NCBI GenBank assembly: GCA_044869265.1 | Contig: JBIOXD010000048.1 | Span: 16,002 to 80,001, forward strand | Reading direction: 5' to 3' | Source: Gemmatimonadales bacterium | GTDB lineage: Bacteria > Gemmatimonadota > Gemmatimonadetes > Gemmatimonadales > GWC2-71-9 | DNA: 64,000 bases | Shown: positions 1 through 64,000 of the stretch, piece by piece | Layout: each line of letters begins with the position of its first letter | How positions within the stretch are numbered: the first letter of the stretch is position 1 | Made by a program: the position numbers and the translations under genes | Notes under the pieces: generated by a model | Database searches by the model: none | The model's input: only the letters and a program-made list of their open reading frames with translations | What the model was told of the DNA's origin: nothing

Positions 1-676
1 AGCGGAAACGCACCAGCTCTTCGGTGATGTCGACCCGGTCGGCGAGCAGCGCGATCTCGAGCGCGAGCCGCTGCTCGTCCACGGCTGCCCGTGCGGTCAG
101 CTCGGCCACCGCCTGCTTCAGCCGTTCATGCTCGGCCTTGAGCCGCACCGGAGCCTGCTCCTCGACGACGCGCGCGCCCGCTTCGAGCGCATCGAGCCGG
201 ATCCTGAGCTCGGCCGCGAGTGCCTCGCCTTCCCGCTCGCGCATCGCGACGACGTCCTTCGCCGCGCGCTCCACGAGCGGCTTGACGTCCGACCACTGCA
301 CGGGCTGGTCGCTATCGCGTGCCCCGTTTACCGCGGTCAGCACGTCGGGCTGGCGAGCGACGAACGCCAGATCGACCGTCCCCTTGAGCTTCAGCTTCTT
401 CTTGAGCTGCTGCGCCGCGGCCACCACCTGCTTTGCCCGCGCCAAGTCGACGGTGACCCCGGTCTCTCCTGCCGGGGTTTCCATCCATCGCGCCGTGACC
501 GCCACAGACCCACGTTCGAGCAGCTCGCGCAGCCGCTCGCGCATCTCGATCTCGATGCCGGCCAGATCGGCAGGCAACTTGAGTTGCGGGTTGAAAAACC
601 GGTGATTGACGGTGCGGATTTCGATCCGCAACCGTCCGCTCGACACCCGATCTTCGGCGGCACCGAAGCCTGTCAT
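1..676 (-). CDS. yicC: YicC family stress-induced protein; 3' end runs off the window start
   Basis: My translation of the minus strand from ATG at 676 gives MTGFGAAEDRVSSGRLRIEIRTVNHRFFNPQLKLP..., the typical YicC N-terminus (MTGFG, R(S/T)VNHRF). The frame stays open to position 1. It is missing from the ORF track because the stop is off-window. Confidence 0.75.
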   Translation of the reverse strand, partial: MTGFGAAEDRVSSGRLRIEIRTVNHRFFNPQLKLPADLAGIEIEMRERLRELLERGSVAVTARWMETPAGETGVTVDLARAKQVVAAAQQLKKKLKLKGTVDLAFVARQPDVLTAVNGARDSDQPVQWSDVKPLVERAAKDVVAMREREGEALAAELRIRLDALEAGARVVEEQAPVRLKAEHERLKQAVAELTARAAVDEQRLALEIALLADRVDITEELVRFR

Positions 677-713
677 ACTGCGCGGCACAGGGCCTGAAAT
701 GTAGTCAGAGGCC

Positions 714-2534
714 CTAGTTAGTGAAGAACCAGCGGGCCCCCCACTGCTGCGCACTCTTGGGAAAGCCCAGGCCCTCCAGGTAGCTCGAGCGCATCCGGTT
801 GATGTTGTGCACGGTCCAGAAGAGGGTCACGCCCGCCAGCTGCATCTCAATGTTCGTACCGACAAAGCTGGCCCCGTTCATCGCGCGCTCCACGGCGGCG
901 GTGCTGTCGACGGCGATCCCTCCGAGCTGCGAGCGACTCCAGGACTCGATCGCCGCTTCCGCTCGCAACGCGAAGATCCCGCTCTTGAAAACTCGCCAGA
1001 ATTTCGAATAGAACGTCGCCGAAATCCGAGAATGGTGAGGGGGCTCGAAGTCGCCGCCGCCGGTGATGGGATTGTAGTACCAGCCCGATACCCACAGCCC
1101 GGGCAGGAGCTGCAACGAGCCGTGTGCAGCGAGAAATTCGGTCGGTGCCGTCGGGCGCAGCGAATCGATGGGACCAATTCCGCCGGCGAATCCAAGTGGC
1201 ATGAACGGATCGCGGCGACCGCGGCCCACCTCGAGGGTGAGCCGCCGATGATCGAACCGCAGCCAGGCGGCGACGTTGGTCGCCTCCTGCACGGAGTCCG
1301 CACTGTCGAGAGGTGCCTGGAGATCGCGCTGCCACGCGGCTTCGGCGCGGGCCGAAAAGCCGAGCGGCAGCGTGAGCCCGGCGGAGACGAAGCCTCGGAG
1401 ACCGTCGCGTTCACCGTCATAACGCGACCGCCGGACCGCCCCCGCGACGGTGAGTGCGGAGAACGGCATCCAGCCGATGCGCGCCTCGAGCTGTTGCGGC
1501 AGGCGTCCCGCGCCGATGCGCGCCGTACCCACGATGTTTGCGCGCCGCCACGTCTGACTCGCCTCCACGCTCGCCATGGACACGATCCGCTGGCTCAGAG
1601 CGGAATCCCGATTGCTGAGGATGGTATCGCGGCTGATCGTGGTGGTCGCAAGCGTCGTGGTGATCCTGTACCCCAGGCCATCATCACGCTGCGCGACGAA
1701 GAACCGAAGCTGGCGTTCGCGACGATCCTGTCGCCAATCGTCGATCAGACCGTCACCGGAAGCGTCCCGGTGCCAGCCGGAGGTCAGGATCTGGAAGGAT
1801 GCGCCGACGCGCCCTTCCGGCGGCACGTAATCGAACTTGAGCCAGAGATCGCTCGCGCTGAACGGCGTGGTCGTGTTTGCCGCTATACCGGCGCCGATGC
1901 TACTCCAGTTTGCGATGATGGACGCGCCGAACCCCGAGCGCGTCCGTGTCGCATAGCCGCCACGGTATTCCGCGATGTCCTGATTGCCCGTCATGATTCC
2001 GACAAGCGTGCTCGTCGCGGTCGAACGCGGCCGGGCGGTGACGAGGTACACCTGCAGCGCGGCGGGTAGGAGCAAAACGTCAATGCGCTCCAGCGGCGCG
2101 AGCGGAATGCGCGCGGGATCAAGGTACACCGAGTCGCGGCCGAGGGGCAGGTACGGCACCCCGTCCCAGTAGACCTCCAGCGATGCCGGTCCACGCCCGG
2201 CGTACAAGACGATCTCCGGCTGGCCGTACCACCCGCCGCGCACGACGTACACGCCGGGTATGTGGCTCAACAGGTCGCTGAGCGTGCGCGCGCTGGTGAA
2301 GAGGAGTGAATCGACGGTGAAGGTATAGCGCATGCCGCGCGGCAACGGCCCCGGCGCGATGCTGGGTGCGAAGACGGGCAGGAGCCGCGGCAGCGTATCC
2401 TTTTCGGTCGAGTCGCGGACGGCCGCCGTGTCCGTGACTGTCGTCGTGTCGCGCCGGGTGGTATCGGCCTGAGCGGCTAATACACCCGCTGCTCCCACGG
2501 ATAGCCCGAAGGTGAGCAGGCCTGCTCGAATCAA
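714..2534 (-). CDS. TonB-dependent-receptor-like outer membrane protein (plug domain plus beta-barrel)
   Basis: ORF 714..2795. Plug-like segment LSDLLSHIPGVYVVRGGWYGQPEIVLYAGRG...VYWDGVPYLPLG, Gly/aromatic-rich barrel-like remainder, C-terminal ARWFFTN. Signal-like [23 protein letters not shown] follows a TTG at 2534 that overlaps the pepA stop (TTGA). The upstream part of the ORF overlaps pepA and is Arg-rich, so I shortened the start. Confidence 0.6.
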   Translation of the reverse strand: MIRAGLLTFGLSVGAAGVLAAQADTTRRDTTTVTDTAAVRDSTEKDTLPRLLPVFAPSIAPGPLPRGMRYTFTVDSLLFTSARTLSDLLSHIPGVYVVRGGWYGQPEIVLYAGRGPASLEVYWDGVPYLPLGRDSVYLDPARIPLAPLERIDVLLLPAALQVYLVTARPRSTATSTLVGIMTGNQDIAEYRGGYATRTRSGFGASIIANWSSIGAGIAANTTTPFSASDLWLKFDYVPPEGRVGASFQILTSGWHRDASGDGLIDDWRQDRRERQLRFFVAQRDDGLGYRITTTLATTTISRDTILSNRDSALSQRIVSMASVEASQTWRRANIVGTARIGAGRLPQQLEARIGWMPFSALTVAGAVRRSRYDGERDGLRGFVSAGLTLPLGFSARAEAAWQRDLQAPLDSADSVQEATNVAAWLRFDHRRLTLEVGRGRRDPFMPLGFAGGIGPIDSLRPTAPTEFLAAHGSLQLLPGLWVSGWYYNPITGGGDFEPPHHSRISATFYSKFWRVFKSGIFALRAEAAIESWSRSQLGGIAVDSTAAVERAMNGASFVGTNIEMQLAGVTLFWTVHNINRMRSSYLEGLGFPKSAQQWGARWFFTN

Positions 2535-3994
2535 GCGCCCGCGCGTTTGAGCAGGAACTCTGTGAAGAGGCGCACGCCGATCGCGGTAGGCCCCTTCGCG
2601 TGGCTCGCGCCTTCGCCCTCGAGATATGCAGTGCCGGCGATGTCGAGGTGCACCCACGGGAAGCCATCGACGAATTCCCGCAGGAACCAGGCGCCGGCGA
2701 TCGTGCCGGCGGCCCGGCCGCCGGAGTTCTTGACATCGGCGACGTCCGATTTCAGCAGGTCGCGGTAATCGTCCCACAGCGGCAGGGGCCAGCAACGCTC
2801 GCCGGCGCGCTCACCGGCGTCGCGCACTTCCGCGAGGAGCGCCTCGTCGTTGCCGAGCATCCCGATCGCGTGATGGCCCAGGGCAATGACCACCGCACCG
2901 GTGAGCGTGGCGGCGTCGATTGCGGCGGCCGGCTTATAGCGGCGCGCGTACGACAGCGCGTCACAGAGGATCAGCCGGCCCTCGGCGTCCGTATTGATGA
3001 TCTCGATCGTCTTGCCCATGTGACTCTTCACGACATCGCCAGGCTTGATCGCGGTGCCGGACGGGAGATTCTCGGTCGCGGGGATCAGGCCCACGACGTT
3101 GAGCTTCGGTTTCAGCCGCCCCAGGACCTCGAACGTGCCGAGGACGGCCGTCGCTCCCGACTTGTCGAACTTCATGTCTTCCATATTCTGGGCCGGCTTG
3201 ATCGAGATGCCGCCCGAATCGAAGGTGACGCCCTTGCCCACCAACACGACCGGCGCACCGGTACCTCCATGGTACTCCAGCACGATGAAGCGGGGTTCCT
3301 CCGCACTGCCCTGTGCCACGGCGAGGAGCGCGCCCATCCCTTCCTTAGTTATCTGCGCTTTATCGAGGATCGTGACTTCGAACCCATGGGTTGTTGCCAG
3401 CTTGCGGGCCTGCTCGGCGAGATAAGTGGGTGTGCACAAATTGCCCGGCTGCATCTGGAGATTTCGAGTGAAGAGGTATCCCTCGGCCATCGCGTCCCCG
3501 ATGCGCCGTCCCGCTTCCGCTTGACTCTTGTCGCGCTGGTCGACGACGAGCTCGACTGACTCGAGATCAGGCTTGGGATCCTCGGGCTGCTTCTTCAGCT
3601 CGGTGAATTGCCAGCCGCCCTGGGCCGCGCCTTCGATGGCGACCTGCGCCAACTCGGCGGCGCCGAGGCCGCCGCGGGCTTCCGCCGTAACGACCAACGA
3701 AAACGACTTGGTGCCCAGCGCTCGGGCGCGCTTGGCCGCGACGGCGCTCGCCCGCCGGATCGAGCTGCGCGTGATCTCGCCCGGCTTCCCTACCCCCACC
3801 AGGAGGATACGCTCGGGCCCCTGCTCCGACCCGTACACGAGCAGTGTCTCGTCCTTCTTTCCTTTGTAGTCACCCGACGCCACCGCGCGTTCGAGAGTCG
3901 CGTCCTGCAACGGCGCGAATCCTTGTGTCACGACGACTGCGAGAAGTGGGGTGGCGACGCTGAGGGGGGCCTTGGTCGAGATCGCCGACTTCAT
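2531..3994 (-). CDS. pepA: Leucyl aminopeptidase (M17 family)
   Basis: 487 aa. M17 signature [28 protein letters not shown], typical length. 4-nt overlap with icd upstream. Confidence 0.93.
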
Positions 3995-5232
3995 GCCAAA
4001 TGCTCGATGATCGCCTCGGCGAACGCGGACGTGGATACTTCGGTGGCTCCGGGCAGCTGACGCGCGAGATCGTACGTCACGCGCTGTGCCGAGATGGCGC
4101 CTTCGAGCCCGTGTACGATCGCGCGCGCCACGTCGTCCCAGCCGATTTCTTCGAACATCATGACACCCGACAGGATCACGCTGCTCGGATTGACCTTGTC
4201 CTGGCCGGCGTACTTGGGCGCGGTGCCGTGCGTGGCCTCGTATACCGCGTAGCCATCGCCGACGTTCCCGCCGGGAGCCAGCCCGAGGCCGCCGACCTGC
4301 GCCGCGGCCGCATCGGAGAGGTAATCGCCATTCAAGTTGGGAGCGGCGATGACGGAGTATTCATCGGGGCGCAGCACGAGCTGCTGGAACATGGCGTCGG
4401 CAATGCGGTCCTTAATCAACAGCTTCCCGACGTCCTCTTTGCGCTTCCCCCCATCGGCCTCCGTGACGGTCTGCTCGCTGAAGCGCTCTTTGGCGACTTC
4501 ATAGCCCCAGTCGCGGAAGCCACCCTCGGTGAACTTCATGATGTTCCCTTTGTGCACCAGCGTCACCGACGGTTTCTTGCGCTTGAGCGCGTACTGAATC
4601 GCTTTCACCACCAGCCGCTGCGACCCGAACTTGGACATCGGCTTGATGCCGATCGCGCTGCCGGGCCGGATCTTCGCGCTGAAGCGGCGCGAGAGAAACT
4701 CGATCACGGCTTCCGCTTCAGGACTCTCCGCCTTGTATTCGATACCGGCGTACACGTCTTCGATGTTTTCGCGGAAGATCACTACGTCGAGCTTGCGTGG
4801 CTCTTTGACGGGTGCGGGCACGCCGGTGAAGTAACGCACCGGGCGGATGCAGGCGTACAGGTCGAGGATTTGCCGCAGCGCGACGTTGAGTGAGCGGATC
4901 CCGCCGCCCACGGGAGTCGTCAGCGGGCCCTTGATCGCGACCCGATGCTCGCGAATGACGCCGAGCGTTTCCTCGGGCAGCCAGCTGCCGGTCTCCTTGA
5001 ACGATTTCTCCCCGGCGAGGACCTCGCGCCACACGACGCTGCGCCTGGCACCCGATGTTTTCGTGACGGCGGCGTCGAATACCTGGGCAGCGGCGCGCCA
5101 GATGTCGGGTCCCGTGCCGTCGCCTTCGATGAATGGGATGATGGGGTGGTCCGGAACGATCCAGTGGCCGTCGCGGAAATCGATTTTGGCGCCGACGGCT
5201 CCGCCCCGGCGACCTTCGACCTGGGTTGTCAT
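3991..5232 (-). CDS. icd: NADP-dependent isocitrate dehydrogenase
   Basis: 413 aa. N-terminal [46 protein letters not shown] are classical Icd motifs. Confidence 0.95.
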
Positions 5233-5269
5233 GGACCCATTCTACAACAAAAAGGCCCGCCTTTGTACA

Positions 5270-5342
5270 GGAGCAGGGAGCAGGGAGCGGAGAGCAGAAC
5301 CTGCTCCGTCCTCCATGCTCCCTGCCCACCGCTCCCTGCTCC
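5270..5342. repeat. Heptamer array hairpin: 4 x GGAGCAG-type units, AAC, then 6 x CTGCTCC-type units
   Basis: Read directly: GGAGCAG GGAGCAG GGAGCGG AGAGCAG aac CTGCTCC GTCCTCC ATGCTCC CTGCCCA CCGCTCC CTGCTCC. It fills the spacer between the beta-propeller gene stop (5346) and the icd start (5232). Confidence 0.9.
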
Positions 5343-5345
5343 GTC

Positions 5346-7367
5346 TTAGAGCCGATACCCTGCCAGCGTCCCCGTCGTCGTTCTCAGGAAAAGCATCCCA
5401 GCCAAGTCATCGACCGCATACACAGGCTCGCGCTCCTTCCCGAGATCGACACGCGCGCGCGGCTGGCCGCTGTCCTTGTCGATCTGGAGCAGCACATTGC
5501 CGTTCCCCTCGGGGGCGCGCGTCAGCATGAACACTGAGCTCGGCGCCGTCAGTGAAGCCTTGAAGCGTTTGCTCGCCAGCGCGGATGCTTGGCTCGAATA
5601 GCCTTGGAGCTGTGTCCCACCCTGGGTGTACGCGGTCGACAGCTGGCTGTAGACGACCTTCGCGGTTGTGTCGGTCGCAGTGCGCGCGGCCTGCGCGAAT
5701 GCGTCACCGTATGCCGACGCCGCGGCCCCGTATAACCCCGCGCGTACGGATTGAATCCGGTACAGCGCCCGAAGCAGTCCAGGGAGCTGCGGAGCCGGGT
5801 GGTAGGTCTGCTGCTTGATTTGACCATCGCGACCGAGCACGACCACGTTCTGCGGGGAGATCAGCACGATGCCGATGGGCCGCAGCTCCATGGCCGTCGG
5901 ATCCTCATTGCCCTGCAGCTTGATCTCGGGACTCAGCGCCCGAAAGCTGCCGTCCTGGCGATTGACCGCGTACAGGCGCCGATCGCGGTTCGCGAAGACG
6001 TAGAGCGTCGATCCCTCGACGGCGCGATGCAGCCGATAGCGGTCTGCCTTGTAATCGGTCGAGCTCAGCGGTTTGCCGCTCTCAATCGCGTCTTTGAACC
6101 TGGGTTGCCCGCTCGCCAGATCGATGACGTTCACTTCCGCGTTGGTCGTTGCATCTGGTCGCGAGATGTACAACAGGCCGGCCGGTGTCAGCTCCGCGTA
6201 ATCGAGCAGTCCCTTGATCTTTACGTCCTTCTGAAGCCGCAACGTGGCGGTGGCGACGTTCAGGACGTTCACATACGTCTTCGAGTCGGCATCGACCGCG
6301 AGCACGACCGCATCGCCGGAGATCATCGCGTCGACCACGTCGCCGCGCATCTTGAGCGGTTTCGGCGCGATCGTCGAGCCGTTGTAGTAGCGAGCGACGT
6401 TCAGTCCGGTTTGAACCACGCCATTGGCGCTACGAACATTGCCGGTCGCCTGATCGCGCGGCGGCCCTTCGGTCAGCATGATGATGCCGGCAGGATGCTG
6501 GACGATGTCACGAATCCAGCCGTCCACCGTCGCCGGCTTGGGCCACAGCGGCTGCCCATCGGCCAGACGATAGGCCATGAGTCTTTCGTCGTAGCTGACG
6601 TAGATGCGGTCGGGTTTTGCGACCGACTGATACAACAGCACCTTGTGCGGGAACGTACCGGACCGCGCCATTTGGAGGGTCGCCGTCCAACGGATGGCGC
6701 CGGTCTTTGCATCGAGCGCGCGCAGTCCCACGAGCGTGTAGACGACGATGACGTCGGGACCCGCCTGTAGGACTTCGAGGTTCGTGGCGCCCGCCGCCGC
6801 ACGCACGAGGCCCTGCATCAAGCCGCCCAACCCACCCTTCTTCGGCCCGCTCTGCTGAAAGAGTGATTCACTGACCCAACGCTGTGATCCGGTGCCGAGA
6901 TCGTAGAGGGCGACGAGCGGCGGGCCGGACGCGCGCTGGCCGTGAACGAGCAGCGTCCCGCTCTGCGGCAGGACGCGACGCGTCACCACCTTCGTCAGCG
7001 TCAGTTTGCGCGAGTCGAACAGCACGGTGCCCGTGACAGGATCGAAGATCATCGAGAGGCCCGGCTTTGCCGCTTCCATCAGCAACGAACCCTCGATCAT
7101 GCGCACGCTATCGACGGGCAGACCACCCAGCTCCGGCTTCTGCCACGCGATCTGCCCGCGTTCGATGTCGACGCCGGCGAGTGCCGCGTCGGTCGAGACG
7201 AGCAGCGCGCCGGCTGGAGTGATCTGTTGCCAGCGAAGGTCGCCGTTGAAGTGCAACGTCCATGAGGGCACGGAACCCACGGTTGGGTGCACTGCGGGAC
7301 GTGCGGCGGACGCTACCGGCGCGGGCGATGGAGCTTGAAGCAGCAGAAGCAGCAATGGCAGAGCCAT
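5346..7367 (-). CDS. Secreted PQQ-like/BamB-like beta-propeller repeat protein
   Basis: 673 aa. Signal-like MALPLLLLLLQAPSPAPVASA. Recurrent G-x-(I/L)-(R/A)-W motifs (GQIAWQKP, GSQRWVSE, GAIRWTAT, GQPLWPKP) typical of PQQ-like propellers. Confidence 0.6.
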   Translation of the reverse strand: MALPLLLLLLQAPSPAPVASAARPAVHPTVGSVPSWTLHFNGDLRWQQITPAGALLVSTDAALAGVDIERGQIAWQKPELGGLPVDSVRMIEGSLLMEAAKPGLSMIFDPVTGTVLFDSRKLTLTKVVTRRVLPQSGTLLVHGQRASGPPLVALYDLGTGSQRWVSESLFQQSGPKKGGLGGLMQGLVRAAAGATNLEVLQAGPDVIVVYTLVGLRALDAKTGAIRWTATLQMARSGTFPHKVLLYQSVAKPDRIYVSYDERLMAYRLADGQPLWPKPATVDGWIRDIVQHPAGIIMLTEGPPRDQATGNVRSANGVVQTGLNVARYYNGSTIAPKPLKMRGDVVDAMISGDAVVLAVDADSKTYVNVLNVATATLRLQKDVKIKGLLDYAELTPAGLLYISRPDATTNAEVNVIDLASGQPRFKDAIESGKPLSSTDYKADRYRLHRAVEGSTLYVFANRDRRLYAVNRQDGSFRALSPEIKLQGNEDPTAMELRPIGIVLISPQNVVVLGRDGQIKQQTYHPAPQLPGLLRALYRIQSVRAGLYGAAASAYGDAFAQAARTATDTTAKVVYSQLSTAYTQGGTQLQGYSSQASALASKRFKASLTAPSSVFMLTRAPEGNGNVLLQIDKDSGQPRARVDLGKEREPVYAVDDLAGMLFLRTTTGTLAGYRL

Positions 7368-7462
7368 AGGGTGGCCTCCTGAGAGGCCCCCATATCGGGC
7401 AATGGCCTACTTCGGGCGCAAGGGTCTACCTCACTCCGGTGCGGCATGGTGCTTGAAGCCAC

Positions 7463-7998
7463 ATGCTTACGGTGAGAGGATTCTCCATTCGGTCGCTCGG
7501 CGCGACGATCGTCCGCGCGCCATCGGAACCGTCGCTGCCCGACGCAGTCTTCGTCGAGGATACCGCGATCGTGCTCGATGAAGCCGCGATCATTACGCGG
7601 CCTGGCGCGCCGACGCGACGCGGCGAAACCGAATCGATAGCTCTCGTCCTGGGCGCGTACAAACCGCTGCTGCGCATCCGATCGCCGGGCACCCTCGATG
7701 GTGGCGATGTGTTGCGCGTGGGACGAAGCAACTGCTCCTGATCAACGACCGCTGGGTGGGCCGAGACTGTTTTGGCGCGATGGAGATGGTGACCGTGGCA
7801 CCCGCGGAACAGGAAGGCGCCAACGCGCTGTGGGTCAGTGGAGCGGTCATCTACCCGGCGCACTATCCGCAAACCGCCGAACGTCTCGACCGGGCGGGAG
7901 TGCGCGGAGTCGCGGTCCCGGGTGCCGAGGTGGCCAAAGCCGAAGGCGGAGTGACGTGCTGCAGTCTGGTATCTGAGGCCGCGCCCCAAGAGTCATAA
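7463..7998 (+). pseudogene. Decayed dimethylarginine dimethylaminohydrolase (amidinotransferase superfamily) gene
   Basis: Two ORF pieces (7463..7741, 7756..7998). The first has PDAVFVEDTAIV...ITRPGAPTRRGE...PGTLDGGDVLRVGR. The second has ANALWVSGAVIYPAHYPQTAERL...KAEGGVTCCSLV. The first ~55 residues and ~75 central residues of the family are missing, and the pieces are in different frames. Confidence 0.7.
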
Positions 7999-8059
7999 CA
8001 CAAAATCGCGTTGGGCGTGTACCATACCGGAGAGCATGACCTGCACCTTGGAGGATGCC

Positions 8060-8650
8060 ATGGGTCGACGCGCGCTCCTTCTCCTCGCCGCCGTTCTTGT
8101 CACAAGCGTTGCCACTGCCTGCCAGAACAGCACCGATCCCGCCGGGTCGTTCGTTGTCACGGGCCACATAGAAAACCGCACGCAAGCGTCAATTCCCGCG
8201 AACGCGCGACTCTTGGCGGTGTGGACCGTCTCGGCAGGCTCACCCGATTACAGCCTCGTTTTCGGTGAGGGCACGATCGATCGCAGCGCCGGGACGTTTC
8301 GCATCCGGTTCGATCAAGCCCCACCGTTGGCAGCGCTGAATCATGGCGAGCTCGGGGTCGCGTTTCTCATCGCCACGACGGACCAATCACTGCAGGTGGG
8401 GGACACGATCCCCAGCTCTTACCCGACGACCGAAGTCATCGGCCTCACCGGTCAGTACGCCGTGATCTTCCTACAGAATCGGGACACGCAGCAGCTGCCC
8501 AGCTGGATCGCCTCTTTCGGAGATGGATACTCGGTTGGCGTCGGTGTCAAAGTGACGAACGGGTTCGACCAGTTCGCGCCCACCAGCCGGACGAGTCCGG
8601 TGTTGATCATCGACGACCTCGCGAATATCGAGGTCGTCAACTGGACGTGA
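8060..8650 (+). CDS. Hypothetical lipoprotein
   Basis: GGAGGA precedes ATG 8060. MGRRALLLLAAVLVTSVATAC is a lipobox-type signal. Normal amino-acid composition. No family recognised. Confidence 0.55.
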   Translation: MGRRALLLLAAVLVTSVATACQNSTDPAGSFVVTGHIENRTQASIPANARLLAVWTVSAGSPDYSLVFGEGTIDRSAGTFRIRFDQAPPLAALNHGELGVAFLIATTDQSLQVGDTIPSSYPTTEVIGLTGQYAVIFLQNRDTQQLPSWIASFGDGYSVGVGVKVTNGFDQFAPTSRTSPVLIIDDLANIEVVNWT

Positions 8651-8662
8651 AGGATTTGGAGC

Positions 8663-8690
8663 GTGCGCAGTGCGCCGTGAGCGGTGCGCC
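8663..8690. repeat. 4 x 7-nt tandem array (GTGCGCN)
   Basis: Read directly: GTGCGCA GTGCGCC GTGAGCG GTGCGCC, in the 57-nt spacer between convergent genes ending at 8650 (+) and 8708 (-). Confidence 0.9.
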
Positions 8691-8707
8691 GGACTACCTT
8701 GGCCGAT

Positions 8708-9748
8708 TTACGGCGGTGGTGATTGACGGCTGAAACGCACCTCCAGCGTGCGCTGAGTGTTGACCTTGGCGCGCTTACCTCCGTAGCGATACGTGGTAAT
8801 CGCGATCAGCGAATCCTGAAGCGGAACCCCCGGCGCGATATTACGGAACCGGGTCAGAAAGGTCATCGAGCGAACATCCGTCAGTTCGGATCGCTCGGGC
8901 CGAGTGAGCGACGTTGCCGTGTAGCGGAGCTCGTAGGTAACGGGGTCGAGATAGGCCGAGCCCGCCATGTCCGCCGTGCCGATGCGCTTGGCCGGCTCGA
9001 AGTCGATGCGCACGAGCGCGTCTCCTCCGATCGTGTCGGCGCCCGCCAGCCGGAAGCAGTGATTGCTGATGAAGTTTGCGTCCCCGAGAACCTGCAGGTC
9101 GGCGCTGTGAATGACGAGCACATTCGCCGGATTCCCCCACGGTCCCCATGCTGGCTCGACAACTCGCCCGACCTGATATGGACGATCGTCGCTACTGGAG
9201 AAGCGCAGTTTCTGAACCTCCGGTTTTCCCGTGTCGCCGCGTTGATACACGGTGCGGTCGGACAGCTCGAGCGTGTACTGGAATGGATACGACTCGGCGA
9301 GCAGCTCGTAGCGGCGGGCGTTCTCCTGCAATTGACCAAAGACCGCGAGCAAGGCCGCGTCGCTAGAATCGGGTGGACCCGGGTGCGTGCAGGGCAACGC
9401 CGCGATGGTGACCGGCGGCAGCTCGATCGCGAGCCGGCGCAAAGCAACGTCAAGGGTCGTCAGGCCGTCGTTCCGGACCACAATCTGCGTGTCGAGCGGA
9501 GCGTAGCCGATTTGACGGATGCTGACGAGATACGAGCCTGCGCTCGTCCCTGCGAATGCGAACGTCCCGCGAGCATCGGTGAACTGCTTGTCCCTGTGGG
9601 GATACAGCGTGACGATCGTGTAGCCGAGGGGCTGACCGGTCTCGGCGCTCGTCACGGTCCCGCGCAGGCTGCGCTCGCTCGGACCCTGCGTGAACGCGAC
9701 CGAGGGCACCTGCAGGAGCAGCCACCAAAACGAATGTCGAGTATCCAA
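8708..9748 (-). CDS. Carboxypeptidase-regulatory-like (CarboxypepD_reg) domain protein
   Basis: 346 aa. N-terminal LRGTVTSAETGQPLGYTIVTLYPHRDKQFTDARGTFAFAGTSAGSYLVSIRQIGYAP is the typical CarboxypepD_reg beta-sandwich pattern. The annotated start is a TTG, so the start is uncertain. Confidence 0.6.
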   Translation of the reverse strand: MDTRHSFWWLLLQVPSVAFTQGPSERSLRGTVTSAETGQPLGYTIVTLYPHRDKQFTDARGTFAFAGTSAGSYLVSIRQIGYAPLDTQIVVRNDGLTTLDVALRRLAIELPPVTIAALPCTHPGPPDSSDAALLAVFGQLQENARRYELLAESYPFQYTLELSDRTVYQRGDTGKPEVQKLRFSSSDDRPYQVGRVVEPAWGPWGNPANVLVIHSADLQVLGDANFISNHCFRLAGADTIGGDALVRIDFEPAKRIGTADMAGSAYLDPVTYELRYTATSLTRPERSELTDVRSMTFLTRFRNIAPGVPLQDSLIAITTYRYGGKRAKVNTQRTLEVRFSRQSPPP

Positions 9749-9803
9749 TGTCGAACGCCGAATTTCGAAATTCTACATTCGAAATTCGACAATCGACATT
9801 CGT
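9731..9803. promoter_or_regulatory. AT-rich palindromic block at the 5' end of the 8708..9748 gene (candidate operator/promoter)
   Basis: A perfect 14-nt palindrome GAATTTCGAAATTC is flanked by the 10-nt inverted repeat CGAATGTCGA ... TCGACATTCG and repeated TTCGAAATTCGA / AATGTCGA words. It is strikingly AT-rich for this genome. Confidence 0.4.
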
Positions 9804-9845
9804 TTTTGCAATACCTGGGGCGTCAAAGGAGACAAGAGCCAGTGG

Positions 9846-10337
9846 CTAGCGGCCGATCCGCCGCAGTACATACACCGTCTCACGACCGTTGGCAGTGGCC
9901 GGATGCAGCGTCGCGGTCCACTCGTCGTTCGAGACGCGGCTGAAGGTGAACCCGCCGGTCGACGCGCCTGCCTGCCGGAAGCGCACTTGAGTCGCCGTCA
10001 CCGCGATGGCCGGAGTAGCCGTCCGGTCGCCGCGGCTGACGACGGTTCCATTTCGCAGCTCGATGCGCGACGAGTCGGTGACAGTGCGAAGCGTCGAGTC
10101 GGAGAAGGCCCGCATCAGCATCGTGGAGTCGTCCACGACGCGGTACTCCTCGAAGAAGGCGGGGTACGCTCCCCCGCTCCCGCGCCAGGTGCCGGCGAGC
10201 CACTGCAATTGCTGGAACTGCGCGACGGTCACGGTTGGGGGAGGTTGTTGTTCCCGCGAGCAACCAGGGAGGCCCAACAGCATCGCGAGTAGCGCGACCC
10301 TCACGGGCGACGATGCCGACGCGGACGCAAATAGCAT
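9846..10337 (-). CDS. Hypothetical lipoprotein
   Basis: 163 aa. Lipobox LLAMLLGLPGC. Plausible composition (W, F, Y, N present). No family recognised. Confidence 0.55.
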   Translation of the reverse strand: MLFASASASSPVRVALLAMLLGLPGCSREQQPPPTVTVAQFQQLQWLAGTWRGSGGAYPAFFEEYRVVDDSTMLMRAFSDSTLRTVTDSSRIELRNGTVVSRGDRTATPAIAVTATQVRFRQAGASTGGFTFSRVSNDEWTATLHPATANGRETVYVLRRIGR

Positions 10338-10365
10338 GATGGCCTCCGTTGTTCTCGCTCCCGTC

Positions 10366-11301
10366 TTAGCGATCCAGCGTTTGGACCCAATACCACGCGG
10401 CGAGCGCCGCGCCGACGAGGAGGAGCAAGAAAAAACTGCGGAGCGGTTTCGCCACGAACAGCCATACGTACTTCCAGGGCCAGCTCTGACGCCGGACCTC
10501 GACCCAGGCGCGGAATGTCGGGGTGATGGTGGCCTGAGCCTTGGCCAGATCGTGGGCTCGTTCGTCCCGTAGCTCTTGCGCCGCCTCCTCGCCGAGACGT
10601 GTCGCCTCCCCCAACATGCTGTTCTGCAAGCGCAGTTGCTCCTGCTGATCGCGCCGATACGCGGTGATTATGCTCTCACATTCCGCGACGAGGGCTTCAA
10701 AGTCGTTGGTGCTCACCACCCTCCCTGCGGGTTCCCCTGCATGGTCCCGTCGAATCACGCAGAACAGCTTCTCCTGGCGCGGATCGTAAGCTCTCAGGCT
10801 CGTATTCAGAAACATGCCCAGCGGGTCGGCGACGTATGGGGAAAAGGCCGTTGTGATGCGACTGCGGAGGTCCAGACGCAACAGGTCGGCAGCAAGGACG
10901 CGAGGCTGCCTCGTCGGGTCCTCTGGAGGCCAATCACTGCCCGCGCAGCCCTGGATAAGCGGTCGCAACTGCCCCGCAAAGTCTCGAAAGTCACGCTCAA
11001 ACGCTTCGAGCTCTTTGAGCCGATGCGCGGTAGTCGCAATCTGCACTCGCAGATTCGCAGCATCGAAGCGCTGCTGCATCGCGCGTAAGGCAGCTTCCGA
11101 TCCCCGCTCTGCTCGCAGCTCTTGCACGCTCTCAACCTTCACGGAGTTGAACGGAGCGTCAACGGTACCGCGACGAGAGATCAGGCGATAGTAGTGCCCG
11201 AGGAGAGAGTCGAACTCTTCAGGGGGTTGTCCCCAGGCTGGCCAACCGTTCAAGCACGCATTACTTCCGTCTTGGTTGGGTGGTCCAGTCCATTTCGACA
11301 C
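10366..11301 (-). CDS. Hypothetical protein with C-terminal membrane anchor; 5' end uncertain
   Basis: 311 aa. Coiled-coil-like Glu/Arg/Leu-rich body and C-terminal TM (FFLLLLVGAALAAWYWV). The first ~36 codons lie on the tRNA-derived repeat at 11195-11268, so the annotated N-terminus may be fortuitous. Confidence 0.5.
   Translation of the reverse strand: MSKWTGPPNQDGSNACLNGWPAWGQPPEEFDSLLGHYYRLISRRGTVDAPFNSVKVESVQELRAERGSEAALRAMQQRFDAANLRVQIATTAHRLKELEAFERDFRDFAGQLRPLIQGCAGSDWPPEDPTRQPRVLAADLLRLDLRSRITTAFSPYVADPLGMFLNTSLRAYDPRQEKLFCVIRRDHAGEPAGRVVSTNDFEALVAECESIITAYRRDQQEQLRLQNSMLGEATRLGEEAAQELRDERAHDLAKAQATITPTFRAWVEVRRQSWPWKYVWLFVAKPLRSFFLLLLVGAALAAWYWVQTLDR
11195..11268 (-). repeat. tRNA-Leu 3'-end fragment copy 1 (att-like) plus shared flank
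   Basis: TGCCCGAGGAGAGAGTCGAACTCTTCAGGGGGTTGTCCCC matches the T-arm/acceptor 3' part of the tRNA at 13214. AGGCTGGCCAACCGTTCAAGCACGCATTACTTCC follows. It lacks the 5' acceptor half. Confidence 0.85.
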
Positions 11302-11355
11302 CTAAGGAAGCTGACTCTGGCGTGGTAACCACAGTTGGTTCACCAGGAGGCACCG

Positions 11356-11874
11356 ATGCGCAGGATCATGGCGGTGGCAACGATCGTCGCGACTTTCGCG
11401 CTGGCGGGCGCGAGCGATCTGTTCGCGCAGCGTCGTGGATTCATCTTCGGATTTGGCATCGGCCCGGGCGTGACGAGTTATTCCGACCCCTTTGGGTCAG
11501 GGTCAGGCTGGGGTCTCGCGACCGATCTCAAAATCGGCGCTCAGGTTAGCAAGTCGGTGCAGGTCTATTACCTGGGCCGGACGAACTGGATCAACGCATA
11601 CTCGAACCTCGTCGCGGCGGGCATTTCGGCGCTTGGCGTCGCCTACGTCCTTCCAACCGCCCCGGTCCACATCAGTGGCGGACTGGGTCTCGCCACGTTC
11701 CTGACGGTGTGTTGCGAGAGCTCCGGCTACGAGGGGGCGGGGTTCGGCGTGACCGGCGGCGTTGGCTGGGAGTTCGCTGATCCCTGGCTCCTCGACTTCG
11801 CGCTCACATACGGCGCGCCCGGCGACATCCACGTGCTCACGGCGAGGGCGGGGCTCAGCATCCTGAGTCACTAG
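11356..11874 (+). CDS. Small secreted Gly-rich beta-barrel-like protein, paralog 1
   Basis: AGGAGG lies 7 nt upstream of ATG 11356. Signal MRRIMAVATIVATFALAGASDLFAQ. Alternating Gly/aromatic segments (GFIFGFGIGPG, GVTGGVGWEF, LDFALTYG). 172 aa. Confidence 0.75.
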   Translation: MRRIMAVATIVATFALAGASDLFAQRRGFIFGFGIGPGVTSYSDPFGSGSGWGLATDLKIGAQVSKSVQVYYLGRTNWINAYSNLVAAGISALGVAYVLPTAPVHISGGLGLATFLTVCCESSGYEGAGFGVTGGVGWEFADPWLLDFALTYGAPGDIHVLTARAGLSILSH

Positions 11875-11886
11875 CGCGGGTCGTGA

Positions 11887-11957
11887 TGCCCGAGGAGAGA
11901 GTCGAACTCTCATGGGGTGCCCCCAGGCTAGCCGACGGTTCAAGCACGCATTACTTG
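11887..11957 (-). repeat. tRNA-Leu 3'-end fragment copy 2 plus shared flank
   Basis: GCGCGGGTCGTGA-TGCCCGAGGAGAGAGTCGAACTCTCATGGGGTGCCCCC-AGGCTAGCCGACGGTTCAAGCACGCATTACTTGC. The left flank is identical in style to the flank of the real tRNA. Confidence 0.85.
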
Positions 11958-12043
11958 CAATGGATGCTTGGTAAAGTCCATTGCGACACTTAGGGAGGCT
12001 GACTCTCTCTTCGTAACCACAGGTGGTTCATCAGGAGGCACCG

Positions 12044-12562
12044 ATGCGCAAGATCATGGCGGTGGCAACGATCGTCGCCACTCTCGCGCTGGCGAGCGCG
12101 AGCGACCTGTTCGCGCAGCGCAGGGGATTCATCATCGGATTTGGCATCGGCCCGGGCGTGACGAGTGCGACCCGAGGAGGGAGTGAATGGTCAGAATGGG
12201 GTGTCGCGACCGATCTCAAGATCGGAGCTCAGGTTAGCAAGTCGGTGCAGATCTATTACCTGGGCCGGACGAACTGGGTCACGCCAACAGATCTCGTCGC
12301 CGCGGGCATTTCGGCGCTCGGCGTCACCTACGTCCTTCCAACCGCCCCGGTACACATCGGTGGCGGGTTAGGTCTCGCCACGTTCGTGCCGGTCTGTGTG
12401 TCAGATTGCTCCGAAACCGAGGCGGAAGGGTTCGGGCTGACAGGCGGCGTTGGCTGGGAGTTCGCTGATCTCTGGCTCCTCGACATGGCGGTCACCTACG
12501 GCAGGCCCGGCGGCCTCGATGTGTGGAGCGCGAGGGCGGGGCTCAGCATCCTGAGTCACTAA
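12044..12562 (+). CDS. Small secreted Gly-rich beta-barrel-like protein, paralog 2
   Basis: Same leader (AGGAGGCACCG-ATG), signal MRKIMAVATIVATLALASASDLFAQ and same framework as paralog 1. 172 aa. Confidence 0.75.
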   Translation: MRKIMAVATIVATLALASASDLFAQRRGFIIGFGIGPGVTSATRGGSEWSEWGVATDLKIGAQVSKSVQIYYLGRTNWVTPTDLVAAGISALGVTYVLPTAPVHIGGGLGLATFVPVCVSDCSETEAEGFGLTGGVGWEFADLWLLDMAVTYGRPGGLDVWSARAGLSILSH

Positions 12563-12574
12563 CGCGGGTCGTGA

Positions 12575-12648
12575 TGCCCGAGGAGAGAGTCGAACTCTCA
12601 CGGGGTTGCCCCCAGGCTAGCCAGCCGTTCCAGCACGCATTACTTCCG
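12575..12648 (-). repeat. tRNA-Leu 3'-end fragment copy 3 plus shared flank
   Basis: ACGCGGGTCGTGA-TGCCCGAGGAGAGAGTCGAACTCTCACGGGGTTGCCCCC-AGGCTAGCCAGCCGTTCCAGCACGCATTACTTCC. The leader is ~45 nt shorter than in the other cassettes. Confidence 0.85.
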
Positions 12649-12688
12649 TATTGGATGCTTGACCTAGTTGGTTCACTAGGAGGCACCG

Positions 12689-13201
12689 ATGCGCAGGATC
12701 ATGGCGGTGGCAACGATCGTCGCGACTTTCGCGCTGGCGGGCGCGAGCGATCTGTTCGCGCAGCGTCGTGGATTCATCTTCGGATTCGGCGGCGGCTCGG
12801 GCGTGACGAGTTTTTCCTACCCCGCGTGGTCAGGGTCAGGCTGGGGTATCGCGACCGATCTCAAAATCGGCGCTCAGGTTAGCAAGTCGGTGCAGGTCTA
12901 TTACCTGGGTCGGACGAACTGGGTCCTACCAGACGCTGACGTCGAATTCACCGCCGCGGGCATCTCGGCGCTCGGCGTCACCTACGTCCTTCCAGCCGCC
13001 CCAGTACACGTCAGTGGCGGGTTGGGTCTCGCCTCGTGGCTGTGTTCTGAGTGCGGGTCGGACGTAGGGTTCGGCCTGACAGGCGGCGTTGGCTGGGAGT
13101 TCGCTGATTTCTGGCTCCTCGACTTCGCGCTCACATACGGCGCGCCCGGCGACATCCACGTGTTCACGGCAAGGGCGGGGATCAGCATCCTGAGCCACTA
13201 G
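12689..13201 (+). CDS. Small secreted Gly-rich beta-barrel-like protein, paralog 3
   Basis: Signal MRRIMAVATIVATFALAGASDLFAQ, same framework. 170 aa. Ends 12 nt before the tRNA-Leu 3' end (convergent). Confidence 0.75.
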   Translation: MRRIMAVATIVATFALAGASDLFAQRRGFIFGFGGGSGVTSFSYPAWSGSGWGIATDLKIGAQVSKSVQVYYLGRTNWVLPDADVEFTAAGISALGVTYVLPAAPVHVSGGLGLASWLCSECGSDVGFGLTGGVGWEFADFWLLDFALTYGAPGDIHVFTARAGISILSH

Positions 13202-13213
13202 CGCGGGTCGTAA

Positions 13214-13296
13214 TGCCCGAGGAGAGAGTCGAACTCTCATGGGGTTGCCCCCGACGGATTTTGAGTCCGTTGCGTCTGCCATTCCGCCACTCGGGC
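13214..13296 (-). tRNA. tRNA-Leu (anticodon CAA), type II with long variable arm
   Basis: The reverse complement reads GCCCGAGTGGCGGAATGGCAGACGCAACGGACTCAAAATCCGTCGGGGGCAACCCCATGAGAGTTCGACTCTCTCCTCGGGCA. Acceptor GCCCGAG/CTCGGGC, anticodon stem ACGGA/TCCGT with loop CTCAAAA, T-arm GAGAG-TTCGACT-CTCTC. CCA is not encoded. A TATATT-like box lies ~10 nt upstream. Confidence 0.9.
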
Positions 13297-13325
13297 TAGG
13301 CGCGGAAATATAACGGTGATGTGCA

Positions 13326-13353
13326 GAAGGGGCGCAGCATGCTGCGCCCCTTC
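13326..13353. terminator. Perfect 28-nt palindromic hairpin (intrinsic terminator candidate)
   Basis: GAAGGGGCGCAGCA|TGCTGCGCCCCTTC followed by CCTCTTTTGG on the plus strand. It lies between the tRNA-Leu/cassette array and the stop of the CpxP-like gene (13400). Confidence 0.7.
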
Positions 13354-13399
13354 CCTCTTTTGGTGTCCCTCGAACTTCTCGCGGTCCCAACGCGGGTCG

Positions 13400-13921
13400 C
13401 TAGATCCCCCTGCGTCGTCCTCCGGGCCGAGGCCCGCGGTCCAGTCCGTAGCCGCCACGGTCACGCCCCCGTTGCATGCGCATCTCGGTGACGCGAGTCA
13501 TGAACCGTTCGCGCATCTGGTGGTAGCGGGCACGCTGCACCGGCGTGAGATACTTCGACATTTCCTCGTCCTGATCCTGCTCCAGTTTGAGCAGCTCGGC
13601 GCGGCCATCGCGAATACCGTCCATGAGCTTGTTCACGCTGTCGGAGTTGGCCGCAACGCCCGGCTCCATCTGATCCTCCAACGCGCGCCGACGATTCCAC
13701 TGGTCGATCATGATGGATCGGCGGCGTGTGCTGAATTTCTCCTGACTGGCCCGAAGCTTCGTGGCCTGCTCCGTCGTCAAATCGAGCTCCTGCTGTACAT
13801 AACTGGTAAACCGCCGCTCGATCTCTTGACGGAGACGGCCGACTTCCTGCGTGTCGCGCTGCTGGGCGTGCACACCCGGAACGAGCGTGACGGCCATCGC
13901 GAGTAACCATAGACGTTTCAT
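13400..13921 (-). CDS. Periplasmic Spy/CpxP-family (LTxxQ) protein
   Basis: 173 aa. Signal MKRLWLLAMAVTLVPGVHAQ. Two LTxxQ-type motifs (LTTEQATKL, LTPVQRARY) and a helical charged body. Confidence 0.7.
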   Translation of the reverse strand: MKRLWLLAMAVTLVPGVHAQQRDTQEVGRLRQEIERRFTSYVQQELDLTTEQATKLRASQEKFSTRRRSIMIDQWNRRRALEDQMEPGVAANSDSVNKLMDGIRDGRAELLKLEQDQDEEMSKYLTPVQRARYHQMRERFMTRVTEMRMQRGRDRGGYGLDRGPRPGGRRRGI

Positions 13922-13923
13922 CG

Positions 13924-14346
13924 CTACCCCTCCAATGAGCGCAGCACAGCCCGCAGCTGCTGCGCGTCGAGTTCGCGCAAATCGGTACTGTCCAACATGA
14001 GACTGGCACTGCCGACGATCTCATCGAACTGATCGAGCACATCTTTCAATTCATCGGCGCTGAGATCACCCAAATCGTCGGCGACGAGATGACTGTGCTG
14101 CGCGGTGCCGGAGCCCACTGGCACGATGCGCCGCACTGCGATCCCGCCGCCGATGAGCAGGACGATCGCGGCCGCGATCCTCAGCCAGTGCACCTCGATC
14201 CATGTTCGGCGCGATGCGGGCTGCTCGCGCAGGCCCGCAAGCACCTTGCGCGTGGTGGCCTCGACATCGAGCCGCTCGGCCGCCGATGTGCCAAGCCGCT
14301 TGGCCAGGCCTTCGAGTCTAGCGTCGCCGTTTTTAGCGTCGTTCAC
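13924..14346 (-). CDS. Putative anti-sigma factor (single-pass membrane protein)
   Basis: 140 aa. One TM (WLRIAAAIVLLIGGGIAV). 4-nt overlap with the upstream ECF sigma gene. The call rests on position only. Confidence 0.5.
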   Translation of the reverse strand: MNDAKNGDARLEGLAKRLGTSAAERLDVEATTRKVLAGLREQPASRRTWIEVHWLRIAAAIVLLIGGGIAVRRIVPVGSGTAQHSHLVADDLGDLSADELKDVLDQFDEIVGSASLMLDSTDLRELDAQQLRAVLRSLEG

Positions 14347-14891
14347 GTTAAGATCTCCTTTAATCGCCGCACCGCGTGATGGTAATGCACGCGCGCCGCT
14401 CCTGGAGTCGTCGCCAACGCGGCAGCGATCTCCTCGTATTCGAGACCCTGCTGTGCGCGAAGGAGAAATACCTCGCGCTGCAGCCTCGGCAGCGTTTTCA
14501 CGCCGGCAGCGAGCCTCGCCTCGGCTTCACTCGCAACCGCCCGCTCGTGCGGATCGCCGCTGGCGTCGCGGGCGCTTTCGTCGAGCGGCATCCATTTGCG
14601 GCGACCTGCTCGACGCCCGTAGTCCTTCAACACGTTGCCGCCGATCGTGAGGAGCCAGGTGCGGAATTGACACTGCCCGCGAAACCGATCCACAGCGCGA
14701 AACGCGCGAATGAATGTTTCCTGCACCAGGTCGTCGACCTCGGCATCGGGCGCACCCGCTCCCGACAGGTAGCGGGCGAGCGGCCGGGCGTGACGCCCGA
14801 CGAGCTCGGCCGCTGCCCGCTCATCCCCGCTCTGCCACGCGGCAATGAGCGCGGCGTCGCTGGGTGCGGTAATCAGGTGCGGTTGGGCCAT
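14343..14891 (-). CDS. ECF-type RNA polymerase sigma-70 family factor
   Basis: 182 aa. Region 2 DDLVQETFIRAFRAVDRFRGQCQFRTWLLTIGGNVLKDY. Region 4 LPRLQREVFLLRAQQGLEYEEIAAALATTPGAARVHYHHAVRRLK. Confidence 0.9.
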   Translation of the reverse strand: MAQPHLITAPSDAALIAAWQSGDERAAAELVGRHARPLARYLSGAGAPDAEVDDLVQETFIRAFRAVDRFRGQCQFRTWLLTIGGNVLKDYGRRAGRRKWMPLDESARDASGDPHERAVASEAEARLAAGVKTLPRLQREVFLLRAQQGLEYEEIAAALATTPGAARVHYHHAVRRLKEILT

Positions 14892-14985
14892 CGGGCTCCG
14901 AAGGTGGACGTGACGGAAGCTCCAATATTAAGGCGGGCGAAGGCGGACGCCCTTGCCCACCTTCGACTGCCCCGGTAGCTTCGAG

Positions 14986-15003
14986 TTCGAACAAACGTTC
15001 GAA
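14986..15003. promoter_or_regulatory. Candidate TetR operator: TTCGAAC-AAAC-GTTCGAA
   Basis: Perfect 7-nt inverted repeat with a 4-nt spacer, ending 5 nt before the tetR ATG (15008), in the divergent sigma/tetR intergenic region. Confidence 0.4.
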
Positions 15004-15007
15004 TCTC

Positions 15008-15580
15008 ATGCGACCACCGTACGACGAGCGTCTCGACCACCTCCTTGCCCGCGCGGCCCGGGTCTTTGCGGACAAGGGCTACCACCCCACCACCATGCGT
15101 GATTTGTCCGCCGCCAGCGGGATGTCGCTGGCGGGGATGTACTACTACGTCCGCGGCAAAGAGGACCTGCTCGCTCTCATCCAGGAGCGCTGTTTTACGC
15201 ACGTGCTCGAGGGCGCGCGGCAGGCCGTCGCGAAGGCAGCGGACCCCCAGCAGCGGCTTCAGGCCTTCATCAAGCATCACGTCGCGTTTTTCGCCCAGCA
15301 CATGGCGGAGATGAAGGTCCTGTCGCACGAGGCGTCGCCCAAGAGCGTCGGTGCCATCAAGCGGCGATACGTCGATCTGTTGGAGTCCATCCTGAAAGCC
15401 GCTGCGCCGGAGCAGGACGCGGTCGATCGCAGCGCGGCGACCTACATCCTGTTTGGCATGATGAACTGGATCTACAACTGGTACGACCCGGCCGGCGAAA
15501 TCGATCCGGACCGGCTGGCCGATCTCATGGCGAGCATCTTCCTCGGCGGCTTCGTCGAGACTCATTCGGAGGCTAAGTAA
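15008..15580 (+). CDS. TetR/AcrR family transcriptional regulator
   Basis: 190 aa. N-terminal HTH FADKGYHPTTMRDLSAASGMSLAGMYYYVRGKEDLL. Confidence 0.9.
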   Translation: MRPPYDERLDHLLARAARVFADKGYHPTTMRDLSAASGMSLAGMYYYVRGKEDLLALIQERCFTHVLEGARQAVAKAADPQQRLQAFIKHHVAFFAQHMAEMKVLSHEASPKSVGAIKRRYVDLLESILKAAAPEQDAVDRSAATYILFGMMNWIYNWYDPAGEIDPDRLADLMASIFLGGFVETHSEAK

Positions 15581-15583
15581 TCC

Positions 15584-16393
15584 ATGGCGACTATGACTGA
15601 ACCGCAGGTCAAGACACTGGTGCAGTATCGCACCGAGGACGGGCTCGCGATTCTCGAGCTCGACGATCCCCCGGCGAACACATACACCTACGAGATGATG
15701 CGGCAGCTCGATGACGCGATTCTGAAGGCGCGCTTCGACGACAGTGTTCACGTCATCCTGATCCGCGGCAAGGGCGAGAAGTTCTTCTCGGCGGGCGCCA
15801 ATATCGCGATGCTCAACAAGGTGACGCCGCGCTTCAAGTACTTCTTCTGCCTCCATGCGAACGAAACGTTGAGCCGCCTGGAGCAGACGCCCAAGCTCAC
15901 CATCGCGGCGCTCAACGGGCACACGGTGGGCGGCGGGCTCGAGATCGCGATGGCCTGTGACCTCCGGCTCGCCAAGGAGAATGCCGGTAAGATCGGCTTG
16001 CCCGAAGTGAATCTGGGCGTGCTGCCGGGCACAGGCGGAACGCAGCGGCTGGCGCGCCTGGTAGGCAAGTCGCTCGCGATCGAGATGATGGTGAAGGGCG
16101 AGACGTTCTCCTTCGACCGCGCCAAGGAGCTCGGGATGGTCAACGAGATCTTCGCGCCCGACAGCTTCTGGGATCAGGTGCTGCTGTACGCGCGGCAGTT
16201 CTGCCCGCCGAACAAGGCGTCCAAGGCGGTGGGCCTCATCAAGCGCTCGGTGCAGTCGGGGACCGAAGTGCCGTTCGAGTACGGCCTGGCGATCGAGCGC
16301 GAGATGCAGCAGCAGCTGTTTCAGAGCGAGGATGCCAAGGAAGGCATCGCGGCCTACAACGAGAAGCGGGTGGCGGAGTTCAAAGGGAAGTGA
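15584..16393 (+). CDS. Enoyl-CoA hydratase/isomerase (crotonase) family protein
   Basis: 269 aa. VILIRGKGEKFFSAGANI, ALNGHTVGGGLEIAMACDLR, GLPEVNLGVLPGTGGTQRL. Confidence 0.9.
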   Translation: MATMTEPQVKTLVQYRTEDGLAILELDDPPANTYTYEMMRQLDDAILKARFDDSVHVILIRGKGEKFFSAGANIAMLNKVTPRFKYFFCLHANETLSRLEQTPKLTIAALNGHTVGGGLEIAMACDLRLAKENAGKIGLPEVNLGVLPGTGGTQRLARLVGKSLAIEMMVKGETFSFDRAKELGMVNEIFAPDSFWDQVLLYARQFCPPNKASKAVGLIKRSVQSGTEVPFEYGLAIEREMQQQLFQSEDAKEGIAAYNEKRVAEFKGK

Positions 16394-17823
16394 AGACCGA
16401 CCTCTTCATTAATAACGAGTGGCGGCCGGCCACGTCCGGGAAGCGCTTTCCGGTCGAAAACCCCGCTACCGAGGAGAATCTGGCCGACGTTGCCGCCGCG
16501 GACGCGGCGGACGTCGACAATGCCGTGCGCGCTGCGCGGGCATGCTTTGAATCACAAGCGTGGCGGGAGCTGTCGGCCCGGAAGAGAGGAAGAATTCTTT
16601 TCAAGGCGGCGGATCTGCTGGAAGCCCGCCTCGACGAGATGGCCCGGCTCGAGACCGCCCAGAACGGCAAGACCCTGTTTGAATCGAAGATCGAGATCAC
16701 CATGACGATCAACACCCTGCGCTACTACGCGGGGTGGGCCGACAAGATCGTGGGCGACACGCTTCCCGTCGACGGGCTGTTCTTCGCGTACACGCTGCGC
16801 GAGCCTGTGGGTGTCGTTGGGGCGATCGTGCCGTGGAATTTTCCGCTCAACATCGCCAGCTGGAAGTTCGCCCCGGCGCTCGCCGCCGGTTGCACCGTCG
16901 TCCTGAAGCCGGCCTCGGAAACACCGCTCACTGCCCTGCTTTTCGCCGAGATCGTGCTCGAGGCCGGACTGCCGCCGGGTGCGTTCAACGTGGTGCCGGG
17001 GGGCGGGTCGACGGCGGGCGCGGCGCTCGTGCGTCATCCCGATGTCGACAAGATCTCGTTCACCGGCTCGACCGAGGTCGGCCGGCAGATCATGAAGATG
17101 GCCGCCGACACCAACAAGCGCGTGACGCTGGAGCTGGGCGGGAAGAGTCCCAACATCATTTTCGCCGACGCCGACCTGAAGGCTGCCGTGCGGGGCGCGC
17201 AGACCGGGATCTTCTACGGCAAGGGCGAGGTGTGCGCCGCCGGATCGCGGCTCCTGGTCGAGAAAGCCGTGCACCCGCAGGTGATCGAGCAGCTGGCCGA
17301 GGGGGCGAAGAAGATGACGCCCGGGGATCCGCTCGATAAGAACACGCGCTTGGGCGCGCTCGTGTCGAAGAAGCAGCAAGAGACGGTGTTGTCTTACATC
17401 AAGAAGGGCGTGGACGAAGGAGCGCGGCTCGTGGCGGGTGGGAAAGCGGCGAAACCCAACGGCAAGGGCTACTACGTCGAGGCGACGGTGTTCGACGCGG
17501 TGCAGCCGGAGATGACGATCGCGCGCGAGGAAATATTCGGCCCCGTGCTTGCGGTGCTGACGTTTGACGGCTTCGAGCAGGGAGTGAAGCTCGCCAACAA
17601 CACCATCTATGGGCTGGCGGCGGGGATTTGGACGAAGGACATCCAGAAGGCGCATCGCGCGGCGAAGGCCATTCGCGCGGGGACCGTCTGGATCAATTCG
17701 TACAACGTTTACGATTCCGGCGCTCCGTTCGGGGGCTTCAAAGCTTCCGGGTTCGGGAGAGATCTCGGCCGGGAAGCGCTGGATGGTTATCTCGAAACGA
17801 AAACTGTCTGGGTGGGCTTGTGA
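16390..17823 (+). CDS. NAD(P)-dependent aldehyde dehydrogenase
   Basis: 477 aa. FTGSTEVGRQI, catalytic LELGGKSPNII and GEVCAAGSRLLV, EEIFGPVL. Confidence 0.92.
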   Translation: MKTDLFINNEWRPATSGKRFPVENPATEENLADVAAADAADVDNAVRAARACFESQAWRELSARKRGRILFKAADLLEARLDEMARLETAQNGKTLFESKIEITMTINTLRYYAGWADKIVGDTLPVDGLFFAYTLREPVGVVGAIVPWNFPLNIASWKFAPALAAGCTVVLKPASETPLTALLFAEIVLEAGLPPGAFNVVPGGGSTAGAALVRHPDVDKISFTGSTEVGRQIMKMAADTNKRVTLELGGKSPNIIFADADLKAAVRGAQTGIFYGKGEVCAAGSRLLVEKAVHPQVIEQLAEGAKKMTPGDPLDKNTRLGALVSKKQQETVLSYIKKGVDEGARLVAGGKAAKPNGKGYYVEATVFDAVQPEMTIAREEIFGPVLAVLTFDGFEQGVKLANNTIYGLAAGIWTKDIQKAHRAAKAIRAGTVWINSYNVYDSGAPFGGFKASGFGRDLGREALDGYLETKTVWVGL

Positions 17824-17826
17824 TCC

Positions 17827-17854
17827 GGGAAGCGAGAAACGGGAAACGGGAAAC
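17827..17854 (+). repeat. 4 x 7-nt tandem array (GGGAAAC) filling an intercistronic spacer
   Basis: GGGAAGC GAGAAAC GGGAAAC GGGAAAC immediately followed by the thiolase GTG start (17855). It starts 4 nt after the ALDH stop. Confidence 0.9.
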
Positions 17855-19024
17855 GTGAACCGCGAGGCGTACATCAGCGTCGCATTGCGGACGCCCGTCG
17901 GAAGGCACGGCGGGTCGCTTGCGAACGTGCGACCTGATGATCTCGCCGCCATCCCGATCAAGGCGGTGGTCGAGCGGTCGGGAGTCGATCCCGCATCCAT
18001 CGACGACGTGATACTCGGCTGCGCCAACCAGGCGGGTGAGGACAACCGGAACGTCGCGCGCATGGCGTTGTTGCTCGCGGGATTGCCGGTGGAGGTCCCC
18101 GGTCAGACGGTGAACCGCTTGTGCGGGTCCGGTCTGCAAGCAGTGGCCAGCGCGGCGCAAGCCATCAAGGCCGGCGAAGGCGGGACGTTCATCGCGGGCG
18201 GTGTCGAGAGCATGACGCGCGCGCCCTATGTGATGCTCAAGCCAAGTGAAGCGTTCAGCCGCAAGACCCCCGAGGTCGCGGACACGACTGTGGGGTGGCG
18301 GTTCATCAATCCGAAGATGAAGAAGGACTGGACGATTTCGCTCGGTGAGACTGCCGAGGTGGTCGCCGAACGCTACAAGATCAGCCGCTTCGAACAGGAT
18401 GCGTTTGCGGTGCAGAGCCAGAACCGCGCGGAGAAAGCGCTCAAGGAATGCGTGTTCACGAATGAGCTCGTGCCGGTCACGCTGCCGGACGGCTCGACGT
18501 TTTCGAAAGATGAGTATCCGCGTCTCGGCACGACGATGGATTCGGTTGCGAAGCTCAAGCCGGCGTTCAAGAAGGACGGGTCGGTTACCGCGGCGAGCTC
18601 CAGTGGGATCAACGATGGAGCTGCCGCACTGCTCGTCTCGAAAGACAGGAAGAACGCTATCGCTAGAATCGTGACCACCGCGGTAGCCGGAGTCGATCCG
18701 AGCTGCATGGGGCTTGGGCCGATCCCAGCGACGAAAAAGGCACTCGAACGAGCCGGTCTGACGATCGATCGGATCGATATCGTCGAGCTCAACGAGGCAT
18801 TTGCGGCGCAGGCGATCGCCTGCATCCGGGATCTCAAACTCGATCCCGAGAAAGTGAACATCTACGGCGGCGGGATCTCGCTCGGTCACCCGCTCGGCTG
18901 CACGGGCGCTAAGCTGCTCACCACGCTTGTCCACGCCCTATCACGCCGTAACAAGCAGTTCGGTTTAGTGACCATGTGCATCGGCGTCGGTCAGGGCATC
19001 GCCATGATCGTGGAGCGCGTTTGA
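17855..19024 (+). CDS. Acetyl-CoA C-acyltransferase (thiolase)
   Basis: In-frame GTG at 17855 gives VNREAYISVALRTPVGRHGGSL. Active-site regions NRLCGSGLQA, NEAFAAQ, GGGISLGHPLGCTGA. The upstream part of ORF 17609.. overlaps the ALDH gene. Confidence 0.92.
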   Translation: MNREAYISVALRTPVGRHGGSLANVRPDDLAAIPIKAVVERSGVDPASIDDVILGCANQAGEDNRNVARMALLLAGLPVEVPGQTVNRLCGSGLQAVASAAQAIKAGEGGTFIAGGVESMTRAPYVMLKPSEAFSRKTPEVADTTVGWRFINPKMKKDWTISLGETAEVVAERYKISRFEQDAFAVQSQNRAEKALKECVFTNELVPVTLPDGSTFSKDEYPRLGTTMDSVAKLKPAFKKDGSVTAASSSGINDGAAALLVSKDRKNAIARIVTTAVAGVDPSCMGLGPIPATKKALERAGLTIDRIDIVELNEAFAAQAIACIRDLKLDPEKVNIYGGGISLGHPLGCTGAKLLTTLVHALSRRNKQFGLVTMCIGVGQGIAMIVERV

Positions 19025-19761
19025 TGGCCGCGTACGAGCGCGTCCTCGTCGAGATCAATGACCACATCGGGACGGTCACGCTGAACCGGCCCGACAAAGC
19101 GAATGCCTTCGATCCCGACATGTGCGACGATCTGCTCGAGGCGTTGCGGATGCTGGCGACTGCAGATCAAGTGCGCGTCATCGTGATCACCGGCGCGGGC
19201 AGGGCATTCTGCGCGGGCGCTGATCTCGGCGTGCTCGGCACGCAAGGCGAGCAGCTGGTGAAGGCCGGGAAGGACATTGCGCTCACGATCCGCGACGCGC
19301 CCAAGCCGGTGCTGGCGGCGGTGAATGGGGCTGCGGCGGGCGGCGGTGCCAACCTCGCGCTCGCCTGTGACTACCGCATCGCGTCGGATCAAGCGTCGAT
19401 CGGGCAGGTATTCCACAAGCTGGGCTTGGGCCCCGATTGGGGCGGCAGCTATTTCCTGCCACGGCTCACCGGCATCTCGAAAGCGCTCGAGCTCGTGTGG
19501 AGCGCGCGCATGGTGCCGGCAAGCGAAGCAGCGGAGCTCGGGCTGTTCGATCGAATCGTTCCCCCCCAGGCCCTAGGCCCCGAGACCCAGGCCCTAGCTG
19601 TTCGTTGGGCCGGCATGGCGCCGCTCGCAGTGCGGAAAGCGAAAGCAGCGCTGTACCGCTCGCTGCACAGCACGCTCGAAGAAATGCTCGACATCGAAAT
19701 CGCCGATCAGGAAGCGCTATTCGCTACTCCCGAAGCCCGCCAACTGATAAGGAATCGCTGA
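19024..19761 (+). CDS. Enoyl-CoA hydratase/isomerase family protein
   Basis: ATG 19024 overlaps the thiolase TGA. MAAYERVLVEINDHIGTVTLNRPDKANAF, ITGAGRAFCAGADL, AVNGAAAGGGANLALACDYR. Confidence 0.88.
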   Translation: MAAYERVLVEINDHIGTVTLNRPDKANAFDPDMCDDLLEALRMLATADQVRVIVITGAGRAFCAGADLGVLGTQGEQLVKAGKDIALTIRDAPKPVLAAVNGAAAGGGANLALACDYRIASDQASIGQVFHKLGLGPDWGGSYFLPRLTGISKALELVWSARMVPASEAAELGLFDRIVPPQALGPETQALAVRWAGMAPLAVRKAKAALYRSLHSTLEEMLDIEIADQEALFATPEARQLIRNR

Positions 19762-19762
19762 A

Positions 19763-20896
19763 ATGGTCCGCAAACTCCACAACTTCGACGACTGGATCGA
19801 CTACTTCAAATACTGGCAAGACTCGATCGGGCTGCCGCCCGGTGCGCTGCGTACCTTCGAGTTCGACGCGAAGTTCGGCGACCCGGAGGTACCGCACATC
19901 GAATTCGGGCATTACAAGGGCCAGCGTAAGTGGCCCACCGTGATGCATATCCCCGATCAGCGCATCCGCGACGCGCTCCTCAACCTCATCGTGTACCAGG
20001 GCGACACGGAATTCGCCTCGGTGGAGCAACAGCGCAATCTGCTCCACCACGCGCCATCCGATTACGACCTGCTCTCGTTGCAGCGCGTGATGACTGAGGA
20101 GATGCGGCACGGATGGCAGATGTCCTACCTGCTGTGTCAGCATTTTGGCGACGAAGGCAAGCGCGAGGCGGCGAAGCTGCTCGAGCGCCGCGCCGACGAA
20201 GGTGAACGTCTGCTTGGCTCGTTCAACGAGATCGTCGACAACTGGCTCGACTTCTTCACCTACACGCAGTTCATCGATCGCGACGGCAAGTTCCAGCTGA
20301 AGATGCTCTCCGTGTCCGCGTTCGATCCGCTGTCGCGCTCCATGGGGCCGATGCTGAAGGAGGAATCGTATCACCTGGGCACCGGCAACAATGGGCTGCT
20401 GCGGATCGTGAAAGCCGGGAAGATGCCGCCCGAGGTGATCCAGCGCTTCTTCTCTAAATGGATCCCCACGGCGTTCGACCTGTTCGGGACGGACAACTCC
20501 TCATCCGCGCATTGGGCGTATGTGTGGGGACTCAAAGGCCGCTACGACGAGCGCGAGAATCCGACGAACGGGAGCGCCGAGCCCGACAAGAGCAAGCTGA
20601 ATGAAATGGCGCGCAATCTGTATCGCCAGGAAATCGTGAAGTTGATCGAGCGGCTCAACATGTTCATTCCCGAGCGCGAGCTGCACCTCAAGGTCCCGGA
20701 CCTCAGGTTCAACCGCCGCATCGGCATGTACGCCCATCAGCACTTCACCGTGGATGGAGAGCCGATCGACGCGGCGAAGTATCCGGCGTACCTGGAATCG
20801 GTGATGCCGCGTCCCGAAGACGTGGCGCGGGTGCACGACATCGAGAAGGAGCCGGGCTGGATCGAGCCCAAAAAAGCCGACAGTCTGCAGCAGTGA
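19763..20896 (+). CDS. Ferritin-like diiron-carboxylate oxygenase, PaaA/BoxB-like (phenylacetic-acid-catabolic family)
   Basis: 377 aa. Two E-x-x-H diiron-type motifs (TEEMRHGWQM and KEESYHLGTG) at the spacing expected for the PaaA/BoxB family. Family assignment is by eye only. Confidence 0.55.
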   Translation: MVRKLHNFDDWIDYFKYWQDSIGLPPGALRTFEFDAKFGDPEVPHIEFGHYKGQRKWPTVMHIPDQRIRDALLNLIVYQGDTEFASVEQQRNLLHHAPSDYDLLSLQRVMTEEMRHGWQMSYLLCQHFGDEGKREAAKLLERRADEGERLLGSFNEIVDNWLDFFTYTQFIDRDGKFQLKMLSVSAFDPLSRSMGPMLKEESYHLGTGNNGLLRIVKAGKMPPEVIQRFFSKWIPTAFDLFGTDNSSSAHWAYVWGLKGRYDERENPTNGSAEPDKSKLNEMARNLYRQEIVKLIERLNMFIPERELHLKVPDLRFNRRIGMYAHQHFTVDGEPIDAAKYPAYLESVMPRPEDVARVHDIEKEPGWIEPKKADSLQQ

Positions 20897-21594
20897 CCGC
20901 CCCCCCGCGCCACCCGCTTGTCATCGCGCACCGGGGGGCCTCGGCGATTGAGCTGGAGAATTCCCTGGCTGCCTTTCGCGCCGCAGCCGGCCAGGGGGCG
21001 GACGCGGTCGAGTTAGACGTGCATGCGACGCTGGACGGCGAGCTGGTCGTCTTCCACGACCCGTCCATTATGGGCTTGCCTATCGCGCAGGCGCGCATCC
21101 ATGATCTGTCGCGGCTTCGGTTGCCGAACGGCGAGGCATTGCCAACCCTGGCTCAGGCGCTCGATGTCATCGGGCCCAAGCTCAAGGTGTTTGTCGAAGT
21201 CAAGGTGCTCGATCCGCGATGGGACGAGCGGCTGCTTGCGACGCTGGATCAGGGGCCCAATCCTGCCGGCTATGCAGTCCACAGCTTCGCCTTTCACGTG
21301 GTGCGGCGCCTGGGTCAGAAACGCCCTACCCTGCCGCGTGGCATTCTCTCCGAAGTGGAAACACGCTCGCCGAAACAGACGCTCGACGACGCAATGGCGC
21401 AGACGCTGTGGCAAGAGCGATCGAGCCTCGACGAGCACCTCGTGAAGACGGTGCACGACCTCGGCGCAAGCGTGATCGCCTGGACGGTGGACAATCCGAG
21501 CGATCTGGAGCGGTTCCTGCGTTGGGGAGTCGACGGTCTCTGCACGAATCATCCCGAGCGAGCTCGCCGAGTAGTCGACGCGCGAGCCGCGTGA
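20893..21594 (+). CDS. Glycerophosphodiester phosphodiesterase family protein
   Basis: 233 aa. VIAHRGAS...ENSLAAFRAA...GADAVELDVHATLDGELVVFHD, C-terminal GVDGLCTNHPE. GTGA overlap with the upstream gene. Confidence 0.85.
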   Translation: MTAPPRHPLVIAHRGASAIELENSLAAFRAAAGQGADAVELDVHATLDGELVVFHDPSIMGLPIAQARIHDLSRLRLPNGEALPTLAQALDVIGPKLKVFVEVKVLDPRWDERLLATLDQGPNPAGYAVHSFAFHVVRRLGQKRPTLPRGILSEVETRSPKQTLDDAMAQTLWQERSSLDEHLVKTVHDLGASVIAWTVDNPSDLERFLRWGVDGLCTNHPERARRVVDARAA

Positions 21595-21604
21595 AGAACC
21601 CACC

Positions 21605-22471
21605 GTGACCCGCGTTGCCGTGATCGGCGCCGGGACGATGGGGCACGGCATCGCCTACGTCGCCGCGATCGCGGGCTACGACGTGCGACTCACCGATGCC
21701 AGAACGGAATCCTTGCCGCGGGCGATGGAGAAGATCGAAGCCCTGTTCGCGGGGGGACTAAAGCGAGGTAAGCTGACAGAAGCGGACGCGTCGGCAGCGA
21801 GGGGCCGTGTCCGCACGGTCGGTGCAATCGGTGAGGCGGTTACCGAAGCCGACGTCGTCATCGAAGCGATCGTGGAAGACCTTGTCACCAAGCAACAACT
21901 ATTCGTCGAGATCGAGCGGGCCGCCCCTCCGGCAGCGCTGCTCGCCTCCAACACGTCGTCGCTTTCGATCGCCCAAATCGCGACCGCCATGCAGAAGCCT
22001 GCGCGGCTCGTTGGCATGCATTTCTTCAACCCCGTCCACGTCATGAAGCTCGTCGAGGTCATCACGCACGGGCCCGACAGCCTGGTCGAAGCGGAACGCG
22101 CGGTCGAGCTCGCTCGGCGGCTCGGCAAGGAGCCGATCGTGGTCCGCGATTCTCCCGGTTTTGCCTCGAGTCGACTCGGCGTCGTGTTGGGCCTCGAGGC
22201 GATGCGGATGCTCGAGCAGGGCGTGGCGAGTGCCGAGGACATCGATAAGGCCATGGAGCTGGGCTACAACCATCCGATGGGACCGTTGAAACTGACGGAT
22301 CAGGTCGGCCTCGATGTGCGCCTCGCCATCGCCGAGTATCTGCACGACACGCTGGGCAAGGCGCAGTACGAGCCGCCCAGGATTCTCCGCGAGAAGGTGG
22401 CTAGGGGCGAGGTCGGGCGGAAATCCGGTAAAGGATTTTATACCTGGACCTCGCCCGAACTCGACCCTTGA
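21605..22471 (+). CDS. hbd: 3-hydroxybutyryl-CoA / 3-hydroxyacyl-CoA dehydrogenase
   Basis: 288 aa. Rossmann VAVIGAGTMGHGIA, SNTSSLSI, GMHFFNPVHVMKLVEV, GFASSRL, NHPMGPLKLTDQVGLD. Confidence 0.92.
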   Translation: MTRVAVIGAGTMGHGIAYVAAIAGYDVRLTDARTESLPRAMEKIEALFAGGLKRGKLTEADASAARGRVRTVGAIGEAVTEADVVIEAIVEDLVTKQQLFVEIERAAPPAALLASNTSSLSIAQIATAMQKPARLVGMHFFNPVHVMKLVEVITHGPDSLVEAERAVELARRLGKEPIVVRDSPGFASSRLGVVLGLEAMRMLEQGVASAEDIDKAMELGYNHPMGPLKLTDQVGLDVRLAIAEYLHDTLGKAQYEPPRILREKVARGEVGRKSGKGFYTWTSPELDP

Positions 22472-22490
22472 TCGCAGGACGGTCTACCGT

Positions 22491-24164
22491 TTAGACGGTC
22501 ACGGTGTTGGTCAGGCAGTAAGTGGATGGCGTAGAACCAGACTTGACGTGGCGTACTCGCGCTTGGAACAAACCCGTCTGACCACCGAGGATGTAGAAAT
22601 ACTGCGTGACCCCAGGGGATTGAGTGGAAACCACGTTCCACACGCCGTTGTACCAGATCGACACTTCGGTCGAGGCACTAGCATCCCCGTTCGTCCACGA
22701 GACCTTCAGGTAGCCCGACGGGGGAGGGATTTTTTGGAGCGTGCAGTTCGTGGGTGGCGCGAGTGGTGAAGCATCGACGGCCGCCGCCGCCTTGACGAGC
22801 CCATGGCCGAATTGGTCATCCCGACCAACGGGACCAAGATCCTCTGCGGTGGCGAACAGCTTATCGCGCACCTGTTCATTTGACCAAGTCGGGTTCTTAG
22901 CCTTAACCAGTGCTGCCGCCCCCGCGACGTGAGGTGCGGCCATGGACGTGCCGCACCAAAGCTCGGTGGTCTCATCTTCATAGGCGTCGCCCGGAACCGT
23001 GCTCAGCGCCCAAAACGGCGCAGCGAGGTCCACATGCACACCCCAGTTCGACGCGGAGCCCCTGCACGGGCTCGTGCTCGCGAAGGACTTGTTCGGCTGC
23101 ACTCCCGAAACGCCGATCACGTCGGTGTAAAACGCGGGGTAGACCACCTGGTTCCCACCGTCGTTACCGGCTGCAGCGACGATGACAATGTTGTTATCCC
23201 ACGCTTCAGCCACGGCCTGGCTCTGGGCGAGATCGAATGGGAGCTGGAGGCTCAGGCTTAGCACGTTCGCTGTAAAAATCGCCGCGTTGATACCAGCAGT
23301 CACTTCTGTGGTCGGACACGAGCCCCCGGAGCTGCAGGCGCCGTAGACGTAGACGTCCGCCGGGTTGACTCCGGGAGCGACGCCGATTACACCGATGGAA
23401 TTATTCCGCGCCGTCCAGATTCCGAGAACATGGGTACCGTGGCTGTTGGGGTAGACGTCGTTGCAGCCACCGCTACTCCCAGCACAATTGAGATCCGGCA
23501 CCAGCGGGAGGTCTTCGTGACCTTGGTCGTGCCCCGTATCGATGATTTGGATCTTCGCGCCGGCGCCCGTGGTTACGGCGTGGGCGGAAGGGGCTCCGAG
23601 CAGCGCGATGCCCCATGGCACTGTCTGTGTCACGACGTGGACCATGTCAGATTTGGCGAATCGGCGGCGAGTACCGAGGATTGCGCCGTGTTGTCGTGGC
23701 TCGACGTAGTCAACGAGGGGGTTGGATCTCAGAGCTGCCGCAACGGTGGCATCCATGCGTACGTGAGCTGCCCCGATGGCGTCATACAAATCGAGAACCT
23801 GGGCTCCCTGTGCTTGAAGAAGTTCCAGTCCGGCCGCGACCGTTGCCGCGCTGACCGCCGCCCGCACGCCTGTTTGTAGCACACGGCTGCTCGCTGGTTC
23901 CTTAAATGCGACGACGGCGTGGCCGGACTCCGCGGCGACGGCTGCGACGAGCGCGACGTCACTCGTATCCCAGGGGCGCGGTGCTGGGGGCAGGTCCATT
24001 CGGACCTCGGGCACATCGAGTGGTCCCCCTGTGCGCGCCGCAGCAGTGAAGGTTGGCCGACGAGCTTGCCGAGAAGCCGAGTCATTCGTCGGCGATTCGG
24101 AGCAGGCCACAACACCGATGACGAGCGCAAGTAGCAGTGAGTGAGCTTTCTCTCGGTGCAGCAT
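22491..24164 (-). CDS. S8 (subtilisin) family serine peptidase, lipoprotein, C-terminal Ig/Fn3-like domain
   Basis: Catalytic triad contexts [30 protein letters not shown] precedes ATG 24164, giving MLHREKAHSLLLALVIGVVAC (lipobox). The longer ORF start at 24260 lacks an SD. Confidence 0.88.
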   Translation of the reverse strand: MLHREKAHSLLLALVIGVVACSESPTNDSASRQARRPTFTAAARTGGPLDVPEVRMDLPPAPRPWDTSDVALVAAVAAESGHAVVAFKEPASSRVLQTGVRAAVSAATVAAGLELLQAQGAQVLDLYDAIGAAHVRMDATVAAALRSNPLVDYVEPRQHGAILGTRRRFAKSDMVHVVTQTVPWGIALLGAPSAHAVTTGAGAKIQIIDTGHDQGHEDLPLVPDLNCAGSSGGCNDVYPNSHGTHVLGIWTARNNSIGVIGVAPGVNPADVYVYGACSSGGSCPTTEVTAGINAAIFTANVLSLSLQLPFDLAQSQAVAEAWDNNIVIVAAAGNDGGNQVVYPAFYTDVIGVSGVQPNKSFASTSPCRGSASNWGVHVDLAAPFWALSTVPGDAYEDETTELWCGTSMAAPHVAGAAALVKAKNPTWSNEQVRDKLFATAEDLGPVGRDDQFGHGLVKAAAAVDASPLAPPTNCTLQKIPPPSGYLKVSWTNGDASASTEVSIWYNGVWNVVSTQSPGVTQYFYILGGQTGLFQARVRHVKSGSTPSTYCLTNTVTV

Positions 24165-24488
24165 TGGATCCTCCCTTCGCTTGAGGACTCTCGAGCATGC
24201 GGAGGTTGCGTCTAACGATTTGAAAAAGGGACGAGCGCGATTGCGTGAGGTAGAGTCCAAAGACGAGTGGAGTCGTCCAAAACCGGGATTAAATCGCGGG
24301 GTGTTGTACTAACGAGTGCAGTACGCCCAATCAACGAGCGGTGAAGCAGTAGACCATCAGGGAGATAAGCGGCCGATACGAGTGGCGAGTGGTGCGATTG
24401 GATATTCGGCAACCATTTTTTGAGCCAGCGCCGGGGCGCGCACTGGTGGATCGGTCAACTCGTGATTCTCTTGCTCTGCGGCTCGGCG

Positions 24489-25586
24489 CTAGGGGCTGGA
24501 AAACCGCCACACTCCCGCTCCACCACTTCCAAGGCGAGTGCCGATCACAAGTCTGCCCTCACCGTCGATCGTGACGGCGAGCCCGCCGCCAGCCCCCGCA
24601 GGTACGGGCAAGGTGTCCCAGGTCGCTCCATCATCACAGCTCCTGTAGAGCCCTAAATCGCTCCACGGCGGCCCTTGTCCACTTGGCGGAAAGCGGAGGT
24701 TCTCCCTGGCCACCGCGTAAAGCGTGGCATTCAGTTGGGCTAACGCGAAGACCTGGCCTTCACGCCGCGGGCGCAGTCGATAGGTCCACGTCTTGCCCGC
24801 ATCGTCCGAGCGAAGCACGCCTCCCGAAAGTCCTGCCCATACGCGATTGGAATTCTCGGGGTCAATCAAGAGCGCCTGAACAGCGTTCTCAAACCTTGGC
24901 GTGGGGTCGACGAATTCCCACGAAGTGCCGCTATCAGCGCTGCGCCAGATGACGGCGGTGAAGATTGAGGTCTCGCCACCAGCCCAGACTCGGCCCTGGG
25001 CGCTGGCGGCAACCGCGATCGTCCGGATCTGACCGCCCCCAATTTGACTTTCGTCACCTTGGACGAAGGCCCAAGTGCGTCCGCCGTCTTCGGACCGTAC
25101 AATCTGATCAAAGTACCCCATGAACAGTCTGTGCGGACGGTCCGGATTCATGCCGAGTGAATATGCCCAGCCTCGGTTTCCACGCCGGGCAGCGAGGCCA
25201 CCGTCCCAGGGGAGCCAGGTTGCGCCTCGATCTTCGGTCGCGAACACGGCGGCGTCAGTTTGCTCGTCGCTGTAAGGATAAACGCCAACGAGGAGACGGT
25301 CGGTCGATCCAGGTACGAATAAGATGGAAGACACAATGGCGTGATCTAAGCCGAGTGGTTGCCAGGTACTGTCGGCGAGGTGAAAGACACCGTTGTCGTG
25401 CGTACCGGCGTACATGCCCCAGGGGGTCGCTGCAAGGGCCGTTATCCACTGGTTCTCGAGGCCCAGAAAGGTCCAAGAGCCGCTCGTGGTCTCGAGTGAG
25501 CAGCCCTGAGGCCCAGCCGACGAATCGCCGCACGCCGACAGGAACGCCGCAGTGCAGGCAATGACCCAACTACGCGCGTCGTTCAT
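24489..25586 (-). CDS. Asp-box (BNR) repeat beta-propeller lipoprotein, copy 1
   Basis: 365 aa. Lipobox AAFLSAC. Five S/T-x-D-x-G-x-(T/S)-W Asp-boxes (TEDRGATW, SEDGGRTW, SADSGTSW, SDDAGKTW, SCDDGATW). Confidence 0.75.
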   Translation of the reverse strand: MNDARSWVIACTAAFLSACGDSSAGPQGCSLETTSGSWTFLGLENQWITALAATPWGMYAGTHDNGVFHLADSTWQPLGLDHAIVSSILFVPGSTDRLLVGVYPYSDEQTDAAVFATEDRGATWLPWDGGLAARRGNRGWAYSLGMNPDRPHRLFMGYFDQIVRSEDGGRTWAFVQGDESQIGGGQIRTIAVAASAQGRVWAGGETSIFTAVIWRSADSGTSWEFVDPTPRFENAVQALLIDPENSNRVWAGLSGGVLRSDDAGKTWTYRLRPRREGQVFALAQLNATLYAVARENLRFPPSGQGPPWSDLGLYRSCDDGATWDTLPVPAGAGGGLAVTIDGEGRLVIGTRLGSGGAGVWRFSSP

Positions 25587-26403
25587 GCGAACCTCGATAC
25601 GCTGTTGCGAGCCGCTCAGTTTGAGCGTTTACAGGAAGCGCCTCCAGGACACGGGCCACGAGTGGCGACCTGCCAGCGGCGCGTCTGCCATGCCGCCTCA
25701 TGTTGGAGGGATCGTCGAAACCTGCGAGCAGGCGCGCGGTGCGAACAGGCAGGTGCTCCAAGACCACGAGCTGTTTATAGGCCAGCAGCCGGATGCACAA
25801 GATGCAGTGCTCAACTCGTGCAAAGCCGGCCGAGACGCATTGGCGCTTGACCGCAGCGAGCGACATCCGACACCGGACAGCCAAGTGGCGGGGCCGACGA
25901 ATGGACCACGGATCGAAGCAGACGGCCTCGACGAGCGATCTCAATGAACGCAAAGCGGGCTCGGCGCTCAGGACGAGATCGGCAATGCAGCTGCCACTCG
26001 GTCCGTGGACAAGGCAGAGCAGTCTGGTCACCCTTTCGTCGCCCGTCCGTCCCCGGAGAACGTGTACGCCATGCTCCGAAGCAAGTTCCAGCCAGTGGGG
26101 GCTAATGGGGCTGTCTCCTGGAATCAGGCACAATGTCGCGCGCCGAAGCAATAAGTCTAACGAGCGCACTTCCACGAACGGCAGGGGATTGGTGAGGTCC
26201 ACCACCACGAAGTCACCCGAACGCACTTCGTGGGGGGGCGGTGCAGCGGCCCAATTGCGGACGTGGACCGTAGGCCTCAGCGCCCCATACAGGTTGGCAA
26301 GTGGTCGGCCAGGGGGACTGAGAATGTGCACAGTGCCTGGCAGCACATTGGGCAATGTTGCGTGACGGACCTGGCGTCCGCGCGACGCTGACGGCTGGTG
26401 CAT
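25570..26403 (-). CDS. AraC-type HTH regulator-like protein, copy 1 (N-terminal domain of unknown type)
   Basis: The C-terminus LAVRCRMSLAAVKRQCVSAGFARVEHCILCIRLLAYKQLVVLEHLPVRTARLLAGFDDPSNMRRHGRRAAGRSP follows the AraC HTH pattern. 17-nt overlap with the downstream Asp-box gene. The start codon is uncertain. Confidence 0.5.
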   Translation of the reverse strand: MHQPSASRGRQVRHATLPNVLPGTVHILSPPGRPLANLYGALRPTVHVRNWAAAPPPHEVRSGDFVVVDLTNPLPFVEVRSLDLLLRRATLCLIPGDSPISPHWLELASEHGVHVLRGRTGDERVTRLLCLVHGPSGSCIADLVLSAEPALRSLRSLVEAVCFDPWSIRRPRHLAVRCRMSLAAVKRQCVSAGFARVEHCILCIRLLAYKQLVVLEHLPVRTARLLAGFDDPSNMRRHGRRAAGRSPLVARVLEALPVNAQTERLATAYRGSHERRA

Positions 26404-26625
26404 GAAGCCTTAGTACCGCGCAACTCGGATGGCGTGCCCGCTGCATCAGTCACCGAAACACGGGTCACGCTACCGTTGAGCGGAGGGCTGCTCGTTCTAC
26501 GTCCCTACCTCACGCTATACCCTCGCTCTCTGTCACGCGTCACCGGAATGGCGCGCTGTCGCGGTGTCGCAACAGAGGCGGCCCGCGTTGAGCGTTCGCC
26601 CGCGGCGCCGTAGCTTTCGGTGCCC

Positions 26626-26830
26626 ATGAGCCTGTCGGCCGCGCCGCCACTTCCAGCCCGCATCACCGACGTCCACATCCACATCCAGCCTGGCGCCGGA
26701 ACTCAAGCCCAAACTCCAGGAGGCGATGGCGTAAGGGAAGGAATCGCATTGGGACTTCCTCATTTCCCTGGTGGACGACCCCAACGGGCCTACTCGATGC
26801 TGATGGACAAGTCGGGCGTTGGCGGGCGCG
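26626..26830 (+). pseudogene. Amidohydrolase 5' fragment 1 (frameshifted, with stop)
   Basis: MSLSAAPPLPARITDVHIHIQP matches the start of the intact gene at 30865. Several indels and a TAA follow. Similarity also covers ~50 nt upstream and ends near 26830. Confidence 0.8.
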
Positions 26831-26866
26831 GTTGACTCGTGGATCATACCTTGGTATTACTTGAGT

Positions 26867-27133
26867 ATGACAAAACGTGGCAAGGTGGCCGTTAGCATCT
26901 CCGCGGAGGCACTCGCGGCAGCGGAGCGGCTGCGCAAGCACACGGGGGAAAGCCGCAGCGCCGTGTTCGAGCGAGCGCTTCATGGACTCATGGCGGAGGC
27001 GCAACGAACGGCGCGCAGCCGCCGCTACGTCAACGGCTACCGCCGCCGACCGGAGAGTCGGAAGGAGGTCGCAGCAGCACTCTCCGCCGCGCTGCCGGCG
27101 TTGGCGGCCGAGAGTTGGAATGAAACGCGGTGA
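26867..27133 (+). CDS. Ribbon-helix-helix (CopG-like) antitoxin
   Basis: 88 aa from ATG 26867. MTKRGKVAVSISAEALAAAERLRKHTGESRSAVFERALHGL is an RHH pattern. 14-nt overlap with the toxin gene. Confidence 0.8.
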   Translation: MTKRGKVAVSISAEALAAAERLRKHTGESRSAVFERALHGLMAEAQRTARSRRYVNGYRRRPESRKEVAAALSAALPALAAESWNETR

Positions 27134-27434
27134 GGTCTGGTGGGCCCACCTGCCCCGGCCGATCGGTCGCCGGCCGGTCGTGCTCGTCTCGCGCGACGAA
27201 GCCTATACCGTGCGCGAGCTGGTGACGGTGGTCCCGGTGACCACGCGGGTGCGCGACATCCCCGTCGAAGTGACCCTCGGCCGCACCGAGGGCCTGCCGC
27301 GAGCCTGCGTGGCCAACGCCGACACGATCACGACTATCCCCAAGCGCGCCCTGCGCGAGTACGCCGGCGTGCTGGACGGCGAGAAAGTCGCAGCGCTCGA
27401 CGCCGCGCTCCGGTTCGCGCTCAGTCTAGAGTGA
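27120..27434 (+). CDS. MazF/PemK-family type II toxin (endoribonuclease)
   Basis: 104 aa. MKRGEVWWAHLPRPIGRRPVVLVSRDEAY...VVPVTTRVRDIPVEVTL...ANADTITTIPKRAL matches the PemK/MazF pattern. Confidence 0.8.
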   Translation: MKRGEVWWAHLPRPIGRRPVVLVSRDEAYTVRELVTVVPVTTRVRDIPVEVTLGRTEGLPRACVANADTITTIPKRALREYAGVLDGEKVAALDAALRFALSLE

Positions 27435-27814
27435 ACGTCCCCCGCCGCATCACCGACGTGCACATCCACATCCAGCCGTGGCGACAACTCATGCCCAAAG
27501 TCCAGGAGGCGATGCGCAAGGGAAAAGAGGCCCATTGGGACTTCCTCATTTCCCTGATGGACGACCCCAACGCCTTACTGGAGGTGATGGATAAGTCGGG
27601 TGTGTGGCGCGTCGGCCTCGTCAACTATCCGAGCCCCGACATCATGGGGTTCGACGACTCGACCAACACCTTCGCCGCCAAGTAGGCACGGGCGAATCCG
27701 GAACGGCTGCTGCCGTACGGCGGCGTGCACGCGCGCTACAGCAAGGATCCCGCGGGCGACGTCGATCGCCTCATCGATCTTGGGATCCGGCTCCTGAAGA
27801 TCCATCCGCCCCAT
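27431..27814 (+). pseudogene. Amidohydrolase 5' fragment 2 (codons ~10-125, in-frame TAG), truncated at a duplication joint
   Basis: RRITDVHIHIQPWRQLMPKVQEAMRKGKEAHWDFL...TFAAK* then ...ERLLPYGGVHARYSKDPAGDVDRLIDLGIRLLKIHPPH. The Tyr codon TAC of the intact gene is TAG here (27683-27685). Homology stops abruptly near 27814. Confidence 0.85.
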
Positions 27815-28296
27815 CAATCGCGACCGCCATGCAGAAGCCTGCGCGGCTCGTCGGCATGCATTTCTTCAACCCCGTCAACGTCATGAAGCTCGTCGAAGTC
27901 ATCACGCACGGGCCCGACAGCCTGGTCGAGGCGGAACGCGCGGTCGAGCTCGCTCGGCGGCTCGGCAAGGAGCCGATCGTGGTCCGGGATTCTCCCGGTT
28001 TTGCCTCGAGTAGACTGGGCGTCGTGTTGGGCCTCGAGGCGATGCGGATGCTCGAGCAGGGTGTGGCGAGTGCCGAGGACATCGACAAGGCGATGGAGTT
28101 GGGCTACAACCATCCGATGGGGCCACTGAAGCTCACCGATCAGGTCGGCCTCGATGTGCGTTTGGCGATCGCGGAGTATCTGCACGCCACACTCGGCAAG
28201 TCCCACTATGAGCCGCCGAGAATCCTGCGCGAGAAAGTGAAGAAGGGGGAGCTGGGGAAGAAGTCGGGAAAGGGGTTCTATACTTGGAGCGATTGA
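27815..28296 (+). pseudogene. Duplicate of the 3' ~480 nt of hbd (no start, fused to amidohydrolase fragment)
   Basis: IATAMQKPARLVGMHFFNPVNVMKLVEV...GKGFYTWSD aligns with hbd 21975-22471. There are only a handful of substitutions in the first ~250 nt by eye, and more toward the 3' end. Confidence 0.9.
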
Positions 28297-28341
28297 ACTT
28301 GGGGGCGAAGCCAGATCAGCTCTTCGCTCCCGGTTTGATGG

Positions 28342-29442
28342 CTAGGGGCCGGAAAACCGCCACACTCCCGCTCCACCACTCCCATCGCGTGTGCCAATGA
28401 CAAGTCTTCCCTCGCCGTCGATCGTGGCGGCGTACCCGCCGCCAATCCCCTGAGGTACGGGCAAGCTGTCCCAGGTCTCTCCGTCATCACAGCTCCTGTA
28501 GAGCCCTAAGTCGCTCCACTGGCGCCCGTGTCCGCTTGGTGGAAGGCGGATGTTCTCCGTGGTCAACGCGTAAAACCTGCCATTCACTCGGGCTAACGCG
28601 AGGACATCGCGGTCAAGCCGCGGGCGCAGTGTATAAGTCCATGTCTTGCCCGCATCGTTGGAGCGCATGACGCCTCCCGTAACTCCAGCGAGTCCTGCCC
28701 AGACGCGATTGGAATTCTCGAGGTCAACCATGAGCGCCAGAACAGCGTTCTCATGCCTCGGCGTGGGATCCACGAATTCCCATGAAGTGCCGCCATCATC
28801 GCTGCGCCAGATGACGGCGGTGAAGATTGAGGTCCTGCCACCGGCCCAGACTCGGCCCTGTGCGCTGGGGGCAACCTCGATCGCTCGGATGTGACCGCCA
28901 CCAATCTGGGTTTCGTCGCCTTGGACGAAGGCCCAAGTGCGTCCGCCGTCTTCGGACCGGACAATCTGATCAAAGTATCCCATGAACAGTCTGTCCGGAC
29001 GGTCCGCATTCATGCCGAGTGAATATGCCCAGCCTCGGTTCCCACGCCGGGCAGCGAGCCCACCGTCCCAGGGGAGCCAGGTCGCGCCTCGATCTTCGGT
29101 CGCGAACACGGCGGCGTCGGTTTGGTCGTCGCTGAAAGGGTAGACGCCCACCAAGAGACGGTCGGTCGGTCCAGGCACGAATAGTATGGAAGACACATGA
29201 TGTAGCCCGAGCGGTTGCCAGGTACTGTCGGAAAGATGGAAGACACCGCTGTCGGCCGTACCGGCGTACAGGCCCCATGGGGTCATCGCGAGCGACGTTA
29301 TCCACTGGTCCTCGAGACCGAGAAACGTCCAACTGCTGGTCTCGCTCTCGAGCCGGCAACCCTGAGGTCCAGCGGAGGAATCGCCGCAGGCTCCGAGGAA
29401 CGCGGCAACGCAGGCAATCATCCAGCTACGCGCGTGGTTCAT
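28342..29442 (-). CDS. Asp-box (BNR) repeat beta-propeller lipoprotein, copy 2
   Basis: Start at ATG 29442 gives MNHARSWMIACVAAFLGAC (lipobox), collinear with copy 1. Same Asp-boxes (TEDRGATW, SEDGGRTW, SDDGGTSW, SNDAGKTW, SCDDGETW). Confidence 0.75.
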   Translation of the reverse strand: MNHARSWMIACVAAFLGACGDSSAGPQGCRLESETSSWTFLGLEDQWITSLAMTPWGLYAGTADSGVFHLSDSTWQPLGLHHVSSILFVPGPTDRLLVGVYPFSDDQTDAAVFATEDRGATWLPWDGGLAARRGNRGWAYSLGMNADRPDRLFMGYFDQIVRSEDGGRTWAFVQGDETQIGGGHIRAIEVAPSAQGRVWAGGRTSIFTAVIWRSDDGGTSWEFVDPTPRHENAVLALMVDLENSNRVWAGLAGVTGGVMRSNDAGKTWTYTLRPRLDRDVLALARVNGRFYALTTENIRLPPSGHGRQWSDLGLYRSCDDGETWDSLPVPQGIGGGYAATIDGEGRLVIGTRDGSGGAGVWRFSGP

Positions 29443-29470
29443 GCGAACTTTGATCCGATGTTGCGAGCCG

Positions 29471-30301
29471 CTAACGTTGAGCATTTGCAGGAAGCGCCTC
29501 CATTGCGCGGGCCACGAGTGGCGAGCGATCAGCTGCGCGTCTGCCATGCCGCCTCATGTTTGAGGGATCGTCGAAACCAGCCAGACCGCGCGCGGTACGA
29601 ACGGGTAAATGCTCCGTGGCTACGAGCTCGCTGTATGCCAGCAGTCGGACGCAGAGGATGAAGTGCTCAATTCGTCTGAAGCCGACCTGGGTGCACCGAC
29701 GCCTCACCGCGCCCAGCGTCATCCGAGTCCGCACCGCTCAGCCACGCGGTCGACGAATGGACCATGGATCGAGGCACACGGCCTCCACGAGCGCTTGCAC
29801 CGAACGGAGCACGGGCTCGGCGCTCAGGACGAGATCGGCAATGAAGTTGCCACTCGGTCCCTGGACAAGGCAGAGTAGTTTCGTCACCCTTTCGTCGGCC
29901 GTCCGTCCCCCGAGGACGTGTACTCCAGGCTGCGAAGCGAGGTCCAGCCAGTGGGGGCTAATGGAGCTGTCTCCTGGAATCAGGCACAGTGTCGCGCGCC
30001 GAAGCAATAAGTCTAGCGAGCGCACTTCCACGGGAGGCTGGGGATTGGTGAGGTCGACGACCACGAAGTCACCCGAACGGACTTCGTGCGCGGGTGGTGC
30101 AGCGGCCCAATTTCGGACGTGGACGGTAGGTCTCAGCGCCCCATACAGGTTGGCAAGTGGTCGGCCGGGGGACTGAGAATGTGCAGAGTGCCTGGCAGCA
30201 CATTCCGCGCTGTTGCATGACGGACCTGGCGTCCGCGCGACGCTGACGGCTGGTGCATGAAGCCTTAGTACCGCGCAACTCGGATGGTGTGCCCGCTGCA
30301 T
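29471..30301 (-). pseudogene. AraC-type regulator-like gene, copy 2, interrupted by an in-frame TGA
   Basis: ORFs 29738..30301 and 29471..29734 are in the same frame, separated by TGA at 29738-29740 (copy 1 RRPRHLAVRCRM versus copy 2 RRPRG*AVRTRM). A 1-nt indel relative to copy 1 also changes the N-terminal frame. Confidence 0.7.
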
Positions 30302-30335
30302 CAGTCACTGAAACACGGGTCACGCGACCGTCGCA

Positions 30336-30425
30336 GTATGGACCCCCGAGAATCCTGCGTGAGAGAGTGAATGAAGGGGGAGCTGGGAAAAAGTCGGGAC
30401 CGGGGTTCTACATCTGGACCGACTG
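30336..30425 (+). pseudogene. Third remnant of the hbd 3' end (~90 nt)
   Basis: CAGTATGGACCCCCGAGAATCCTGCGTGAGAGAGTGAATGAAGGGGGAGCTGGGAAAAAGTCGGGACCGGGGTTCTACATCTGGACCGACTGA parallels hbd codons ...YEPPRILREKV..G..GKKSGKGFYTW..*. Confidence 0.75.
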
Positions 30426-30474
30426 AGTCCCTGGAGCTTTGACTTCCGACAACATGCTCTGGTATGACTAACGC

Positions 30475-30810
30475 ATGACCAAACGTCGCAAAGTGGCAGT
30501 CATCATCTCGGCAGACACGCTCGCGGCGGCGGAACGGATCCGCGCGCGAACAGGCGAAAGCCGCAGCGCCGTGTTCGAACGAGCGCTGCACGGCTTGATG
30601 GCTGAGGCGCAGCGTGCCGAGCGCAGCCGCCGTTACGTCAACGGATACCGCCGCCGCCCGGAGGGCGGCGCGGAAGTCGCGGTTGCGCTTCGCGTGACGT
30701 TGCTCGGCCTGGCAGCCGAGCCGTGGGTGAAGCGTGGTGAAGTCTGGTGGGCTCATACGAAGGTCGCGGCGCTCGACAGCGCGCTCCGGTTCGTCCTCAG
30801 TCTCGAGTGA
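30475..30810 (+). CDS. RHH antitoxin fused in frame to MazF remnants (toxin core deleted)
   Basis: 111 aa. MTKRRKVAVIISADTLAAAERIRARTGESRSAVFERALHGL... continues as ...KRGEVWWAH|TKVAALDSALRFVLSLE. This is the first ~9 and last ~17 toxin residues joined, with ~79 codons missing. Confidence 0.75.
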   Translation: MTKRRKVAVIISADTLAAAERIRARTGESRSAVFERALHGLMAEAQRAERSRRYVNGYRRRPEGGAEVAVALRVTLLGLAAEPWVKRGEVWWAHTKVAALDSALRFVLSLE

Positions 30811-30864
30811 AAGTCACCCACATCCGTTGAGGGTTCTGCGGCAGCGCGCTAGCTTTGGGCGCCC

Positions 30865-31749
30865 ATGAGTCTCCCGGCCGCACCGCCACTCCCCGCCCGT
30901 ATCACCGACGTCCACATCCATATCCAGCCGTGGCGCGACCTCAAGCCCAAAGTCCAGCAGGCGATGCGCAAGGGGAAGGAAGATCATTGGGACTTCCTCA
31001 TCTGCCTGATGGACGATCCTCGCGCGCTGCTCGAGGTCATGGACCGCTCCGGCGTCTGGCGCGTAGGACTCGTGAATTATCCCAGTCCCGACATCATGGG
31101 GTTCGACGACTCCACTAACACGTTCGCCGCGAAGTACGCGCAGGCCGATTCGGAGCGGTTGCTTCCGTATGGCGGCGTGCATGCCCGCTTCACGAAAGAC
31201 CCGGCCGGCGATGTCGACCGGCTCGTCGACCTGGGGATCCGGCTGCTCAAGATCCACCCGCCCCACCAGGGCTTCCCCGCCAACGCGTACACCGACGGGC
31301 TGGAGGCGCTGGGGAAGATCTATCGGCGCTGCGAAGAGCGCGGCTTGCCGGTGATGGTCCACACCGGCACGTCGATCTTTCCCGGCGCGCGATCGAAGTG
31401 GGGCAATCCGCTCGAGCTGGATGACATCGCGATCGACTTCCCCGATTTGCCGCTCGTCATGGCGCACGGCGGCCGGCCCCTGTACATGGAGGAAGCGTTC
31501 TTCATTCTGCGACGTCACGGGCACGTCAGGCTCGACGTATCGGGCATTCCGCCCGCGAAATTGCTGGAGTACTTTCCCCGCCTGACCGAGATCGTCGATC
31601 GCGTGTTGTGGGGCACGGACTGGCCCAGCCCAGGAGTCAAGGACCTACGGCAGAACATCGATCAATTCCTGGCACTGCCGCTCGCCGATGCGCAGCGGCG
31701 CGCCATCCTCGAAACCAACGCGCTCACGCTCTTTCCCGTGGAGACTTGA
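30865..31749 (+). CDS. Amidohydrolase-2 family metal-dependent hydrolase (TIM barrel), intact copy
   Basis: 294 aa. N-terminal ITDVHIHIQPW (HxH), LLKIHPPHQGF, VMVHTG, LVMAHGG, WGTDWP. Confidence 0.8.
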   Translation: MSLPAAPPLPARITDVHIHIQPWRDLKPKVQQAMRKGKEDHWDFLICLMDDPRALLEVMDRSGVWRVGLVNYPSPDIMGFDDSTNTFAAKYAQADSERLLPYGGVHARFTKDPAGDVDRLVDLGIRLLKIHPPHQGFPANAYTDGLEALGKIYRRCEERGLPVMVHTGTSIFPGARSKWGNPLELDDIAIDFPDLPLVMAHGGRPLYMEEAFFILRRHGHVRLDVSGIPPAKLLEYFPRLTEIVDRVLWGTDWPSPGVKDLRQNIDQFLALPLADAQRRAILETNALTLFPVET

Positions 31750-33101
31750 TGCGACGATTGTTGCTGTTGATCGCGCTGATTCCCGCATCGGTATCAGGAC
31801 AGGCTGGCAAGATCGTGTTCGAGCAATTCACGCTCCCCAATGGACTCCACGTCGTCTATTCCGAGGATCACTCGACGCCGGTCGTCACGGTGGACCTCTG
31901 GTACGACGTGGGATCGCGCAATGAGCGGGCTGGTCGCTCGGGGTTCGCGCATCTGTTCGAGCACATGATGTTCCAGGGCTCGGCGCACCTGAAGAAGACG
32001 GAGCACGGCCAGCTCATCGAGCGCGCCGGCGGCACGTACAACGGCAGCACCGCCGAGGATCGTACCAACTACTACCAGACCCTGCCGTCGAACCGGCTGA
32101 ACCTCGCGCTGTGGCTCGAGGCGGACCGGATGCGCTCCCTGGCCATCACGACCGAGAACTTCGAGAACCAGCGTCAGGCGGTGAAGGAAGAGCGACGGCT
32201 GCGCGTCGACAATCAACCGTATGCGGCCGCGTTTACGGACGGCCTTACCTGGCCGTTCGACAGCGCCGGGTGCTTCCCGTACTCGCACACGGTCATCGGA
32301 TCCATGGCCGATCTGGACGCGGCGAAGCTGCCCGATGTGCAGGCGTTCTTCGACACCTATTACGCGCCCAACAACGCGACGCTGGTTGTCGTCGGGGACT
32401 TCAACCCCGTGGAGCTGCGACGCCTGGTCAACGAGTACTTCGCCGGCGTACCGAGCCATGCGGAGCCAGAAGCCCCACGCTGCGACAGGGTGACAACGGC
32501 GAAAGGTCCGGTGCGCCGGGAGGTTCGGGACGCCCAGGCAAACCTCGATCTCGTGATGCGGCTGCACCGCGTCCCCGAGCACCGGCACACCGACACGCCC
32601 GCCCTGGAGCTGCTCAACATCGTGCTGGGCCAGGGAGAGAGTTCGCGTCTGAATGTCGCCATCGTCCGGCGCGACAAGGCGGCAGTCGCGACCGGTTCGA
32701 TTCTGAATCCGTTCGGCTCTCGGAACGGTCCGGGCGTCTGGGCCACGTACGGGATCGTCAATCAAGGCGTCACGGCCGAGCGGCTGGACAGTCTGTTGCT
32801 GCGGCAGCTCGACAGCATCCGCGCCAATGGCATCTCGCCGGCCGAGCTCGAGAAGGCGAAGAACGTGCTGCGGTCCGGGTTCATCGCGAACCGCGAGACC
32901 ACATTTGGGAAGGCCGAGGAGCTGCAGCACTATCGCATGTTTCATGGGTCCATCGATGAGATCAACACCGATCTCGAGCGGCTGCTGGCCGTGACAGGCG
33001 ACGACGTGAAGCGCGTCGCGAGCGCGTATCTCGATCCGGCCAACGTGACGCTGGTGATCGTGCGGGCGGGAACGGGGCCGTCGACCGGGGGTGCGCAATG
33101 A
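31749..33101 (+). CDS. M16 (pitrilysin) family zinc peptidase, active subunit
   Basis: ATG 31749 overlaps the upstream TGA. Signal MRRLLLLIALIPASVSGQ. Inverted zinc motif GFAHLFEHMMFQGS (HxxEH). Confidence 0.88.
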   Translation: MRRLLLLIALIPASVSGQAGKIVFEQFTLPNGLHVVYSEDHSTPVVTVDLWYDVGSRNERAGRSGFAHLFEHMMFQGSAHLKKTEHGQLIERAGGTYNGSTAEDRTNYYQTLPSNRLNLALWLEADRMRSLAITTENFENQRQAVKEERRLRVDNQPYAAAFTDGLTWPFDSAGCFPYSHTVIGSMADLDAAKLPDVQAFFDTYYAPNNATLVVVGDFNPVELRRLVNEYFAGVPSHAEPEAPRCDRVTTAKGPVRREVRDAQANLDLVMRLHRVPEHRHTDTPALELLNIVLGQGESSRLNVAIVRRDKAAVATGSILNPFGSRNGPGVWATYGIVNQGVTAERLDSLLLRQLDSIRANGISPAELEKAKNVLRSGFIANRETTFGKAEELQHYRMFHGSIDEINTDLERLLAVTGDDVKRVASAYLDPANVTLVIVRAGTGPSTGGAQ

Positions 33102-35215
33102 ACCGTTGGAAGGTTGGAAGGTTGGACGGTTGGAAAGTTGGCATGTTGGCGCTGCTCTCACTGTCCAACATTCCAACAGTCCAGCTGTCGTCACAGGAGC
33201 CCTTCCCTTCCACGCCTCCGACGGCTTCGCAGCTCCGGCCACTCCAGTTTCCGCCGTTCCGAGAGCTGGCGCTCCCCAACGGCATCACGTTCATGCTGAT
33301 CGAGAATCACGAGCAGCCCACGCTGTCGGTCAGTCTGAGCTTCCGAGCCGGCTCGTACTACGATCCTTCGGGCAAGGAGGGGCTAACGGCCTTGGTCGCG
33401 GAGCTGCTGACGAAAGGGACGCCGACGCGCGACGCGGACCAGATCGCGGGGACGATCGAAGGGGTGGGCGGCAGCATCAGCGCGAGCTCGGGCGACGACT
33501 TTCTCACGATCAGCACCGATGTGCTCAGTGACCAGGCAGAGCTGGCGTTTACACTGCTCGGCGAGGTCGCGCGGCGCGCGACATTCCCCGAGCAGGAGCT
33601 GGAGCTCGCGCGGACGCGTTACCTCTCGGTCCTTGCGGTGGAGCTCTCGCAGCCGGCGAGCGTTGCCGGGCGCGCGTTCCAGCGTGAGCTCTATGGGCGT
33701 AACCCCTACGGCCGGAATACGACGGCCGAGTCGTTCAAGGCGATCAAGCGCGACGACATCGTCAGCTTCGCGAGCCGCCGCATTCGTCCGGGCGGCGCGC
33801 TGCTGGTGATCGCGGGCGACATCCGCCTGGCGCGAGCGCAAGAGCTGGCGAATCAGGCATTCGGGACCTGGAGCGGGACGGCCGGCGCGGCCCCGACAGC
33901 GCCCGCCGCTCCGGTGAAACCGAGCACCGACATTCTGCTCGTCCATCGGCCCGGCTCGGTGCAGTCGAACATCGTGATGGGCAATACGACGTTCCTGCCC
34001 ACCGACACGGGCTACTACCCTGCGCGCGTCGCCACGCACGTGCTGGGTGGCGGCTCGGATTCACGGCTGTTCTCAATCCTGCGCGAACAGAAAAGCTGGA
34101 CCTACGGCTCTTATGCCGCGCTGCGCCGCTACCGCGGACTCGGCCACTGGAACGCGACGTTTGAAGGCCGCACCGAGGTGACCGACAGCGCCCTCGTCGA
34201 GCTGTTGCACCAGATCGACCGGATCCGCACGGAGGTGATGCCGGACAGCGAGCTGAGTGCCGCGAAGGGATTCCTCGTCGGTTCGTTCCCGCTCACTATC
34301 GAGACGCCGCGCCAGGTGGCGCAGGTGGTCACGACGGCGAAGCTGCTCGGGCTCGGCACCGACTATCTGCAGCGCTATCGCGCCCGTCTGAACAACGTCA
34401 CACCGGCGCGCGCGCGGGCCGCCGCCCAACGCACCTATCGGCGCAGCGCCCTCACGATCGTCGTCGTGGGCGACGCGAAAGCACTCTACGAGAAACTCAA
34501 GAAGATCGCGCCCGTGCGGCTGGTGGACATCGAGGGCAAGGCGCTGGACCCCGCGGACCTCGATCCGAAAGGGGCGGCAGTCGCGCTCGATCGGAGCCAG
34601 ATCGTCGCTCATCGGGACAGCATGCAGGCGCTGATCCAAGGCACAGTGGCCGGGAGTCAGGTCTCGAGCATCGACCTCGCGGGCGACTCGATCGTCTACA
34701 CGGAATCGATGGCTATCCCGATGGCGGGCCTGCAGCAACGGTCCGTGGTGGTGCTCAATGCGGATTTGACGATGCGCCGCGCCGAGCAAACCAGTACGGT
34801 TCAGGGGCAAAAGACCACGACCCAGCTCGACTACACCGCCGCGCGCGTGAAGGGCACGGCGATGGCCCCGCAACCGAGCGGCACCCCGAGATCCATAACG
34901 GTCGATACGGCGCTTGCCCCGGGCACGATCGACGACAACGCGCTGTCGCTCGTGCTGCCGGCGCTGCCGCTCGTCGAGGGAAAGACGTTCAACCTCAACG
35001 TCTTTTCGTCCGGCGAGGGAATCACGAAGGTCGTGACTGTCAAGGTGGCGGGGATCGAGCAGGTGCAAGTGCCCGCCGGCACCTTCCCCGCGTTTCGGCT
35101 CGACCTCTCCGGGATGCAATTGCCCGTCGTGATGCATGTGACCGAGCAGGCGCCGCGTCGACTGATTCGGATTGCTCCTACCGGCGCGCCGGTGGTATTC
35201 GAACTCGTGAAATAG
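33098..35215 (+). CDS. M16 family peptidase-like protein (no HxxEH motif) with C-terminal extra domain
   Basis: 705 aa. M16 fold-like N- and C-lobes (LPNGITFMLIENHEQP..., no HxxEH motif) plus a ~230-aa C-terminal beta-rich extension. The start could be 33098 or ATG 33143, and the N-terminus is encoded by the octamer array. Confidence 0.75.
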   Translation: MNRWKVGRLDGWKVGMLALLSLSNIPTVQLSSQEPFPSTPPTASQLRPLQFPPFRELALPNGITFMLIENHEQPTLSVSLSFRAGSYYDPSGKEGLTALVAELLTKGTPTRDADQIAGTIEGVGGSISASSGDDFLTISTDVLSDQAELAFTLLGEVARRATFPEQELELARTRYLSVLAVELSQPASVAGRAFQRELYGRNPYGRNTTAESFKAIKRDDIVSFASRRIRPGGALLVIAGDIRLARAQELANQAFGTWSGTAGAAPTAPAAPVKPSTDILLVHRPGSVQSNIVMGNTTFLPTDTGYYPARVATHVLGGGSDSRLFSILREQKSWTYGSYAALRRYRGLGHWNATFEGRTEVTDSALVELLHQIDRIRTEVMPDSELSAAKGFLVGSFPLTIETPRQVAQVVTTAKLLGLGTDYLQRYRARLNNVTPARARAAAQRTYRRSALTIVVVGDAKALYEKLKKIAPVRLVDIEGKALDPADLDPKGAAVALDRSQIVAHRDSMQALIQGTVAGSQVSSIDLAGDSIVYTESMAIPMAGLQQRSVVVLNADLTMRRAEQTSTVQGQKTTTQLDYTAARVKGTAMAPQPSGTPRSITVDTALAPGTIDDNALSLVLPALPLVEGKTFNLNVFSSGEGITKVVTVKVAGIEQVQVPAGTFPAFRLDLSGMQLPVVMHVTEQAPRRLIRIAPTGAPVVFELVK
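33105..33152 (+). repeat. 6 x 8-nt tandem array (GTTGGAAG) at the 5' end of the second M16 gene
   Basis: GTTGGAAG GTTGGAAG GTTGGACG GTTGGAAA GTTGGCAT GTTGGCGC, starting 7 nt after the ATG (33098) that overlaps the upstream stop codon. Confidence 0.9.
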
Positions 35216-35227
35216 GAGGAACCGATA

Positions 35228-36679
35228 ATGCGGCGGTCGGCCGGTCAAGCTGAAACAGCGGCGGTCAACCTGACAAGGCGCCGGTCGGGCGCACTGGTGC
35301 TCGCGGTCCTCCTCGCGGCGGGCTGTGCGTCCGGTGGCGCCCGAACCACAGGCAGCACGACGCCCGCTCCGGCGACGCCGGCCGCCCAGGACACGAGTGG
35401 CGGCATCGGTCCCCAGTATCCGTCCACGTATCAGCGACATCCCAACCCGCCGGTGCTGATCCGGAACGCGACGATCATGACTGCGACCGGTCAGGAGATT
35501 CAAGGCGGCTCGATTCTGCTCCGCGACGGCCGGATCGTGTCCGTGGGCACCACCGTGGAAGCCCCGAGCGACGCGACGGTGGTCGACGGGACGGGCAAGT
35601 GGGTGACGCCAGGAGTGATCGATACACACTCGCACATCGGTGTGTATGCCGCGCCAGGCACGTTCGCGGAGTCGGACGGCAACGAGGCGACGAGGCCGGT
35701 GACGGCGGAGGTGTGGGCGGAGCATTCGTTCTGGCCGCAGGATCCCCAGATTCCGCTCGCCATCGCCGGCGGCGTGACGACGATTCAGGCGCTCCCCGGC
35801 TCGGCGAACCTGATCGGCGGGCGGAGCGCTGTGTTGAAGCTGATTCCGGGGCGCTCGGTTCAGGAAATGAAGTTCCCCGGCGCACACTACGGTCTGAAGA
35901 TGGCGTGTGGCGAGAACCCCAAGCGCGTCTACGGCCAGCGCGGCGGTCCCTCGACCCGCATGGGCAACATGGCGGGTTATCGTGAGGCCTTTATCCAGGC
36001 GCAGACCTATCGGCGCCGCTGGGACAAGTGGAACAAGGATCGCAGCGGTGATCCACCCGACCGCAATCTCCGCAATGAAACGCTGGCTGAAGTGCTCCGC
36101 GGCAACATCTACGTCCAGAACCACTGCTACCGCGCCGACGAGATGGTCCAGATGCTGGACCTGGCGCGCGAGTTCGGCTTCAAGATCCGCTCGTTCCACC
36201 ACGCGGTGGAGGCGTACAAGATCGCCGACGTGCTCGCGCGCGACAGCGCAGCCGCCTCGATCTGGGCCGACTGGTGGGGCTTCAAGGAAGAAGCGATGGA
36301 CGGCATCTACGAGAACGCCGCGCTGCTTCAGCAGGCGGGCGCCCGCGCGATCATCCATTCAGACGATGCGGGCGGCATCCAGCGCCTGAATCAGGAGGCG
36401 GCAAAGGCCATGTATCACGGCCGCCGCGCCGGCATCCCGGTGACGCGCGATCAGGCGCTGCGTTGGTTCACCGCGAATCCGGCCTGGGCCTTGGGTCTCG
36501 ATTCGATCGTGGGGACCCTCGAGGCCGGCAAGATGGCGGACGTCGTCGTGTGGTCTGCCGATCCCCTGTCCGTGTATGCCCGCGCGCTGCAGGTCTACAA
36601 CGACGGATGGCTCATCTACGATCGCAACGATCCGGCGCGCCAACCCAAAACCGATTTCACCTTGGGGCAGGAGCCATGA
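35228..36679 (+). CDS. Amidohydrolase family lipoprotein (imidazolonepropionase/prolidase-like)
   Basis: AGGAGGA lies 8 nt upstream of the ATG. Lipobox LLAAGCAS. GKWVTPGVIDTHSHIGV (HxH) and later HHAVEAY, IIHSDD. Confidence 0.82.
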   Translation: MRRSAGQAETAAVNLTRRRSGALVLAVLLAAGCASGGARTTGSTTPAPATPAAQDTSGGIGPQYPSTYQRHPNPPVLIRNATIMTATGQEIQGGSILLRDGRIVSVGTTVEAPSDATVVDGTGKWVTPGVIDTHSHIGVYAAPGTFAESDGNEATRPVTAEVWAEHSFWPQDPQIPLAIAGGVTTIQALPGSANLIGGRSAVLKLIPGRSVQEMKFPGAHYGLKMACGENPKRVYGQRGGPSTRMGNMAGYREAFIQAQTYRRRWDKWNKDRSGDPPDRNLRNETLAEVLRGNIYVQNHCYRADEMVQMLDLAREFGFKIRSFHHAVEAYKIADVLARDSAAASIWADWWGFKEEAMDGIYENAALLQQAGARAIIHSDDAGGIQRLNQEAAKAMYHGRRAGIPVTRDQALRWFTANPAWALGLDSIVGTLEAGKMADVVVWSADPLSVYARALQVYNDGWLIYDRNDPARQPKTDFTLGQEP

Positions 36680-37890
36680 TTGCCGTCCTGCTTGCACAGA
36701 CGATCGCGATCACGGGCGGCACGGTGTACCCGGTGTCGGGTCCAAAGATCGAGAATGCCACGGTTCTCATCCGCGAGGGTCGGATCGCCGCGGTGGGGGC
36801 CAACGTCGCGGTGCCCAGTGGCGCGACGCGCGTCGACGCATCCGGCAAGTGGGTCACTCCGGGGCTCATCAATGGCGCGGGGCAGATGGGATTGCGCGAG
36901 ATCAGCTCCGTGCAGAACACCAACGAAGCGTCGCTCCGCGGCAACGACGTCGCAGCGGCGTTCAATGTGCTGGAGGGGATCAACCCCGCGTCGACGCTGA
37001 TCGGCGTCAACCGGATCGAGGGCGTGACCACGACGCTCGCGGTCCCCAACGGAGGTCTCATCTGGGGCCAGGCGGCGTTGATCGATCTCGATGGCAAGAC
37101 GATCGAGGCGATGCGAGTGAAGTCGCCGGCGGCGATGGTTGCCAACTTGAGTGAAGGGGCGAAAGAGGCCGGGGGCGGTTCGCGCGCCGGTGTCGCGCAA
37201 CGACTGCGGCGCGTATTCAACGACGCGCTCGAGTATTCGCGGCGCGGCGCCTCGTATCAACGGGCGCAGAATGAGCCGCTCGCGGCCAGCGCGGCGGACC
37301 TCGAGGCTCTGTTGCCCGTGCTGCGCGGGCAGCTTCCGCTGATCGTGGTCGCGAACCGGCGCAGCGATATCGAAACCGCCCTGCGCATCGGACGCGAATA
37401 CAAGCTGAAGGTGATCCTCGGCGGCGCCGCTGAGGGGTGGATGATCCCGAACGAGATTGTTGCGGCGGGAGTGCCCGTCCTGGTGGAGCCACTCGCGAAT
37501 CTCCCCACCTTCGACGCGCTCGGGATTCGCTACGAAAACGCAGCGATGCTGGCAAAAGGCGGCGTCAAAGTCGCCCTACTCGAAACGGCGACGGAGAACA
37601 CGCGCAATCTGCGCCAGCAGGCGGGCAACGCGGTGGCGACTGGGATGAGCTGGGAGCAAGCGCTGCGGGCCGTGACGCTCACGCCGGCCGAGATTCTCGG
37701 CGTCGCTGATCGGTATGGGTCATTGGAGGCTGGGAAGGTCGCGAACGTCGTTGTCTGGAGCGGAGATCCATTTGAATTCTCCACTGGCGTGGAGCACGTC
37801 TATATCCGAGGCAAGGAAATACCACTCCGCAGTCGACAGACGGAGCTGCTGGAACGATACAAGACACTTCCGCCCAAGTACCAGAAATGA
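36676..37890 (+). CDS. Amidohydrolase-like protein lacking the HxH metal motif (probably non-catalytic partner)
   Basis: ATGA overlap with the upstream gene. Collinear N-terminus, but GKWVTPGLINGAGQMGL replaces ...IDTHSHIGV. 404 aa. Confidence 0.75.
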   Translation: MIAVLLAQTIAITGGTVYPVSGPKIENATVLIREGRIAAVGANVAVPSGATRVDASGKWVTPGLINGAGQMGLREISSVQNTNEASLRGNDVAAAFNVLEGINPASTLIGVNRIEGVTTTLAVPNGGLIWGQAALIDLDGKTIEAMRVKSPAAMVANLSEGAKEAGGGSRAGVAQRLRRVFNDALEYSRRGASYQRAQNEPLAASAADLEALLPVLRGQLPLIVVANRRSDIETALRIGREYKLKVILGGAAEGWMIPNEIVAAGVPVLVEPLANLPTFDALGIRYENAAMLAKGGVKVALLETATENTRNLRQQAGNAVATGMSWEQALRAVTLTPAEILGVADRYGSLEAGKVANVVVWSGDPFEFSTGVEHVYIRGKEIPLRSRQTELLERYKTLPPKYQK

Positions 37891-37893
37891 AAA

Positions 37894-37931
37894 GGGGCCG
37901 AGATTCTAGATCTCGGCCCCCTTCGTTTTTT
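37894..37931. terminator. Bidirectional intrinsic terminator
   Basis: GGGGCCGAGAT-tctag-ATCTCGGCCCC followed by CTTCGTTTTTTCC on the plus strand and CTTTTCATTTC on the minus strand. It lies between convergent genes (amidohydrolase-like gene and rpmA). Confidence 0.85.
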
Positions 37932-37938
37932 CCCGTCC

Positions 37939-38208
37939 TCAGTTCTTCGCTGCTTCGACCGGATAGACGCTGACCTGAAAACGCTGTTTACTCTTGTGCT
38001 CGAATTTCACTTTTCCGTCGATCGTCGTGAACAGAGAATCATCGGAAGCCCGCCGCACATTCCGGCCCGGATGAAACTTCGTCCCGCGCTGGCGCACGAT
38101 GATGCTGCCTGCGGTCACGAATTCCCCGCCGAAGCGCTTGACGCCGAGGTATTTCGGATTCGAGTCGCGACCGTTGCGCGAAGAGCCGACACCCTTCTTA
38201 TGAGCCAT
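37939..38208 (-). CDS. rpmA: 50S ribosomal protein L27
   Basis: [29 protein letters not shown]...[13 protein letters not shown] is the canonical L27 sequence. 89 aa. Confidence 0.97.
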
Positions 38209-38215
38209 GCGATCC

Positions 38216-38533
38216 TCAGCCGACCGTCACGTCGGCGATCTTGATTTCCGTGAAGTCCTGCCGGTGCCCCGCCTTGCGGCGATATCCGGTACGCCGTGCA
38301 AACCGGAAGATCCGGATCTTCTTGTCTTTGCCGTGCCGTACGACTTGAGCAGTCACCTTGGCGCCCTTCACCTTCGGCGCGCCGGTCTGAACGTTCGTGC
38401 CGTCGCTCGCGACGAGGACGTTGTCGAACGACACCTCGTCCCCCGGCTTCGCATCGAGCAGCGGGACCTTGATTGTGACTCCCGGCTCGGCGCGAAACTG
38501 CCGACCGCCGGTGGTGAAAATGGCGTAGGACAT
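38216..38533 (-). CDS. rplU: 50S ribosomal protein L21
   Basis: [27 protein letters not shown]...[26 protein letters not shown]. 105 aa. Immediately upstream of rpmA. Confidence 0.95.
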
Positions 38534-38560
38534 AGGGCCGGAACTCTAGTCTGGGCTTAC

Positions 38561-38646
38561 GGTTCGGTCAAGGGCGGTCGAGAGCGGTCGACGCCGGTCG
38601 ACTTCGGTCACCGCCTTCGACCGCCATTGCCTGCCTTGGACCGCCC
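38561..38646. repeat. Decamer array hairpin (NNGCGGTCGA units, then the inverted units)
   Basis: In 10-nt phase: GTTCGGTCAA GGGCGGTCGA GAGCGGTCGA CGCCGGTCGA CTTCGGTCAC then CGCCTTCGAC CGCCATTGCC TGCCTTGGAC CGCCC. It lies between the rng stop and the rplU start. Confidence 0.85.
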
Positions 38647-40269
38647 TTATGCCACCGCATACTGCTCCGTGACGTCTCTTCCAGCCGGCCTTGCCATCAT
38701 GCGGAACTCATCGAGCCGCATCATTGGATCGTCCCGCACTTCGAGCTCGAGGCCGGTCTGCTTCTCCAGTTGCCGCAGGAAGTTAGGCTCCTGTTCCACG
38801 AGGTACAGCGCGACTTCGGGATGGAGTCGGACCGACAACTGCCGTTCCTTATGATCCGCGCCCGCCCGCTTGAGCGAGCGCTCCATGCGGCGCACCACGA
38901 CCTCAGGCCGGAACACCCGGCCCGTACCGGTGCAGGTCGGGCATTCGGTCGTCATGGACTGCCACAGTGACGGCCGGACACGCTGGCGCGTCATCTCGAC
39001 CAGGCCCAGCTCCGAAACGGCGAACGCGCGGGTACGCGCGCGGTCGCGTCCGAGGTGCGTGCGCAGCTCCTGGAGCACCTTGTCACGGTTCGATTTCGTT
39101 TCCATGTCGATGAAATCGACGACGATGATGCCGCCGATGTCGCGTAGACGAATCTGGCGTGCGACTTCCCGCGCCGCCTCGATATTGGTGCGAAGGATCG
39201 TGCTTTCGGGATCCCGCTTGCCCGTATAACGACCCGTATTCACATCGATCGAGATGAGCGCCTCGGTCGGCTGGATGATCAGGTACCCGCCGGTCGGGAG
39301 CTCGACGCGCTGCTTGAACAGGTTCCGAATCTCGGCCTCGACGTCATACGCGTCGAACAGCGGAGCTTCGTCCCGGTAGAGCTTCACCTTGGGGAGCAGC
39401 TCGGGATCGATTTGTTTCAGATACTGCTCGACCTCGTTGTAGAGCAGCTTCGAGTCGACGAGGAGAAGATCGACCTTGTCGGACAACAAGTCTCGAACGA
39501 TTCCTCTGGTGAGGCTGGTCTCGCGCTGCACCAGCTGAGGGGCGCGGCCGGACGACGCTTTGCGCTTGATCTTTTTCCACAGTCCCAGCAGGTGGTCGAT
39601 CTCGCGCTTACAACTCGCCTCGGTGAGGTCGTCGGCCACCGTACGAATGATCCATCCGCCTTGATCGGCCGGCACCAGCTTCGAGACCATGTCCCGCAGC
39701 TTGGCGCGCTGGTCGCGAGCTTCGATCTTGCGGGAGACGCCGACTTTCGACGCGAACGGCATGTAGACCAGAAACCGGCCGGCGAGCGAGACCTGCGCGG
39801 TGACCCGCGGCCCCTTGGTGCCGATCGCTTCCTTGATGACTTGGACGAGCTTTGTCTGACCGCGCTTCAGCTCATCGCCGATGTTCGGGGCTGGGCGCCG
39901 GCGTGAGCCGGAGGGGCGACGGCGATTCGCCACCGCCTGCGTGGCCGCTGGAGCTCCCCCTCCGCCGTTCCCGTCACCATTACCGTTGCCGTTCTCGTCC
40001 GCGTCGTCCGCCTCGCGGTCGTCCGGATCTTCGTCTTCGTCAGACTCGATTAGATCGGAGGCATGGAGGAAGGCACTTTTTTCCGCGCCGATGTCGACGA
40101 AGGCCGCCTGGATACCGGGCAGGACGGCTTCGACCTTGCCGACGTAGATGTCACCCACCGAACGGCGGGAATCAGGACGGTCGACCAGGAGTTCAACAAG
40201 GCGGTCGTCCTCGAGAATGGCCACGCGGGTTTCCCGCGGGCTTCCGGAGATCAAAATCTCGCGCTTCAA
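38647..40269 (-). CDS. rng: Ribonuclease G/E family endoribonuclease
   Basis: 540 aa, TTG start. S1-domain N-terminus (VGDIYVGKVEAVLPGIQAAFVDIG), catalytic region (TEALISIDVNTG, DIGGIIVVDFIDM). Classical rng-rplU-rpmA context. Confidence 0.9.
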   Translation of the reverse strand: MKREILISGSPRETRVAILEDDRLVELLVDRPDSRRSVGDIYVGKVEAVLPGIQAAFVDIGAEKSAFLHASDLIESDEDEDPDDREADDADENGNGNGDGNGGGGAPAATQAVANRRRPSGSRRRPAPNIGDELKRGQTKLVQVIKEAIGTKGPRVTAQVSLAGRFLVYMPFASKVGVSRKIEARDQRAKLRDMVSKLVPADQGGWIIRTVADDLTEASCKREIDHLLGLWKKIKRKASSGRAPQLVQRETSLTRGIVRDLLSDKVDLLLVDSKLLYNEVEQYLKQIDPELLPKVKLYRDEAPLFDAYDVEAEIRNLFKQRVELPTGGYLIIQPTEALISIDVNTGRYTGKRDPESTILRTNIEAAREVARQIRLRDIGGIIVVDFIDMETKSNRDKVLQELRTHLGRDRARTRAFAVSELGLVEMTRQRVRPSLWQSMTTECPTCTGTGRVFRPEVVVRRMERSLKRAGADHKERQLSVRLHPEVALYLVEQEPNFLRQLEKQTGLELEVRDDPMMRLDEFRMMARPAGRDVTEQYAVA

Positions 40270-40447
40270 AGCAGTTACCCTCGCGACCCTCAGGGAAGCA
40301 CCCGGAGGGAAGCCTGTGGTTATCCCAGCAAAAGTCCAACGTGCCCGGTGGAACGGGCAGGGAGATGCGATTGGGTAGGCGGCTGAGAGACGCCAGAAGC
40401 CAATTCATGAGGGCAAAGCTAGGACGAGGCCGTACTTAGGTCAACAC

Positions 40448-40511
40448 GAGGGCGGTCGAGGGCGGTTGAGGGCGGGCGAAGGCGGTCAAAGCGAAGGCGG
40501 TCCGTGGCGGG
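40448..40511. repeat. Decamer tandem array GAGGGCGGTC (forward orientation)
   Basis: GAGGGCGGTC GAGGGCGGTT GAGGGCGGGC GAAGGCGGTC aaagc GAAGGCGGTC CGTGGCGGG, in the rng upstream region, ~60 nt before the four-helix-bundle gene. Confidence 0.9.
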
Positions 40512-40573
40512 AAAATGATACAGGTGGCACCAGAATGGTACGGGCTAGCGGGAAAGGCATGTGATAATAGGGA

Positions 40574-40968
40574 ATGCGCCCGTACGAGCGATTTGTCGCA
40601 TGGAAGGAGTGCCATGCCTGGCGCTACGAGTTTACAAGGCTACGGAGAGCTTTCCAAAGCACGAGTTGTACGGATTGACATCGCAGGCGCGGCGCGCTGC
40701 GGTCTCTGCGGCGGTGAACATTGTGGAGGGTTCGTCAAGAAGAGGAAGCGCCGAGTTCAGACGCTTTCTCGACATTTCGCTTGGTTCACTTTCTGAGGTC
40801 GGGTACATCCTACGACTCGCCCGGGAGTTGGCGCTTCTGACGCCAGCGCAGTGGTCCGAGCTAGACGACCATCAGCAACGGGCTCATTACCTCACCTGGA
40901 AACTCTACGAATCGATGGCGAAGCCCCGGACCGCCCTCGTCCGCCCTCGCTCGCCCTCGACCGCCTAG
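40574..40968 (+). pseudogene. Four-helix-bundle protein gene (23S rRNA intervening-sequence protein family) with an apparent 1-nt frameshift near codon 15
   Basis: ATG 40574 gives MRPYERFVAWKECHA (typical family start). The rest, LALRVYKATESFPKHELYGLTSQARRAAVSAAVNIVEGSSRRGSAEFRRFLDISLGSLSEV..., is in another frame (ORF 40561..40968). The frame switch is at ~40617-40622. Confidence 0.65.
40929..40965. repeat. Decamer tandem array GACCGCCCTC (inverted orientation of the 40448 array)
   Basis: GACCGCCCTC GTCCGCCCTC GCTCGCCCTC GACCGCC. It is the reverse complement of the GAGGGCGGTC family and forms the last ~13 codons of the four-helix-bundle ORF. Confidence 0.9.
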
Positions 40969-42191
40969 TCTATCAATCCTCCCAGCAGCTGCCGTGCAAT
41001 CACAATGCGCTGAATCTCGCTCGTTCCCTCGCCGATCTCGCAGATCTTGGCGTCCCGCATCATGCGCTCGACCGGGTATTCGGTCGTGTACCCATAGCCG
41101 CCATGCAGCTGGACGGCCTTGGTCGTGGCCCGCATGCACAGCTCCGACGCGTACAGTTTGGCCATCGCCGCTTCCTTCTTGAACGGGTGGCCTTGCTGCT
41201 TCAGCCACGCGGCGTGGTACACGAGCTGTTTGGCGGCTTCGACCTCGGTCGCCATGTCGGCGAGCGCGAAATGCACACCCTGGAAACTCGCGATCGCGCG
41301 CCCAAACTGCTTTCTCGTCGTCGTGTAGGTGAGGCACTCCTCCAACGCCCCCTCGGCGAGTCCGAGCGCGAGGGCCGCGATGCCGATCCGCCCGCCGTCG
41401 AGCGTATGCAGGAACTGCCGGAACCCGTTGTTCACGGTGCCCAGCACGTTCTCCTTGGGCACGATCGCGTCCTGAAAGATCAACTCGCGCGTATCCGAGG
41501 CCCGCCAGCCGAGCTTGTCTTCCTTCTTCCCGGAGTGGACGCCCCGATTCTTCGGTAGCTCACTGTCCGGCGCGTGGCCGATCCCGACGCGCTTCGTCTC
41601 TTCGAGGTCGCACGTATCCTTCGTGACCACGAACGCGGTGATGCCGTGAGTGCGTTTGGCGGACGGATCGGTTCGCGCGGTCACGCAGAAGATCTCGCCG
41701 ACTCCGGCGTGGGTGATGAAGATCTTGGAGCCGTTCAGGACGTAGTGATCGCCGCGGTCCACTGCGGTCGTTTTGGTGCCACCGGCGTCCGATCCGGCGC
41801 CGGGCTCCGTGAGGCCGAAGCCGCCGAGCACTTTGCCGGTCGCGAGCAACGGCACGAAGCGACGTTTCTGATCGTCTGTGCCGAAATCGATGATCGGCGA
41901 CGTGCCCAGCGTGGTGTGGGCACTCACGGTGATCGCGTGACTCGCGTCGACTTTTGCGAGCTCGTGGATGACCGTGATGTACGACAAATAGTCCATCCCT
42001 GATCCGCCCAGCTGCTCGGGCCATGGAATCCCGAACAAGCCGAGATCCGCCATTTGCTTGATGTTTTCCCAGGGGAACCGGCTTTCGAGATCGAACTGAC
42101 GGGCAGCGGGTTTGACGACGGTGCGGGCGAAATCGCGCACCATCTCGCGGACTTGCAGGTGGTGGTCTGAGAAGTAGAGCGAGTCGTGCAT
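40965..42191 (-). CDS. Acyl-CoA dehydrogenase
   Basis: 408 aa. [12 protein letters not shown], typical C-terminal YEGTSEIQ-like [19 protein letters not shown]. Confidence 0.92.
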
Positions 42192-42221
42192 GGAGAGAAT
42201 ATAGACGGTGAAGACGGTAGA

Positions 42222-43361
42222 TCAGGCGACGTCCTCCCCAAAGTACTTCAGAATCAGCTCGCGATGGGAACCGCATGCCTCCACGTACCGTCGCATCGTG
42301 GGCGCGATGTTCCCCCAGGCAAGATCCTCGGGCCGCCAGAGCACAACGCATTCAGAGGCGTTGCCATCCCGTCCAGCCCGGCCGGCCTCCTGATAGTAGG
42401 CCTCGAGGGTCGGCGGCGGTCCCCAGTGCAGCACCTGCCGCACATCGGGCTTGTCGATCCCCATTCCGAACGCGCTCGTGGCCACGATGACCGAGACATG
42501 TCCGGATAGAAACGCGCGCAGCACACGCCGGCGCACCTCCGCCGTCAAGCCCGCGTGGTATGGAGCGGACCGAACGCTCGTACGCAGCAACGCCCGGGTG
42601 ACGAGCTCGGTTAGCCGCCTGGTGGGCGTGTAGATGAGAGACGCGCCCGACCCTTCCTTGACACGCTGCCGTATGATCGCGAAGCGCTCGCGGTCGTCGC
42701 GGATGCGGCGCGTCGTAAACATCAGATTCGGCCGGTCGAACGACGTGACGACGACCTCCGCATCGGGCATCCTCAGGACCCGAAGGATGTCGGCGCGGGC
42801 CATCGGTGTCGCACTGCCGGTCAGTGCGATCGTCGGTGGACGGCCGAGGCGTGAGCGGTAGATGCCGATGTGACGGTAGAGTGGCCGAAATTCGTTGCCC
42901 CATTCGGTAATGCAGTGCGCCTCGTCGATTGCGAGTAGCGAGACTGGGGTTCGCCGGTCGCAGAGTCGGCGCGTCAGCGAGGCAAGGCGTTCCGGGGCGC
43001 AGTACAGCAGCGCGAGCCGTCCACTCGTGGCGGCTTCGAGGACCACGCGCCGCTGATCGGCGTCGAGTTGGCTGTTCACGTATGCCGCCGGTATACCGCG
43101 CCGTCGCAGCGCACCAACCTGGTCTTGCATCAGCGAGATGAGCGGCGAGACGACGATCGTGAGCCCCCCCCCGTTGCTCATGAGCGCGGGCACCTGATAG
43201 CACAGCGACTTCCCTGCCCCCGTCGGCAGCACGGCGAGCACGTTCCGGCCAGCAAGCAGGGGACCGAGCACCTTGAGCTGATGGACGCGGAAGCGCGCGT
43301 ATCCGAACCGCTCCGTGAGGACTCGTCGCGCGGCGTCGAGATGTCCGGAGAACGTCGCCAT
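42222..43361 (-). CDS. RecQ-family ATP-dependent DNA helicase, short form (helicase core only)
   Basis: 379 aa. Motif I LPTGAGKSLCYQ, motif II AIDEAHCITEWGNEFRP, later ATSAFGMGIDKPDVR and YYQEAGRAGRDG. It ends at ...ELILKYFGEDVA, before the Zn-binding/RQC/HRDC regions. Confidence 0.8.
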   Translation of the reverse strand: MATFSGHLDAARRVLTERFGYARFRVHQLKVLGPLLAGRNVLAVLPTGAGKSLCYQVPALMSNGGGLTIVVSPLISLMQDQVGALRRRGIPAAYVNSQLDADQRRVVLEAATSGRLALLYCAPERLASLTRRLCDRRTPVSLLAIDEAHCITEWGNEFRPLYRHIGIYRSRLGRPPTIALTGSATPMARADILRVLRMPDAEVVVTSFDRPNLMFTTRRIRDDRERFAIIRQRVKEGSGASLIYTPTRRLTELVTRALLRTSVRSAPYHAGLTAEVRRRVLRAFLSGHVSVIVATSAFGMGIDKPDVRQVLHWGPPPTLEAYYQEAGRAGRDGNASECVVLWRPEDLAWGNIAPTMRRYVEACGSHRELILKYFGEDVA

Positions 43362-43413
43362 GTGTCACGAAATACGATGCGCGCGCCGGGGCCCCTACCC
43401 CAAACGCGCGAGG

Positions 43414-45579
43414 ATGGTCACGTTTACGCGCATGACCTCGCTCAAGATCCTCACTCCGGTGGCTTTGCTGATGACTTCACTGCTCAATGCGCAAACGATT
43501 ACCTATCCGCAGGCTCGCCGGGGCGACGTGGTGGACGACTATCACGGCACCAAGGTCGCCGATCCCTACCGCTGGCTGGAGGATGTGGATTCGCCCGAGA
43601 CGCGGGCCTGGGTTGAGGCCGAGAACCGAGTCACCTTCGCTTACCTCGAGCAGATCCCCGAGCGGGAGCGCATCCGGGCTCGATTGACCCAGCTGTGGGA
43701 CTATCCGAAGTACGGGTCGCCGTTCAAGAAGGGCGGCCGCTACTTCTTCTTCAAGAATGCGGGCCTCCAGAATCAGGCCGTGCTCTACAGGCAGAGCTCG
43801 CTCACCGCCGAGCCCGAGGTGTTGCTCGATCCCAACACGCTGTCACCCGATGGGACGGTCGCGCTTTCGACGATCGCGTTGGCCGAGGACGGTCGCACGA
43901 TGGTGTACGGCACATCGGGGAGCGGGTCGGACTGGCAGGAATTCCGCGTCCGTGACGTCGCGACGGCGCAGGACCGCAGCGATCACCTGAAGTGGATCAA
44001 GTTCTCCGGCGCCGCCTGGACCCACGATGGCGCGGGGTTCTTCTACAGCCGCTATCCCGAGCCGGGTGCGGGAGCCGATCCGCTGCTCGACCTGAACCGC
44101 AACAACAAAGTCTATTATCACCGGCTCGGCACCGATCAGTCCGCCGATCGGCTCATCTACGAACGGCCGGATCATCCCGATTGGGGCTTTTCCGTTGAGG
44201 TGAGCGCCGATGGGCGCTACGCCGTCTACACGGTCTGGCTCGGCACGGATCGCCGGAATCGCGTCTACTACCAGGATCTGGGCGACGCGCGGCGGCCCAA
44301 GCTCGACGCGCCGGTCGTGCGTCTGCTCGACGCCTTCGATGCGGCGTACGGCTTCATCGGGAATGATGGGCCGCTCTTTTACTTCCAGACGGATCACACC
44401 GCTCCGCGCGGGCGCGTGATTGCCGTCGACACGCGCCGTCCCGACCAACCCTCGTGGCGCGAAGTCGTCGCGCAGGCTCCCGACGTGCTCGAAGGCTCGC
44501 AGATCGTGCACGACACCTTCGTGCTGCGCTATCTCCACGACGCGGCGTCGCAGCTGCGGTTGTACCGTCTCGACGGCGAGGCGCTGGGCGATGTCCCGCT
44601 CCCGACCATCGGCTCGATCGCGCAGGTCACCGGCGAGCGGCACGACGACGAGATGTTCTACGCCTTCACGTCGTTTCTCTACCCGACCACGATCTTCCGT
44701 CACGATTTCAAGTCCGGAAGGTCAACCGTGTTCAAAGCGCCGGAGATCGCTTTCGATCCGTCCGGCTACGAAACGATCCAGGTTTTCTATCGCAGCAAAG
44801 ACGGCACGCGCGCACCGCTGTTCCTCACGTACAAGAAGGGTCTTAAGAAAGATGGGTCGAATGCGACCTATCTCTACGGCTACGGCGGGTTCAACGTCAA
44901 CATGACGCCGGCATTCTCGATCGGCGTGCTGGCGTGGCTCGAGATGGGGGGCGTGTTCGCGCAGGCGGTGCTGCGTGGTGGTGCGGAATACGGGGAGGAT
45001 TGGCATCAGGCGGGGATGCTCGAGCGCAAGCAGAACGTCTTCGACGACTTCACCGCCGCTGCCGAGTACTTGATTGCGGAGCGCTACACCTCGTCGCCCA
45101 AGCTGGCCATCGGCGGCGGCTCGAACGGCGGGTTGCTCGTCGGTGCCGTGCTGAATCAGCGACCCGAGCTGTTCGGCGCGGCGTTGCCCGCCGTCGGGGT
45201 CATGGACATGCTCCGCTTTCACAAGTTCACGATCGGGTGGGCGTGGGTGACGGAGTACGGCTCAGCCGACAGCGTCGGACAGTTCCCCGCCCTCTATCGG
45301 TATTCCCCGCTGCACAACATGAAACCGGGGACTCGATATCCGCCGACGCTGATCACCACCGCCGATCATGACGACCGCGTGGTGCCGGGACATTCGTTCA
45401 AATACGCCGCTGCGCTGCAGGTGACGCAGGCGGGTCCGGCGCCGGTGCTGATACGCATCGAGACGAAGGCCGGGCATGGGGCCGGCAAGCCGACGGCGAA
45501 GATCATCGAGGAGCAAACGGACCGCTGGGCGTTTCTCGTGCACAATCTGGGAATGTCCCTGCCAACGCCGCAGCCGTAG
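43414..45579 (+). CDS. Prolyl oligopeptidase (S9A family), secreted
   Basis: [18 protein letters not shown]-terminal signature. Catalytic GGSNGGLL, later DHDDRV and GHG. The start is ATG 43414 or 43432 (signal [21 protein letters not shown]). Confidence 0.9.
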
Positions 45580-45585
45580 GAAAGC

Positions 45586-45903
45586 TTAGGCGGAATCTTT
45601 CCAGTCGATCGGATAGACGCGGCCACACTCATTGCACTTCGCGTCTTTCATGCCTTCCGGAATGATCGAGCGCGTGCAACAACCGGGACACACCAAGTGC
45701 GGTTGGCGCACGACGCTCCAGGACGTCGGGCGCTGACCGCGAATCTCGAGATCCTCTTTCGGGACGCGAATCTCGACAGCCGCCACGTCGACCACGACCC
45801 ACTCCTTCTTGGGGTCTTCGACGATGCGGTACCACGCGCCGCGACGCAGCCCTTGGCCTTCCGCCCGATTGCCGAGACTGCGCACCCAGCCGATGTCAGC
45901 CAT
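45586..45903 (-). CDS. Small zinc-ribbon protein (CPGC ... CNEC), function unknown
   Basis: 105 aa. Two Cys pairs (LVCPGCC, KCNECG). 8-nt overlap with the upstream GroES-like gene. Confidence 0.55.
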   Translation of the reverse strand: MADIGWVRSLGNRAEGQGLRRGAWYRIVEDPKKEWVVVDVAAVEIRVPKEDLEIRGQRPTSWSVVRQPHLVCPGCCTRSIIPEGMKDAKCNECGRVYPIDWKDSA

Positions 45904-46324
45904 GCTTCCCCCGCACGAGCACGAGTATGGCAGCTTGTGGCACGACGAGATACGTCTTTCCTTCGAAAGTGATTTCGACGGCGGCTTTGCGGAAGAACAA
46001 CGCGTAGTCTCCCATCTCAGCCTGCATCGGGAGGTACTTCACGTCGGGGCCATGAATTTTCCACGGCTCCTCGTCCATGCTGGCGGGCTCGGCCATCGGT
46101 GTGCCCGGACCGGTCGCGACGATGCGGCCACCTTGTACCTGGCGACCTTCGATCGCTGAGGGCGGTAGATAGAGGCCGACGTTCGTGCGCTCCTCTCCTT
46201 CTTCAGGAGAGATGAGCACACGGTCGCCGACGACAATCAACCGTTTGTGTTCATCCGACACACGGGATGATTGTGCCGTTTCGGCACTTTGCGCAAGTCG
46301 TACCATGGGCGTGACGCCCATCAC
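45896..46324 (-). CDS. GroES/Cpn10-like co-chaperonin family protein with an internal insertion
   Basis: KRLIVVGDRVLISPEEGEERTNVGLYLPPSA...GRIVATGPG...GDYALFFRKAAVEITFEGKTYLVVPQAAILVLV parallels GroES, with ~25 extra residues after the GPG turn. Confidence 0.6.
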   Translation of the reverse strand: MMGVTPMVRLAQSAETAQSSRVSDEHKRLIVVGDRVLISPEEGEERTNVGLYLPPSAIEGRQVQGGRIVATGPGTPMAEPASMDEEPWKIHGPDVKYLPMQAEMGDYALFFRKAAVEITFEGKTYLVVPQAAILVLVRGKHG

Positions 46325-46366
46325 GCCTTGTGCTCGTCACATCTATAACAATGTCCCGGCTAAAGA

Positions 46367-47620
46367 ATGTCCGGTCGGTTCCCCTCTCCGGAGCGCCTGA
46401 TGCCAGACGTCGCCAGCGCCGCGCAGACCCAGCAGTGGGCCTTCATCCTGTCGCAGTTGTTCGATTGGGTGATGGCCGGGCTCGCGTGGATTGTTCCTTT
46501 TCAAGCCCAGGTTTTCACTGGTCTTCTTCAGAGTAACTCCTTTTGGACTCTCGCCGGTGTGTCCGTCCTGCTGGTGCTGCCGGCAGGTGCGTTCATCGCC
46601 GGCGTCTGGGGCACGATGGTCTCGCTCTACACGATTCCGTTCCGCCTGGGACGCTCCGTCATACTGCTACAATCGATAGCCCTCGCGTGGTGGGATGCCC
46701 TGCGTATGGTGTGGTTCTACTGGGCGGGGCTCGTGAAGTTTCTCATCGTCCTGGTCGGCTGGGTGTTTGGACTCATGAAGCTCAGCGTGCAGCTCATCTG
46801 GGGGACACTCAAGGGCGCGATTACGTCGCCGCTGGCCATGCTCGACGCGACGTCGCGGCGTCCGGGCGTTCCCTGGGCGGCCTTCGTCCTGCTGCTCGTC
46901 TGGTCCGCGGTCGAAGCGACGATCTTCACGTTCACGCTGCGCCCCACGATGGCCGAGTTGCTCGCCGACCTGACCGGATACGAGGTCAATGCCGTCGCGC
47001 TCGTGCTGCTGCTCTGGATATTTCTGGGAATCATCATCGCGGGCAGCTTCGCGTGTATTCAGGTGCTGAACGATGCCATCCTGGCGAGACAGACCGGCAA
47101 TATCGTGTTCATGATCCTGGTCGAAATCGCGGTCGCGATGTTTGAAGTGCTCTTCCTCTATCGCGAAATGGTGGACGCGATGACGCCATGGCTCGCGCAA
47201 CAAGGTGTCACGCTGGGCGTGATCGGAACCCTCGGGCTCGCGTTCTTCGCGTGGGTCGGCGTGCGCGGCATGACGTGGTTCCTGTTCGGCCGCTTCGGCG
47301 CGCCCGCGATGATCGCGGTGATCAGCCGGCAACCATTGGGCGTCGATCCAGGCGGTCAGGGCGCGGGATCCGGCATGGCCGAGTACTGGAAAGGCCCGAT
47401 TGCCGCGCTCAAGGCCGAGCGCGATTGGTTCCGCAAGGAAGCTCGCGAGCTCTTCGAGCTGGTCTCGCTGCCCGTGCTGCAGGTCGTCGCGGCGGCGCTC
47501 AATTTCCTGTTCGTCGTATTCACGGGCCGCGGCCACTTTACCCTGCCCTTCAAGTCGATCGACGAGGTGATGGCGGCGACGCACTTCCCGGCTCGCGTCA
47601 GCGGACAGGTGACCCAATGA
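46367..47620 (+). CDS. Polytopic membrane protein, unknown family
   Basis: 417 aa. At least 8 long hydrophobic segments (for example FWTLAGVSVLLVLPAGAFIAGVWGTMV, VALVLLLWIFLGIIIAGSFA). ATGA coupling to the next gene. Confidence 0.6.
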   Translation: MSGRFPSPERLMPDVASAAQTQQWAFILSQLFDWVMAGLAWIVPFQAQVFTGLLQSNSFWTLAGVSVLLVLPAGAFIAGVWGTMVSLYTIPFRLGRSVILLQSIALAWWDALRMVWFYWAGLVKFLIVLVGWVFGLMKLSVQLIWGTLKGAITSPLAMLDATSRRPGVPWAAFVLLLVWSAVEATIFTFTLRPTMAELLADLTGYEVNAVALVLLLWIFLGIIIAGSFACIQVLNDAILARQTGNIVFMILVEIAVAMFEVLFLYREMVDAMTPWLAQQGVTLGVIGTLGLAFFAWVGVRGMTWFLFGRFGAPAMIAVISRQPLGVDPGGQGAGSGMAEYWKGPIAALKAERDWFRKEARELFELVSLPVLQVVAAALNFLFVVFTGRGHFTLPFKSIDEVMAATHFPARVSGQVTQ

Positions 47621-48369
47621 AGCGCGCCCTCGCAGGGCTGCTGGCGCTCGGGCTGATCGGCTGCAAGCCTCCGGAAAACGCGGGACCGCCGCGCTCGACG
47701 CTCGTGGTGGGACTCGACGTGAGCGGCTCGTTTCGCCAGAGCGGGCATTTCGATCGGAGCGTGGAATTCGCGGCGCTCTACATCTACGGCCATCTCAACG
47801 GCCTGGGTGGGCTACGGCAGCCGACGGACGTTTTTATCGGATCCATGGGGGGGCAACAGATCAACCAGCCGAAGGCGTTTCATCCCATCCAGGATCTCTA
47901 CGGCAAATCGATAGAGGAGATCGAGCGCGATCTCAGGTCATGGTTCCCCGAGACCGATCCGCTCACCGACTTCAACACGTTCTTTCACCGGGTGTCGGTC
48001 CACGTCAGACGGCAGAACCTGGTGCTCTCGCCGCTCAGCATCGTTATGTTCTCCGACGGCGAGCCCGATTTCCCCGGTGCCGGCCGCATCTCTTCCGAGG
48101 ATCGATATCGCCGAATCGATCTCACACCGCTCGAGTACCTCTCCCGCAGTGTGACGGTGCGGTTGCTCTACGCGACCCCGCGCGTCGCCCAGCTCTGGGA
48201 GCAGCAGGTTCCGCGCAAGCGGGTGCGCCTCTGGACCCAGGACTGGCAGGTCATGCAAGGCTGGCAACGCCACGTCGTGGCAGGCCGGCCACCCGAGCGT
48301 CAGGACTCGCTGTGGAGCTGGATGTCGGAAATCGTCGACTTCCGGGTGAGACGCGGGAAGATTCTCTAA
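47617..48369 (+). CDS. VWA-like (MIDAS DxSxS) lipoprotein
   Basis: ATG 47617 overlaps the upstream TGA. Lipobox LALGLIGC. LVVGLDVSGSFRQ (DxSxS) and later IVMFSDGEPD, typical of von Willebrand A domains. Confidence 0.6.
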   Translation: MKRALAGLLALGLIGCKPPENAGPPRSTLVVGLDVSGSFRQSGHFDRSVEFAALYIYGHLNGLGGLRQPTDVFIGSMGGQQINQPKAFHPIQDLYGKSIEEIERDLRSWFPETDPLTDFNTFFHRVSVHVRRQNLVLSPLSIVMFSDGEPDFPGAGRISSEDRYRRIDLTPLEYLSRSVTVRLLYATPRVAQLWEQQVPRKRVRLWTQDWQVMQGWQRHVVAGRPPERQDSLWSWMSEIVDFRVRRGKIL

Positions 48370-48374
48370 AAAGA

Positions 48375-48423
48375 CCTCGGGCCTCGGGCCTGGGGCCTGG
48401 TCCAGCCCCCAGGCCCCAGGCCC
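48375..48423. repeat. Heptamer array hairpin (CCTCGGG/CCTGGGG units then CCCCAGG units); perfect 15-bp stem
   Basis: CCTCGGG CCTCGGG CCTGGGG CCTGG tccagccc CCAGGCCCCAGGCCC. Arms 48386-48400 and 48409-48423 are perfectly complementary. It lies between convergent genes. There is no U-tract. Confidence 0.85.
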
Positions 48424-48425
48424 CT

Positions 48426-48860
48426 TCAACAGTATTGGTCAAACGCCGCCGTGAGATCGGCGGCGATATCGCGCGCGTGGCGACCCTCGATGTTGCGGCG
48501 CTCCAGCATGAACACGAGCCGCCCATCCTTGAAGAGGGCGATCTGGGGCGAGGATGGTTGGTAGCCTGTGAAGTAGCTCCGCGCGCGCCCCGTCGCATCG
48601 GCATCCTGTCCTGCAAATACCGTGACGAGCCGGGCCGGCCGGCGCGCATGTTGAATCGCGAGCGCAGCGGCGGGCCGGGCGTTGCGCGCGGCGCAGCCGC
48701 AGACCGAGTTGACGACGACGAGTGTCGGCGCGCGCTCGCTCGCGAGCACGGCATCCACGTCGGCGGGAGTGCGGAGCTCCTCAAAGCCCAGGCGAGTCAG
48801 CTCCTCGCGCATCGGGCGAACCAGCTCTGGATCGTACATGGGAACGTTCAAATCGCGCAT
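48426..48860 (-). CDS. Bacilliredoxin-like (YphP/YqiW, BrxA/B family) thiol-disulfide protein
   Basis: 144 aa. VVNSVCGCAA (CGC redox motif) and overall YphP/YqiW-like layout. Confidence 0.65.
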   Translation of the reverse strand: MRDLNVPMYDPELVRPMREELTRLGFEELRTPADVDAVLASERAPTLVVVNSVCGCAARNARPAAALAIQHARRPARLVTVFAGQDADATGRARSYFTGYQPSSPQIALFKDGRLVFMLERRNIEGRHARDIAADLTAAFDQYC

Positions 48861-48867
48861 GCTCTCC

Positions 48868-49626
48868 TCATTTTTTTAGAAACGCGTTCAGCGCCGTCCG
48901 GAAATCGGGCGTGCTGCGGCTCACAGCGTTGACATCGGCTCCCAGCCGTAAGCCTTCCTCGAAACCTAATCCGTCGAGCTGGTAGAACTGCTGCTTGGTG
49001 AATGCGAGCGCGGAGGGGCTCGCTTCGGCCAGCACGCGCAGCACCTCGCCAGCCTGCTCTTCGAAATCCGCGTCCTCATACACCCGCGACGCGAGCCCGG
49101 CCGCTGCGGCCTCCGTCCCATCGAGCAGGCGTCCCGTGGTCGCCAGGTCGAACGCGACCTTTTCGCCGACGGTGCGGCGCAGTATCGTCATCACGATCGC
49201 CGGCACGAAGTTGCGCTGGACCTCGGGATATCCAAACTGGGCCGATTCCGATGCGAGAATCAGGTCGCACGCCGTCGCGAGCCCGCAGCCGCCGGCCAGT
49301 GCCCGTCCCCGCACCAACGCGACGACGGGCTTGGGGAGGCGGCGCATGCGCATGAAAATCTGGGCGAAGTGCAGCGCCGCCTGCCGGTTTTGCTCGAGGG
49401 TTTGATCCGCGGACGCCAGCAGCTCGTTGAGATCCATCCCGGCGCAAAAGTCCCGGCCGGCACCGCGAACTGCAACGACCCGCACGCCGGCATCGAGATC
49501 GGCGCGCTCGAGCATGGCGAGCAGCGCGTCGATCATTGCCGTGTCGATGGCATTGCGCTTGTCCTCGCGGTTGAGCGTCGCCGTGAGAATGCCGCCGGCC
49601 ACCGCGACCAGGACGCGCTCGCTCAC
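48868..49626 (-). CDS. Enoyl-CoA hydratase/isomerase family protein
   Basis: 252 aa. LNREDKRNAI, RGAGRDFCAGMDL, VRGRALAGGCGLATACD. Confidence 0.88.
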   Translation of the reverse strand: MSERVLVAVAGGILTATLNREDKRNAIDTAMIDALLAMLERADLDAGVRVVAVRGAGRDFCAGMDLNELLASADQTLEQNRQAALHFAQIFMRMRRLPKPVVALVRGRALAGGCGLATACDLILASESAQFGYPEVQRNFVPAIVMTILRRTVGEKVAFDLATTGRLLDGTEAAAAGLASRVYEDADFEEQAGEVLRVLAEASPSALAFTKQQFYQLDGLGFEEGLRLGADVNAVSRSTPDFRTALNAFLKK

Positions 49627-50006
49627 CGGCCGACCTCGATTTCCATCCGCAGCAACGCGGTGGAAAACACTTTTCCCTGCGCATCGGTCTTCAATGACAT
49701 CGTGCCGCCGCCATCGAGCGCGCCGTGCAACAGAAAGTTCAGCGCGTTGAGATTGGGCAGCTCGAACCGCTCGACAGGACCCGTGATGATCCCCTGGAAA
49801 TGTTTAGCCACGCGTGCGGCCGTGACCTGTTTGACGAGCAGCGGGTAGTCCTCGGGTCTCAGGGCGATCAATCCGATGTTGGCAGTATCGCCCTTGTCAC
49901 CAGATCGCGCATGGGCAAGGTCGACCAGGCGTACTGTTCGCGACCGCCCCCCCCCGACCGCCGCCTTGGCTGGTTGACCGCGTGACCGCCGCCGTTGCCT
50001 CTTCAT
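49623..50006 (-). CDS. Small partner protein commonly encoded next to AtuA/DUF1446 genes
   Basis: 127 aa. [30 protein letters not shown]. 4-nt overlaps on both sides. Confidence 0.6.
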
Positions 50007-51391
50007 GCTTCCACGATCTCGATCCCTGGTTTCACCACTGTTCTGTCGATCAGCGCCGGCCAGTACGCGACGATCTCCTCGGGCTTCGGACGCCCACCGG
50101 CGAACCCGGTGACACTGGGTGGACCATTGAGAATCAACGGTGCGATTTCCCTGGTAAATCGGTCCACGGGCTTCTGGTCGGCTGCACGGACGCCGATACG
50201 CAACTGCACCTCGGGAATCTCGCTCGCCCTGTCGTCGACGTCCGCGAGCGCGAGAGCGCCGTGCGTCGCCGACGCGCCGACGAACTCCGTATGAATGGCT
50301 TCGAACTTGAGCCCCAGATCATCGAGCCGCTGGCGGAGCACACGATCCGCGGCCTGGGCCTTTTTCAGCGCGTCAGGCCAGGCGTACACGAGCGTCCCCA
50401 CGGCCTTGTAGCCATAGAAGTAGGCGATCGAGACTTTGAGTTTGTCTGTCGCAGGCTTCCCTCTGACACCTGACACCCGAACCCTATCCTTGCCCACCTG
50501 AGCCAGTTGGATAGTCGTAAAGTCCGCAATGCCATCGGGGGTGATGTACTCGCGCGGGTCTCCCATCTCATAGACGAGCTGCTCGGTTACGGCCGGCACG
50601 TCTATGCGGCCCCCCGTTCGGGGATGTTTGAGCAGCTCGAATGTGCCGTCGGCCTGTGCCTCGACAATCGGATAACCCACGTTGGCGAGGTCGGGAATAC
50701 GCTCCCAGTCGCGCAGGCAGTTTCCGCCGCTCGCCTGAGCGCCGCATTCGATGATATGCCCTGCCACCGTTCCAGCGGCGATCAGATCCCAGGCATCACG
50801 CGCCCACCCAAAGGCGTGCATCAATGGACCGAGCGTCAAGCCGGTGTCCGTGACGCGTCCCGTGATTACGACCTGTGCGCCGCGTTCCAACGCGTCCACA
50901 ACCGGCGCCGCGCCCAGATAGGCGTTTGCCGAGAGGACCCGATCGCGGACGTCGCGCAACGGCCGCCCCGTGTCCATGTTCGCGAGCTGGTGGCCCCGAG
51001 CGACGAGTCCGTCGAGCCGGTCGAGTAGATCGTCGCCTGTGACGACGCCGATCTTGAGCTTGCCGCGCAGCCCGAGCTTGCGCGCGACGTCGGCCACGGC
51101 GGCGGCGCAGGCACGGGGGTTCACACCGCCCGCGTTCGCCGTCACTCTGATCCCCCGCTCGACTACGATCGGCAGGATGCGCTCCACTTGCGTGACGAAG
51201 TCAGTGGCGTACCCCAGCGATGGGTCACGGGACTTTTGTTTCTGGAGGATGGACATCGTCACTTCGGCGAGGTAGTCGAGCATCAGGTAGTCGACCGGTC
51301 CACCCGTTACCTGACGGTAGGGTGCCTCCATCCAGTCACCCCAGAACCCCTGCCCGGCCGCGACGCGCACCGTCGCCGGTCGAGAACTCAC
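50003..51391 (-). CDS. Acyclic terpene utilisation AtuA-family protein (DUF1446)
   Basis: 462 aa. [11 protein letters not shown]...[17 protein letters not shown]-terminus is typical of AtuA/DUF1446. Confidence 0.7.
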
Positions 51392-54225
51392 CGCGGGCGT
51401 GCGGGGAGGGAGTGGGTCGACGGAGTCTCGATGCCGCTCGCGACCGTCGATCGCCGTGCCGCCACCGTCCCTGCCAGCGTCGTGACGCGCGTCTCGACCA
51501 GCGCCGCGAACCCTTCCGGTCTCTCGAACATGGGCGGGGTTGGCAGCCGCAGGACCGATCGCCCGCCTGCAACCACGGACAGCTCGCCGCCTTCGCCGAT
51601 GGGCTCATCCGGACCGAGGAACCGAACCTTGGCGGTTCCCTTCCACGAGTGTCCCGGCAGCCTGGCGAAGGCGGGGTACAGCTCGACGGTCAGCGGCGTC
51701 CCCTTCAGGTTTTCGGGCACCGATACACTCAGTCGCCCGAACGCGTAGTTCATCGGTTCGTTGCCGCCGCGCAGCTGCTGGCCCGCGGAGTCATACGCGG
51801 TAATGGAAAAGTCGGTCATCTCATCCCAGAGATCGGCGGATAGTTCGATATCGACTTCGAGCTGCTTCGCCCATCGCGGTGGCCGCACCTGAAGCGTTTC
51901 GGCCGGCTGGCCGCGGCCCTCGATCGCATACGATCGCTCGGCGCCCACGAACCGGTGGACGATCTGTCCGGTCACCGCGTTGGCTGCGCCCGTCACGACA
52001 CTCGAGGCCTCGAGAGACGGCTGCGCGGCAGCGAGCGCCACCGGCCCGAGATCGGCGCGGACGGTCACGGTGGCCCCCGTCAGCGGCGGCGCCACCACGT
52101 CGAGTTCGTAGACACCCGGCACCAGATCCTCGGCGCGCACGAGGATGGTCGCTGTTCCGTGCTGCTGTTGGCCGATTTCGATATCCTCGGGTGCCGATCG
52201 CGCCGGTTGCCCGTTCGGTTCGTACAGACGAACCGTCGCTTGCTGAGCCTGCGAATCGGGCACCGTCACAGTGGCACGCAGGGTCGCGCCGGATGGTGAA
52301 ACGCGCAGGAAGTAGCGTTGCACGGCGGCCGCTGCAATCGTCCGGCGTTCATCGAAGAGCACTTTCGTGGCCAGATCGACGGGCACAATCACCGTGTTGA
52401 CGAGCGTGAACAGTGGGCCGGCGAGCGTGTCGCGCGGATTGCGCGCCGTGACCGTGCCCACGTACATGCCCGGTGCGGCGAGCGCGCCGCGGTGGTAGAT
52501 GACGCTGATCTGTGTCGCGCGCGGGCCGGCGCTCACCGTATCATCGGTGACGAGCCACGGGACGTCGCTGCGCAGCACAAACTGTGCGGCGCGCCGGCCG
52601 GCGAGATGGCGGACCGTAAACGTCTCGACGGTATCCTGCGCGCCCGCGAGTCCATCGCGGCGGAACGCCGCTGAGGCTCCGGTGTGCGCGCGCACGCCGT
52701 AGGTCGCTCCCTGATGCCCGGCCGCAAGCCAGTCGTAGGCGGTCTGGAGGTCGGGCGACCCGGCCCCGCCGTCGATGACGCGCGCCGCGCCCAGGGGATG
52801 CGCCGACACGCGCAGCGCTTGCATGATCTCAGCCGCGCTCGCCGTGCGATTCTCCTGCGCGAGTCCGGATATCAGACAGGCGGCGAGGCCTGCCGCGTGG
52901 GGCGCTGCCATGCTCGTCCCACCCTTGATTTCGTTGCCCGTGTCCCAGCGCGGCACGGTCGAGTACGCGACGCCGGGCGTCACGAGATCGGGCTTCGCCA
53001 GCTCGCCGCCCCGCGAGCTGAACCACCCCAGCACGTCGCGGGCCGGCGGCCTGCCCTGCTGTGACGGCTGGGCGAAGACGCCCGGATAGACGGCCCCAAT
53101 CGAGAGCGCCAGGTCCGCCGAGCCGGGAAAGCCGACCGTCGAAAGGCCCGGCCCGTCGTTACCCGCGCTGATGGTGAAGACCAGGTCTGGATGCGCCAGC
53201 AAGAACGCGTCCACGATGGAATCGATGACGGCGCGTCCTTCGTGCTCGTTCCCAACGCCGAAGCTGAGGTTGAGGACCAGCGGGAGGTTGCGTTGCACCG
53301 CGTAGCGCGCGGCGTAATCCATCGCGCGCATCATGCTGCCGTGCACGGTGACACCGCCGCGCGCGTTGTTCGCGATCTTGAGGCCGATGATCTGGGCGCC
53401 GGGTGCGACGCCGTGGAATCCCGTCACGTCATACAGGTTGTAGCCCGCAGCGATGCCGGCGACGTGCGTCCCGTGTCCCGAGGTGTCGAAGTAGAGGTCG
53501 AGGATCGGGACGCCATCCGCCTCGCTGAAATTGGCCACGATGGTCAGCGGCTTCCGGCCGAGGGCGATCATCTCACGCCCCTGGCGGTAATCGTGCAGCG
53601 GCATTTCGTCCTCAAACGAGCCGTTGAGGTTCGTATCGAGAAATGCCGCCCAGCCGTCGGTCGCCTTCACCACGACGACGGGGAATTCGTCGGTATTGCG
53701 GCCGTTGCCGTTGACGTCCGCCGCCGGCGGCAGGCCCAGTGGCAGCTCCTTGAACGTGCCACGATACCACGTCGTCGCGGTGGTCAACCGCGCGATCCGT
53801 GCCGCTCCCTTCATCTCCGATTCCGTCGGGGCCGCAAACGCGGTGAGCGCAACACGCCCTTCGCCGGAGAAATCGCGCAGTTCAAGGACTTTGGGCGCGC
53901 CCGTGCTCGTCGTCACCAGTCCCGCCACGGCGGGGTCGACGCCGCTGTCCAGAATTGCGATGACCACCCCGCGCCCGTCGTACGTGGGATGCAGCCCGCG
54001 GAACACGTCGACTCCTGTGCTTTTGAGGGGCATCAGGCCGAGCATGTACGCGATCGGCGCATCGACCACGGGCTCGGACGGTCCCCCTCCGGTGCGCGTG
54101 GCGTCCGCGGGGGTCGCGGACACCGTGTTGGGCGTTGTCGGTGTGGGAAGCTCTTTGGGACCGATGGTCTTGGCGCCGCAACCGGCCGCGAGAGCGAGAA
54201 ACACAAGGGAGAATTGCTTGATCAC
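51388..54225 (-). CDS. Large S8 family serine peptidase lipoprotein (TPPII-like size)
   Basis: 945 aa, GTG start in a GTGA overlap. Lipobox FLALAAGC. Triad contexts [26 protein letters not shown]. Confidence 0.85.
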
Positions 54226-55793
54226 GTCGTACCCGGCAGAGCGAAGGCCCCGAGATGGGGGCCGGTGAATTCCGTTGACACCTCGAGGAGAAACGCGAGC
54301 GTATCGCGGGTTTCCTCGGGGGTGAGGATCGCATCGACAAAACCGCGCGCGCCGGCAAATCTGGCGTCGAGCTGGTGCTCGTAATCGGCCCGCATGGCTG
54401 CAACGGCGGCGGTGTTCTCCGGCTTGGCAGCGTCGCCGCCATATACCGCCTGGACGGCGGACTCACCTTCCATGACGCCCATCCGTCCTGTCGGCCAGGA
54501 GACGATGAAATCGGGGTCGAAGCCCTGCCCCGCCATCGCATAATAACCGGCGCCGGAAGCGTGATTGACGGTGAGCACCAGTTTTGGCACGGTCGCGGTG
54601 GCCATCGCTTCGACAAAACGCGCACCGGCCCGGATGATCCCTGAGTGTTCGGCCTCGGTCCCGACCATGAATCCCGAAACGTCTTGAATGAACAGTAGCG
54701 GCAGCCGCTCGCGGTCCGCGTTCTCGATGAAGTACGCCACCTTCTCGGCGCTCTCGGTGTAGATGATCCCGCCAATGCGCGGAGCTTCCCCCTTCTGCTT
54801 CGGCTTGATCACACCCCGCGAGTTGGCAATCACCGCGACTTGCCGTCCTTCGATGGCGCCGTGGCCACAAATCATCTCCTGCGCGATGTCCGGTTGGAAC
54901 TCGTCGAGACGGCCTCCATCGAGCAGCGCTTCCAGAACGGCCCGGACGTCGTAGCTCATGCGATGATCGACGGGGATCAAGTCGTACAGGGTCTTCGTGT
55001 CGCGCTTGGGGGCGGCGTGGGTGCGCCGTGCCCGGTGTTGGTGCGGGAGCCGACCCACGTACTCCCGAATGCGATCGAGACATTCCTGGTCGTCCTTGGC
55101 GCGATAGTGCGCGACGGCGCTCACCCCCGTATGGGTGCTCGCGCCGCCGAGTGACTCGGCGTCGACGACCTGACCGGTGGCGCCCTTGACCAGGTTGGGG
55201 CCGCCCAGCCCCATGAAGGACGTGCCGTCGACCATGAAGATCACGTCGGACAGCGCAGGCAGATACGCGCCTCCCGCGATGCAGGGTCCCATGACGGCCG
55301 CGATCTGCGGGACCTTGAGATAGCGCCGCATGATCGAGTTGTAGTAGAAGATCCTCGCCGCGCCGTATTGACCCGGGAACACACCCCCCTGATAGGGCAG
55401 ATTCACACCCGCCGAATCGACGAGATAGATAATCGGGATCCGCTGCCGCATCGCGATCTCCTGCGCGCGCAGGATTTTCTTGATCGTTTCCGGCCACCAG
55501 GAGCCGGCCTTGACGGTCGCATCGTTGGCGACGACGACGATGGGTCGGCCGGCGACGCGTCCGAGCCCGGTGATGACGCCGGCCGCCGGGGCCTGACCGT
55601 CGTACTGGTCGTGGGCGACCAGCAGGCCGATTTCCACCCACGGCGCGTCGCGATCGAGCAACGCGGCGATGCGCTCGCGCGCCGTCAGTTTCCCCTGGTC
55701 ATGCTGTCGTTTGATGCGGTCCGCGCCCCCGCCCTGTTCGAGGCGGGCGCGCAGCTTCTGGTATCCGTCGCTGAGGGACTTGAGACGACTCAA
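54222..55793 (-). CDS. Acyl-CoA carboxylase carboxyltransferase (beta) subunit, methylcrotonyl-CoA carboxylase-beta-like
   Basis: 523 aa. GKLTARERIAALLD, ANDATVKAGSWWPETIKK, VMGPCIAGGAYLPALSD. Confidence 0.85.
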   Translation of the reverse strand: MSRLKSLSDGYQKLRARLEQGGGADRIKRQHDQGKLTARERIAALLDRDAPWVEIGLLVAHDQYDGQAPAAGVITGLGRVAGRPIVVVANDATVKAGSWWPETIKKILRAQEIAMRQRIPIIYLVDSAGVNLPYQGGVFPGQYGAARIFYYNSIMRRYLKVPQIAAVMGPCIAGGAYLPALSDVIFMVDGTSFMGLGGPNLVKGATGQVVDAESLGGASTHTGVSAVAHYRAKDDQECLDRIREYVGRLPHQHRARRTHAAPKRDTKTLYDLIPVDHRMSYDVRAVLEALLDGGRLDEFQPDIAQEMICGHGAIEGRQVAVIANSRGVIKPKQKGEAPRIGGIIYTESAEKVAYFIENADRERLPLLFIQDVSGFMVGTEAEHSGIIRAGARFVEAMATATVPKLVLTVNHASGAGYYAMAGQGFDPDFIVSWPTGRMGVMEGESAVQAVYGGDAAKPENTAAVAAMRADYEHQLDARFAGARGFVDAILTPEETRDTLAFLLEVSTEFTGPHLGAFALPGTT

Positions 55794-55798
55794 CGGCG

Positions 55799-55826
55799 GT
55801 GCGTGGTGCGAGGTGCGTGGTGCGTG
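55799..55826 (-). repeat. 4 x 7-nt tandem array (GTGCGTG on the plus strand) in an intercistronic spacer
   Basis: GTGCGTG GTGCGAG GTGCGTG GTGCGTG occupies 28 of the 36 nt between the mutase small-subunit stop (55830) and the carboxyltransferase start (55793). Confidence 0.9.
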
Positions 55827-55829
55827 GGA

Positions 55830-56246
55830 TTAGACCGCGACATGATCCGCGGCCCATTCCTGGATGTACTTGATCAGATCCGCGGTCGGCGTGCCGGGTC
55901 CGAAGAGCTTGCCTGCGCCCTGGGCTTCGAGGGCCGTCATGTCTTCAGGGGGGATGATCCCGCCGCCGGTGAGGAGAACGTCCTGCCGACCTGCGGCATC
56001 GAGCAGTTTGCGCACCCGTGGGAACAGCGTCATGTGTGCGCCCGACAGGATCGAGAGGCCGACGACATCCACGTCCTCCTGAATCGCGGCCTGGGCGATC
56101 ATTTCCGGAGTCTGATGCAGGCCCGTATAGATGACTTCCATTCCGGAATCGCGCAGCGCCGCCGCCACAACCTTGGCGCCGCGATCGTGGCCGTCCAATC
56201 CCGGCTTCGCGACGAGAATCCGGATGGGACGGCGGCGCTTTCCCAT
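55830..56246 (-). CDS. Methylmalonyl-CoA-mutase-family B12-binding small subunit
   Basis: Start at ATG 56246 gives [28 protein letters not shown] (DxHxxG cobalamin motif). 138 aa. The longer ORF start overlaps the upstream gene and is Arg/Gly-rich. Confidence 0.9.
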
Positions 56247-57370
56247 CAGGCGCGGAAGCGCAGCAGCGCGGCCAGACCGTCCACGACCCGCCGGGCCTTG
56301 TCGTCGTAGAGGACGTCGACCTGTGCGCGTTGAGCCAGCGCGTCTTCCACCGCGTCGTCGATGCGCGCATCGTCGTCGTGCCCGTCGGCCAGAAGCGTGC
56401 GGACCTGTCCCCGGCTCAGCGCCTTCAGCGTCGCGTCCACGCCATTCACCGCCCATCCGCGCGGCGCGCCGTCCTTGACCGCGTCAGCGTGCGCGCGCTC
56501 CCACGCGCGCTCGCGCTCCTCGCGGAGCCCCAGCGTCGCCTCGCGGACCTCAGCGGGCGTCGCCTGCTTGGGGTTGAGCTTCACGACGCCGAATACCAGA
56601 TCGTGGACATAGGTGTGAAGGTGCGGGACGACGGCGCCGGCGTCCACACCAACGCTCCCGAGCACGATGCCGCTCAGCGGTTTCTCACGGTTCGTCTGGA
56701 AAATGCGATCGGCGATCTGCGCGTACAGCCGCTGCTTCTCGGTACGGATGCGTTGGTGGTAGTTATGCTCCCCCGCGCTGCCCGACGGCGTGCCCGCCCT
56801 GACCATCACCTGGCGCTGATGGCCGCCGTGGAACTTGCCGGCACGCGACGCATGGATGGCGGCCAGACCGGGCCGCTCGATGCAGTCGTAGGCCGTCACC
56901 TCGAAGAAGCGAGCTGCCGTGCGGTCGTACACGACCGTAAGGATCGTGCCGAACTCCTCCTCGAGGCCGAGCAGCTCGCGCACCAGCGGTTGATGGTCCA
57001 CGGCCAGGCGCGAGCGATGCACGTGCGGCAGCGGCAAGGTCTCGAACAGGCCCAGCTCGCGCGACGCGATGATCGCGAAGCCGCGGGCGCGCGGCAAATG
57101 ATTCGGCTCCTCGAGGTAGTTCAGGACCTGCCGCAGGCTGGCGGCGATGGCTTCGCGATCTTCGTGCGACAGCGATTGACGCGCGAGCTGCGCTTCCCGC
57201 TCGCGCACCCGATTCTTCATCTTGATGAGATACTTGCCACGCGTACGGTCGCGCGGCTCGAGCTTCAGATAGCAGGTGAGCACCCAATGACGGCCAGGCT
57301 CGATGGCGGCCAGGCGCGCAATCGCGGCCCGGGCGTCCTGCTCGGTAATTGCGGCGGGTAGAGCGCTCAT
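56246..57370 (-). CDS. eRF1-like (archaeo-eukaryotic release factor superfamily, bacterial baeRF-type) protein
   Basis: 374 aa. [13 protein letters not shown]...[23 protein letters not shown] parallels the eRF1 middle domain (KKHGRGGQSALRFARLR...). The C-terminus [20 protein letters not shown] resembles eRF1/Pelota domain 3. Confidence 0.6.
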
Positions 57371-57373
57371 GAT

Positions 57374-58936
57374 CTAGAAGAAAACGGGTTCGCGATATGC
57401 TCCCCAAACACGCTCCAGCGCGTGTCGGATTTCGTAGAGCGTGGCGTAGGCGCGCGCACAGTCCAGCATCGGCCCGATGACGTTCTGATCCGCCTCGGCC
57501 GCCTGGCGCAGCGCCTTGAGGCGGCGCTCGACCAGGGCGTTGTCCCGCTCGGCGCGCACACGGGCGAGACGGCGGCGCTGCTCCTCTTCGGCATCGTTGG
57601 ACACTTTCAGGATCTCGACCGGGTGATCGTCGTCGGACGGAAACTCGTTGACGCCGACGATGACCTTGTCTCCCGATTCCACCTGACGCTGGAAGGCGGC
57701 CGCGGATTGAGCAATCTGCCGCTGAAACCAGCCCATTTCGATCCCTCGGACGACGCCGCCGATCGCATTGATCTCGGCGAAGAGGGCTTCCGCTTCCCGC
57801 TCCAACTGATCGGTGAACGCCTCGATGTAATAGGAGCCGCCCAGGGGATCGATCACCTCCGCCACACCACTTTCGTGCGCCAGAATCTGTTGGGTCCGGA
57901 GCGCGACCTGCACCGACTGCTCGGTCGGCAGCGCGAGCGTTTCGTCCAGCGAGTTGGTATGCAGCGACTGCGTGCCGCCGAGGACCGCGGCCAAGGCCTG
58001 ATAGGCCACCCGGACGATGTTGTTGAGCGGCTGCTGTGCCGTCAGGGTGACACCGGCGGTCTGGCTATGGAAGCGCATCATCCACGAGCGCGGCTGTTTC
58101 GCCTTGTAGCGCTCGCGCATGTGCCGCGCCCAGATGCGCCGGGCGGCGCGCAGCTTCGCGATCTCCTCAAAAAAGTCGTTGTGAATGTCCCAAAAGAATG
58201 AAAGGCGTGCGGCAAACGTATCGATGTCGAGACCCCGGGCTATGCCACGTTCGACATACGTGAACCCGTTCGCCAGGGTGAAGGCGAGCTCCTGCGCTGC
58301 CGTCGCGCCCGCTTCGCGGATGTGATAGCCGGAGATGGAGATCGTGTTCCAGAGCGGGGTGTGCTGCGCGCCCCAGTCGAACATGTCGACTATCACCTTG
58401 AGCGCGGGCTCGACCGGATACACCCACGCGTGCTGCGCCATGTACTCCTTGAGGATGTCGTTCTGCACCGTGCCGCGCAGTTTGGCGATCGGCACGCCCT
58501 GTTTTTCCGCCGCCGCGACGTAGAAGCAGAACAGGATCGCCGCGGGCCCATTGATCGTCATCGACGTCGACACCTGGTCGAGCGGAATGCCGTCGAACAG
58601 GGTCTCCATGTCGGCGAGCGAAGAGATCGCTACACCGCACTTGCCGACCTCTCCTTCGGACCGCGGATGGTCGGAGTCGTATCCCATCAACGTCGGGAAA
58701 TCGAAGGCGACGGAGAGGCCGGTCTGGCCATGCTCGAGTAGGAATTTGTAGCGGCGGTTCGTGTCGGTCGCGCCGCCGAAGCCGGCAAACTGGCGCATCG
58801 TCCACACCCTGCCCCGATACATCGTGGGATGAATGCCGCGTGTGAACGGGTATTCGCCGGGTCGTCCGAGCTGTTTGTCGACGTCGAAACCGTTGAGGTC
58901 GGCAGGCGTGTAGACGGGCTTTTTCTCGATGGTCAT
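57374..58936 (-). CDS. Methylmalonyl-CoA-mutase-family large (substrate-binding) subunit
   Basis: 520 aa. [62 protein letters not shown]. Confidence 0.92.
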
Positions 58937-59952
58937 TTGCCGTTCCTTACCTTATTCAGGACTTCCGCAGCGACATCGTACGGGCTGCGCGTACCTGCGA
59001 CCACTTCATCCAAACGCTTGCTGACGAGATCTTCCGCGTCCGTCTCATCCCATACCCACTGCCGAATCGCTCGGTTCACGACGGCGCGGGTTCGCGCGGC
59101 CAGGCGACGCTTTCGTCGCTCGAGGAGCTTGCCGCTACGCTTCAGAAACTCGTGGTGCGTGTCGAGGGCGGCAACCAGGTCGGCGATTCCTTCCCCTTTC
59201 GATGCGACGGTCGTCAGGACCGGAGGCTCCCACATGCCGTCGCCGCCGCCTTTCCTCGCCGCCGCCGGGTTATGGTGCGGACGCACGTTGACGAACGCAT
59301 TCCCCTTCCGGATGCCCAGCATGACCTCGATCTCCTGGCGAAGCTTATCCGCTCCAGGGCGATCGCTCTTGTTGATCACGTACAGCTCGGCGATCTCCAT
59401 GACGCCGGCCTTGAGCGTCTGAATCCCATCGCCCGATTCTGGAACCAGTACCAGGACCGTCGTCTCCGCGGTTGCCGCGACGTCGAGCTCCGTCTGGCCG
59501 ACACCGACCGTTTCGATGAGGATCCGATCGAAGCCAACTGCCTCGAGGACATCCGCGACTTCCTCGGTCGTCGTCGCCAGACCGCCCTGCGCGCCACGCG
59601 TCGCCATCGACCGAATGAAGACGCCTGGGTCGAGGCTGACCGATTCCATGCGGATGCGATCGCCCAGCAGCGCGCCGCCGGTGAACGGACTGGTCGGATC
59701 CACGGCGATGACGGAGACTTTGCGGCCGCGCTCGCGATAGGCGCGCACGAGCTGCTCGGTGAGGGTGCTCTTTCCTGCCCCTGGCGGTCCCGTGATGCCG
59801 ATGCGATGCGTCGGTCGAACACCGACTTTCTTGTGCAGCTCCGCGAGCAGCTGCTCAAAGCCTTCCCGCTGATTCTCGACCATGCTGATCGCGCGGGCCA
59901 GCGCCGCCGCATCGCCGCGCTCCAGATCTGCGAGAAGGTCACTCGTCCGCAT
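58933..59952 (-). CDS. meaB: Methylmalonyl-CoA mutase-associated GTPase MeaB/ArgK
   Basis: Start at ATG 59952 ([14 protein letters not shown]). P-loop [23 protein letters not shown]. Confidence 0.9.
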
Positions 59953-60151
59953 CGTTCTCAAAGATAGCGGCCTTAAAGCAGGAGGATGGTACCCAGGCCG
60001 AGCAGCAGTCTCCTTGCGCACGACTTGCCAGGCGCGACCCTTGGGGAGCAACCCGAGCGCGACGTGCGCCGCAGGAACTCGCTCAGATTCTCCTGTCCCG
60101 CGAGCTCCTTCAGTTCATCGAGTCGTAAGTCAGGTTGATCTGCCGGATCGG

Positions 60152-61459
60152 TCACGTTCCCGTGCTCCTACCGCTCGTACTGCTCCGACCGCTGCTCTCG
60201 CCGCTTCCCCCGGTCCCACTCGACGCTCCTGCGCTGCCGGAGGCCGCTGCGCCGGTGCCGGCTGCTCCACCCAGCGCGATCGTCCGGACGGGGCCCGGCC
60301 GGACGGCGACACGCTCGACGCGGGTCGCGCTCGCCGCGAGCACATCGAACTCCAGCCCCTGATAGGAAAACCGCTCTCCCGCGCGAGGAATCCGGCCGAG
60401 TGCCTGGATCAAGAGACCACCCACCGTCTGCGGGTTGCTACCACTGGCTCGCAGACTCACACCGAGGGATTCGGCGAGGGCCATCGCCGGCGTGCTTCCC
60501 TCGACTTCCACGACACGTGTCGGAGAGGGCGCAGGCGTGCCGCTGCCTAATCCGGGCGTTTGGAACACCTCGCCCACGAGGTCCCGCAACAGATCCTCAA
60601 ACGTGATGAGCCCCGCAGTGCCGCCGAATTCGTCCAGCACCACCGCGAGATGTAAACCTCCACGCTGCATTTCGAGCATCAGGTCGGCGGAGCGTTTGCT
60701 TCCTGGAACACTGAGTGGCGGCCGCACGAGGACCGGGTCATCGGGTTGCCGTCCCAACAGATCCAACGTGTGTGCCACGCCCACGACGTCATCTAGCGAG
60801 CCCCGGTACACAGGGTAGCGGCTGTATCCGGACTGCTGGAGCACATGGGCCGCTTCGGCCGTCACCATTCCTTCGGGGAACGCGACGATCGCTGTGCGCG
60901 GAGCCATCAGCTCGCGGACGGGACGGTCGGCGAACGCCAGCACGCCCGACACGACGGCCATTTCGTCCGTTCCGGCCAAGGCGTCGGTTTCGGCTCCCGA
61001 CAGAAGAGCCGCCAAGGTAGTGCGCGTCGATGCATCTCGACGCGGAATGAACGGCGACAGGACCGTCCCCGCCCGTTCGAGCCAGGGTACCGCCCGGCTC
61101 ACGAGCGCCTCTGCCCACCGACGCCCCAGCACGCGGGGGACGAGGTAGGCCGCCCCGATGAACGTGGGGACGATGACCATCAGCGTGAAGATGCCGAGGA
61201 AGGTCGGCGTCGTCGCGGCGAGCAGCGCCGGGATTGCTCCCCCGGCCAGGAGCACGCCGAGGGTCGTCAACGTGTTCGAGGTCGCGAGCGTGCGGCCGGG
61301 GTTCTGCAGCAAGCCGGCCGTCACGCCGGAGCCGCGCAGCTTGTAGGCAACCCAGCGCGTGAGCTCGAGCTGGCTTACCGTGGCGGCCGCGACGCCGATC
61401 GCCGCCGACAGGCCGGCGAGCAGCAGTCCCACGAGCAGGACGACCAGCGCGACGCTCAT
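60152..61459 (-). CDS. CNNM/CorC/TlyC-family transporter (DUF21-CBS-CorC_HlyC) with Gly/Ser-rich tail
   Basis: 435 aa. N-terminal 4-TM DUF21-like region, CBS pair, C-terminal FEDLLRDLVGE... and F..QGLEFDVLAAS...VERV. Low-complexity tail GAAGTGAAASGSAGASSGTGGSG. Confidence 0.82.
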   Translation of the reverse strand: MSVALVVLLVGLLLAGLSAAIGVAAATVSQLELTRWVAYKLRGSGVTAGLLQNPGRTLATSNTLTTLGVLLAGGAIPALLAATTPTFLGIFTLMVIVPTFIGAAYLVPRVLGRRWAEALVSRAVPWLERAGTVLSPFIPRRDASTRTTLAALLSGAETDALAGTDEMAVVSGVLAFADRPVRELMAPRTAIVAFPEGMVTAEAAHVLQQSGYSRYPVYRGSLDDVVGVAHTLDLLGRQPDDPVLVRPPLSVPGSKRSADLMLEMQRGGLHLAVVLDEFGGTAGLITFEDLLRDLVGEVFQTPGLGSGTPAPSPTRVVEVEGSTPAMALAESLGVSLRASGSNPQTVGGLLIQALGRIPRAGERFSYQGLEFDVLAASATRVERVAVRPGPVRTIALGGAAGTGAAASGSAGASSGTGGSGESSGRSSTSGRSTGT

Positions 61460-62631
61460 CGCTTTTCGAACGACACCTGGGTCACACGCCGGCGATCCAC
61501 CCGCTCGACCACCACGCGATGCCCGTCGATCGTCAATTCATCACCCGGGCGGGGCACCCGGCCCAGCACCGAATAGACGAGCCCGCCAACGGTGGAGACC
61601 TCGGTGTGCGCGAAGGTGGCGCCGAGTGCCGCGGAGAGCTCGTCGAGACTGACGCTGCCGTCAACCCAGACCCGGGCGCCTTCATGGCGGATCGTCGGAG
61701 CGATGTCCGTGTCATGCTCGTCGCGTATCTCGCCGACGATTTCCTCGAGAATGTCTTCGCGCGTGATGAGTCCCGAGGTACCGCCAAATTCGTCCACGAC
61801 GATCGCGATATGCGCGGGTGTGGTTTGAAAGTCGCGCAACTGGTTGTCCAGGGTCTTGGTCTCCGGCACGAATGCCGCTGGGCGGATCAGCGTTTGCCAG
61901 CGAGTGCCCGGGTCGGCGAGACCCATGGCAATCGGCACGAGATCCTTGGCGAACACCACGCCCGCAACATTGTCCGGCGAGCCGTCGAGCACCGGAAGCC
62001 GGGTGTGCTGGCTTTGCCGGAATGTCTCGAGCACCTCGTCGTTGGAGGCGCTTAAATCGACGCTCGTCATGTCGAGTCGTGGCGTCATGACTTCGTCGAC
62101 GGTGGTATCGGCCAGCGTGAAGACCCCCAGCAGCATGTCGCGCTGCGCGATCCCGAGCGAGGGCTGGAGTGGCCGGGGTGTTTGGACCAGTATGTGGAGC
62201 CCGCGGTCCGCCCACGCCAGCAACCACAGGAGCGGGCCGAACGGCGCGAGGGTGCGGCGCGCGAGCGGAAGCGCGGCATCGGACAGCTCCGGGGCCAGAC
62301 GGGCCACGCTGCGCGGCAATGCATCGCCGATAACGAACAGGAGGAGGGTGCTGACCACGAGGGCGACCAACGCCGCGGCCCACGGCTGTGTCCACCACGC
62401 AACGGCAAACGCCGTCGCGACGGCGCCCAGCACGAGGAGCGCCAGACGGGCGACATGCAAGGCACGGTGCAGCGGCACGCGACGCTCGGCGGCCATGGGC
62501 GGGGCGTCGCCGAGTGTGTGGAGCGCCTCGCCGACCGCCGCTTCCTCCGCCAAGGCGAGCAGGGCGGACCAGATGGCAGCCCCCAGGGCCACCGCCAGCC
62601 CGATGAAGCGCAGCGCCGCTTCGGTGAGCAT
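61456..62631 (-). CDS. CNNM/CorC-family transporter, second paralog
   Basis: 391 aa. Same architecture (TM region, CBS pair, DEFGGTSGLITREDILEEIVGEIRDE, ...DGHRVVVERVDRRRV). 4-nt overlap with the downstream paralog. Confidence 0.82.
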   Translation of the reverse strand: MLTEAALRFIGLAVALGAAIWSALLALAEEAAVGEALHTLGDAPPMAAERRVPLHRALHVARLALLVLGAVATAFAVAWWTQPWAAALVALVVSTLLLFVIGDALPRSVARLAPELSDAALPLARRTLAPFGPLLWLLAWADRGLHILVQTPRPLQPSLGIAQRDMLLGVFTLADTTVDEVMTPRLDMTSVDLSASNDEVLETFRQSQHTRLPVLDGSPDNVAGVVFAKDLVPIAMGLADPGTRWQTLIRPAAFVPETKTLDNQLRDFQTTPAHIAIVVDEFGGTSGLITREDILEEIVGEIRDEHDTDIAPTIRHEGARVWVDGSVSLDELSAALGATFAHTEVSTVGGLVYSVLGRVPRPGDELTIDGHRVVVERVDRRRVTQVSFEKR

Positions 62632-63053
62632 TAGCGACTACGTAGCAGGCGCTGCACGTAACGCTCCTGCCGGCGCCACATCACGGACCGCGTACGACCG
62701 GGACCTTCGGGATGCTCGTAGCCGAGCACGTGCAGTGTGCCGTGAACCACGAGTCGGACCAGCTCTTCCTTGAGGCCGACTCCATTGCCCGCGACACGCG
62801 CCGCAGCCTGCGGGCAGATGTACACGTCGCCGACGAGTCGGCCGTCGGGCTGCGGCAGCGGATAGGCGATCACGTCCGTGAGGCCGCGTCGTCCCGTCGC
62901 GCGCCGATTCAGGCGACGCATGGCGACGGCGGATAGCAATGTGATGTCCACATGCGAATGCGCGGGCGCGCGTTCCCATGCCAGCACCCGTTGCGCGACA
63001 CGCTCGAGGCTAACGTGCCGCCGCCGGTTGCCAAGTCGCGCCGATGCCGCCAC
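62631..63053 (-). CDS. ybeY: rRNA maturation endoribonuclease YbeY
   Basis: 140 aa. Zinc motif HGTLHVLGYEH. The start may be an internal codon, since the annotated start overlaps the upstream gene by 44 nt. Confidence 0.88.
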   Translation of the reverse strand: MAASARLGNRRRHVSLERVAQRVLAWERAPAHSHVDITLLSAVAMRRLNRRATGRRGLTDVIAYPLPQPDGRLVGDVYICPQAAARVAGNGVGLKEELVRLVVHGTLHVLGYEHPEGPGRTRSVMWRRQERYVQRLLRSR

Positions 63054-64000
63054 TGGACTCCGGATAATCGATGCGGTTGTGGTACATCCCGCTGAGCACT
63101 ACCAGGAACGCCTGTTTCACCTGCTCGATCTGTTGCAGCGTGAGCGGTGCCTCATCGAGCTGTCCCGCGCTCACCTTGGTCCGGACGATATGATCGATCG
63201 CTTCCTCGATTTTTTGCGGCGTCAGGTCCTCGAGCACGCGCAGCGCCGCCTCGACCGAATCGGCGATCATCGCAATCGCGGTTTCCATGGACCGCGGCCT
63301 GGGCCCCGGATACATGAAATCCTCGGGTTTGCGCGGCTGTCCCCCGTCGATCTTTTTGGCCTTGTCGAGGAAGTAGGTGATCTCGGTCGTGCCATGATGC
63401 TCGGGAATGAAGGCGGCGACCGAGTCGGGCAGCTGGGCCTCCGCCGCCAGCGCGAGGCCATCGGTCACGTGCGCTTTGATGATCTGAGCCGACTGCAGCG
63501 GCTTCAACCGGTCGTGCGGGTTGTTGCCCGGAATCTGGTTTTCCACGAAGTACATCGGGTTCTTCACCTTCCCGACGTCGTGATAGTAGCAGCCGACGCG
63601 ACCGAGCAATCCATTCGCTCCGATACGGTTGCAGGCCGCTTCGACCAGATTGGCCATGGCCACGCTGTGGGCATACGTGCCGGGAGCTTCGAGTGAGAGG
63701 CGCCGGAGCAGCGGCCGGCTGGGGTCGGACAGCTCGAGCAGCGTCAGGTCGGTCGTGATGTGGGTGACCGACTCGGCGACGGGAAGCAGGAAAAAGGTGA
63801 GGCCGGCCGAGACCAGGCCATTCACGGCACCGAGCAGGCCGCGCAGCGCGATCTCTTCGATGCGCCAGCCGCCCGCGAGTCCCAGAGCGAGCGCGCCTGC
63901 GAGATACCCGGCGGCGATGATCAGCACGGGCGCGTAGAAGTTGCTGCGGCTCCGCAGGGTCCGCACGGAGAGCGCGGCCGTGACGCCGCCGACGATGCAC
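63010..64000 (-). CDS. 7TM-HD (PgpH/YqfF-like) HD-domain membrane phosphohydrolase; 5' end off window
   Basis: HD-domain motifs HSVAMANL, YYHDVGK, EHHGT. The frame stays open upstream of the listed start (..CIVGGVTAALSV..) to the window end. Classical position upstream of ybeY. Confidence 0.8.
   Translation of the reverse strand, partial: CIVGGVTAALSVRTLRSRSNFYAPVLIIAAGYLAGALALGLAGGWRIEEIALRGLLGAVNGLVSAGLTFFLLPVAESVTHITTDLTLLELSDPSRPLLRRLSLEAPGTYAHSVAMANLVEAACNRIGANGLLGRVGCYYHDVGKVKNPMYFVENQIPGNNPHDRLKPLQSAQIIKAHVTDGLALAAEAQLPDSVAAFIPEHHGTTEITYFLDKAKKIDGGQPRKPEDFMYPGPRPRSMETAIAMIADSVEAALRVLEDLTPQKIEEAIDHIVRTKVSAGQLDEAPLTLQQIEQVKQAFLVVLSGMYHNRIDYPESSGGIGATWQPAAAR

Follow-up and report, generated by a model that had tools for sequence, protein, structure and literature searches.

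Partial tRNA genes are known as attR-type footprints of integration (PMC9897764), and serial integration scatters such partial tRNAs in islands (bioRxiv 10.1101/2020.12.28.424599). When integrated elements decay, they give rise to CIMEs that retain both attL and attR, with accretion as the next stage; examples of CIMEs and tandem accretion are the ICESt1-related elements of Streptococcus thermophilus and the tRNA-Lys islands of S. agalactiae (PMC5704250). Here we describe a locus of an established genomic type, found in a soil bacterium of the Gemmatimonadales, in which three tandem surface-protein gene cassettes adjoin tRNA-Leu(CAA). Based on the whole stretch of DNA analysed (64 kb, hereafter the window) and on further contigs (L-numbered below), among them syntenic metagenome contigs from related Gemmatimonadales, we consider it rather probable that an integrase-less, CIME-like remnant persists here from an ancient integration targeted to the tRNA, and that this remnant was then shaped by homologous unequal crossing-over, gene conversion and horizontal transfer.

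Layout of the cassette array

The single tRNA in the whole window (ARAGORN) is the tRNA-Leu(CAA) that the initial annotation had placed at 13214-13296 of the minus strand, an assignment upheld by both ARAGORN and Rfam. This tRNA is 100% identical across L002, L010, L020 and L024. The array and its surroundings comprise the following features, in which F1 to F3 are relics of the tRNA 3' end and OMP1 to OMP3 are the encoded proteins:

9846-10337, minus strand: 163-aa ORF, function unassigned, in the variable region that separates the tRNA from a conserved CarboxypepD_reg gene
10366-11142, minus strand: 258-aa neighbour gene just outside F1, GTG start at 11142
11195-11234, minus strand: F1, outermost relic, attR-like, 3 differences from the tRNA
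11235-11355, plus strand: cassette 1 non-tRNA flank (AGGCTGGCC..GTTCAAGCACGCATTACTT) and leader with Shine-Dalgarno AGGAGG
11356-11874, plus strand: OMP1, 172 aa, signal peptide and predicted 8-stranded beta-barrel outer-membrane protein
11875-11886, no strand: 12-nt spacer CGCGGGTCGTGA, copy of the tRNA 3' trailer
11887-11924, minus strand: F2, internal relic, one 1-nt deletion
11925-12043, plus strand: cassette 2 flank and leader
12044-12562, plus strand: OMP2, 172 aa
12563-12574, no strand: second 12-nt trailer copy, CGCGGGTCGTGA
12575-12613, minus strand: F3, internal relic, 1 mismatch
12614-12688, plus strand: cassette 3 flank and leader
12689-13201, plus strand: OMP3, 170 aa
13202-13213, no strand: tRNA 3' trailer CGCGGGTCGTAA, from OMP3 stop codon to tRNA
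13214-13296, minus strand: intact tRNA-Leu(CAA) (ARAGORN; Rfam RF00005, 57.3 bits)

The relics derive from the 3' 39 nt of the tRNA (13214-13252), and the block common to relics and tRNA, which runs from the variable arm to the discriminator base, measures 39 nt and not the ~45 nt initially given. The plus-strand 39-mer TGCCCGAGGAGAGAGTCGAACTCTCATGGGGTTGCCCCC has further copies at 11887 and 12575 with at most 3 mismatches, where 0 matches within 3 mismatches are expected (100 shuffles), and a third partial copy at 11195 carries 3 differences, a 1-nt insertion among them. These three positions and the start-to-start distances of 692, 688 and 639 nt are those originally reported. Relative to the tRNA, F2 and F3 show 1 change each and ancestral F1 copies 3-7; the variant base of F3 is the tRNA allele of L025.

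All three relics are followed by AGGCT(A/G)GCC..GTTC(A/C)AGCACGCATTACTT and then by a leader ending in AGGAGGCACCGATG, and the order described at the outset, in which each copy precedes a conserved flank (AGGCTAGCC..GTTCAAGCACGCATTACTT), a leader and a paralogous gene of ~170 aa, holds throughout (172, 172 and 170 aa). The cassette 3 flank and leader are shorter than those of cassettes 1 and 2 by a deletion of ~50 nt, and the final 43 nt of the cassette 2 leader match the L002 leader at 100% identity. The 12-13 nt 3' of each OMP stop codon are largely tRNA 3' trailer: (G/A)CGCGGGTCGTGA precedes F2 and F3 on the plus strand and its counterpart at the tRNA is GCGCGGGTCGTAA, whereas the outer flank of F1 is GCGATAGTAG, unlike the trailer. 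The observation that the tRNA's downstream flank accompanies copies 2 and 3 and is missing from copy 1 was therefore correct. The unit is very tight, with 12 nt from stop codon to tRNA and a leader of ~120 nt, and its base composition is not atypical (G+C 0.62-0.63 vs 0.61-0.69 in the flanks; GC3 0.76-0.81, similar to neighbour genes).

Integrase search and neighbouring genes

In agreement with the initial annotation, no integrase, excisionase or transposase was detected by Pfam in coding-like ORFs of at least ~160 aa across the 64 kb. The start of the 258-aa gene at 11142 is supported by homologues starting there, and its product, a protein with a coiled coil and a C-terminal membrane helix (AlphaFold pLDDT 80), gave no Pfam, PHROG or PDB match and no significant Foldseek match. 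It was considered as a recombinase and rejected on account of this coiled-coil membrane architecture and the lack of a recombinase fold. The gene is an accessory gene of the clade and is absent from L002; the 163-aa ORF is present in L025-29 and absent from L010 and L002. The interval from 9.8 to 13.3 kb is best read as the variable spot downstream of tRNA-Leu(CAA). Searches of IMG/VR and JGI metagenomes with the junction and the tRNA end recovered no related parent element: IMG/VR returned zero matches to either, the JGI scan returned 3 junction matches only, which is chance level, and the OMP family was not found on viral contigs. The window also holds a second tandem duplication (24488-26476 and 28341-30331, 85.6% identical), whose units lie beside partial 3'-end copies of a flanking 3-hydroxyacyl-CoA dehydrogenase gene.

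The cassettes encode a small barrel with variable loops

The paralogues, first described as secreted, carry a signal peptide and are predicted outer-membrane barrels. The AlphaFold model (pLDDT 87) contains a signal helix (H2-20) and 8 strands, and its best Foldseek matches are NspA, OmpX, Ail, OmpA-TM and OmpW (E 1e-6 to 1e-4), with NspA, OmpX and Ail at E 1e-6 to 1e-5 and TM 0.58-0.68. Judged by this model, the protein is predicted to be an 8-stranded OmpX/NspA/Ail-like beta-barrel behind a signal peptide. The window OMPs score 13.9-14.1 bits with Pfam OMP_b-brl / OMP_b-brl_2, below the cut-offs of 27-28.7, and some homologues have a precomputed PF13505 match. The C-terminus reads ..(I/L)S(I/V)LSH in 29/29 aligned family members, and a C-terminal beta-signal with a terminal aromatic residue is absent from all 29. 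Variation is concentrated in four loops (L1-L4) that share one face of the barrel: their column entropy is 1.0-1.9 bits vs 0.16-0.5 in turns, and dN/dS is ~1.3 in loop blocks vs 0.22 in the core.

Copy number and other inserts in relatives

In L010/L011, L021-23 and L025-32, exactly one cassette lies between an F relic and the tRNA or a tRNA remnant, and these single-cassette relatives keep the outer junction GCGATAGT(A/G)G|TG. L020 has at least 3 cassettes, with 6 changes in one internal relic, and L024 has at least 3 without internal relics; both L024 spacers carry the identical relic deletion, which argues that its units were duplicated without a relic. L002 has one cassette beside tRNA-Leu(CAA), in opposite orientation and without a recognisable relic. 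Since relatives have one cassette vs three or more, copy number has changed by whole units. The comparison of relatives' tRNA-Leu(CAA) loci that the initial annotation had proposed, for different copy numbers or an empty site, showed that copy number and orientation vary (1, at least 3, inverted); an empty site, with the tRNA followed directly by CTACTATCGC and the 258-aa gene, was not found among the relatives compared.

The F1 junction recurs in L010, L021, L025 and L030 with independent substitutions in each, and F1 stops exactly at the tRNA 3' terminal base in four lineages. Its orthologues have 3-7 independent substitutions at a backbone dS of 0.14-0.29, a level that fits neutral decay over backbone divergence. 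The shared outer junction in four lineages and this apparently neutral decay argue that F1 is old.

Further, other inserts are found at the same tRNA end, with relics of 10, 30 and ~60 nt. L025 has a different 407-bp insert between the tRNA and a 30-nt tRNA relic with a duplicated 8-nt trailer piece, and in L021 foreign DNA starts 10 nt into the tRNA end. In the MAG contig L001, an OMP family member is part of a 9.1-kb segment that has tRNA-Pro(GGG) at one boundary and an exact 43-nt repeat of the tRNA-Pro(GGG) 3' end at the other. As far as these sequences tell, integration at tRNA-Leu(CAA) recurs within the clade (L025, L021; compare tRNA-Pro in L001). In distant Gemmatimonadota (L014, L006-9) the family occurs as tandem pairs without any tRNA, and many homologues sit on contigs of 0.5-1 kb.

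Mosaic genes and allele exchange

OMP1-3 are 83-89% identical to one another in DNA, with blocks of 96-100% identity between cassettes, and the gene bodies are a core dS of 0.15-0.19 apart, though F2 and F3 are almost intact. OMP1 is 94% identical to the L002 gene overall and 98-100% identical over alignment columns 60-330; the core dS of this pair is 0.034, against a backbone dS of 0.6-1.8, and the 3' end of the L002 gene is 97-98% identical to cassette 2. The first 90 nt of OMP1 and OMP3 are 100% identical, the last ~120 nt of OMP3 are 97-98% identical to the L010 gene, and the nearest relatives of OMP2 are the L012 and L010 genes (88-90%). The L010 gene itself is cassette 2-like in the middle and cassette 1/3-like at its 3' end. 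These sequence patterns indicate that gene bodies have been reshuffled by gene conversion among cassettes and with horizontally acquired alleles. The earlier conclusion that diverged copies mean an old amplification is too simple, given near-intact F2 and F3 and genes that are mosaics with blocks of 96-100% identity.

Proposed origin and alternative explanations

The favoured history would have begun in an ancestor of the clade, when an element carrying the last 39 nt of the tRNA recombined site-specifically into the tRNA gene. The tRNA would have been rebuilt and its old 3' end displaced as F1, which abuts the 258-aa gene that had previously lain downstream of the tRNA. The survivor of this element would be an integrase-less remnant of ~690 bp, comprising flank and leader, one OMP gene and the 12-nt trailer. 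The tRNA-targeted integration suggested by the initial annotation agrees with the architecture, in which the tRNA delimits the element on one side and a displaced copy of its 3' end on the other; we infer this event from architecture alone because no empty site, cognate integrase or larger parent element was found. RecA-type unequal crossing-over, between an F relic and the tRNA end or, more generally, between unit and unit, would then have produced 1 to 3 or more cassettes depending on lineage. Crossing-over between the tRNA repeats, as first proposed, accords with whole-unit copy changes, but the repeats are not needed; the relic-less units of L024 make unequal recombination between whole units at least as likely. 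Finally, gene conversion among cassettes and horizontally acquired alleles have rearranged the gene bodies, and change is greatest in the four barrel loops. Several further observations count against the favoured history: the combination of nearly intact F2 and F3 with diverged gene bodies reflects either recent duplication followed by foreign allele replacement or cassettes arriving singly, the unit is tighter than random decay of a large element would readily leave it, the cassettes have native-like G+C, and the inverted L002 cassette is predicted neither by direct-repeat recombination nor by simple integration. The locus is probably not a self-mobile element any longer; it may serve as a small repertoire of surface-protein variants, plausibly under phage or other surface-recognising pressure.

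Tandem accretion, that is, serial site-specific integration of non-autonomous ~690-bp single-gene cassettes with the integrase supplied in trans, is unlikely but deserves weight. Its circularisable unit would consist of ORF, tRNA-like att site and leader, the integrase would reside elsewhere in the genome or in a helper, and each insertion would make the then-intact tRNA end a new relic, building an integron-like store of surface alleles. Relic decay does track position (3 differences in F1, 1 each in F2 and F3), F2 and F3 are fresher than gene-body divergence would predict, every cassette has its closer relative in another genome's gene rather than in an array sibling, and the compact unit places a tRNA-like site between stop codon and leader; moreover, the L025 insert is a second, unrelated, integrase-less mini-insert at the same tRNA, and the distant L002 genome has an almost identical gene beside tRNA-Leu(CAA). 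However, the 64 kb yielded no integrase, IMG/VR no junction or tRNA-end match and JGI only the 3 chance-level junction matches, and viral contigs no family member; the relic-less duplicated units of L024 imply that homologous recombination suffices, mosaic blocks are typical of gene conversion, and the L002 copy is inverted and lacks a recognisable relic. Purely local segmental duplication of a native OMP gene convergent with the tRNA, with no mobile element involved, is less probable still. Breakpoints of an illegitimate tandem duplication would lie 39 nt inside the tRNA and upstream of the leader, and later deletions or insertions would have created the outermost relic. While the tRNA-less tandem pairs of L014 and L006-9, the window's other tandem pair (24488-26476/28341-30331) with its partial dehydrogenase 3' ends, and the native-like cassette composition are in line with such an origin, n units should leave n-1 relics, whereas the array has n and single-unit relatives keep one. 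Further, F1 ending exactly at the tRNA 3' terminal base in four lineages is expected of an att footprint and would be a coincidence for a deletion endpoint, and the other inserts at this tRNA end have relics of different length (10, 30 and ~60 nt).

Compatible with any of these origins, though very improbable, is retention of the internal relics for an RNA function, in which, on the mRNA strand, antisense T-arm/variable-arm hairpins immediately 3' of each stop codon would stabilise the transcript end of the preceding OMP gene or terminate its transcription. F2 and F3, each 3' of a gene, are nearly intact while F1, 3' of no OMP gene, is decaying, and every copy is predicted to form the hairpins GAGAGAGTCGAACTCTC and GGGGTTGCCCC; yet folding energies are no better than those of shuffles (z -0.5 to -1.7), a U-tract is absent and no terminator is called, L024 kept its genes though relics were lost in both spacers, and one L020 internal relic has 6 changes. 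Expansion of one cassette during assembly, raised at the outset as a possible refutation, is scarcely credible. The many homologues on 0.5-1 kb contigs do indicate that such repeats trouble assemblers, but 11-17% of positions and a 50-nt indel distinguish the units, reads exceed the shared 39-mers in length, and two other studies arrived at arrays in assemblies of their own (L020, L024). Both the divergence of the three ORFs (83-89% identity) and these independent arrays therefore speak against an artefact.

Comparison with known systems

The locus agrees with the definition of a CIME (PMC5704250), with relic and tRNA present and no integrase: like CIMEs, it has attL (the rebuilt tRNA end) at one boundary and attR (the displaced partial tRNA) at the other, and no integration or transfer genes. 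As in tRNA-gene accretion, att copies separate tandem structures, and the same tRNA has received further integrations (L025). Unlike described CIMEs of several kb, the array has a unit of ~0.69 kb with one cargo gene, no known integrase-bearing parent, multiplication that can proceed without att copies (L024) and a host in the phylum Gemmatimonadota. It shares with tRNA islands the cassettes abutting the tRNA 3' end at 13214 and direct repeats that include a partial tRNA copy, and lacks a site-specific integrase in the sizeable ORFs of the 64-kb window as well as an atypical base composition. Direct repeats of the tRNA 3' end mark element ends, as in partial-tRNA footprints (PMC9897764) and Prochlorococcus tycheposon islands, which similarly have their older inserts displaced towards the outside and contain degraded remnants without an integrase (bioRxiv 10.1101/2020.12.28.424599). 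Those elements have a size of 9-23 kb or encode integrases along with replication modules, whereas here a single gene remains, tandemly repeated.

An integron cassette array was considered and rejected. Compact single-ORF units, a recombination-site-like sequence between ORFs and a store of variants are common to both, but the array has no intI, attI or attC and no integrase in the window; its inter-ORF element contains no imperfect palindromes of attC type (R''/L''-L'/R' boxes), being a straight tRNA 3' copy plus conserved leader that folds no better than shuffled sequence, and leader and ribosome-binding site are supplied separately in every unit.

Surface-paralogue clusters are another related system, parallels being the Neisseria opa genes and the OmpX/Ail/Lom family with its phage- and plasmid-borne members. 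Hypervariable surface loops on a small 8-stranded barrel are common to the array and such clusters. Unlike them, it comprises a lineage-specific family whose C-terminus is invariably ..SILSH and lacks the terminal aromatic residue, lies within the att footprint of a tRNA, and shows no phase-variation repeats. Tandem paralogue clusters that evolve by unequal crossing-over and gene conversion are marked by whole-unit copy-number differences and by mosaic alleles between paralogues and strains, both of which are seen here, and like the S. aureus lpl cluster (PMC2568036), the array combines strain-variable copy number and mosaic alleles with conserved recombination anchors.

Architecture of the tRNA-Leu(CAA) locus

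The initial annotation described a mini-island of three tandem cassettes, each opening with a copy of about 45 nt of a tRNA 3' end. ARAGORN identified tRNA-Leu(CAA) as the sole tRNA in the 64-kb window (57.3 bits against the Rfam tRNA model), and the tRNA-derived relics and the three cassettes were confirmed, a search of 100 shuffles returning zero matches to the repeated block at three or fewer mismatches. The recurrence thus stands and the length does not, for the block comprises the last 39 nt of the tRNA, TGCCCGAGGAGAGAGTCGAACTCTCATGGGGTTGCCCCC in plus-strand form, and covers everything between the 5' side of the long variable arm and the discriminator base, both included. The locus is laid out as follows.

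Features of the tRNA-Leu(CAA) locus
10366-11142, minus strand: 258-aa gene, neighbour just outside F1
11195: F1, relic of the tRNA 3' end, 3 differences from the tRNA 39-mer
11356-11874, plus strand: OMP1, gene of cassette 1 (c1), 172 aa
11887: F2, relic with one 1-nt deletion relative to the tRNA 39-mer
12044-12562, plus strand: OMP2, gene of cassette 2 (c2), 172 aa
12575: F3, relic with 1 mismatch to the tRNA 39-mer
12689-13201, plus strand: OMP3, gene of cassette 3 (c3), 170 aa
13214-13296, minus strand: tRNA-Leu(CAA)

The successive units are spaced 692, 688 and 639 nt apart. As first described, each relic is followed by the same non-tRNA flank, AGGCT(A/G)GCC..GTTC(A/C)AGCACGCATTACTT, by a conserved leader ending in AGGAGGCACCG-ATG, which carries a ~50-nt deletion in cassette 3, and by an ORF of ~170 aa. 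Between each stop codon and the relic or tRNA that follows it lie twelve nucleotides, CGCGGGTCGT(G/A)A, and in place of this trailer-type spacer GCGATAGTAG stands before F1. Because the three units differ from one another at 11-17% of positions, assembly expansion is very unlikely. Older relics further out, sought at 9700-9900, 10300-10420, 8640-8720 and 7350-8050 and in the spacers of a distant relative (L002), did not rise above shuffles.

Between 10300 and 13500 the promoter scan returned no promoter-like site and the terminator scan a single terminator, the hairpin at 13326-13353. Folding of the relic regions as RNA was not significant (z -0.5 to -1.7), and Rfam reported nothing on the locus except the tRNA and sub-threshold noise, in which hits to STnc320/STnc380 are due to the same hairpin. 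This strong, 12-bp, G+C-rich structure (GAAGGGGCGCAGCATGCTGCGCCCCTTC), accompanied by T-runs, sits between the tRNA 5' side and the end of an LTXXQ-like 173-aa gene and is kept in three related contigs (L010, L020, L024). On the other side of the locus, an A+T-rich short tandem repeat (9759-9802; CGAAATT six times, or a 14-nt unit TTCGAAATTCGACA 2.8 times) is intergenic and immediately precedes the start of the CarboxypepD_reg gene (9748, minus strand); it could be an operator or promoter element.

Search for a recombinase and a carrier

Genes were crudely called from third-position G+C across the window, and every coding-like ORF of at least ~160 aa, together with long ORFs in the gaps, was scanned with Pfam. 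This set contained no integrase, excisionase or transposase, in agreement with the first reading, and matched housekeeping enzymes, peptidases, an ECF sigma factor, a TetR regulator and a MazF-like toxin. The ORF beside F1, listed as 311 aa, was rejected as a recombinase candidate after it gave no Pfam, PHROG or PDB match. Its true start is the GTG at 11142; homologues begin 52 nt beyond F1 and the relic indels are not multiples of three, so that a reading frame through the relic was likewise discarded. The structural model of the resulting 258-aa protein consists of a long coiled-coil hairpin and a C-terminal membrane helix, with no significant Foldseek match (best E 0.05), and the gene is accessory rather than the missing recombinase. 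Its homologues occur in defence-island-like neighbourhoods: one (L033, 2075-2818) adjoins an NmeDI_C restriction-enzyme gene, and another (L034, 4377-5099) lies among CBASS E2-like, XRE/ImmA pair, proteasome-like, HNH and SNIPE/T5orf172 nuclease genes.

The cassette junction GTTCMAGCACGCATTACTT, used as an exact query, had no match in IMG/VR and three in JGI metagenome contigs (L017-19), a collection from which the samples containing L010 are evidently absent; the three share no other similarity with the locus and are therefore chance matches. Since IMG/VR contained neither the tRNA 3' 25-mer (0 matches) nor a relative of the OMP family, there is no sign of a phage carrier. No parent element was found.

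Elsewhere in the window, a second tandem segmental duplication (21976-31268) also has no integrase present. Its two units (24488-26476 and 28341-30331, 85.6% identical) carry a BNR/sortilin-like gene and an HTH_18 gene. Beside them lie partial copies of the 3' end of a 3-hydroxyacyl-CoA dehydrogenase gene (21976-22448 vs 27816-28288, 89%; 28200-28296 vs 30330-30426, 83%), and the adjoining pieces, including a MazF-like toxin gene (26877-27431), are rearranged copies. Further along, an ORF with bacterial archaeo-eukaryotic release-factor-like domains (baeRF family 10/12; 56246-57367) lies between methylmalonyl-CoA mutase and carboxyltransferase genes.

The cassette proteins

Pfam matches of the cassette proteins to OMP_b-brl were all sub-threshold. 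A database search returned 76 homologues, nearly all unnamed and from soil metagenomes, while a family-profile scan of genome contigs gave only four loci, all in Gemmatimonadales or Gemmatimonadota MAGs and none at a tRNA-Leu; the exact sequence of OMP3 had no match in the contig index. An AlphaFold model built on 29 family members (pLDDT 87) shows a signal helix followed by eight strands, and its best Foldseek matches in the PDB are NspA, OmpX, Ail, the OmpA transmembrane domain and OmpW (E 1e-6 to 1e-4). Most variability resides in four loops, all of them on the same face of the barrel (entropy 1.0-1.9 bits), whereas the three turns on the opposite face are far more conserved (0.16-0.5 bits). 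By the Nei-Gojobori method dN/dS is ~1.3 in the loop blocks, a value that is indicative only because these blocks were picked as the variable ones, as compared with 0.22 in the core. The C-terminus reads ..(I/L)S(I/V)LSH in all 29 aligned members, and its last residue, histidine, is invariant; the family has ..SILSH where the usual outer-membrane beta-signal has a terminal aromatic residue. Many alleles carry paired cysteines in loop 3. In two Gemmatimonadota MAGs (L015, 6001-6454; L016, 2980-3386) the family member aligns in two frames, probably because it is a pseudogene with a frameshift or because of an error in sequencing.

The locus in related genomes

Syntenic contigs were obtained through exact-protein look-ups. 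In L010 and L011, whose backbone genes are 92-95% identical to those of the window (dS 0.14-0.29), the order is CarboxypepD_reg gene, 258-aa gene, relic, flank and leader, one OMP gene, trailer and tRNA-Leu(CAA), the relic having decayed to 7 differences. The 258-aa gene, a relic and a single cassette are likewise found in L021-23 and L025-32. Two further contigs, L020 and L024, have at least three cassettes each beside the tRNA. In L020 every cassette has its relic; in both L024 spacers a common deletion takes out the relic and most of the flank (CACTAGCACCGCTCTGGATGCTTGG..), from which it follows that these units multiplied after relic loss. Copy number at this locus therefore changes by whole units. 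We found no empty site in which tRNA-Leu(CAA) runs straight into CTACTATCGC and then the 258-aa gene.

On its outer side F1 has a junction, GCGATAGT(A/G)G meeting TG.., that is common to the window, L010, L021, L025 and L030, while each orthologue has 3-7 substitutions of its own. F1 thus predates the split of these lineages, and its divergence is consistent with decay at about the neutral rate. A distant relative represented by L002-5 has the same flanking genes (backbone 67-87% identical, dS 0.6-1.8) and a single OMP unit, reversed so that it runs in the same direction as the tRNA, without a clear relic and without the 258-aa gene. One short block of the L002 spacer, CCCCAGGACGCGTCAGCCGGTCCAGCA, matches the cassette-3 flank with a score reached by none of 500 shuffles, albeit against only one of four references, which is no more than suggestive of a decayed inverted relic. 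In L012 an unrelated PD40/PKD protein precedes the OMP gene and a decayed pseudo-tRNA-Leu comes after it, and tandems of the family also occur far from any tRNA (L014, L006-9).

Sliding-window identities revealed a block structure in the genes. Cassettes 1 and 3 are 100% identical in the first 90 nt and 92-96% identical in the last ~120 nt; over alignment columns 60-330 c1 is 98-100% identical to the L002 gene, whose 3' end is 97-98% identical to c2 and whose 43-nt leader is 100% identical to the c2 leader. The L010 gene combines a c2-like middle with a c1/c3-like 3' end (97-98%). Core dS is 0.15-0.19 among the three window paralogues and only 0.034 between c1 and the L002 gene, while the backbone genes of both genomes are saturated at synonymous sites. 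The block identities and the low core dS show that cassettes have undergone gene conversion with one another and that alleles have recently been transferred between lineages.

Other insertions at tRNA ends

In L025 (68-504; Logan SRR24888034_368675) tRNA-Leu(CAA) and the OMP cassette are separated by a different insert of 407 bp, whose 85-aa ORF has no Pfam match. The tRNA end borders this insert on one side, and a 30-nt relic together with 8 nt of trailer does so on the other. The tRNA of this lineage carries compensatory anticodon-stem changes (GGGGA/TCCCC). In L021-23 (L021, 1388-2049; L022, 1055-1822) no more than 10 nt of the tRNA end remain after the cassette before unrelated DNA begins, encoding a methyltransferase-like ORF (phrog_6608). 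The tRNA itself lies off the L021 and L022 contigs, which come from another strain in the same JGI samples as L010 and L011; samples of the L010 type are JGI 3300085327 and 3300085757. A third case involves a different tRNA: in L001/L013 a family member is located within a 9.1-kb segment (L001, 4959-14113; MAG CAVQSR010000004.1, contig_19051) with tRNA-Pro(GGG) at one boundary (14039-14113, minus strand); at the other boundary 43 nt of the 3' end of this tRNA recur exactly as a direct repeat (4959-5001), and there is an extra 19-nt partial copy at 4854-4872. Besides the OMP member the segment carries an HNH-like gene (phrog_6544), Rieske and ferredoxin genes and, adjoining the tRNA, a 496-aa ORF of unknown family; no integrase is recognisable in the segment. 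The ORFs beside tRNA-Pro (496/533 aa) and at the far end were rejected as integrases for want of an integrase domain, a weak Cro/YdaS-like HTH match being all that these ORFs gave. Taken together, these events make tRNA 3' ends recurrent insertion points and the OMP family a recurrent passenger.

Origin and copy-number change

The locus has as many relics as units (n of each) in addition to the intact tRNA, relatives with a single unit keep one relic, and F1 stops exactly at the last base of the tRNA. Plain tandem duplication would leave n-1 relics and so does not account for this layout, which is expected after integration of an element with a tRNA-like att site (PMC9897764; PMC5704250). F1 would then be the attR-type footprint of one ancient integration, and the cassette may be the leftover of the integrated element or its whole cargo. 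Since the searches turned up no empty site and no parent element, we infer this step. The originally proposed history of tRNA-targeted integration followed by tandem amplification is accordingly supported in part: it agrees with the architecture and the whole-unit changes in copy number, its integration step being the inferred part. Homologous unequal crossing-over explains these changes most simply, given that L024 multiplied units devoid of relics; for the same reason the tRNA-derived repeats, between which crossing-over had been proposed, are not needed for it.

F2 and F3 are near-intact although the gene bodies have diverged. Their freshness could reflect a recent duplication after which imported alleles replaced the gene bodies. 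The other explanation would be that the cassettes came in singly through site-specific integration by a trans-acting integrase, which we regard as unlikely; one-by-one integration leaves the inverted L002 copy unaccounted for, as indeed does recent duplication with replacement. A bolder version, which strikes us as quite improbable, holds that every ~690-bp unit is a living "tRNA-att cassette", non-autonomous and consisting of one surface-protein gene and a 39-nt tRNA-like attachment site, and that these units circularise and are serially inserted at tRNA-Leu(CAA) with the help of an integrase provided in trans. Were it true, Gemmatimonadales would gain an integron-like, horizontally exchangeable store of outer-membrane variants, a gene-capture system on a tRNA att site, and the L025 insert and the L001 tRNA-Pro segment would be further cargo.

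Relation to known systems

With integration followed by homologous amplification as the preferred reading, the locus offers a clean, well-documented case, from the little-studied phylum Gemmatimonadota, of a tRNA integration hotspot turned nursery of surface-protein variation. What we read as a single-gene remnant bounded by att footprints has been multiplied to different copy numbers across sister lineages, and its loops have been reshuffled by alleles crossing between genomes with saturated synonymous backbone sites. For annotation, partial tRNAs can flag units as small as 0.7 kb with no integrase nearby. In its economy the locus resembles an integron array, but it lacks both defining features of such an array, intI/attI and attC. 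The closest concepts include CIMEs and tandem accretion at tRNA genes (PMC5704250), islands with scattered partial tRNAs from serial integration (bioRxiv 10.1101/2020.12.28.424599) and tandem surface-protein paralogue clusters evolving by unequal crossing-over (PMC2568036), and the locus is best filed as an unusually small new case of decayed tRNA-integrated elements combined with the ordinary dynamic of tandem paralogues.

Follow-up and report, generated by a model that had tools for sequence, protein, structure and literature searches.

The window, a stretch of 64,000 nucleotides from a soil Gemmatimonadales bacterium, carries two collinear blocks, one after the other, between hbd and an amidohydrolase gene (Table 1). 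Pfam matches to 3HCDH_N, 3HCDH_C, Peptidase_S8, BNR/Sortilin, HTH_18, RHH_1, PemK/MazF and Amidohydro_2 agree with the identities given in the first-pass annotation (hbd, Asp-box, AraC-like, RHH-MazF and amidohydrolase genes), with HTH_18, an AraC-type HTH, and RHH_1 as weak matches.

Table 1. Features of the hbd-amidohydrolase locus, in window coordinates
Feature	Coordinates	Strand	Basis and remarks
Intact hbd (3-hydroxyacyl-CoA dehydrogenase), chimera	21605-22471	+	Pfam, full 3HCDH_N + 3HCDH_C
hbd block A, copy 1	21976-22275	+	96.4% to 27816-28115; sisters, bootstrap 0.985; dS 0.15, dN 0.004
S8 subtilase, copy 1 only	22491-24260	-	Pfam Peptidase_S8, E = 4.6e-36
B1, Asp-box/BNR beta-propeller lipoprotein, copy-1 allele	24489-25586	-	Pfam BNR_2 + Sortilin
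R1, intact AraC-like HTH regulator	25570-26403	-	Weak HTH_18; 89% to L172/L174 R gene
u, insert of ~109 nt, from R1 upstream region to amidohydrolase leader	26477-26585		Alignment
A5a, third amidohydrolase head, old and displaced, with island-type leader	26586-26850	+	79% to 30825-31083; 86% to 27445-27609
T, intact RHH antitoxin (26819-27133) and MazF/PemK toxin (27120-27434)	26819-27434	+	Pfam PemK_toxin, E = 6e-18; weak RHH_1
A5b, young amidohydrolase 5' fragment, island (donor) type, ending at the joint	27438-27815	+	Comparisons, trees
Head-to-tail joint, amidohydrolase ~codon 135 fused to hbd nt 372	27811-27820	+	Base-level alignments
hbd 3' fragment with native tail	27816-28296	+	91.7% to L001/L002; open frame
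B2, Asp-box lipoprotein, copy-2 allele	28342-29547	-	True start likely near 29442
R2*, regulator pseudogene	29429-30301	-	In-frame TGA at R1 codon 174; 1-nt frameshift near 5' end
H3b, old displaced (third) hbd tail	30330-30426	+	83% to 28200-28296; new relative to first-pass annotation
T', RHH gene fused to MazF remnant, toxin core deleted	30475-30810	+	Self-comparison
Island-type leader (30825-30889) and intact amidohydrolase ORF (30865-31749)	30825-31749	+	Pfam Amidohydro_2

Self-comparison with BLASTN aligned the 3' part of hbd to its second copy without gaps over 473 nt (21976-22448 and 27816-28288; 89.4% identity, E = 0), which bears out the collinear recurrence described in the first-pass annotation. 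Further matches pair 24488-26476 with 28341-30331 (85.6%), 26852-27148 with 30460-30755 (75.8%) and 27438-27816 with 30890-31268 (81.0%), and the whole structure contains at least eight joints. As annotated, the S8 peptidase is confined to copy 1 and the copy-2 regulator is interrupted, in this case by a stop private to the window. The reported loss of the copy-2 toxin likewise holds, with MazF residues ~11-88 missing; 30759-30819 is 85% identical to 27383-27443, and 27149-27382 has no copy-2 counterpart.

The displaced gene pieces differ in age. A5a is heavily decayed, with frameshifts, one stop, and 5 synonymous versus 17 nonsynonymous private changes; its decay is far greater than that of A5b, which has one private nonsense codon. 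H3b is followed by the spacer GTCCC, which is of the empty-site type in comparison with empty sites, and the joint between R and H3b is common to the window and genome L172. The insert u is absent from L164 and L170 and has a 74% match in L172 (reverse-complement coordinates 9768-9866). A5a, u and the nonsense codon in A5b had also been overlooked previously.

In ~60 related genomes, the hbd stop and the amidohydrolase gene lie ~5 bp apart, and we therefore recognize their junction, which spans 8.4 kb here, as an insertion hotspot in this Gemmatimonadales lineage. The order up2-GDPD-hbd-amidohydrolase-M16-M16 is conserved in most of the 80 loci examined, and at least 14 of these harbor varied cargo between hbd and the amidohydrolase. 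The first-pass annotation had proposed looking in relatives for unduplicated arrangements; these do exist, but they belong to two distinct allele types, and the closest relatives have an empty site. Among single-copy alleles, L161 and L170 read hbd-S8-B-R-amidohydrolase, and L164-L169 read hbd-B-R-amidohydrolase. L172 begins hbd-S8-B-R-H3b and features two displaced hbd tails. In L074, an hbd fragment precedes a toxin-antitoxin pair upstream of the amidohydrolase, and T is 74% identical in nucleotides to that pair. Finally, AG3 contains an independent joint of amidohydrolase (nt ~300) to hbd (nt ~442) with unrelated cargos on either side, an Asp-box gene and an ECF-sigma/FecR/SusCD/GH18 cluster.

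The two copies have diverged very unevenly. The dS is 0.15 for hbd block A (300 nt), 0.30 for the Asp-box gene, 1.28 for the amidohydrolase head and 1.95 for the hbd tail, so that the per-segment comparison suggested in the first-pass annotation yields no uniform single event. The copies were sisters in none of 200 bootstraps for the hbd tails, the amidohydrolase heads or the B proteins, and in none of 300 for the nucleotides of the 1.8-kb B-R block. For each copy, other genomes (L161, L170, L172, L164) contain closer relatives in single copy. B1, for example, is nearest to protein P0003 of L170 (88%) and B2 to P0007 of L172 (87%), relative to 79-81% between B1 and B2; the dS between B2 and L172 is 0.20 versus 0.30 between B1 and B2. 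Copy 2 groups with L172 at 89.1%, compared with 85.6% to copy 1, and the S8 subtilase is 84-88% identical to S8 genes at the same position in L161, L170 and L172.

The locus is a mosaic. Genomes of the L161/L172 type match 22355-27815 at 84-91% identity, yet in their core flanks they match the window at only 69-75%; the empty-site genomes L001/L002, for their part, match the hbd fragment, the amidohydrolase 3' half and M16 at 92-95%. Intact hbd is native-type up to ~22260 and island-type from ~22355, with a crossover within ~22240-22370; from ~22378 it is 86-93% identical to L161 versus 50-73% to L001/L002 (sliding identity, informative sites). The tail of the fragment at 27816-28296 clusters with L001/L002 (bootstrap 0.98). 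Judging from these sequence affinities, the tail of intact hbd arrived with the island, and the native tail now resides in the fragment. Similarly, the 3' half of the intact amidohydrolase is native-type (95% to L001/L002 over 31269-31749, and 97-100% past ~31450), and A5b is 84-87% identical to L161, L164, L170 and L029 versus 81% to the intact gene of the window, with a dN/dS of 0.05 between the two. Block A (~270-300 nt; 21976-~22260 and 27816-~28100) is the sole segment with true close paralogs, and its two copies have window-specific derived bases in common. They differ at 11 sites, and it is on these sites only that the excess of synonymous (10) over nonsynonymous (1) differences is based. 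A test for pre-existing polymorphism at the 11 sites, which is a weak test, gave P = 0.03 for all sites and was non-significant for third positions.

Base-level alignments place the head-to-tail joint of the first-pass annotation precisely at 27815/27816, where the amidohydrolase sequence ...AAGATCCATCCGCCCCATCA passes directly into the hbd sequence ATCGCGACCGCCATGCAG... The break had been put at amidohydrolase codon ~125, which holds only for a count beginning at the conserved RITDV start; the numbering of the window ORF gives ~135. The microhomology reported at the joint amounts, in a strict count, to ~1 nt ("A"), together with an imperfect CGCCC..ATC similarity nearby. The joint arose later than the copies on its two sides, since both of its fragments were under purifying selection until recently. 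The hbd fragment retains an open frame with 12 synonymous versus 2 nonsynonymous private changes.

We propose, with a probability of roughly 55%, that the window contains two different, already-diverged alleles of the hotspot island stacked head-to-tail through one homologous and one illegitimate junction. Allele 1 (~22355-27815) would comprise its own hbd tail, S8, B1, R1, u, A5a, RHH-MazF and A5b, and allele 2 (27816-~31000+) the native hbd 3' part, B2, R2*, H3b, the toxin-deleted toxin-antitoxin pair, and the leader with the amidohydrolase. Most likely, two related chromosomes with different alleles recombined, whatever the route by which the incoming DNA was transferred; ordinary homologous recombination within a conserved flank would have resolved one end, and an illegitimate, nearly homology-free join of amidohydrolase codon ~135 to hbd nt 372 the other. 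Unequal inter-chromatid exchange or Campbell-type integration of a circle would be equivalent variants, and the product of each would resemble a tandem duplication. The data establish the mosaic origins, the non-sister copies, the youth of the joint and the recurrence of the pattern in other genomes; this mechanism, and which allele was resident, we infer. On this reading, at least two earlier rounds took place at the same locus, with H3b (also in L172) and A5a as their remnants; A5a would be an amidohydrolase head pushed aside by an incoming TA-amidohydrolase segment.

Several observations count against stacking. The 27815/27816 joint was not found in independent assemblies, B1 and B2 each occur on one contig only, and public data yielded neither single-allele parental strain, be it the carrier of copy 1 or that of copy 2. 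To our knowledge, no natural transformation or other transfer route is documented for this lineage. The sisterhood of the block A copies and their common derived bases are equally compatible with a real in-situ duplication there, and the AG3 amidohydrolase fragment matches the gene of that genome at 99.6% identity, as expected after a plain in-situ duplication.

These last observations lend themselves to a two-step history, which we consider possible yet clearly less probable. An in-situ tandem duplication from hbd nt 372 to amidohydrolase codon ~135 would have made the joint, homologous recombination with another strain's diverged allele would then have overwritten most of one copy, and gene conversion may have kept block A similar. 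Spontaneous tandem duplications are frequent, and allelic replacement via conserved flanks is clearly at work in the window's locus. However, this history requires at least two events, whereas a single one would be enough. With copy 1 as the overwritten copy, the right crossover must fall no more than ~25 nt from the joint, since A5b is of donor type all the way up to it; with copy 2 overwritten, either the left crossover lies at most 36 nt from the joint or the 11 differences in block A are of in-situ origin, in which case their synonymous excess would be unexpected for a pseudogene copy.

An ancient clade-wide duplication, followed by loss of one copy in L161, L164, L170 and L172 and of both in L001/L002, and by recent gene conversion of block A, is improbable. 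It would account for the B1-like and B2-like sublineages in other genomes and for the H3b common to the window and L172, but neither the two B copies together nor the 27815/27816 joint occurs in any other genome, and many precise losses would each have had to restore the 5-bp hbd-amidohydrolase spacing. The hbd fragment and A5b also show little pseudogene decay, and the island genes are far more alike than the core flanks of the same genomes, which argues for transfer rather than vertical descent.

Slightly less probable still is an assembly chimera that wrongly concatenated the island alleles of co-occurring strains. The window comes from a metagenomic contig (149,840 nt) seen once, with a joint absent from independent assemblies; nevertheless, an overlap of ~1 nt offers no common k-mer for a graph switch, and the private nonsense codon and excess of nonsynonymous changes in A5b mark a real pseudogene rather than another strain's working allele. 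Comparable joints or scars also recur in the independent assemblies AG3, L074 and L172.

The first-pass annotation had explained the region by one in-situ duplication from hbd to the amidohydrolase, with all differences due to later mutation and reciprocal decay. Such an event predicts uniform divergence and sister copies, and the contrary pattern leaves it hardly credible. The collinear head-to-tail blocks, clean joint and complementary gene losses do fit, and the tandem reading stands insofar as the joint is real and the block A copies are close paralogs. Beyond those 300 nt the two copies never pair as sisters in trees and other genomes contain closer relatives of each, dS runs from 0.15 to ~2, intact hbd has an L161-type tail while the fragment has the native one, the structure has at least eight joints, and the dN/dS of 0.05 implies that A5b and the intact amidohydrolase diverged as working genes. 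As a sole explanation, it is refuted by trees, dS and mosaic origins. Equally implausible are site-specific elements integrated in tandem at the hbd 3' end with att duplication: displaced hbd tails do flank cargo, as gene ends flank integrase-borne islands, but amidohydrolase heads are displaced too, the hbd breakpoints all differ (nt 372, ~442, ~551, ~700 and ~756), searches of the island locus found no integrase, tRNA or Rfam element, there is no conserved core repeat, and no integrase, recombinase or transposase ORF occurs in 22.4-30.9 kb or in the related islands.

Stacking is a known kind of process, and the event proposed here would be of the type termed homology-facilitated illegitimate recombination (HFIR), for which PMC3240628 gives a definition and PMC5361080 cites de Vries & Wackernagel 2002, Prudhomme et al. 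2002 and Meier & Wackernagel 2003. In HFIR, homology to a conserved gene anchors one end of the incoming DNA and the other end is joined with little or no homology, for a net gain of foreign DNA beside the anchor (PMC3240628). The window resembles it in its ~1-nt join and in anchors, hbd and amidohydrolase, with mosaic breakpoints. It differs in that the event is reconstructed from one natural sequence, and in that what counts as "foreign" DNA comes from the same locus, as a diverged allele, which makes the product mimic a tandem duplication. Ordinary spontaneous tandem duplication would likewise leave collinear repeats and an end-to-start joint at a microhomology-poor site, but not copies that are non-sister beyond 300 nt of hbd. 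Merodiploids made by transformation through unequal inter-chromatid integration (PMC3784515) show that a single imported fragment can yield a head-to-tail partial diploid, and would account for the ~300-nt resident hbd duplication if the two junctions lay on sister chromatids. In that system, however, both junctions are homologous (IS-derived repeats) and duplications span 100-900 kb, whereas the window has one illegitimate junction, a ~5.8-kb unit and heteroallelic copies.

Finally, arrays built by HFIR-like sequential, or C-terminal, displacement are described at Rhs, CDI and T6SS effector-immunity loci (PMC5361080, also citing Jackson et al. 2009 and Poole et al. 2011). An incoming module brings its own gene end and pushes the resident end downstream as an orphan, and repeated rounds string such orphan 3' fragments together. 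Comparable features here are the hbd tails at 27816-28296 and 30330-30426, the two in L172, and the lack of an integrase. The anchors here, though, are metabolic genes of the housekeeping type instead of polymorphic toxins, and in place of effector-immunity pairs the cargo comprises a protease, an Asp-box lipoprotein, a regulator and a toxin-antitoxin pair. The downstream gene is affected as well, with its 5' heads displaced (A5a, A5b), so that the process operates from both flanks.

The source of the window is a Gemmatimonadales bacterium of soil. Of the 80 loci compared, which were fetched via the amidohydrolase, most have the gene order PaaA-like-GDPD-hbd-amidohydrolase-M16-M16, and about 5 bp separate the hbd stop from the amidohydrolase. 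This site is empty in L001 and L002, the closest relatives, whose flanks are 90-95% identical to the window at the nucleotide level. Between the two genes, at least 14 genomes carry other cargo. Seven have a different Asp-box protein of ~500 aa; further cargo types are small secreted proteins, an M20 peptidase with a PIN toxin, a kinase cluster and an ECF-sigma/FecR/SusC/SusD/GH18 cluster. The 8.4 kb that the window carries between hbd and the amidohydrolase thus occupies an integration hotspot. Asp-box proteins seem to be a recurrent cargo: a secreted Asp-box-like protein of ~480-560 aa (GPFTFENFELGAAPGTVCPG...) lies on the minus strand of the same hotspot in L065, L066, L071, L072, L074, L075 and L078, with sub-threshold BNR_2 and Tli3 matches only.

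A beta-oxidation or paa-like cluster, which comprises TetR, enoyl-CoA hydratases, aldehyde dehydrogenase, thiolase, PaaA/PaaC-like proteins and GDPD, ends with hbd (window 19763-22471 and upstream; L161 13054-20486). Identity to L001/L002 is 83-89% for GDPD and the hbd 5' part, notably lower than for neighboring genes (90-95%); the left-flank identity profile against L002 (75-97%) is too heterogeneous to bound an imported tract or to separate donor from recipient. In L051 (1095-1906) and L065 (7087-7772), hbd looks disrupted, with a gap or frame change at about residues 137-183.

Pfam matches across the island and its anchor genes comprise 3HCDH_N and 3HCDH_C, Peptidase_S8, BNR/Sortilin (Asp-box), PemK/MazF and Amidohydro_2, with weak HTH_18 and RHH_1. 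The Asp-box lipoprotein (B1 in the first block, B2 in the second) has relatives at no more than 30% identity among GTDB representative genomes scanned with B1, and several close relatives on metagenome contigs in a metagenome protein collection. In the first toxin-antitoxin (TA) pair, a small antitoxin gene overlaps a downstream PemK-fold toxin gene, which fits a type II RHH-MazF/PemK system (PemK_toxin E = 6e-18; RHH_1 weak at E = 2.6e-3, below cutoff). The second pair is toxin-deleted, as first described; the missing part is MazF residues ~11-88. The S8 peptidase is indeed restricted to the first block; its start is uncertain, as the longest ORF begins at 24260 (TTG) rather than at 24164 as initially proposed, and orthologues are called at 501-556 aa. 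The AraC-like regulator of the second block (R2) is interrupted by an in-frame TGA, a nonsense codon private to the window relative to that block's nearest relatives, which gives no date of inactivation relative to joining.

Features of the hbd-amidohydrolase island (window positions)
Feature	Position	Counterpart	Identity	Remark
Joint	27815/27816			A5b joined to hbd fragment
hbd repeat	21976-22448	27816-28288	89.4%	473 nt, ungapped; 96% in first 300 nt
hbd block A	21976-22275	27816-28115	96.4%
Repeat pair	24488-26476	28341-30331	85.6%	self-BLASTN
Repeat pair	26852-27148	30460-30755	75.8%	self-BLASTN
Repeat pair	27383-27443	30759-30819	85%	self-BLASTN
Repeat pair	27438-27816	30890-31268	81%	self-BLASTN
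S8 peptidase	22491-24260
u, ~109-nt insert	26477-26585			between R1 upstream region and A5a/amidohydrolase leader
A5a, third amidohydrolase 5' piece + leader	26586-26850			between R1 and first TA pair; orphaned end
First TA pair, gene overlap	27120-27133
A5b, amidohydrolase head	27438-27815			orphaned end
Displaced hbd fragment	27816-28296			orphaned end
Spacer	28297-28341			between hbd-fragment stop and B2 stop
H3b, third hbd tail	30330-30426			between R2 and second TA pair; orphaned end
Leader, ~65 nt	30825-30889	26586-26650		also in L164, L170
Intact amidohydrolase	30898-31749

Self-BLASTN of 21.0-32.5 kb and base-level alignments confirmed a head-to-tail joint of unit end to unit start, with the hbd segment recurring collinearly and both units ordered hbd3'-(S8)-B-R-...-TA-amidohydrolase5', with indels. 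At this joint (...AAGATCCATCCGCCCCATCA / ATCGCGACCGCCATGCAG...), amidohydrolase sequence to codon ~135 in window ORF numbering is fused to hbd from nt 372 on; the break had been placed at codon ~125, which holds if codons are counted from the conserved RITDV start. Strict microhomology is ~1 nt in the base-level alignment, as in homology-facilitated illegitimate recombination (HFIR), where one end shows none to a few nucleotides. The locus contains at least eight joints, not one. The first-pass annotation overlooked the hbd tail H3b, the amidohydrolase head A5a, the insert u and a private nonsense codon in A5b. Directly after H3b comes GTCCC, matching the GTCGC spacer behind the hbd stop in empty-site genomes. 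The two amidohydrolase heads overlap at 86% identity across ~170 nt and, because A5a sits between R1 (the first-block regulator) and the first TA pair, they flank that pair. A whole-window search found no extra copies of hbd, S8, B, R, TA or amidohydrolase beyond 21.6-31.8 kb.

Several smaller features accompany these scars. The insert u occurs once within the window and has no Rfam match; L164 and L170 lack it, L172 contains a 74% match (reverse-complement 9768-9866), and it may represent a small mobile or regulatory element. The spacer between the hbd-fragment and B2 stops holds an inverted repeat rich in GC (GGGGGCGAAG...CTTCGCTCCC) and resembling a bidirectional terminator, and at this point S8 and ~240 nt downstream of B are absent relative to copy 1; L164 lost S8 through a different, independent deletion. 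The leader is conserved among island-bearing alleles; it extends the amidohydrolase N-terminally (MSLPAAPPLPA) and supplies the gene with an upstream region of its own. Where the site is empty, the amidohydrolase start lies ~5 bp past the hbd stop, possibly with translational coupling, and the island may therefore rewire amidohydrolase expression.

A single in-situ duplication followed by decay, as first proposed, predicts that the two units are mutual closest relatives, and outside a 300-nt hbd block they were sisters in 0/200 to 0/300 bootstraps. Within that stretch (hbd block A), the copies are sisters (bootstrap 0.985), fall in the L001/L002 clade and have window-specific derived bases in common; a shared-polymorphism test was suggestive over all sites (P = 0.03) and not significant at third positions. 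The hbd tails beyond it were sisters in 0/200 bootstraps. The tail of the hbd fragment groups with L001/L002 (bootstrap 0.98, 92%), and the intact hbd tail from ~22378 is L161-like at nearly every informative site (86-93%, versus only 50-73% to L001/L002). The intact hbd is chimeric, combining a native 5' part with an island-borne tail; the switch lies at ~22240-22370, and the Pfam domains are complete. A5b and the intact amidohydrolase (81% identity) were likewise sisters in 0/200 bootstraps, and A5b is 84-87% identical to L161, L164, L170 and L029 all the way to the joint. B1 is nearest to the L170 protein P0003 (88%) and B2 to the L172 protein P0007 (87%), with 79% between B1 and B2 (sisters 0/200). 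Over 1,833 ungapped columns of the B-R block, copy 1 and copy 2 are 85.6% identical, copy 2 and L172 89.1%, and copy 1 and L172 87.8%; the tree places copy 1 outside copy 2, L172 and L164 (copies sisters 0/300).

Divergence estimates (Nei-Gojobori) are equally uneven: dS is 0.15 for hbd block A (dN/dS 0.03; dN 0.004), 0.30 for B1 versus B2 (dN/dS 0.36), 1.28 for A5b versus the intact amidohydrolase (dN/dS 0.05) and 1.95 for the hbd tails (dN/dS 0.05). Because a single duplication predicts one dS, a range of 0.15-1.95 departs from the uniform divergence expected of an in-situ origin, and the very low dN/dS indicates that the A5b and hbd pieces diverged while functional, in separate genomes. Along the branch leading to each fragment, private changes (synonymous:nonsynonymous) number 12:2 in the hbd fragment, whose frame is still open, 13:6 in A5b, with its one nonsense codon, and 5:17 in A5a, with frameshifts and a stop. 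These counts point to an old event joining A5a to the TA pair and a recent A5b-hbd joint, younger than the divergence of the blocks that it links.

Segment identities further trace these blocks to different sources. For the stretch 22355-27815 (hbd tail, S8, B1, R1, A5b), identity to L161/L172-type genomes is 84-91%, yet the GDPD and hbd 5' parts of those genomes match the window at just 69-75%. Empty-site L001/L002 resemble the window in the hbd fragment, the amidohydrolase 3' half and M16 (92-95% identity). The island therefore moved horizontally with pieces of flanking core genes. As in HFIR, the inserted DNA is that of another genome, since the island is L161/L172-like and the closest core relatives are empty. 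The intact amidohydrolase is itself a mosaic relative to L001/L002 (~82-93% identity up to ~31450, then 97-100%), a pattern that suggests a further recombination breakpoint within the gene.

Unduplicated arrangements do exist in relatives, as anticipated, but they are of two allele types and the closest relatives are empty. L161 and L170 carry GDPD-hbd-S8-B-R-amidohydrolase-M16 in single copy without the TA pair; L164-L169 carry hbd-B-R-amidohydrolase without S8; and L172 carries hbd-S8-B-R-H3b-(176-aa ORF)-u-like-(second hbd tail). The joint of R to H3b is common to L172 and the window's second block, so this scar is older than the split of those alleles. In L172, where the S8-B-R island is present in single copy, the two hbd tails follow one another downstream of it (reverse-complement 9120-9218 and 9893-10042), separated by the 176-aa ORF, which has no Pfam match; this suggests nested insertions.

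We propose, with a probability of roughly 0.55, that the locus arose by heteroallelic stacking, in which two related chromosomes with different hotspot alleles recombined in the HFIR pattern as defined in PMC3240628. One junction would have been homologous, within conserved flank, and the other illegitimate, from amidohydrolase codon ~135 to hbd nt 372, leaving the alleles stacked rather than swapped; H3b and A5a would be older footprints of the same type of event. Candidate breakpoints for the homologous end are the switch within hbd and the rise in amidohydrolase identity to L001/L002 after ~31450, either of which may belong to the joint-forming event. The same process has been proposed for sequential displacement arrays at T6SS and Rhs loci (PMC5361080), and an inter-chromatid variant resembles transformation-generated merodiploids (PMC3784515).

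In the main rival history, the joint would stem from an in-situ duplication, and most of one copy would have been replaced afterwards by a diverged allele. The sister relationship of the hbd block A copies is in keeping with such a history, as is the AG3 case described below, but it requires more events, together with either crossovers improbably near the joint or synonymous-only divergence in a pseudogene, and we consider it rather unlikely. An assembly chimera is also unlikely: the 23-mer across the joint had zero matches in JGI metagenomes, but the joint lacks a shared k-mer, A5b has pseudogene features, and independent assemblies show comparable scars. As a sole explanation, pure duplication with subsequent decay is refuted.

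Extra anchor-gene fragments are present in four island-bearing loci. In isolate AG3 (L255 and L071, contig QHUK01000017.1), the left part reads up2-GDPD-hbd-Asp-box(-), followed by amidohydrolase nt ~35-300 joined to hbd nt ~442-579 and then by ECF sigma-FecR-SusC-SusD-GH18-amidohydrolase. This amidohydrolase-hbd joint is independent of the window's, with other breakpoints and unrelated cargos on either side, and must be very young because its amidohydrolase fragment is 99.6% identical to AG3's own gene; it lies at merged coordinates ~7890-8300, and its hbd fragment has an internal deletion. L074 carries an hbd mid-fragment directly upstream of an RHH-MazF pair and then the amidohydrolase, and L172 has its two displaced hbd tails. 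No two cases share breakpoints, an argument against a site-specific recombinase. A site-specific integrase model was rejected on these variable breakpoints and the absence of a recombinase: no tyrosine or serine recombinase ORF or Pfam match was found in window 22.4-30.9 kb or in related islands, and no fixed att core is present, as the hbd and amidohydrolase breakpoints differ at every scar. An RNA-gene integration target was likewise rejected, with tRNA, tmRNA and Rfam scans all empty.

More speculatively, and with low confidence, the hbd-amidohydrolase junction of Gemmatimonadales might be a recombinase-free "cassette stacker," to which alleles anchored in either flank are repeatedly added and not swapped. 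Each addition would leave a truncated anchor-gene copy as a dated scar, islands would thereby lengthen into ordered arrays whose alleles derive from different lineages, and nearby TA modules might aid retention.

The phenomenon belongs to known kinds, namely integration hotspots, HFIR and displacement arrays; we offer it as a worked example and a caution, and it would not strongly surprise a specialist. As in Rhs, CDI and T6SS displacement arrays, the constant gene part stays and orphaned ends pile up beside it. Unlike those arrays, the cargo consists of an S8 protease, a BNR lipoprotein, an AraC-like regulator and an RHH-MazF pair, with no toxin tips and cognate immunity genes. The locus differs from published cases in that the anchors are metabolic rather than toxin genes, the cargo is unrelated to toxins, and scars build up from both flanks.

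For annotation, two stacked, horizontally acquired alleles can mimic a tandem duplication with sub-functional decay, and dating or interpreting such apparent duplicates by divergence would mislead. The locus provides a natural case, in an uncultured soil phylum, of a hotspot between two core genes where islands travel with flanking-gene pieces and truncated anchor-gene scars remain after one-sided (homologous plus illegitimate) recombination. Most documented footprints of this kind come from toxin loci (Rhs, T6SS) and from transformation experiments in the laboratory. Graded scar decay, from the old A5a to the young A5b and the open, hardly changed hbd fragment, makes the order of events readable from a single sequence. 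If stacking at the junction is general, partial core-gene duplicates at hotspots would allow past one-sided recombination events to be read off in uncultured bacteria.

Follow-up and report, generated by a model that had tools for sequence, protein, structure and literature searches.

We propose that positions 40445-40968 of the window (the whole stretch of Gemmatimonadales DNA analysed here, 64,000 nucleotides) are probably a decaying chromosomal member, outside rRNA, of the class of ORF-containing intervening sequences (IVSs) known from 23S rRNA genes. The element would be a cassette holding a single PF05635 gene and a promoter-like box for it, with inverted arrays of the decamer GAGGGCGGTC at its two ends. 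This reading is supported because the same site is empty in close relatives, the build recurs across phyla, the 23S rRNA IVS of Coxiella offers a close parallel, and a frameshift in the gene is confirmed. A sequence-only reading of this DNA had already suggested an IVS-type, stem-enclosed ORF outside rRNA, probably dead, as a candidate mobile or IVS-like element, and that suggestion is supported.

The element, its stem and its gene

The features discussed below are as follows.

38565-38648, minus strand: gene-less hairpin of GGGCGGTC units, between the rng stop codon and the rplU -35 box
38647-40269, minus strand: rng (RNase E/G family, 540 aa; PF10150, E 2e-100; TIGR00757, E 5e-148)
40416-40444, minus strand: putative rng promoter (-35 TTGACC at 40444-40439, 17-nt spacer, -10 TAGCTT at 40421-40416)
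40445-40968, plus strand: whole inserted unit of 524 bp (left array, a leader that carries a promoter-like box, frameshifted four-helix-bundle gene, right array)
40447-40502, plus strand: left (5') arm, G-rich decamer array, four units of GAGGGCGGTC, then AAAGC, then GAAGGCGGTC
40531-40539, plus strand: leader motif CAGAATGGT, about 22 nt upstream of the -10-like box, from an alignment of 34 loci
40560-40568, plus strand: extended -10-like box TGTGATAAT, 5 nt upstream of the ATG
40574-40618, plus strand: four-helix-bundle (4HB) gene, first 15 codons (MRPYERFVAWKECHA), frame 1, from the ORF list, a profile match and tblastn
40618-40968, plus strand: remainder of the 4HB gene (LALRVYKATESFPKHELYGLTSQ...STA, then stop) after a -1 shift, from tblastn, the ortholog at locus L001 and four assemblies
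40929-40965, plus strand: right (3') arm, C-rich decamer array, 3.7 units of GACCGCCCTC
40965-40968, both strands: CTAG with overlapping stops (4HB TAG, plus strand, 40966-40968; dehydrogenase TAG, minus strand, 40967-40965)
40965-42191, minus strand: acyl-CoA dehydrogenase gene (acd), profile match, its 3' end meeting the element

Tandem Repeats Finder places the left array at 40447-40487 (period 10, 4.1 copies of CGAGGGCGGT), with a fifth unit, GAAGGCGGTC, at 40493-40502, and the right array at 40929-40965 (period 10, 3.7 copies of GACCGCCCTC). The two form an inverted repeat (40451-40487 with 40929-40965) whose arms are 37 nt long, 86% complementary and 441 nt apart, in agreement with the earlier claim of paired arrays able to form a stem of about 37 bp. 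The accompanying claim that this stem holds only the four-helix-bundle ORF was also borne out, as the arrays enclose one PF05635/TIGR02436 gene. Within the window, GARGGCGG occurs 23 times against 11.5 +/- 3.1 expected, and 7 of these 23 occurrences lie in the element's two arrays.

Folding, which the sequence-only reading had named as a check, predicts a stable long-range stem between the arms in both the minimum-free-energy structure and the centroid, on both strands. The folding energy of the element is -239.8 kcal/mol on the plus strand (z -3.45) and -217.2 kcal/mol on the minus strand (z -2.78), and none of 100 shuffles folded as stably. On either strand, the purine-rich arm is the first arm. 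Arm mismatches across 68 loci comprise 83 sense-wobble, 77 antisense-wobble and 119 transversion changes; no G-U bias was found for either strand across these loci, so selection for pairing at the RNA rather than the DNA level is not indicated. A consensus scan of both arms reported no Rho-independent terminator, with TAGTCTATC lying 3' of the right arm and GTGTTGACC 3' of the left arm on the opposite strand. At gathering thresholds, Rfam gave no family at the element and a single tRNA in the whole window, and a PADLOC search for defence systems returned no match.

When its two frames are joined, the 4HB ORF matches PF05635 with 102.5 bits (cut-off 33.8; E 1.9e-29) and TIGR02436 with 97.9 bits (cut-off 24; E 3.8e-28), and the protein matches PDB 2GSC with E 4.4e-20. 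A helix motif conserved in the PF05635 family, G..R...S...N..E (PMC3936711), has its counterpart in the window protein, where YGLTSQARRAAVSAAVNIVEG carries R, S, N and E at the spacing R-x4-S-x3-N-x2-E. By homology to 2GSC, we infer a four-helix-bundle fold and a pentameric ring for this protein.

The reading frame is interrupted in the window copy. The sequence-only reading had called for a 1-nt frame correction at about 40617-40622, and we locate it as a 1-nt deletion between 40618 and 40619, where the window has GCC-TGG and the in-frame ortholog L001 has GCG TTG G; in tblastn, 4HB residues 15-115 fall at 40615-40917, read in the other frame. Over 40300-41100 the window agrees with contigs of four separate metagenome runs from soil (0 differences, 0 gaps), run X4 covering this interval in pieces with gaps near both arrays. 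Because the deletion is identical in the contigs of all four runs, the frameshift is real at the consensus level, and the gene, a PF05635 member by descent, is therefore most likely a pseudogene lying between arms that are still intact. Further decayed 4HB copies with good arms are found at L035, L036 and L060, so the pattern of a decaying gene between persisting arms recurs in other copies.

In Gemmatimonadales the leaders of 4HB elements share a consensus of about GAAATGGT (alignment of 34 loci). We considered this motif as a -35 box and rejected it, as the -10-like box follows at a distance of about 22 nt rather than 17. TAnnnT boxes sit 5-9 nt upstream from the start codon of most Gemmatimonadales homologs, a layout that suggests a leaderless 4HB mRNA starting within the element, downstream of the left arm; the gene's own mRNA would then probably begin inside the element and lack that arm. 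The same layout, with a -10-like box close to the start codon, is seen at rplU.

Filled and empty alleles between acd and rng

The element, whose boundaries are placed to about +/-4 nt, lies exactly between the acd stop codon and the rng -35 box. The 4HB and acyl-CoA dehydrogenase genes are convergent, and the right array supplies the final 13 codons of the 4HB gene. In the window the dehydrogenase takes its stop codon from the element, while at empty sites its TGA stop lies inside the rng -35 box. The putative rng promoter directly adjoins the element and is conserved in about 20 relatives; it scores under the threshold of a consensus scan. The sequence-only reading had placed the ORF directly upstream of rng and had offered a structured RNA module near the rng leader as an alternative. 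The placement needs one correction, in that rng runs along the minus strand and diverges from the 4HB gene. The alternative is not supported: the arrays are upstream of the conserved promoter, so the rng transcript would start downstream of them. Other neighbours in the window are the genes for ribosomal protein L21, a helicase, a prolyl oligopeptidase, amidohydrolases and an M16 peptidase, in addition to those for RNase G and the acyl-CoA dehydrogenase.

Empty sites at L081-L093, L099, L133 and L157 read GATAGA followed directly by TTGACCTAAGT, and the filled site on the minus strand of the window reads GATAGA-C-TAG-(GCGGTC...CCCTCGTG)-TTGACCTAAGT. In about 16 Gemmatimonadales genomes whose RNase G is 84-92% identical, the junction is clean (GATAGATTGACC) and without a hairpin, and the distance from acd to rng is 180-200 nt. 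Contigs from runs X22, X23 and X41 jump from 40457 to 40984 (about 526 nt), with flanks 96-98% identical to the window, and L085 keeps a 23-nt footprint, CTAAGCGGTCGCCCGCCCTTTAG, at this site. The metatranscriptome data cover empty-site relatives only, and their contigs span the acd-rng junction, which speaks for read-through in those relatives.

The same site is also filled at L001, L094, L101 and L128. The units there form the pair GGCGGTCGAG / CTCGACCGCC in the window and L001, and the pair GGCGGTGGAG / CTCCACCGCC in L101 and L128; the two arms of orthologous copies change together. Among close relatives, the arrays and the gene are present or absent as a single unit. The element has the terminal inverted repeats and the presence or absence, with a clean empty site, that are expected of a transposable element or MITE.

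No target duplication is visible at the acd-rng site, which has CTAG on one side and TTGA on the other. At this junction the CTGA of L094 and the CTAA of L085 could derive from TTGA by decay. Elsewhere the flanking duplications have no consistent length (about 4-7 bp at the rng-rplU site, 21 bp in L010 and at least 11 bp in L059), and when direct repeats in the flanks were searched for systematically, most loci had none that reached 8 bp. Neither the element nor its tested neighbours encode a transposase, and no reverse transcriptase gene lies nearby; a transposase may act in trans. The patchy occupancy agrees equally well with an old insertion followed by repeated loss, with exchange of alleles through recombination, and with recent movement.

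The same build in other phyla and gene-less relatives

Around 4HB genes from about nine phyla, an inverted-repeat score of at least 15 was reached at 60 of 75 loci, compared to 2 of 270 shifted controls, and the median pairing score of an arm was 22 with its own partner and 8 with partners from other loci. A gene between inverted arrays is the rule for the PF05635 family in these phyla. The repeat unit is specific to the locus, with periods of 7 to 10 and up to 20; in a Nostocaceae locus (L062), for instance, the 4HB gene lies between AGGGGCT arrays resembling the short tandemly repeated repetitive (STRR) sequences of cyanobacteria. A literature search, itself incomplete, turned up no account of inverted tandem arrays as a general feature around PF05635 genes, so that an earlier description may exist.

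Since the purine-rich arm comes first on both strands, we considered a telomerase-like model in which repeats are added outward and independently at both ends. We did not adopt it: unit variants at L005 are partly mirrored between the arms, which fits fold-back copying or arm-to-arm conversion better.

The decamer also occurs without the gene. The hairpin at 38565-38648 belongs to the same decamer family, is 1.8 kb from the element and folds with -48.8 kcal/mol (z -2.95). In relatives, the rng-rplU site holds either a 37-nt empty spacer or other hairpins, which often retain GCTTGA...TTGAC. Hairpins made of tandem repeats and lacking a gene are common, in the window and its relatives, where a stop codon meets a promoter. 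A scan of genome contigs with a 25-nt pattern (a 15-nt decamer pattern gave mostly chance matches in GC-rich genomes) found decamer-family arrays at 112 loci, 22 of them hairpins and none with a 4HB gene within 1 kb. Related MAGs carry several decamer-array loci each, the array is also present on other contigs from the same metagenomes whose depth is similar, and unpaired decamer arrays are frequent in Gemmatimonadales, some of them inside coding regions. Of the outcomes that the sequence-only reading had listed as telling against it, the one that did materialize is that arrays are common elsewhere with no pairing partner; the stem does fold, and the frameshift is not corrected by other assemblies.

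Known systems, alternative readings and significance

The closest likeness is to the 23S rRNA IVSs of Leptospira, Coxiella burnetii and the Xanthomonas-type S23p. They share with our element the PF05635/TIGR02436 protein, a pentameric four-helix bundle in 2GSC, a similar size (published lengths of about 430-760 nt, compared to 524 nt for the window element) and an ORF inside terminal inverted repeats that make a long stem, here around 40445-40968. In Coxiella the terminal stem is 28 bp long, contains GACAGAT in 3-4 tandem copies and surrounds the S23p ORF; RNase III excises the IVS, the ORF is decaying with the stem kept, and the RNA was considered by that study's authors to matter more than the protein (PMC4990558). 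The idea that IVSs are mobile elements is attributed there to Ralph & McClelland 1993 (as cited in PMC4990558). The window element differs in location, between acd and rng at the boundary of a stop codon and a -35 box rather than in helix 9, 25 or 45 of a 23S rRNA gene, in its decamer unit and in having a promoter-like box of its own within a leader of about 70 nt. Excision by RNase III is known for Coxiella; the window stem is known from sequence and folding.

Other systems share single traits. In REP/REPIN sequences with RAYT genes, a single small gene likewise lies between inverted short repeats, and further copies of the repeat are scattered over the genome, either single or as intergenic doublets that form hairpins, as those of the decamer are. 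A REP is a single palindrome of about 20-35 nt, while the window arm consists of tandem 7-10-nt units, and the sole flanked gene is PF05635, a four-helix bundle without known activity and not an HUH/Y1 (IS200/IS605-like) transposase. The short tandem repeats of other bacteria (cyanobacterial STRR heptamers, those of Geobacter metallireducens, and TAACTGA in Beggiatoaceae) resemble the arrays in having 3-6 copies of a 7-10-nt unit at many intergenic and sometimes intragenic loci; they differ in having been read as protein-binding or regulatory sites, with no link to PF05635 described in the searchable papers. In G. metallireducens, tandem octa- and heptanucleotide 'global regulator sites' include 24, 21 and 8 sets that occur as opposite-strand pairs at variable distance (PMC2700814). 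Avd of diversity-generating retroelements (DGRs) is a cofactor that binds nucleic acid and reverse transcriptase, and we know of no Avd genes enclosed by inverted tandem arrays. It is a homologous four-helix-bundle pentamer (PMC10053308), but the window locus has no reverse transcriptase gene nearby. MITEs, Correia, ERIC and BOX elements are also small, (nearly) non-coding insertions at gene boundaries with terminal inverted repeats and presence or absence among strains, possibly co-transcribed and processed. Unlike these, the window element carries its own non-transposase gene and ends in tandem arrays whose unit varies by copy, with no fixed target duplication found.

In any RNA that runs across the full element, here read-through RNA from the dehydrogenase gene (minus strand), the arms would fold into a duplex of about 37-50 bp, and RNase III would cut it, by likeness to the Coxiella 23S rRNA stem. 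Such cleavage, proposed by analogy, would detach the message upstream from rng's own transcription unit and would render the insertion harmless.

It could instead be that the system resembles REP/RAYT, with the 4HB protein binding its own unit as DNA or RNA and driving or guiding the spread or upkeep of arrays, so that the gene copy is the 'master' and the gene-less hairpins and solo arrays are non-autonomous offspring. We consider this unlikely. The arrays do occur in the three settings of REP, REPIN and RAYT (inverted around the gene, in gene-less hairpins and solo); the four to five or so units per arm sit well with a solved homolog that is a pentamer (2GSC; PMC4990558), and Avd, homologous to PF05635 (PMC10053308), provides a relative that binds nucleic acid and reverse transcriptase. 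One junction is filled by gene-less hairpins with different units in different genomes, and GCTTGA kept at the left junction suggests a TTGA(C) target duplication. Yet the protein has about 115-130 aa and no known catalytic motif, the absence of any 4HB gene within 1 kb of the decamer arrays elsewhere speaks against a master copy, and 4HB arms and gene-less hairpins in the same MAG share a unit in only one or two of about six comparable pairs (judged by eye). Arms also outlast decaying gene copies, which indicates that they do not need the adjacent gene. The gene-less hairpins at stop-codon/promoter junctions, together with the position of 23S IVSs at the tips of rRNA hairpins (PMC4990558), could also mean that a 4HB gene landed in the loop of a pre-existing intergenic terminator or insulator hairpin, the arrays belonging to the host site. 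This is less probable still: every empty acd-rng site of close relatives lacks a hairpin, arrays and gene come and go together, arms are placed right around the ORF across phyla, and we found no orthologous pair that shares arms but differs in the presence of the gene.

We think it very improbable that the arrays are independent products of slippage, members of a dispersed simple-repeat family that flank the gene by chance and without a joint function. Frequent unpaired arrays of the same decamer in Gemmatimonadales, coding regions included, would agree with it, as would the similar hepta- and octamers that Geobacter and Beggiatoaceae carry in scattered tandem arrays (PMC2700814, PMC4679880); the excess of paired inverted arrays over controls (60/75 against 2/270) would not, nor would arms that match their own partner far better than those of other loci, unit changes mirrored in both arms of orthologous elements, and the joint absence of both arrays from empty sites. 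Least credible, and hardly to be entertained, is that the stem serves the rng leader as a regulatory RNA structure, or that the gene works and its frameshift is either programmed or an error of sequencing. Leaders of RNase E/G genes are often structured and autoregulated and the element is close to rng, but the arrays lie on the far side of the conserved rng promoter and are missing from most relatives. The deletion is confirmed by four assemblies, GCC-TGG contains no slippery heptamer, and the ortholog L001 is in frame.

It is tempting to extend the IVS-type reading, although we would put the extension no higher than unlikely: PF05635 genes with inverted-array arms may be a widespread family of small palindromic elements, of which rRNA IVSs are the special case residing in rRNA. 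STRR-type repeats, the Geobacter 'paired sites' and the stop/promoter hairpins of Gemmatimonadales, all dispersed arrays or hairpins with tandem units of hepta- to decamer size, would then be non-autonomous derivatives, and the pentamer would recognise its own unit and aid its spread or upkeep, perhaps together with a polymerase or a reverse transcriptase in the manner of Avd. Such a family could explain both the purine-rich arm coming first on both strands and the variable lengths of flanking duplications.

The origin and mobility of 23S rRNA IVSs and the function of their conserved ORF have been open questions since the early 1990s, and the ORF family, very large and still 'hypothetical', is related to the Avd proteins of DGRs. 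For these questions the window locus, with its relatives, offers alleles of an IVS-type cassette outside rRNA that are cleanly filled or empty, a decay series (intact, frameshifted, internally deleted and footprint), and evidence that the build of arrays plus gene is general across phyla with arms that change together. It also connects such cassettes to the short tandem-repeat arrays and hairpins, so far unexplained, that occupy stop-codon/promoter junctions of Gemmatimonadales. There is also a point for annotation, as two surveys report PF05635 as 'CRISPR-associated' (PMC3936711, PMC10910872). Inverted short-repeat arrays around PF05635 genes may resemble mini-CRISPR arrays and be mistaken for them, which could account for that label.

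The insertion site between acd and rng

The window comes from a soil Gemmatimonadales, and the close relatives of its genes are all found in Gemmatimonadales MAGs. Because the RNase G/E gene (rng) and the acyl-CoA dehydrogenase gene (acd) both lie on the minus strand, the four-helix-bundle (4HB) gene between them is antisense to the local direction of transcription.

Features of the element and its neighbours.
38647-40269, minus: rng
40447-40487, plus: left array, CGAGGGCGGT x4.1 (Tandem Repeats Finder)
40493-40502, plus: fifth left-array unit
40574 (ATG)-40618, plus: 4HB gene, frame 1, encoding MRPYERFVAWKECHA
From 40618, plus: remainder of the 4HB gene, read after a -1 shift
40929-40965, plus: right array, GACCGCCCTC x3.7 (Tandem Repeats Finder)
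40965-42191, minus: acd

We fetched 80 loci around rng orthologues and located acd, rng, rplU (the L21 gene, beyond rng) and 4HB genes among them. In L081-L093, L099, L133 and L157, whose RNase G is 84-92% identical, 180-200 nt separate the end of acd from rng, no 4HB gene intervenes, and the acd stop codon TGA lies inside a conserved rng promoter (TTGACC-17 nt-TAGCTT). These empty junctions carry no hairpin and read ...CTGATAGAT TGA CCTAAGT..., i.e. GATAGA joined to TTGACC, whereas the window reads, on the same strand, GATAGA-C-TAG-(GCGGTCGAGGG ... antisense 4HB ... CCGCCCTCGTG)-TTGACCTAAGT. Comparison of the filled and empty junctions indicates that both arrays and the 4HB gene form a single 524-bp insertion, 40445-40968. 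The element provides a new stop codon for acd, and the two convergent genes (4HB and acd) both take their stop codon from CTAG at 40965-40968. Contigs of other public runs also have the empty junction, between flanks that match the window at 96-98% identity, so a filled/empty polymorphism exists among close relatives. Elements occupy the same site in L001 (4HB 80% identical), L094 (59%), and L101 and L128 (about 70%); L085 retains a 23-nt footprint, and gene-less heptamer hairpins sit at this junction in the more distant relatives L141 and L156. The cassette is a discrete unit of insertion and deletion. Recent movement explains its patchy distribution no better than does an old insertion followed by repeated losses, or allele exchange by recombination. 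Neither a transposase nor a reverse transcriptase gene lies near the element, and flanking duplications are inconsistent among 4HB loci. In one of these, L010, a 21-bp direct repeat (TCTTCAGGGCGAAGCGCTGAC, 2856-2876 and 3395-3415), far longer than at other sites, flanks the element; it consists of the end of the preceding gene, stop codon included.

The sequence-only reading had also offered a structured RNA module of the rng leader. We reject this, since the arrays are upstream of the rng promoter and therefore outside the leader. The rng 5' untranslated region itself (~140 nt, 40270-40410, minus) is conserved in relatives (CATGCATTGG..CTCTCAGCCGCCT..CCAATCGA..TTGCTGGGATAACCA..) and may be an autoregulatory RNase E/G leader; it has no Rfam match at gathering score. 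In the N-terminal part of RNase G, residues ~76-127 (39889-40044, minus) form an acidic, Gly/Asn-rich low-complexity insert, DEDEDPDDREADDADENGNGNGDGNGGGG...RRRPSGSRRRP.

The 4HB gene and its frameshift

Only one gene lies between the arms. Its joined frames score E 1.9e-29 against PF05635 and E 3.8e-28 against TIGR02436, and the sole solved relative of its protein is 2GSC, a pentameric four-helix bundle. The 1-nt frame correction proposed from sequence alone holds: one base is missing between 40618 and 40619, where the orthologue in L001 reads GCG TTG GCG, in frame. Contigs independently assembled from four soil metagenome runs show no differences from the window over 40300-41100, so the deletion is real at the consensus level. 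No slippery sequence is present at the shift site, and the second frame has just one long ORF, with a start upstream of the likely transcription start. The gene is broken, and the window copy is most likely a pseudogene.

In Gemmatimonadales, a TAnnnT box lies 5-9 nt before the 4HB start codon (the window has TGTGATAAT at 40560-40568 and its ATG at 40574), and rplU has the same box-to-start arrangement. Given this proximity, we infer that the 4HB mRNA is probably leaderless, starting within the element and lacking the left arm. Such -10-like boxes merely 5-9 nt before starts occur at 38543-38571 (rplU), 40560-40576 (4HB) and 5226-5262 (a minus-strand gene from 5232), and in relatives too, which suggests that leaderless mRNAs are common in this lineage. 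A conserved motif, ~GAAATGGT, is found at 40531-40539 and in the leaders of L001-L034, fixed ~22 nt upstream of the -10-like box of Gemmatimonadales 4HB genes; this spacing is wrong for a sigma-70 -35 box.

Paired arms, their generality and decay

The paired decamer arrays described in the sequence-only reading are borne out by the Tandem Repeats Finder arrays, and arms 40451-40487 and 40929-40965 (37 nt) are 86% complementary. Folding likewise recovers the long-range stem in minimum-free-energy and centroid structures on both strands (z -3.45 and -2.78).

To ask how general this build is, we fetched 80 loci encoding 4HB relatives and, at each, took the highest-scoring ungapped inverted repeat that links the 200-350 nt before the gene to the sequence surrounding its stop codon. 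Paired inverted arrays of short tandem repeats are present at nearly all of them, across Gemmatimonadota, Acidobacteriota, Bacteroidota, Verrucomicrobiota, Planctomycetota, Chloroflexota, Cyanobacteriota, Cloacimonadota and Patescibacteria. Of 75 loci, 60 scored at least 15, as did only 2 of 270 control positions displaced by 1.4 or 2.3 kb. The repeat unit is locus-specific (GGTGGAGGTT, GGTAGAGGTC, GGGGAGGTT, GGCGGCGAGGG, AGTAGCG, AGAAGCC, GGCAATT, AGGGGCT) and repeats with a period of 7-10, reaching 20 at most, yet the arms of one locus match each other: the median score is 22 with a locus's own partner and 8 with the partners of other loci. At the acd-rng site, GGCGGTCGAG is paired with CTCGACCGCC in the window and L001, and GGCGGTGGAG with CTCCACCGCC in L101 and L128, indicating concerted, mirrored change of the arms. 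Arm complementarity is maintained.

What maintains it need not be RNA. Purines predominate in the 5' arm across 68 4HB loci (G 46%, A 25%, T 16%, C 13.5%), on both strands alike since the repeat is inverted; the reverse of this "purine arm first" polarity is rare. Arm mismatches include 83 and 77 of G-U type for the two strands and 119 transversions. The absence of a G-U bias on either strand counts against a view of pairing in RNA only, and DNA could equally be the level at which pairing is maintained, whether the arms act as terminal inverted repeats or are kept alike by arm-to-arm conversion.

Besides the window, four 4HB copies are damaged.

Damaged 4HB copies.
L035: frameshift comparable to that of the window; arms well preserved
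L036: C-terminal third of the gene lost; arms well preserved
L060: internal deletion in the gene; arms well preserved
L028: most of the left arm and the leader lost

Together with the L085 footprint, these copies form a series from intact cassette to remnant. This agrees with the view of the authors of a Coxiella study that the RNA or stem part counts more than the protein (PMC4990558).

Dispersed arrays and known elements

At least five window hairpins have tandem 7-10-mer arms and no gene (fold z -3 to -5).

Gene-less hairpins.
5270-5342: unit GGAGCAG
9727-9806: units CGAAATT/TCGACAT
33105-33183: unit GTTGGAAG
38565-38648: unit GGGCGGTC
48375-48424: unit CCTCGGG

Those with examined flanks occupy exactly the whole gap from stop codon to next promoter (-35 box), or between convergent stops, as at 48375-48424 (between 48369 TAA and 48426 TCA, i.e. 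TGA on the minus strand). The hairpin at 38565-38648 belongs to the decamer family of the 4HB arms and fills the junction between the rng stop and the rplU -35 box. This junction (38534-38646; L081-L130) is empty in some genomes (GC joined to TTGACC, 37-nt spacer) and filled in others, where palindromes of at least eight unrelated sorts, tandem-repeat or plain, take its place. Units among them include GGGAGCA, GTGCGTC, GGTGGAGG, GGGATGC and GTGCGCG, and one plain palindrome as well as a long type built of 20-mers are also seen. Filled sites keep an immediate stop codon on the left, often exactly GCTTGA, and CTTGAC on the right. A short TTGA(C) duplication would account for these sequences most simply, and the junction looks like an insertion hot spot.

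A 25-nt pattern of the window decamer family matches at more than 112 loci, most of them in Gemmatimonadales MAGs, where a single MAG often carries several. Gene-less hairpins account for 22, and one further array has its partner 640 nt away; the others have no pairing partner, and some of these lie within coding regions or at their ends. No 4HB gene is present within 1 kb of any of these loci. Arrays common without a partner had been named as grounds for doubt; most are indeed unpaired, but this does not undo the pairing evidence. Solo, hairpin and 4HB-flanking settings together mark the arrays as a dispersed family. A 20-nt-period array without an inverted partner (..CAGCGGCGGTCAAC.., 35240-35286) opens the amidohydrolase ORF 35228-36679; in L084 and L089 the same unit type makes up the long rng-rplU hairpins, and the 4HB-element arms of L035 consist of a related unit. 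In the Gemmatimonadales MAG loci L300/L304 and L288/L307, unpaired GGCGGTCGAG arrays lie within coding regions or at their ends. Read in one orientation they would give G/R-rich peptides and in the other P/S/T/A-rich ones, the latter resembling the ..RPRSPSTA tail that the right arm contributes to the window 4HB protein.

In build and probable mode of action, the closest likeness is to ORF-containing 23S rRNA intervening sequences (IVSs). That of Coxiella burnetii has a 28-bp terminal stem with three or four tandem GACAGAT just upstream of its S23p ORF, is excised by RNase III, and its ORF is decaying (PMC4990558). Both arms would be present only in RNA crossing the whole element, here by minus-strand read-through from acd. 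Metatranscriptome contigs of empty-site relatives span the acd-rng junction; since they carry no strand information and may include DNA, they are weak evidence for read-through. A crossing RNA would form an arm duplex of ~37-50 bp, a typical RNase III substrate; by analogy with Coxiella, cleavage there would split off the acd mRNA from the region of the rng promoter, so that the insertion could be tolerated. The element lacks the defining feature of IVSs, a location in an rRNA gene. Its distribution resembles that of REP/REPIN/RAYT systems, but the 4HB protein is no HUH transposase. Its repeats are similar to cyanobacterial STRRs and to the "paired global regulator sites" of Geobacter metallireducens, where 24+21+8 opposite-strand pairs of tandem octa-/heptamers and 49 solo four-heptamer elements are described (PMC2700814); we found neither linked to PF05635 genes in the searchable literature. 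PF05635 is listed among array- or cas-associated genes in two CRISPR surveys (PMC3936711, PMC10910872), to which flanking tandem arrays might contribute.

Empty sites, the cross-phylum build, the Coxiella parallel and the broken gene all support the proposal of a dead IVS-like element. Paired arrays across phyla and the Coxiella build show its central idea to be right and open to widening: rRNA IVSs look like one habitat of a wider cassette class. We did not find this general build, a 4HB gene with inverted tandem arrays, described in the literature searched, of which our coverage was incomplete. Taken alone, the locus is a known kind of element in decay, found in a new setting. What it exposes more widely is a cassette that spans phyla, a 4HB gene with inverted tandem-repeat arms that co-vary, linked to dispersed hairpins and arrays; this pattern seems under-described and can be tested.
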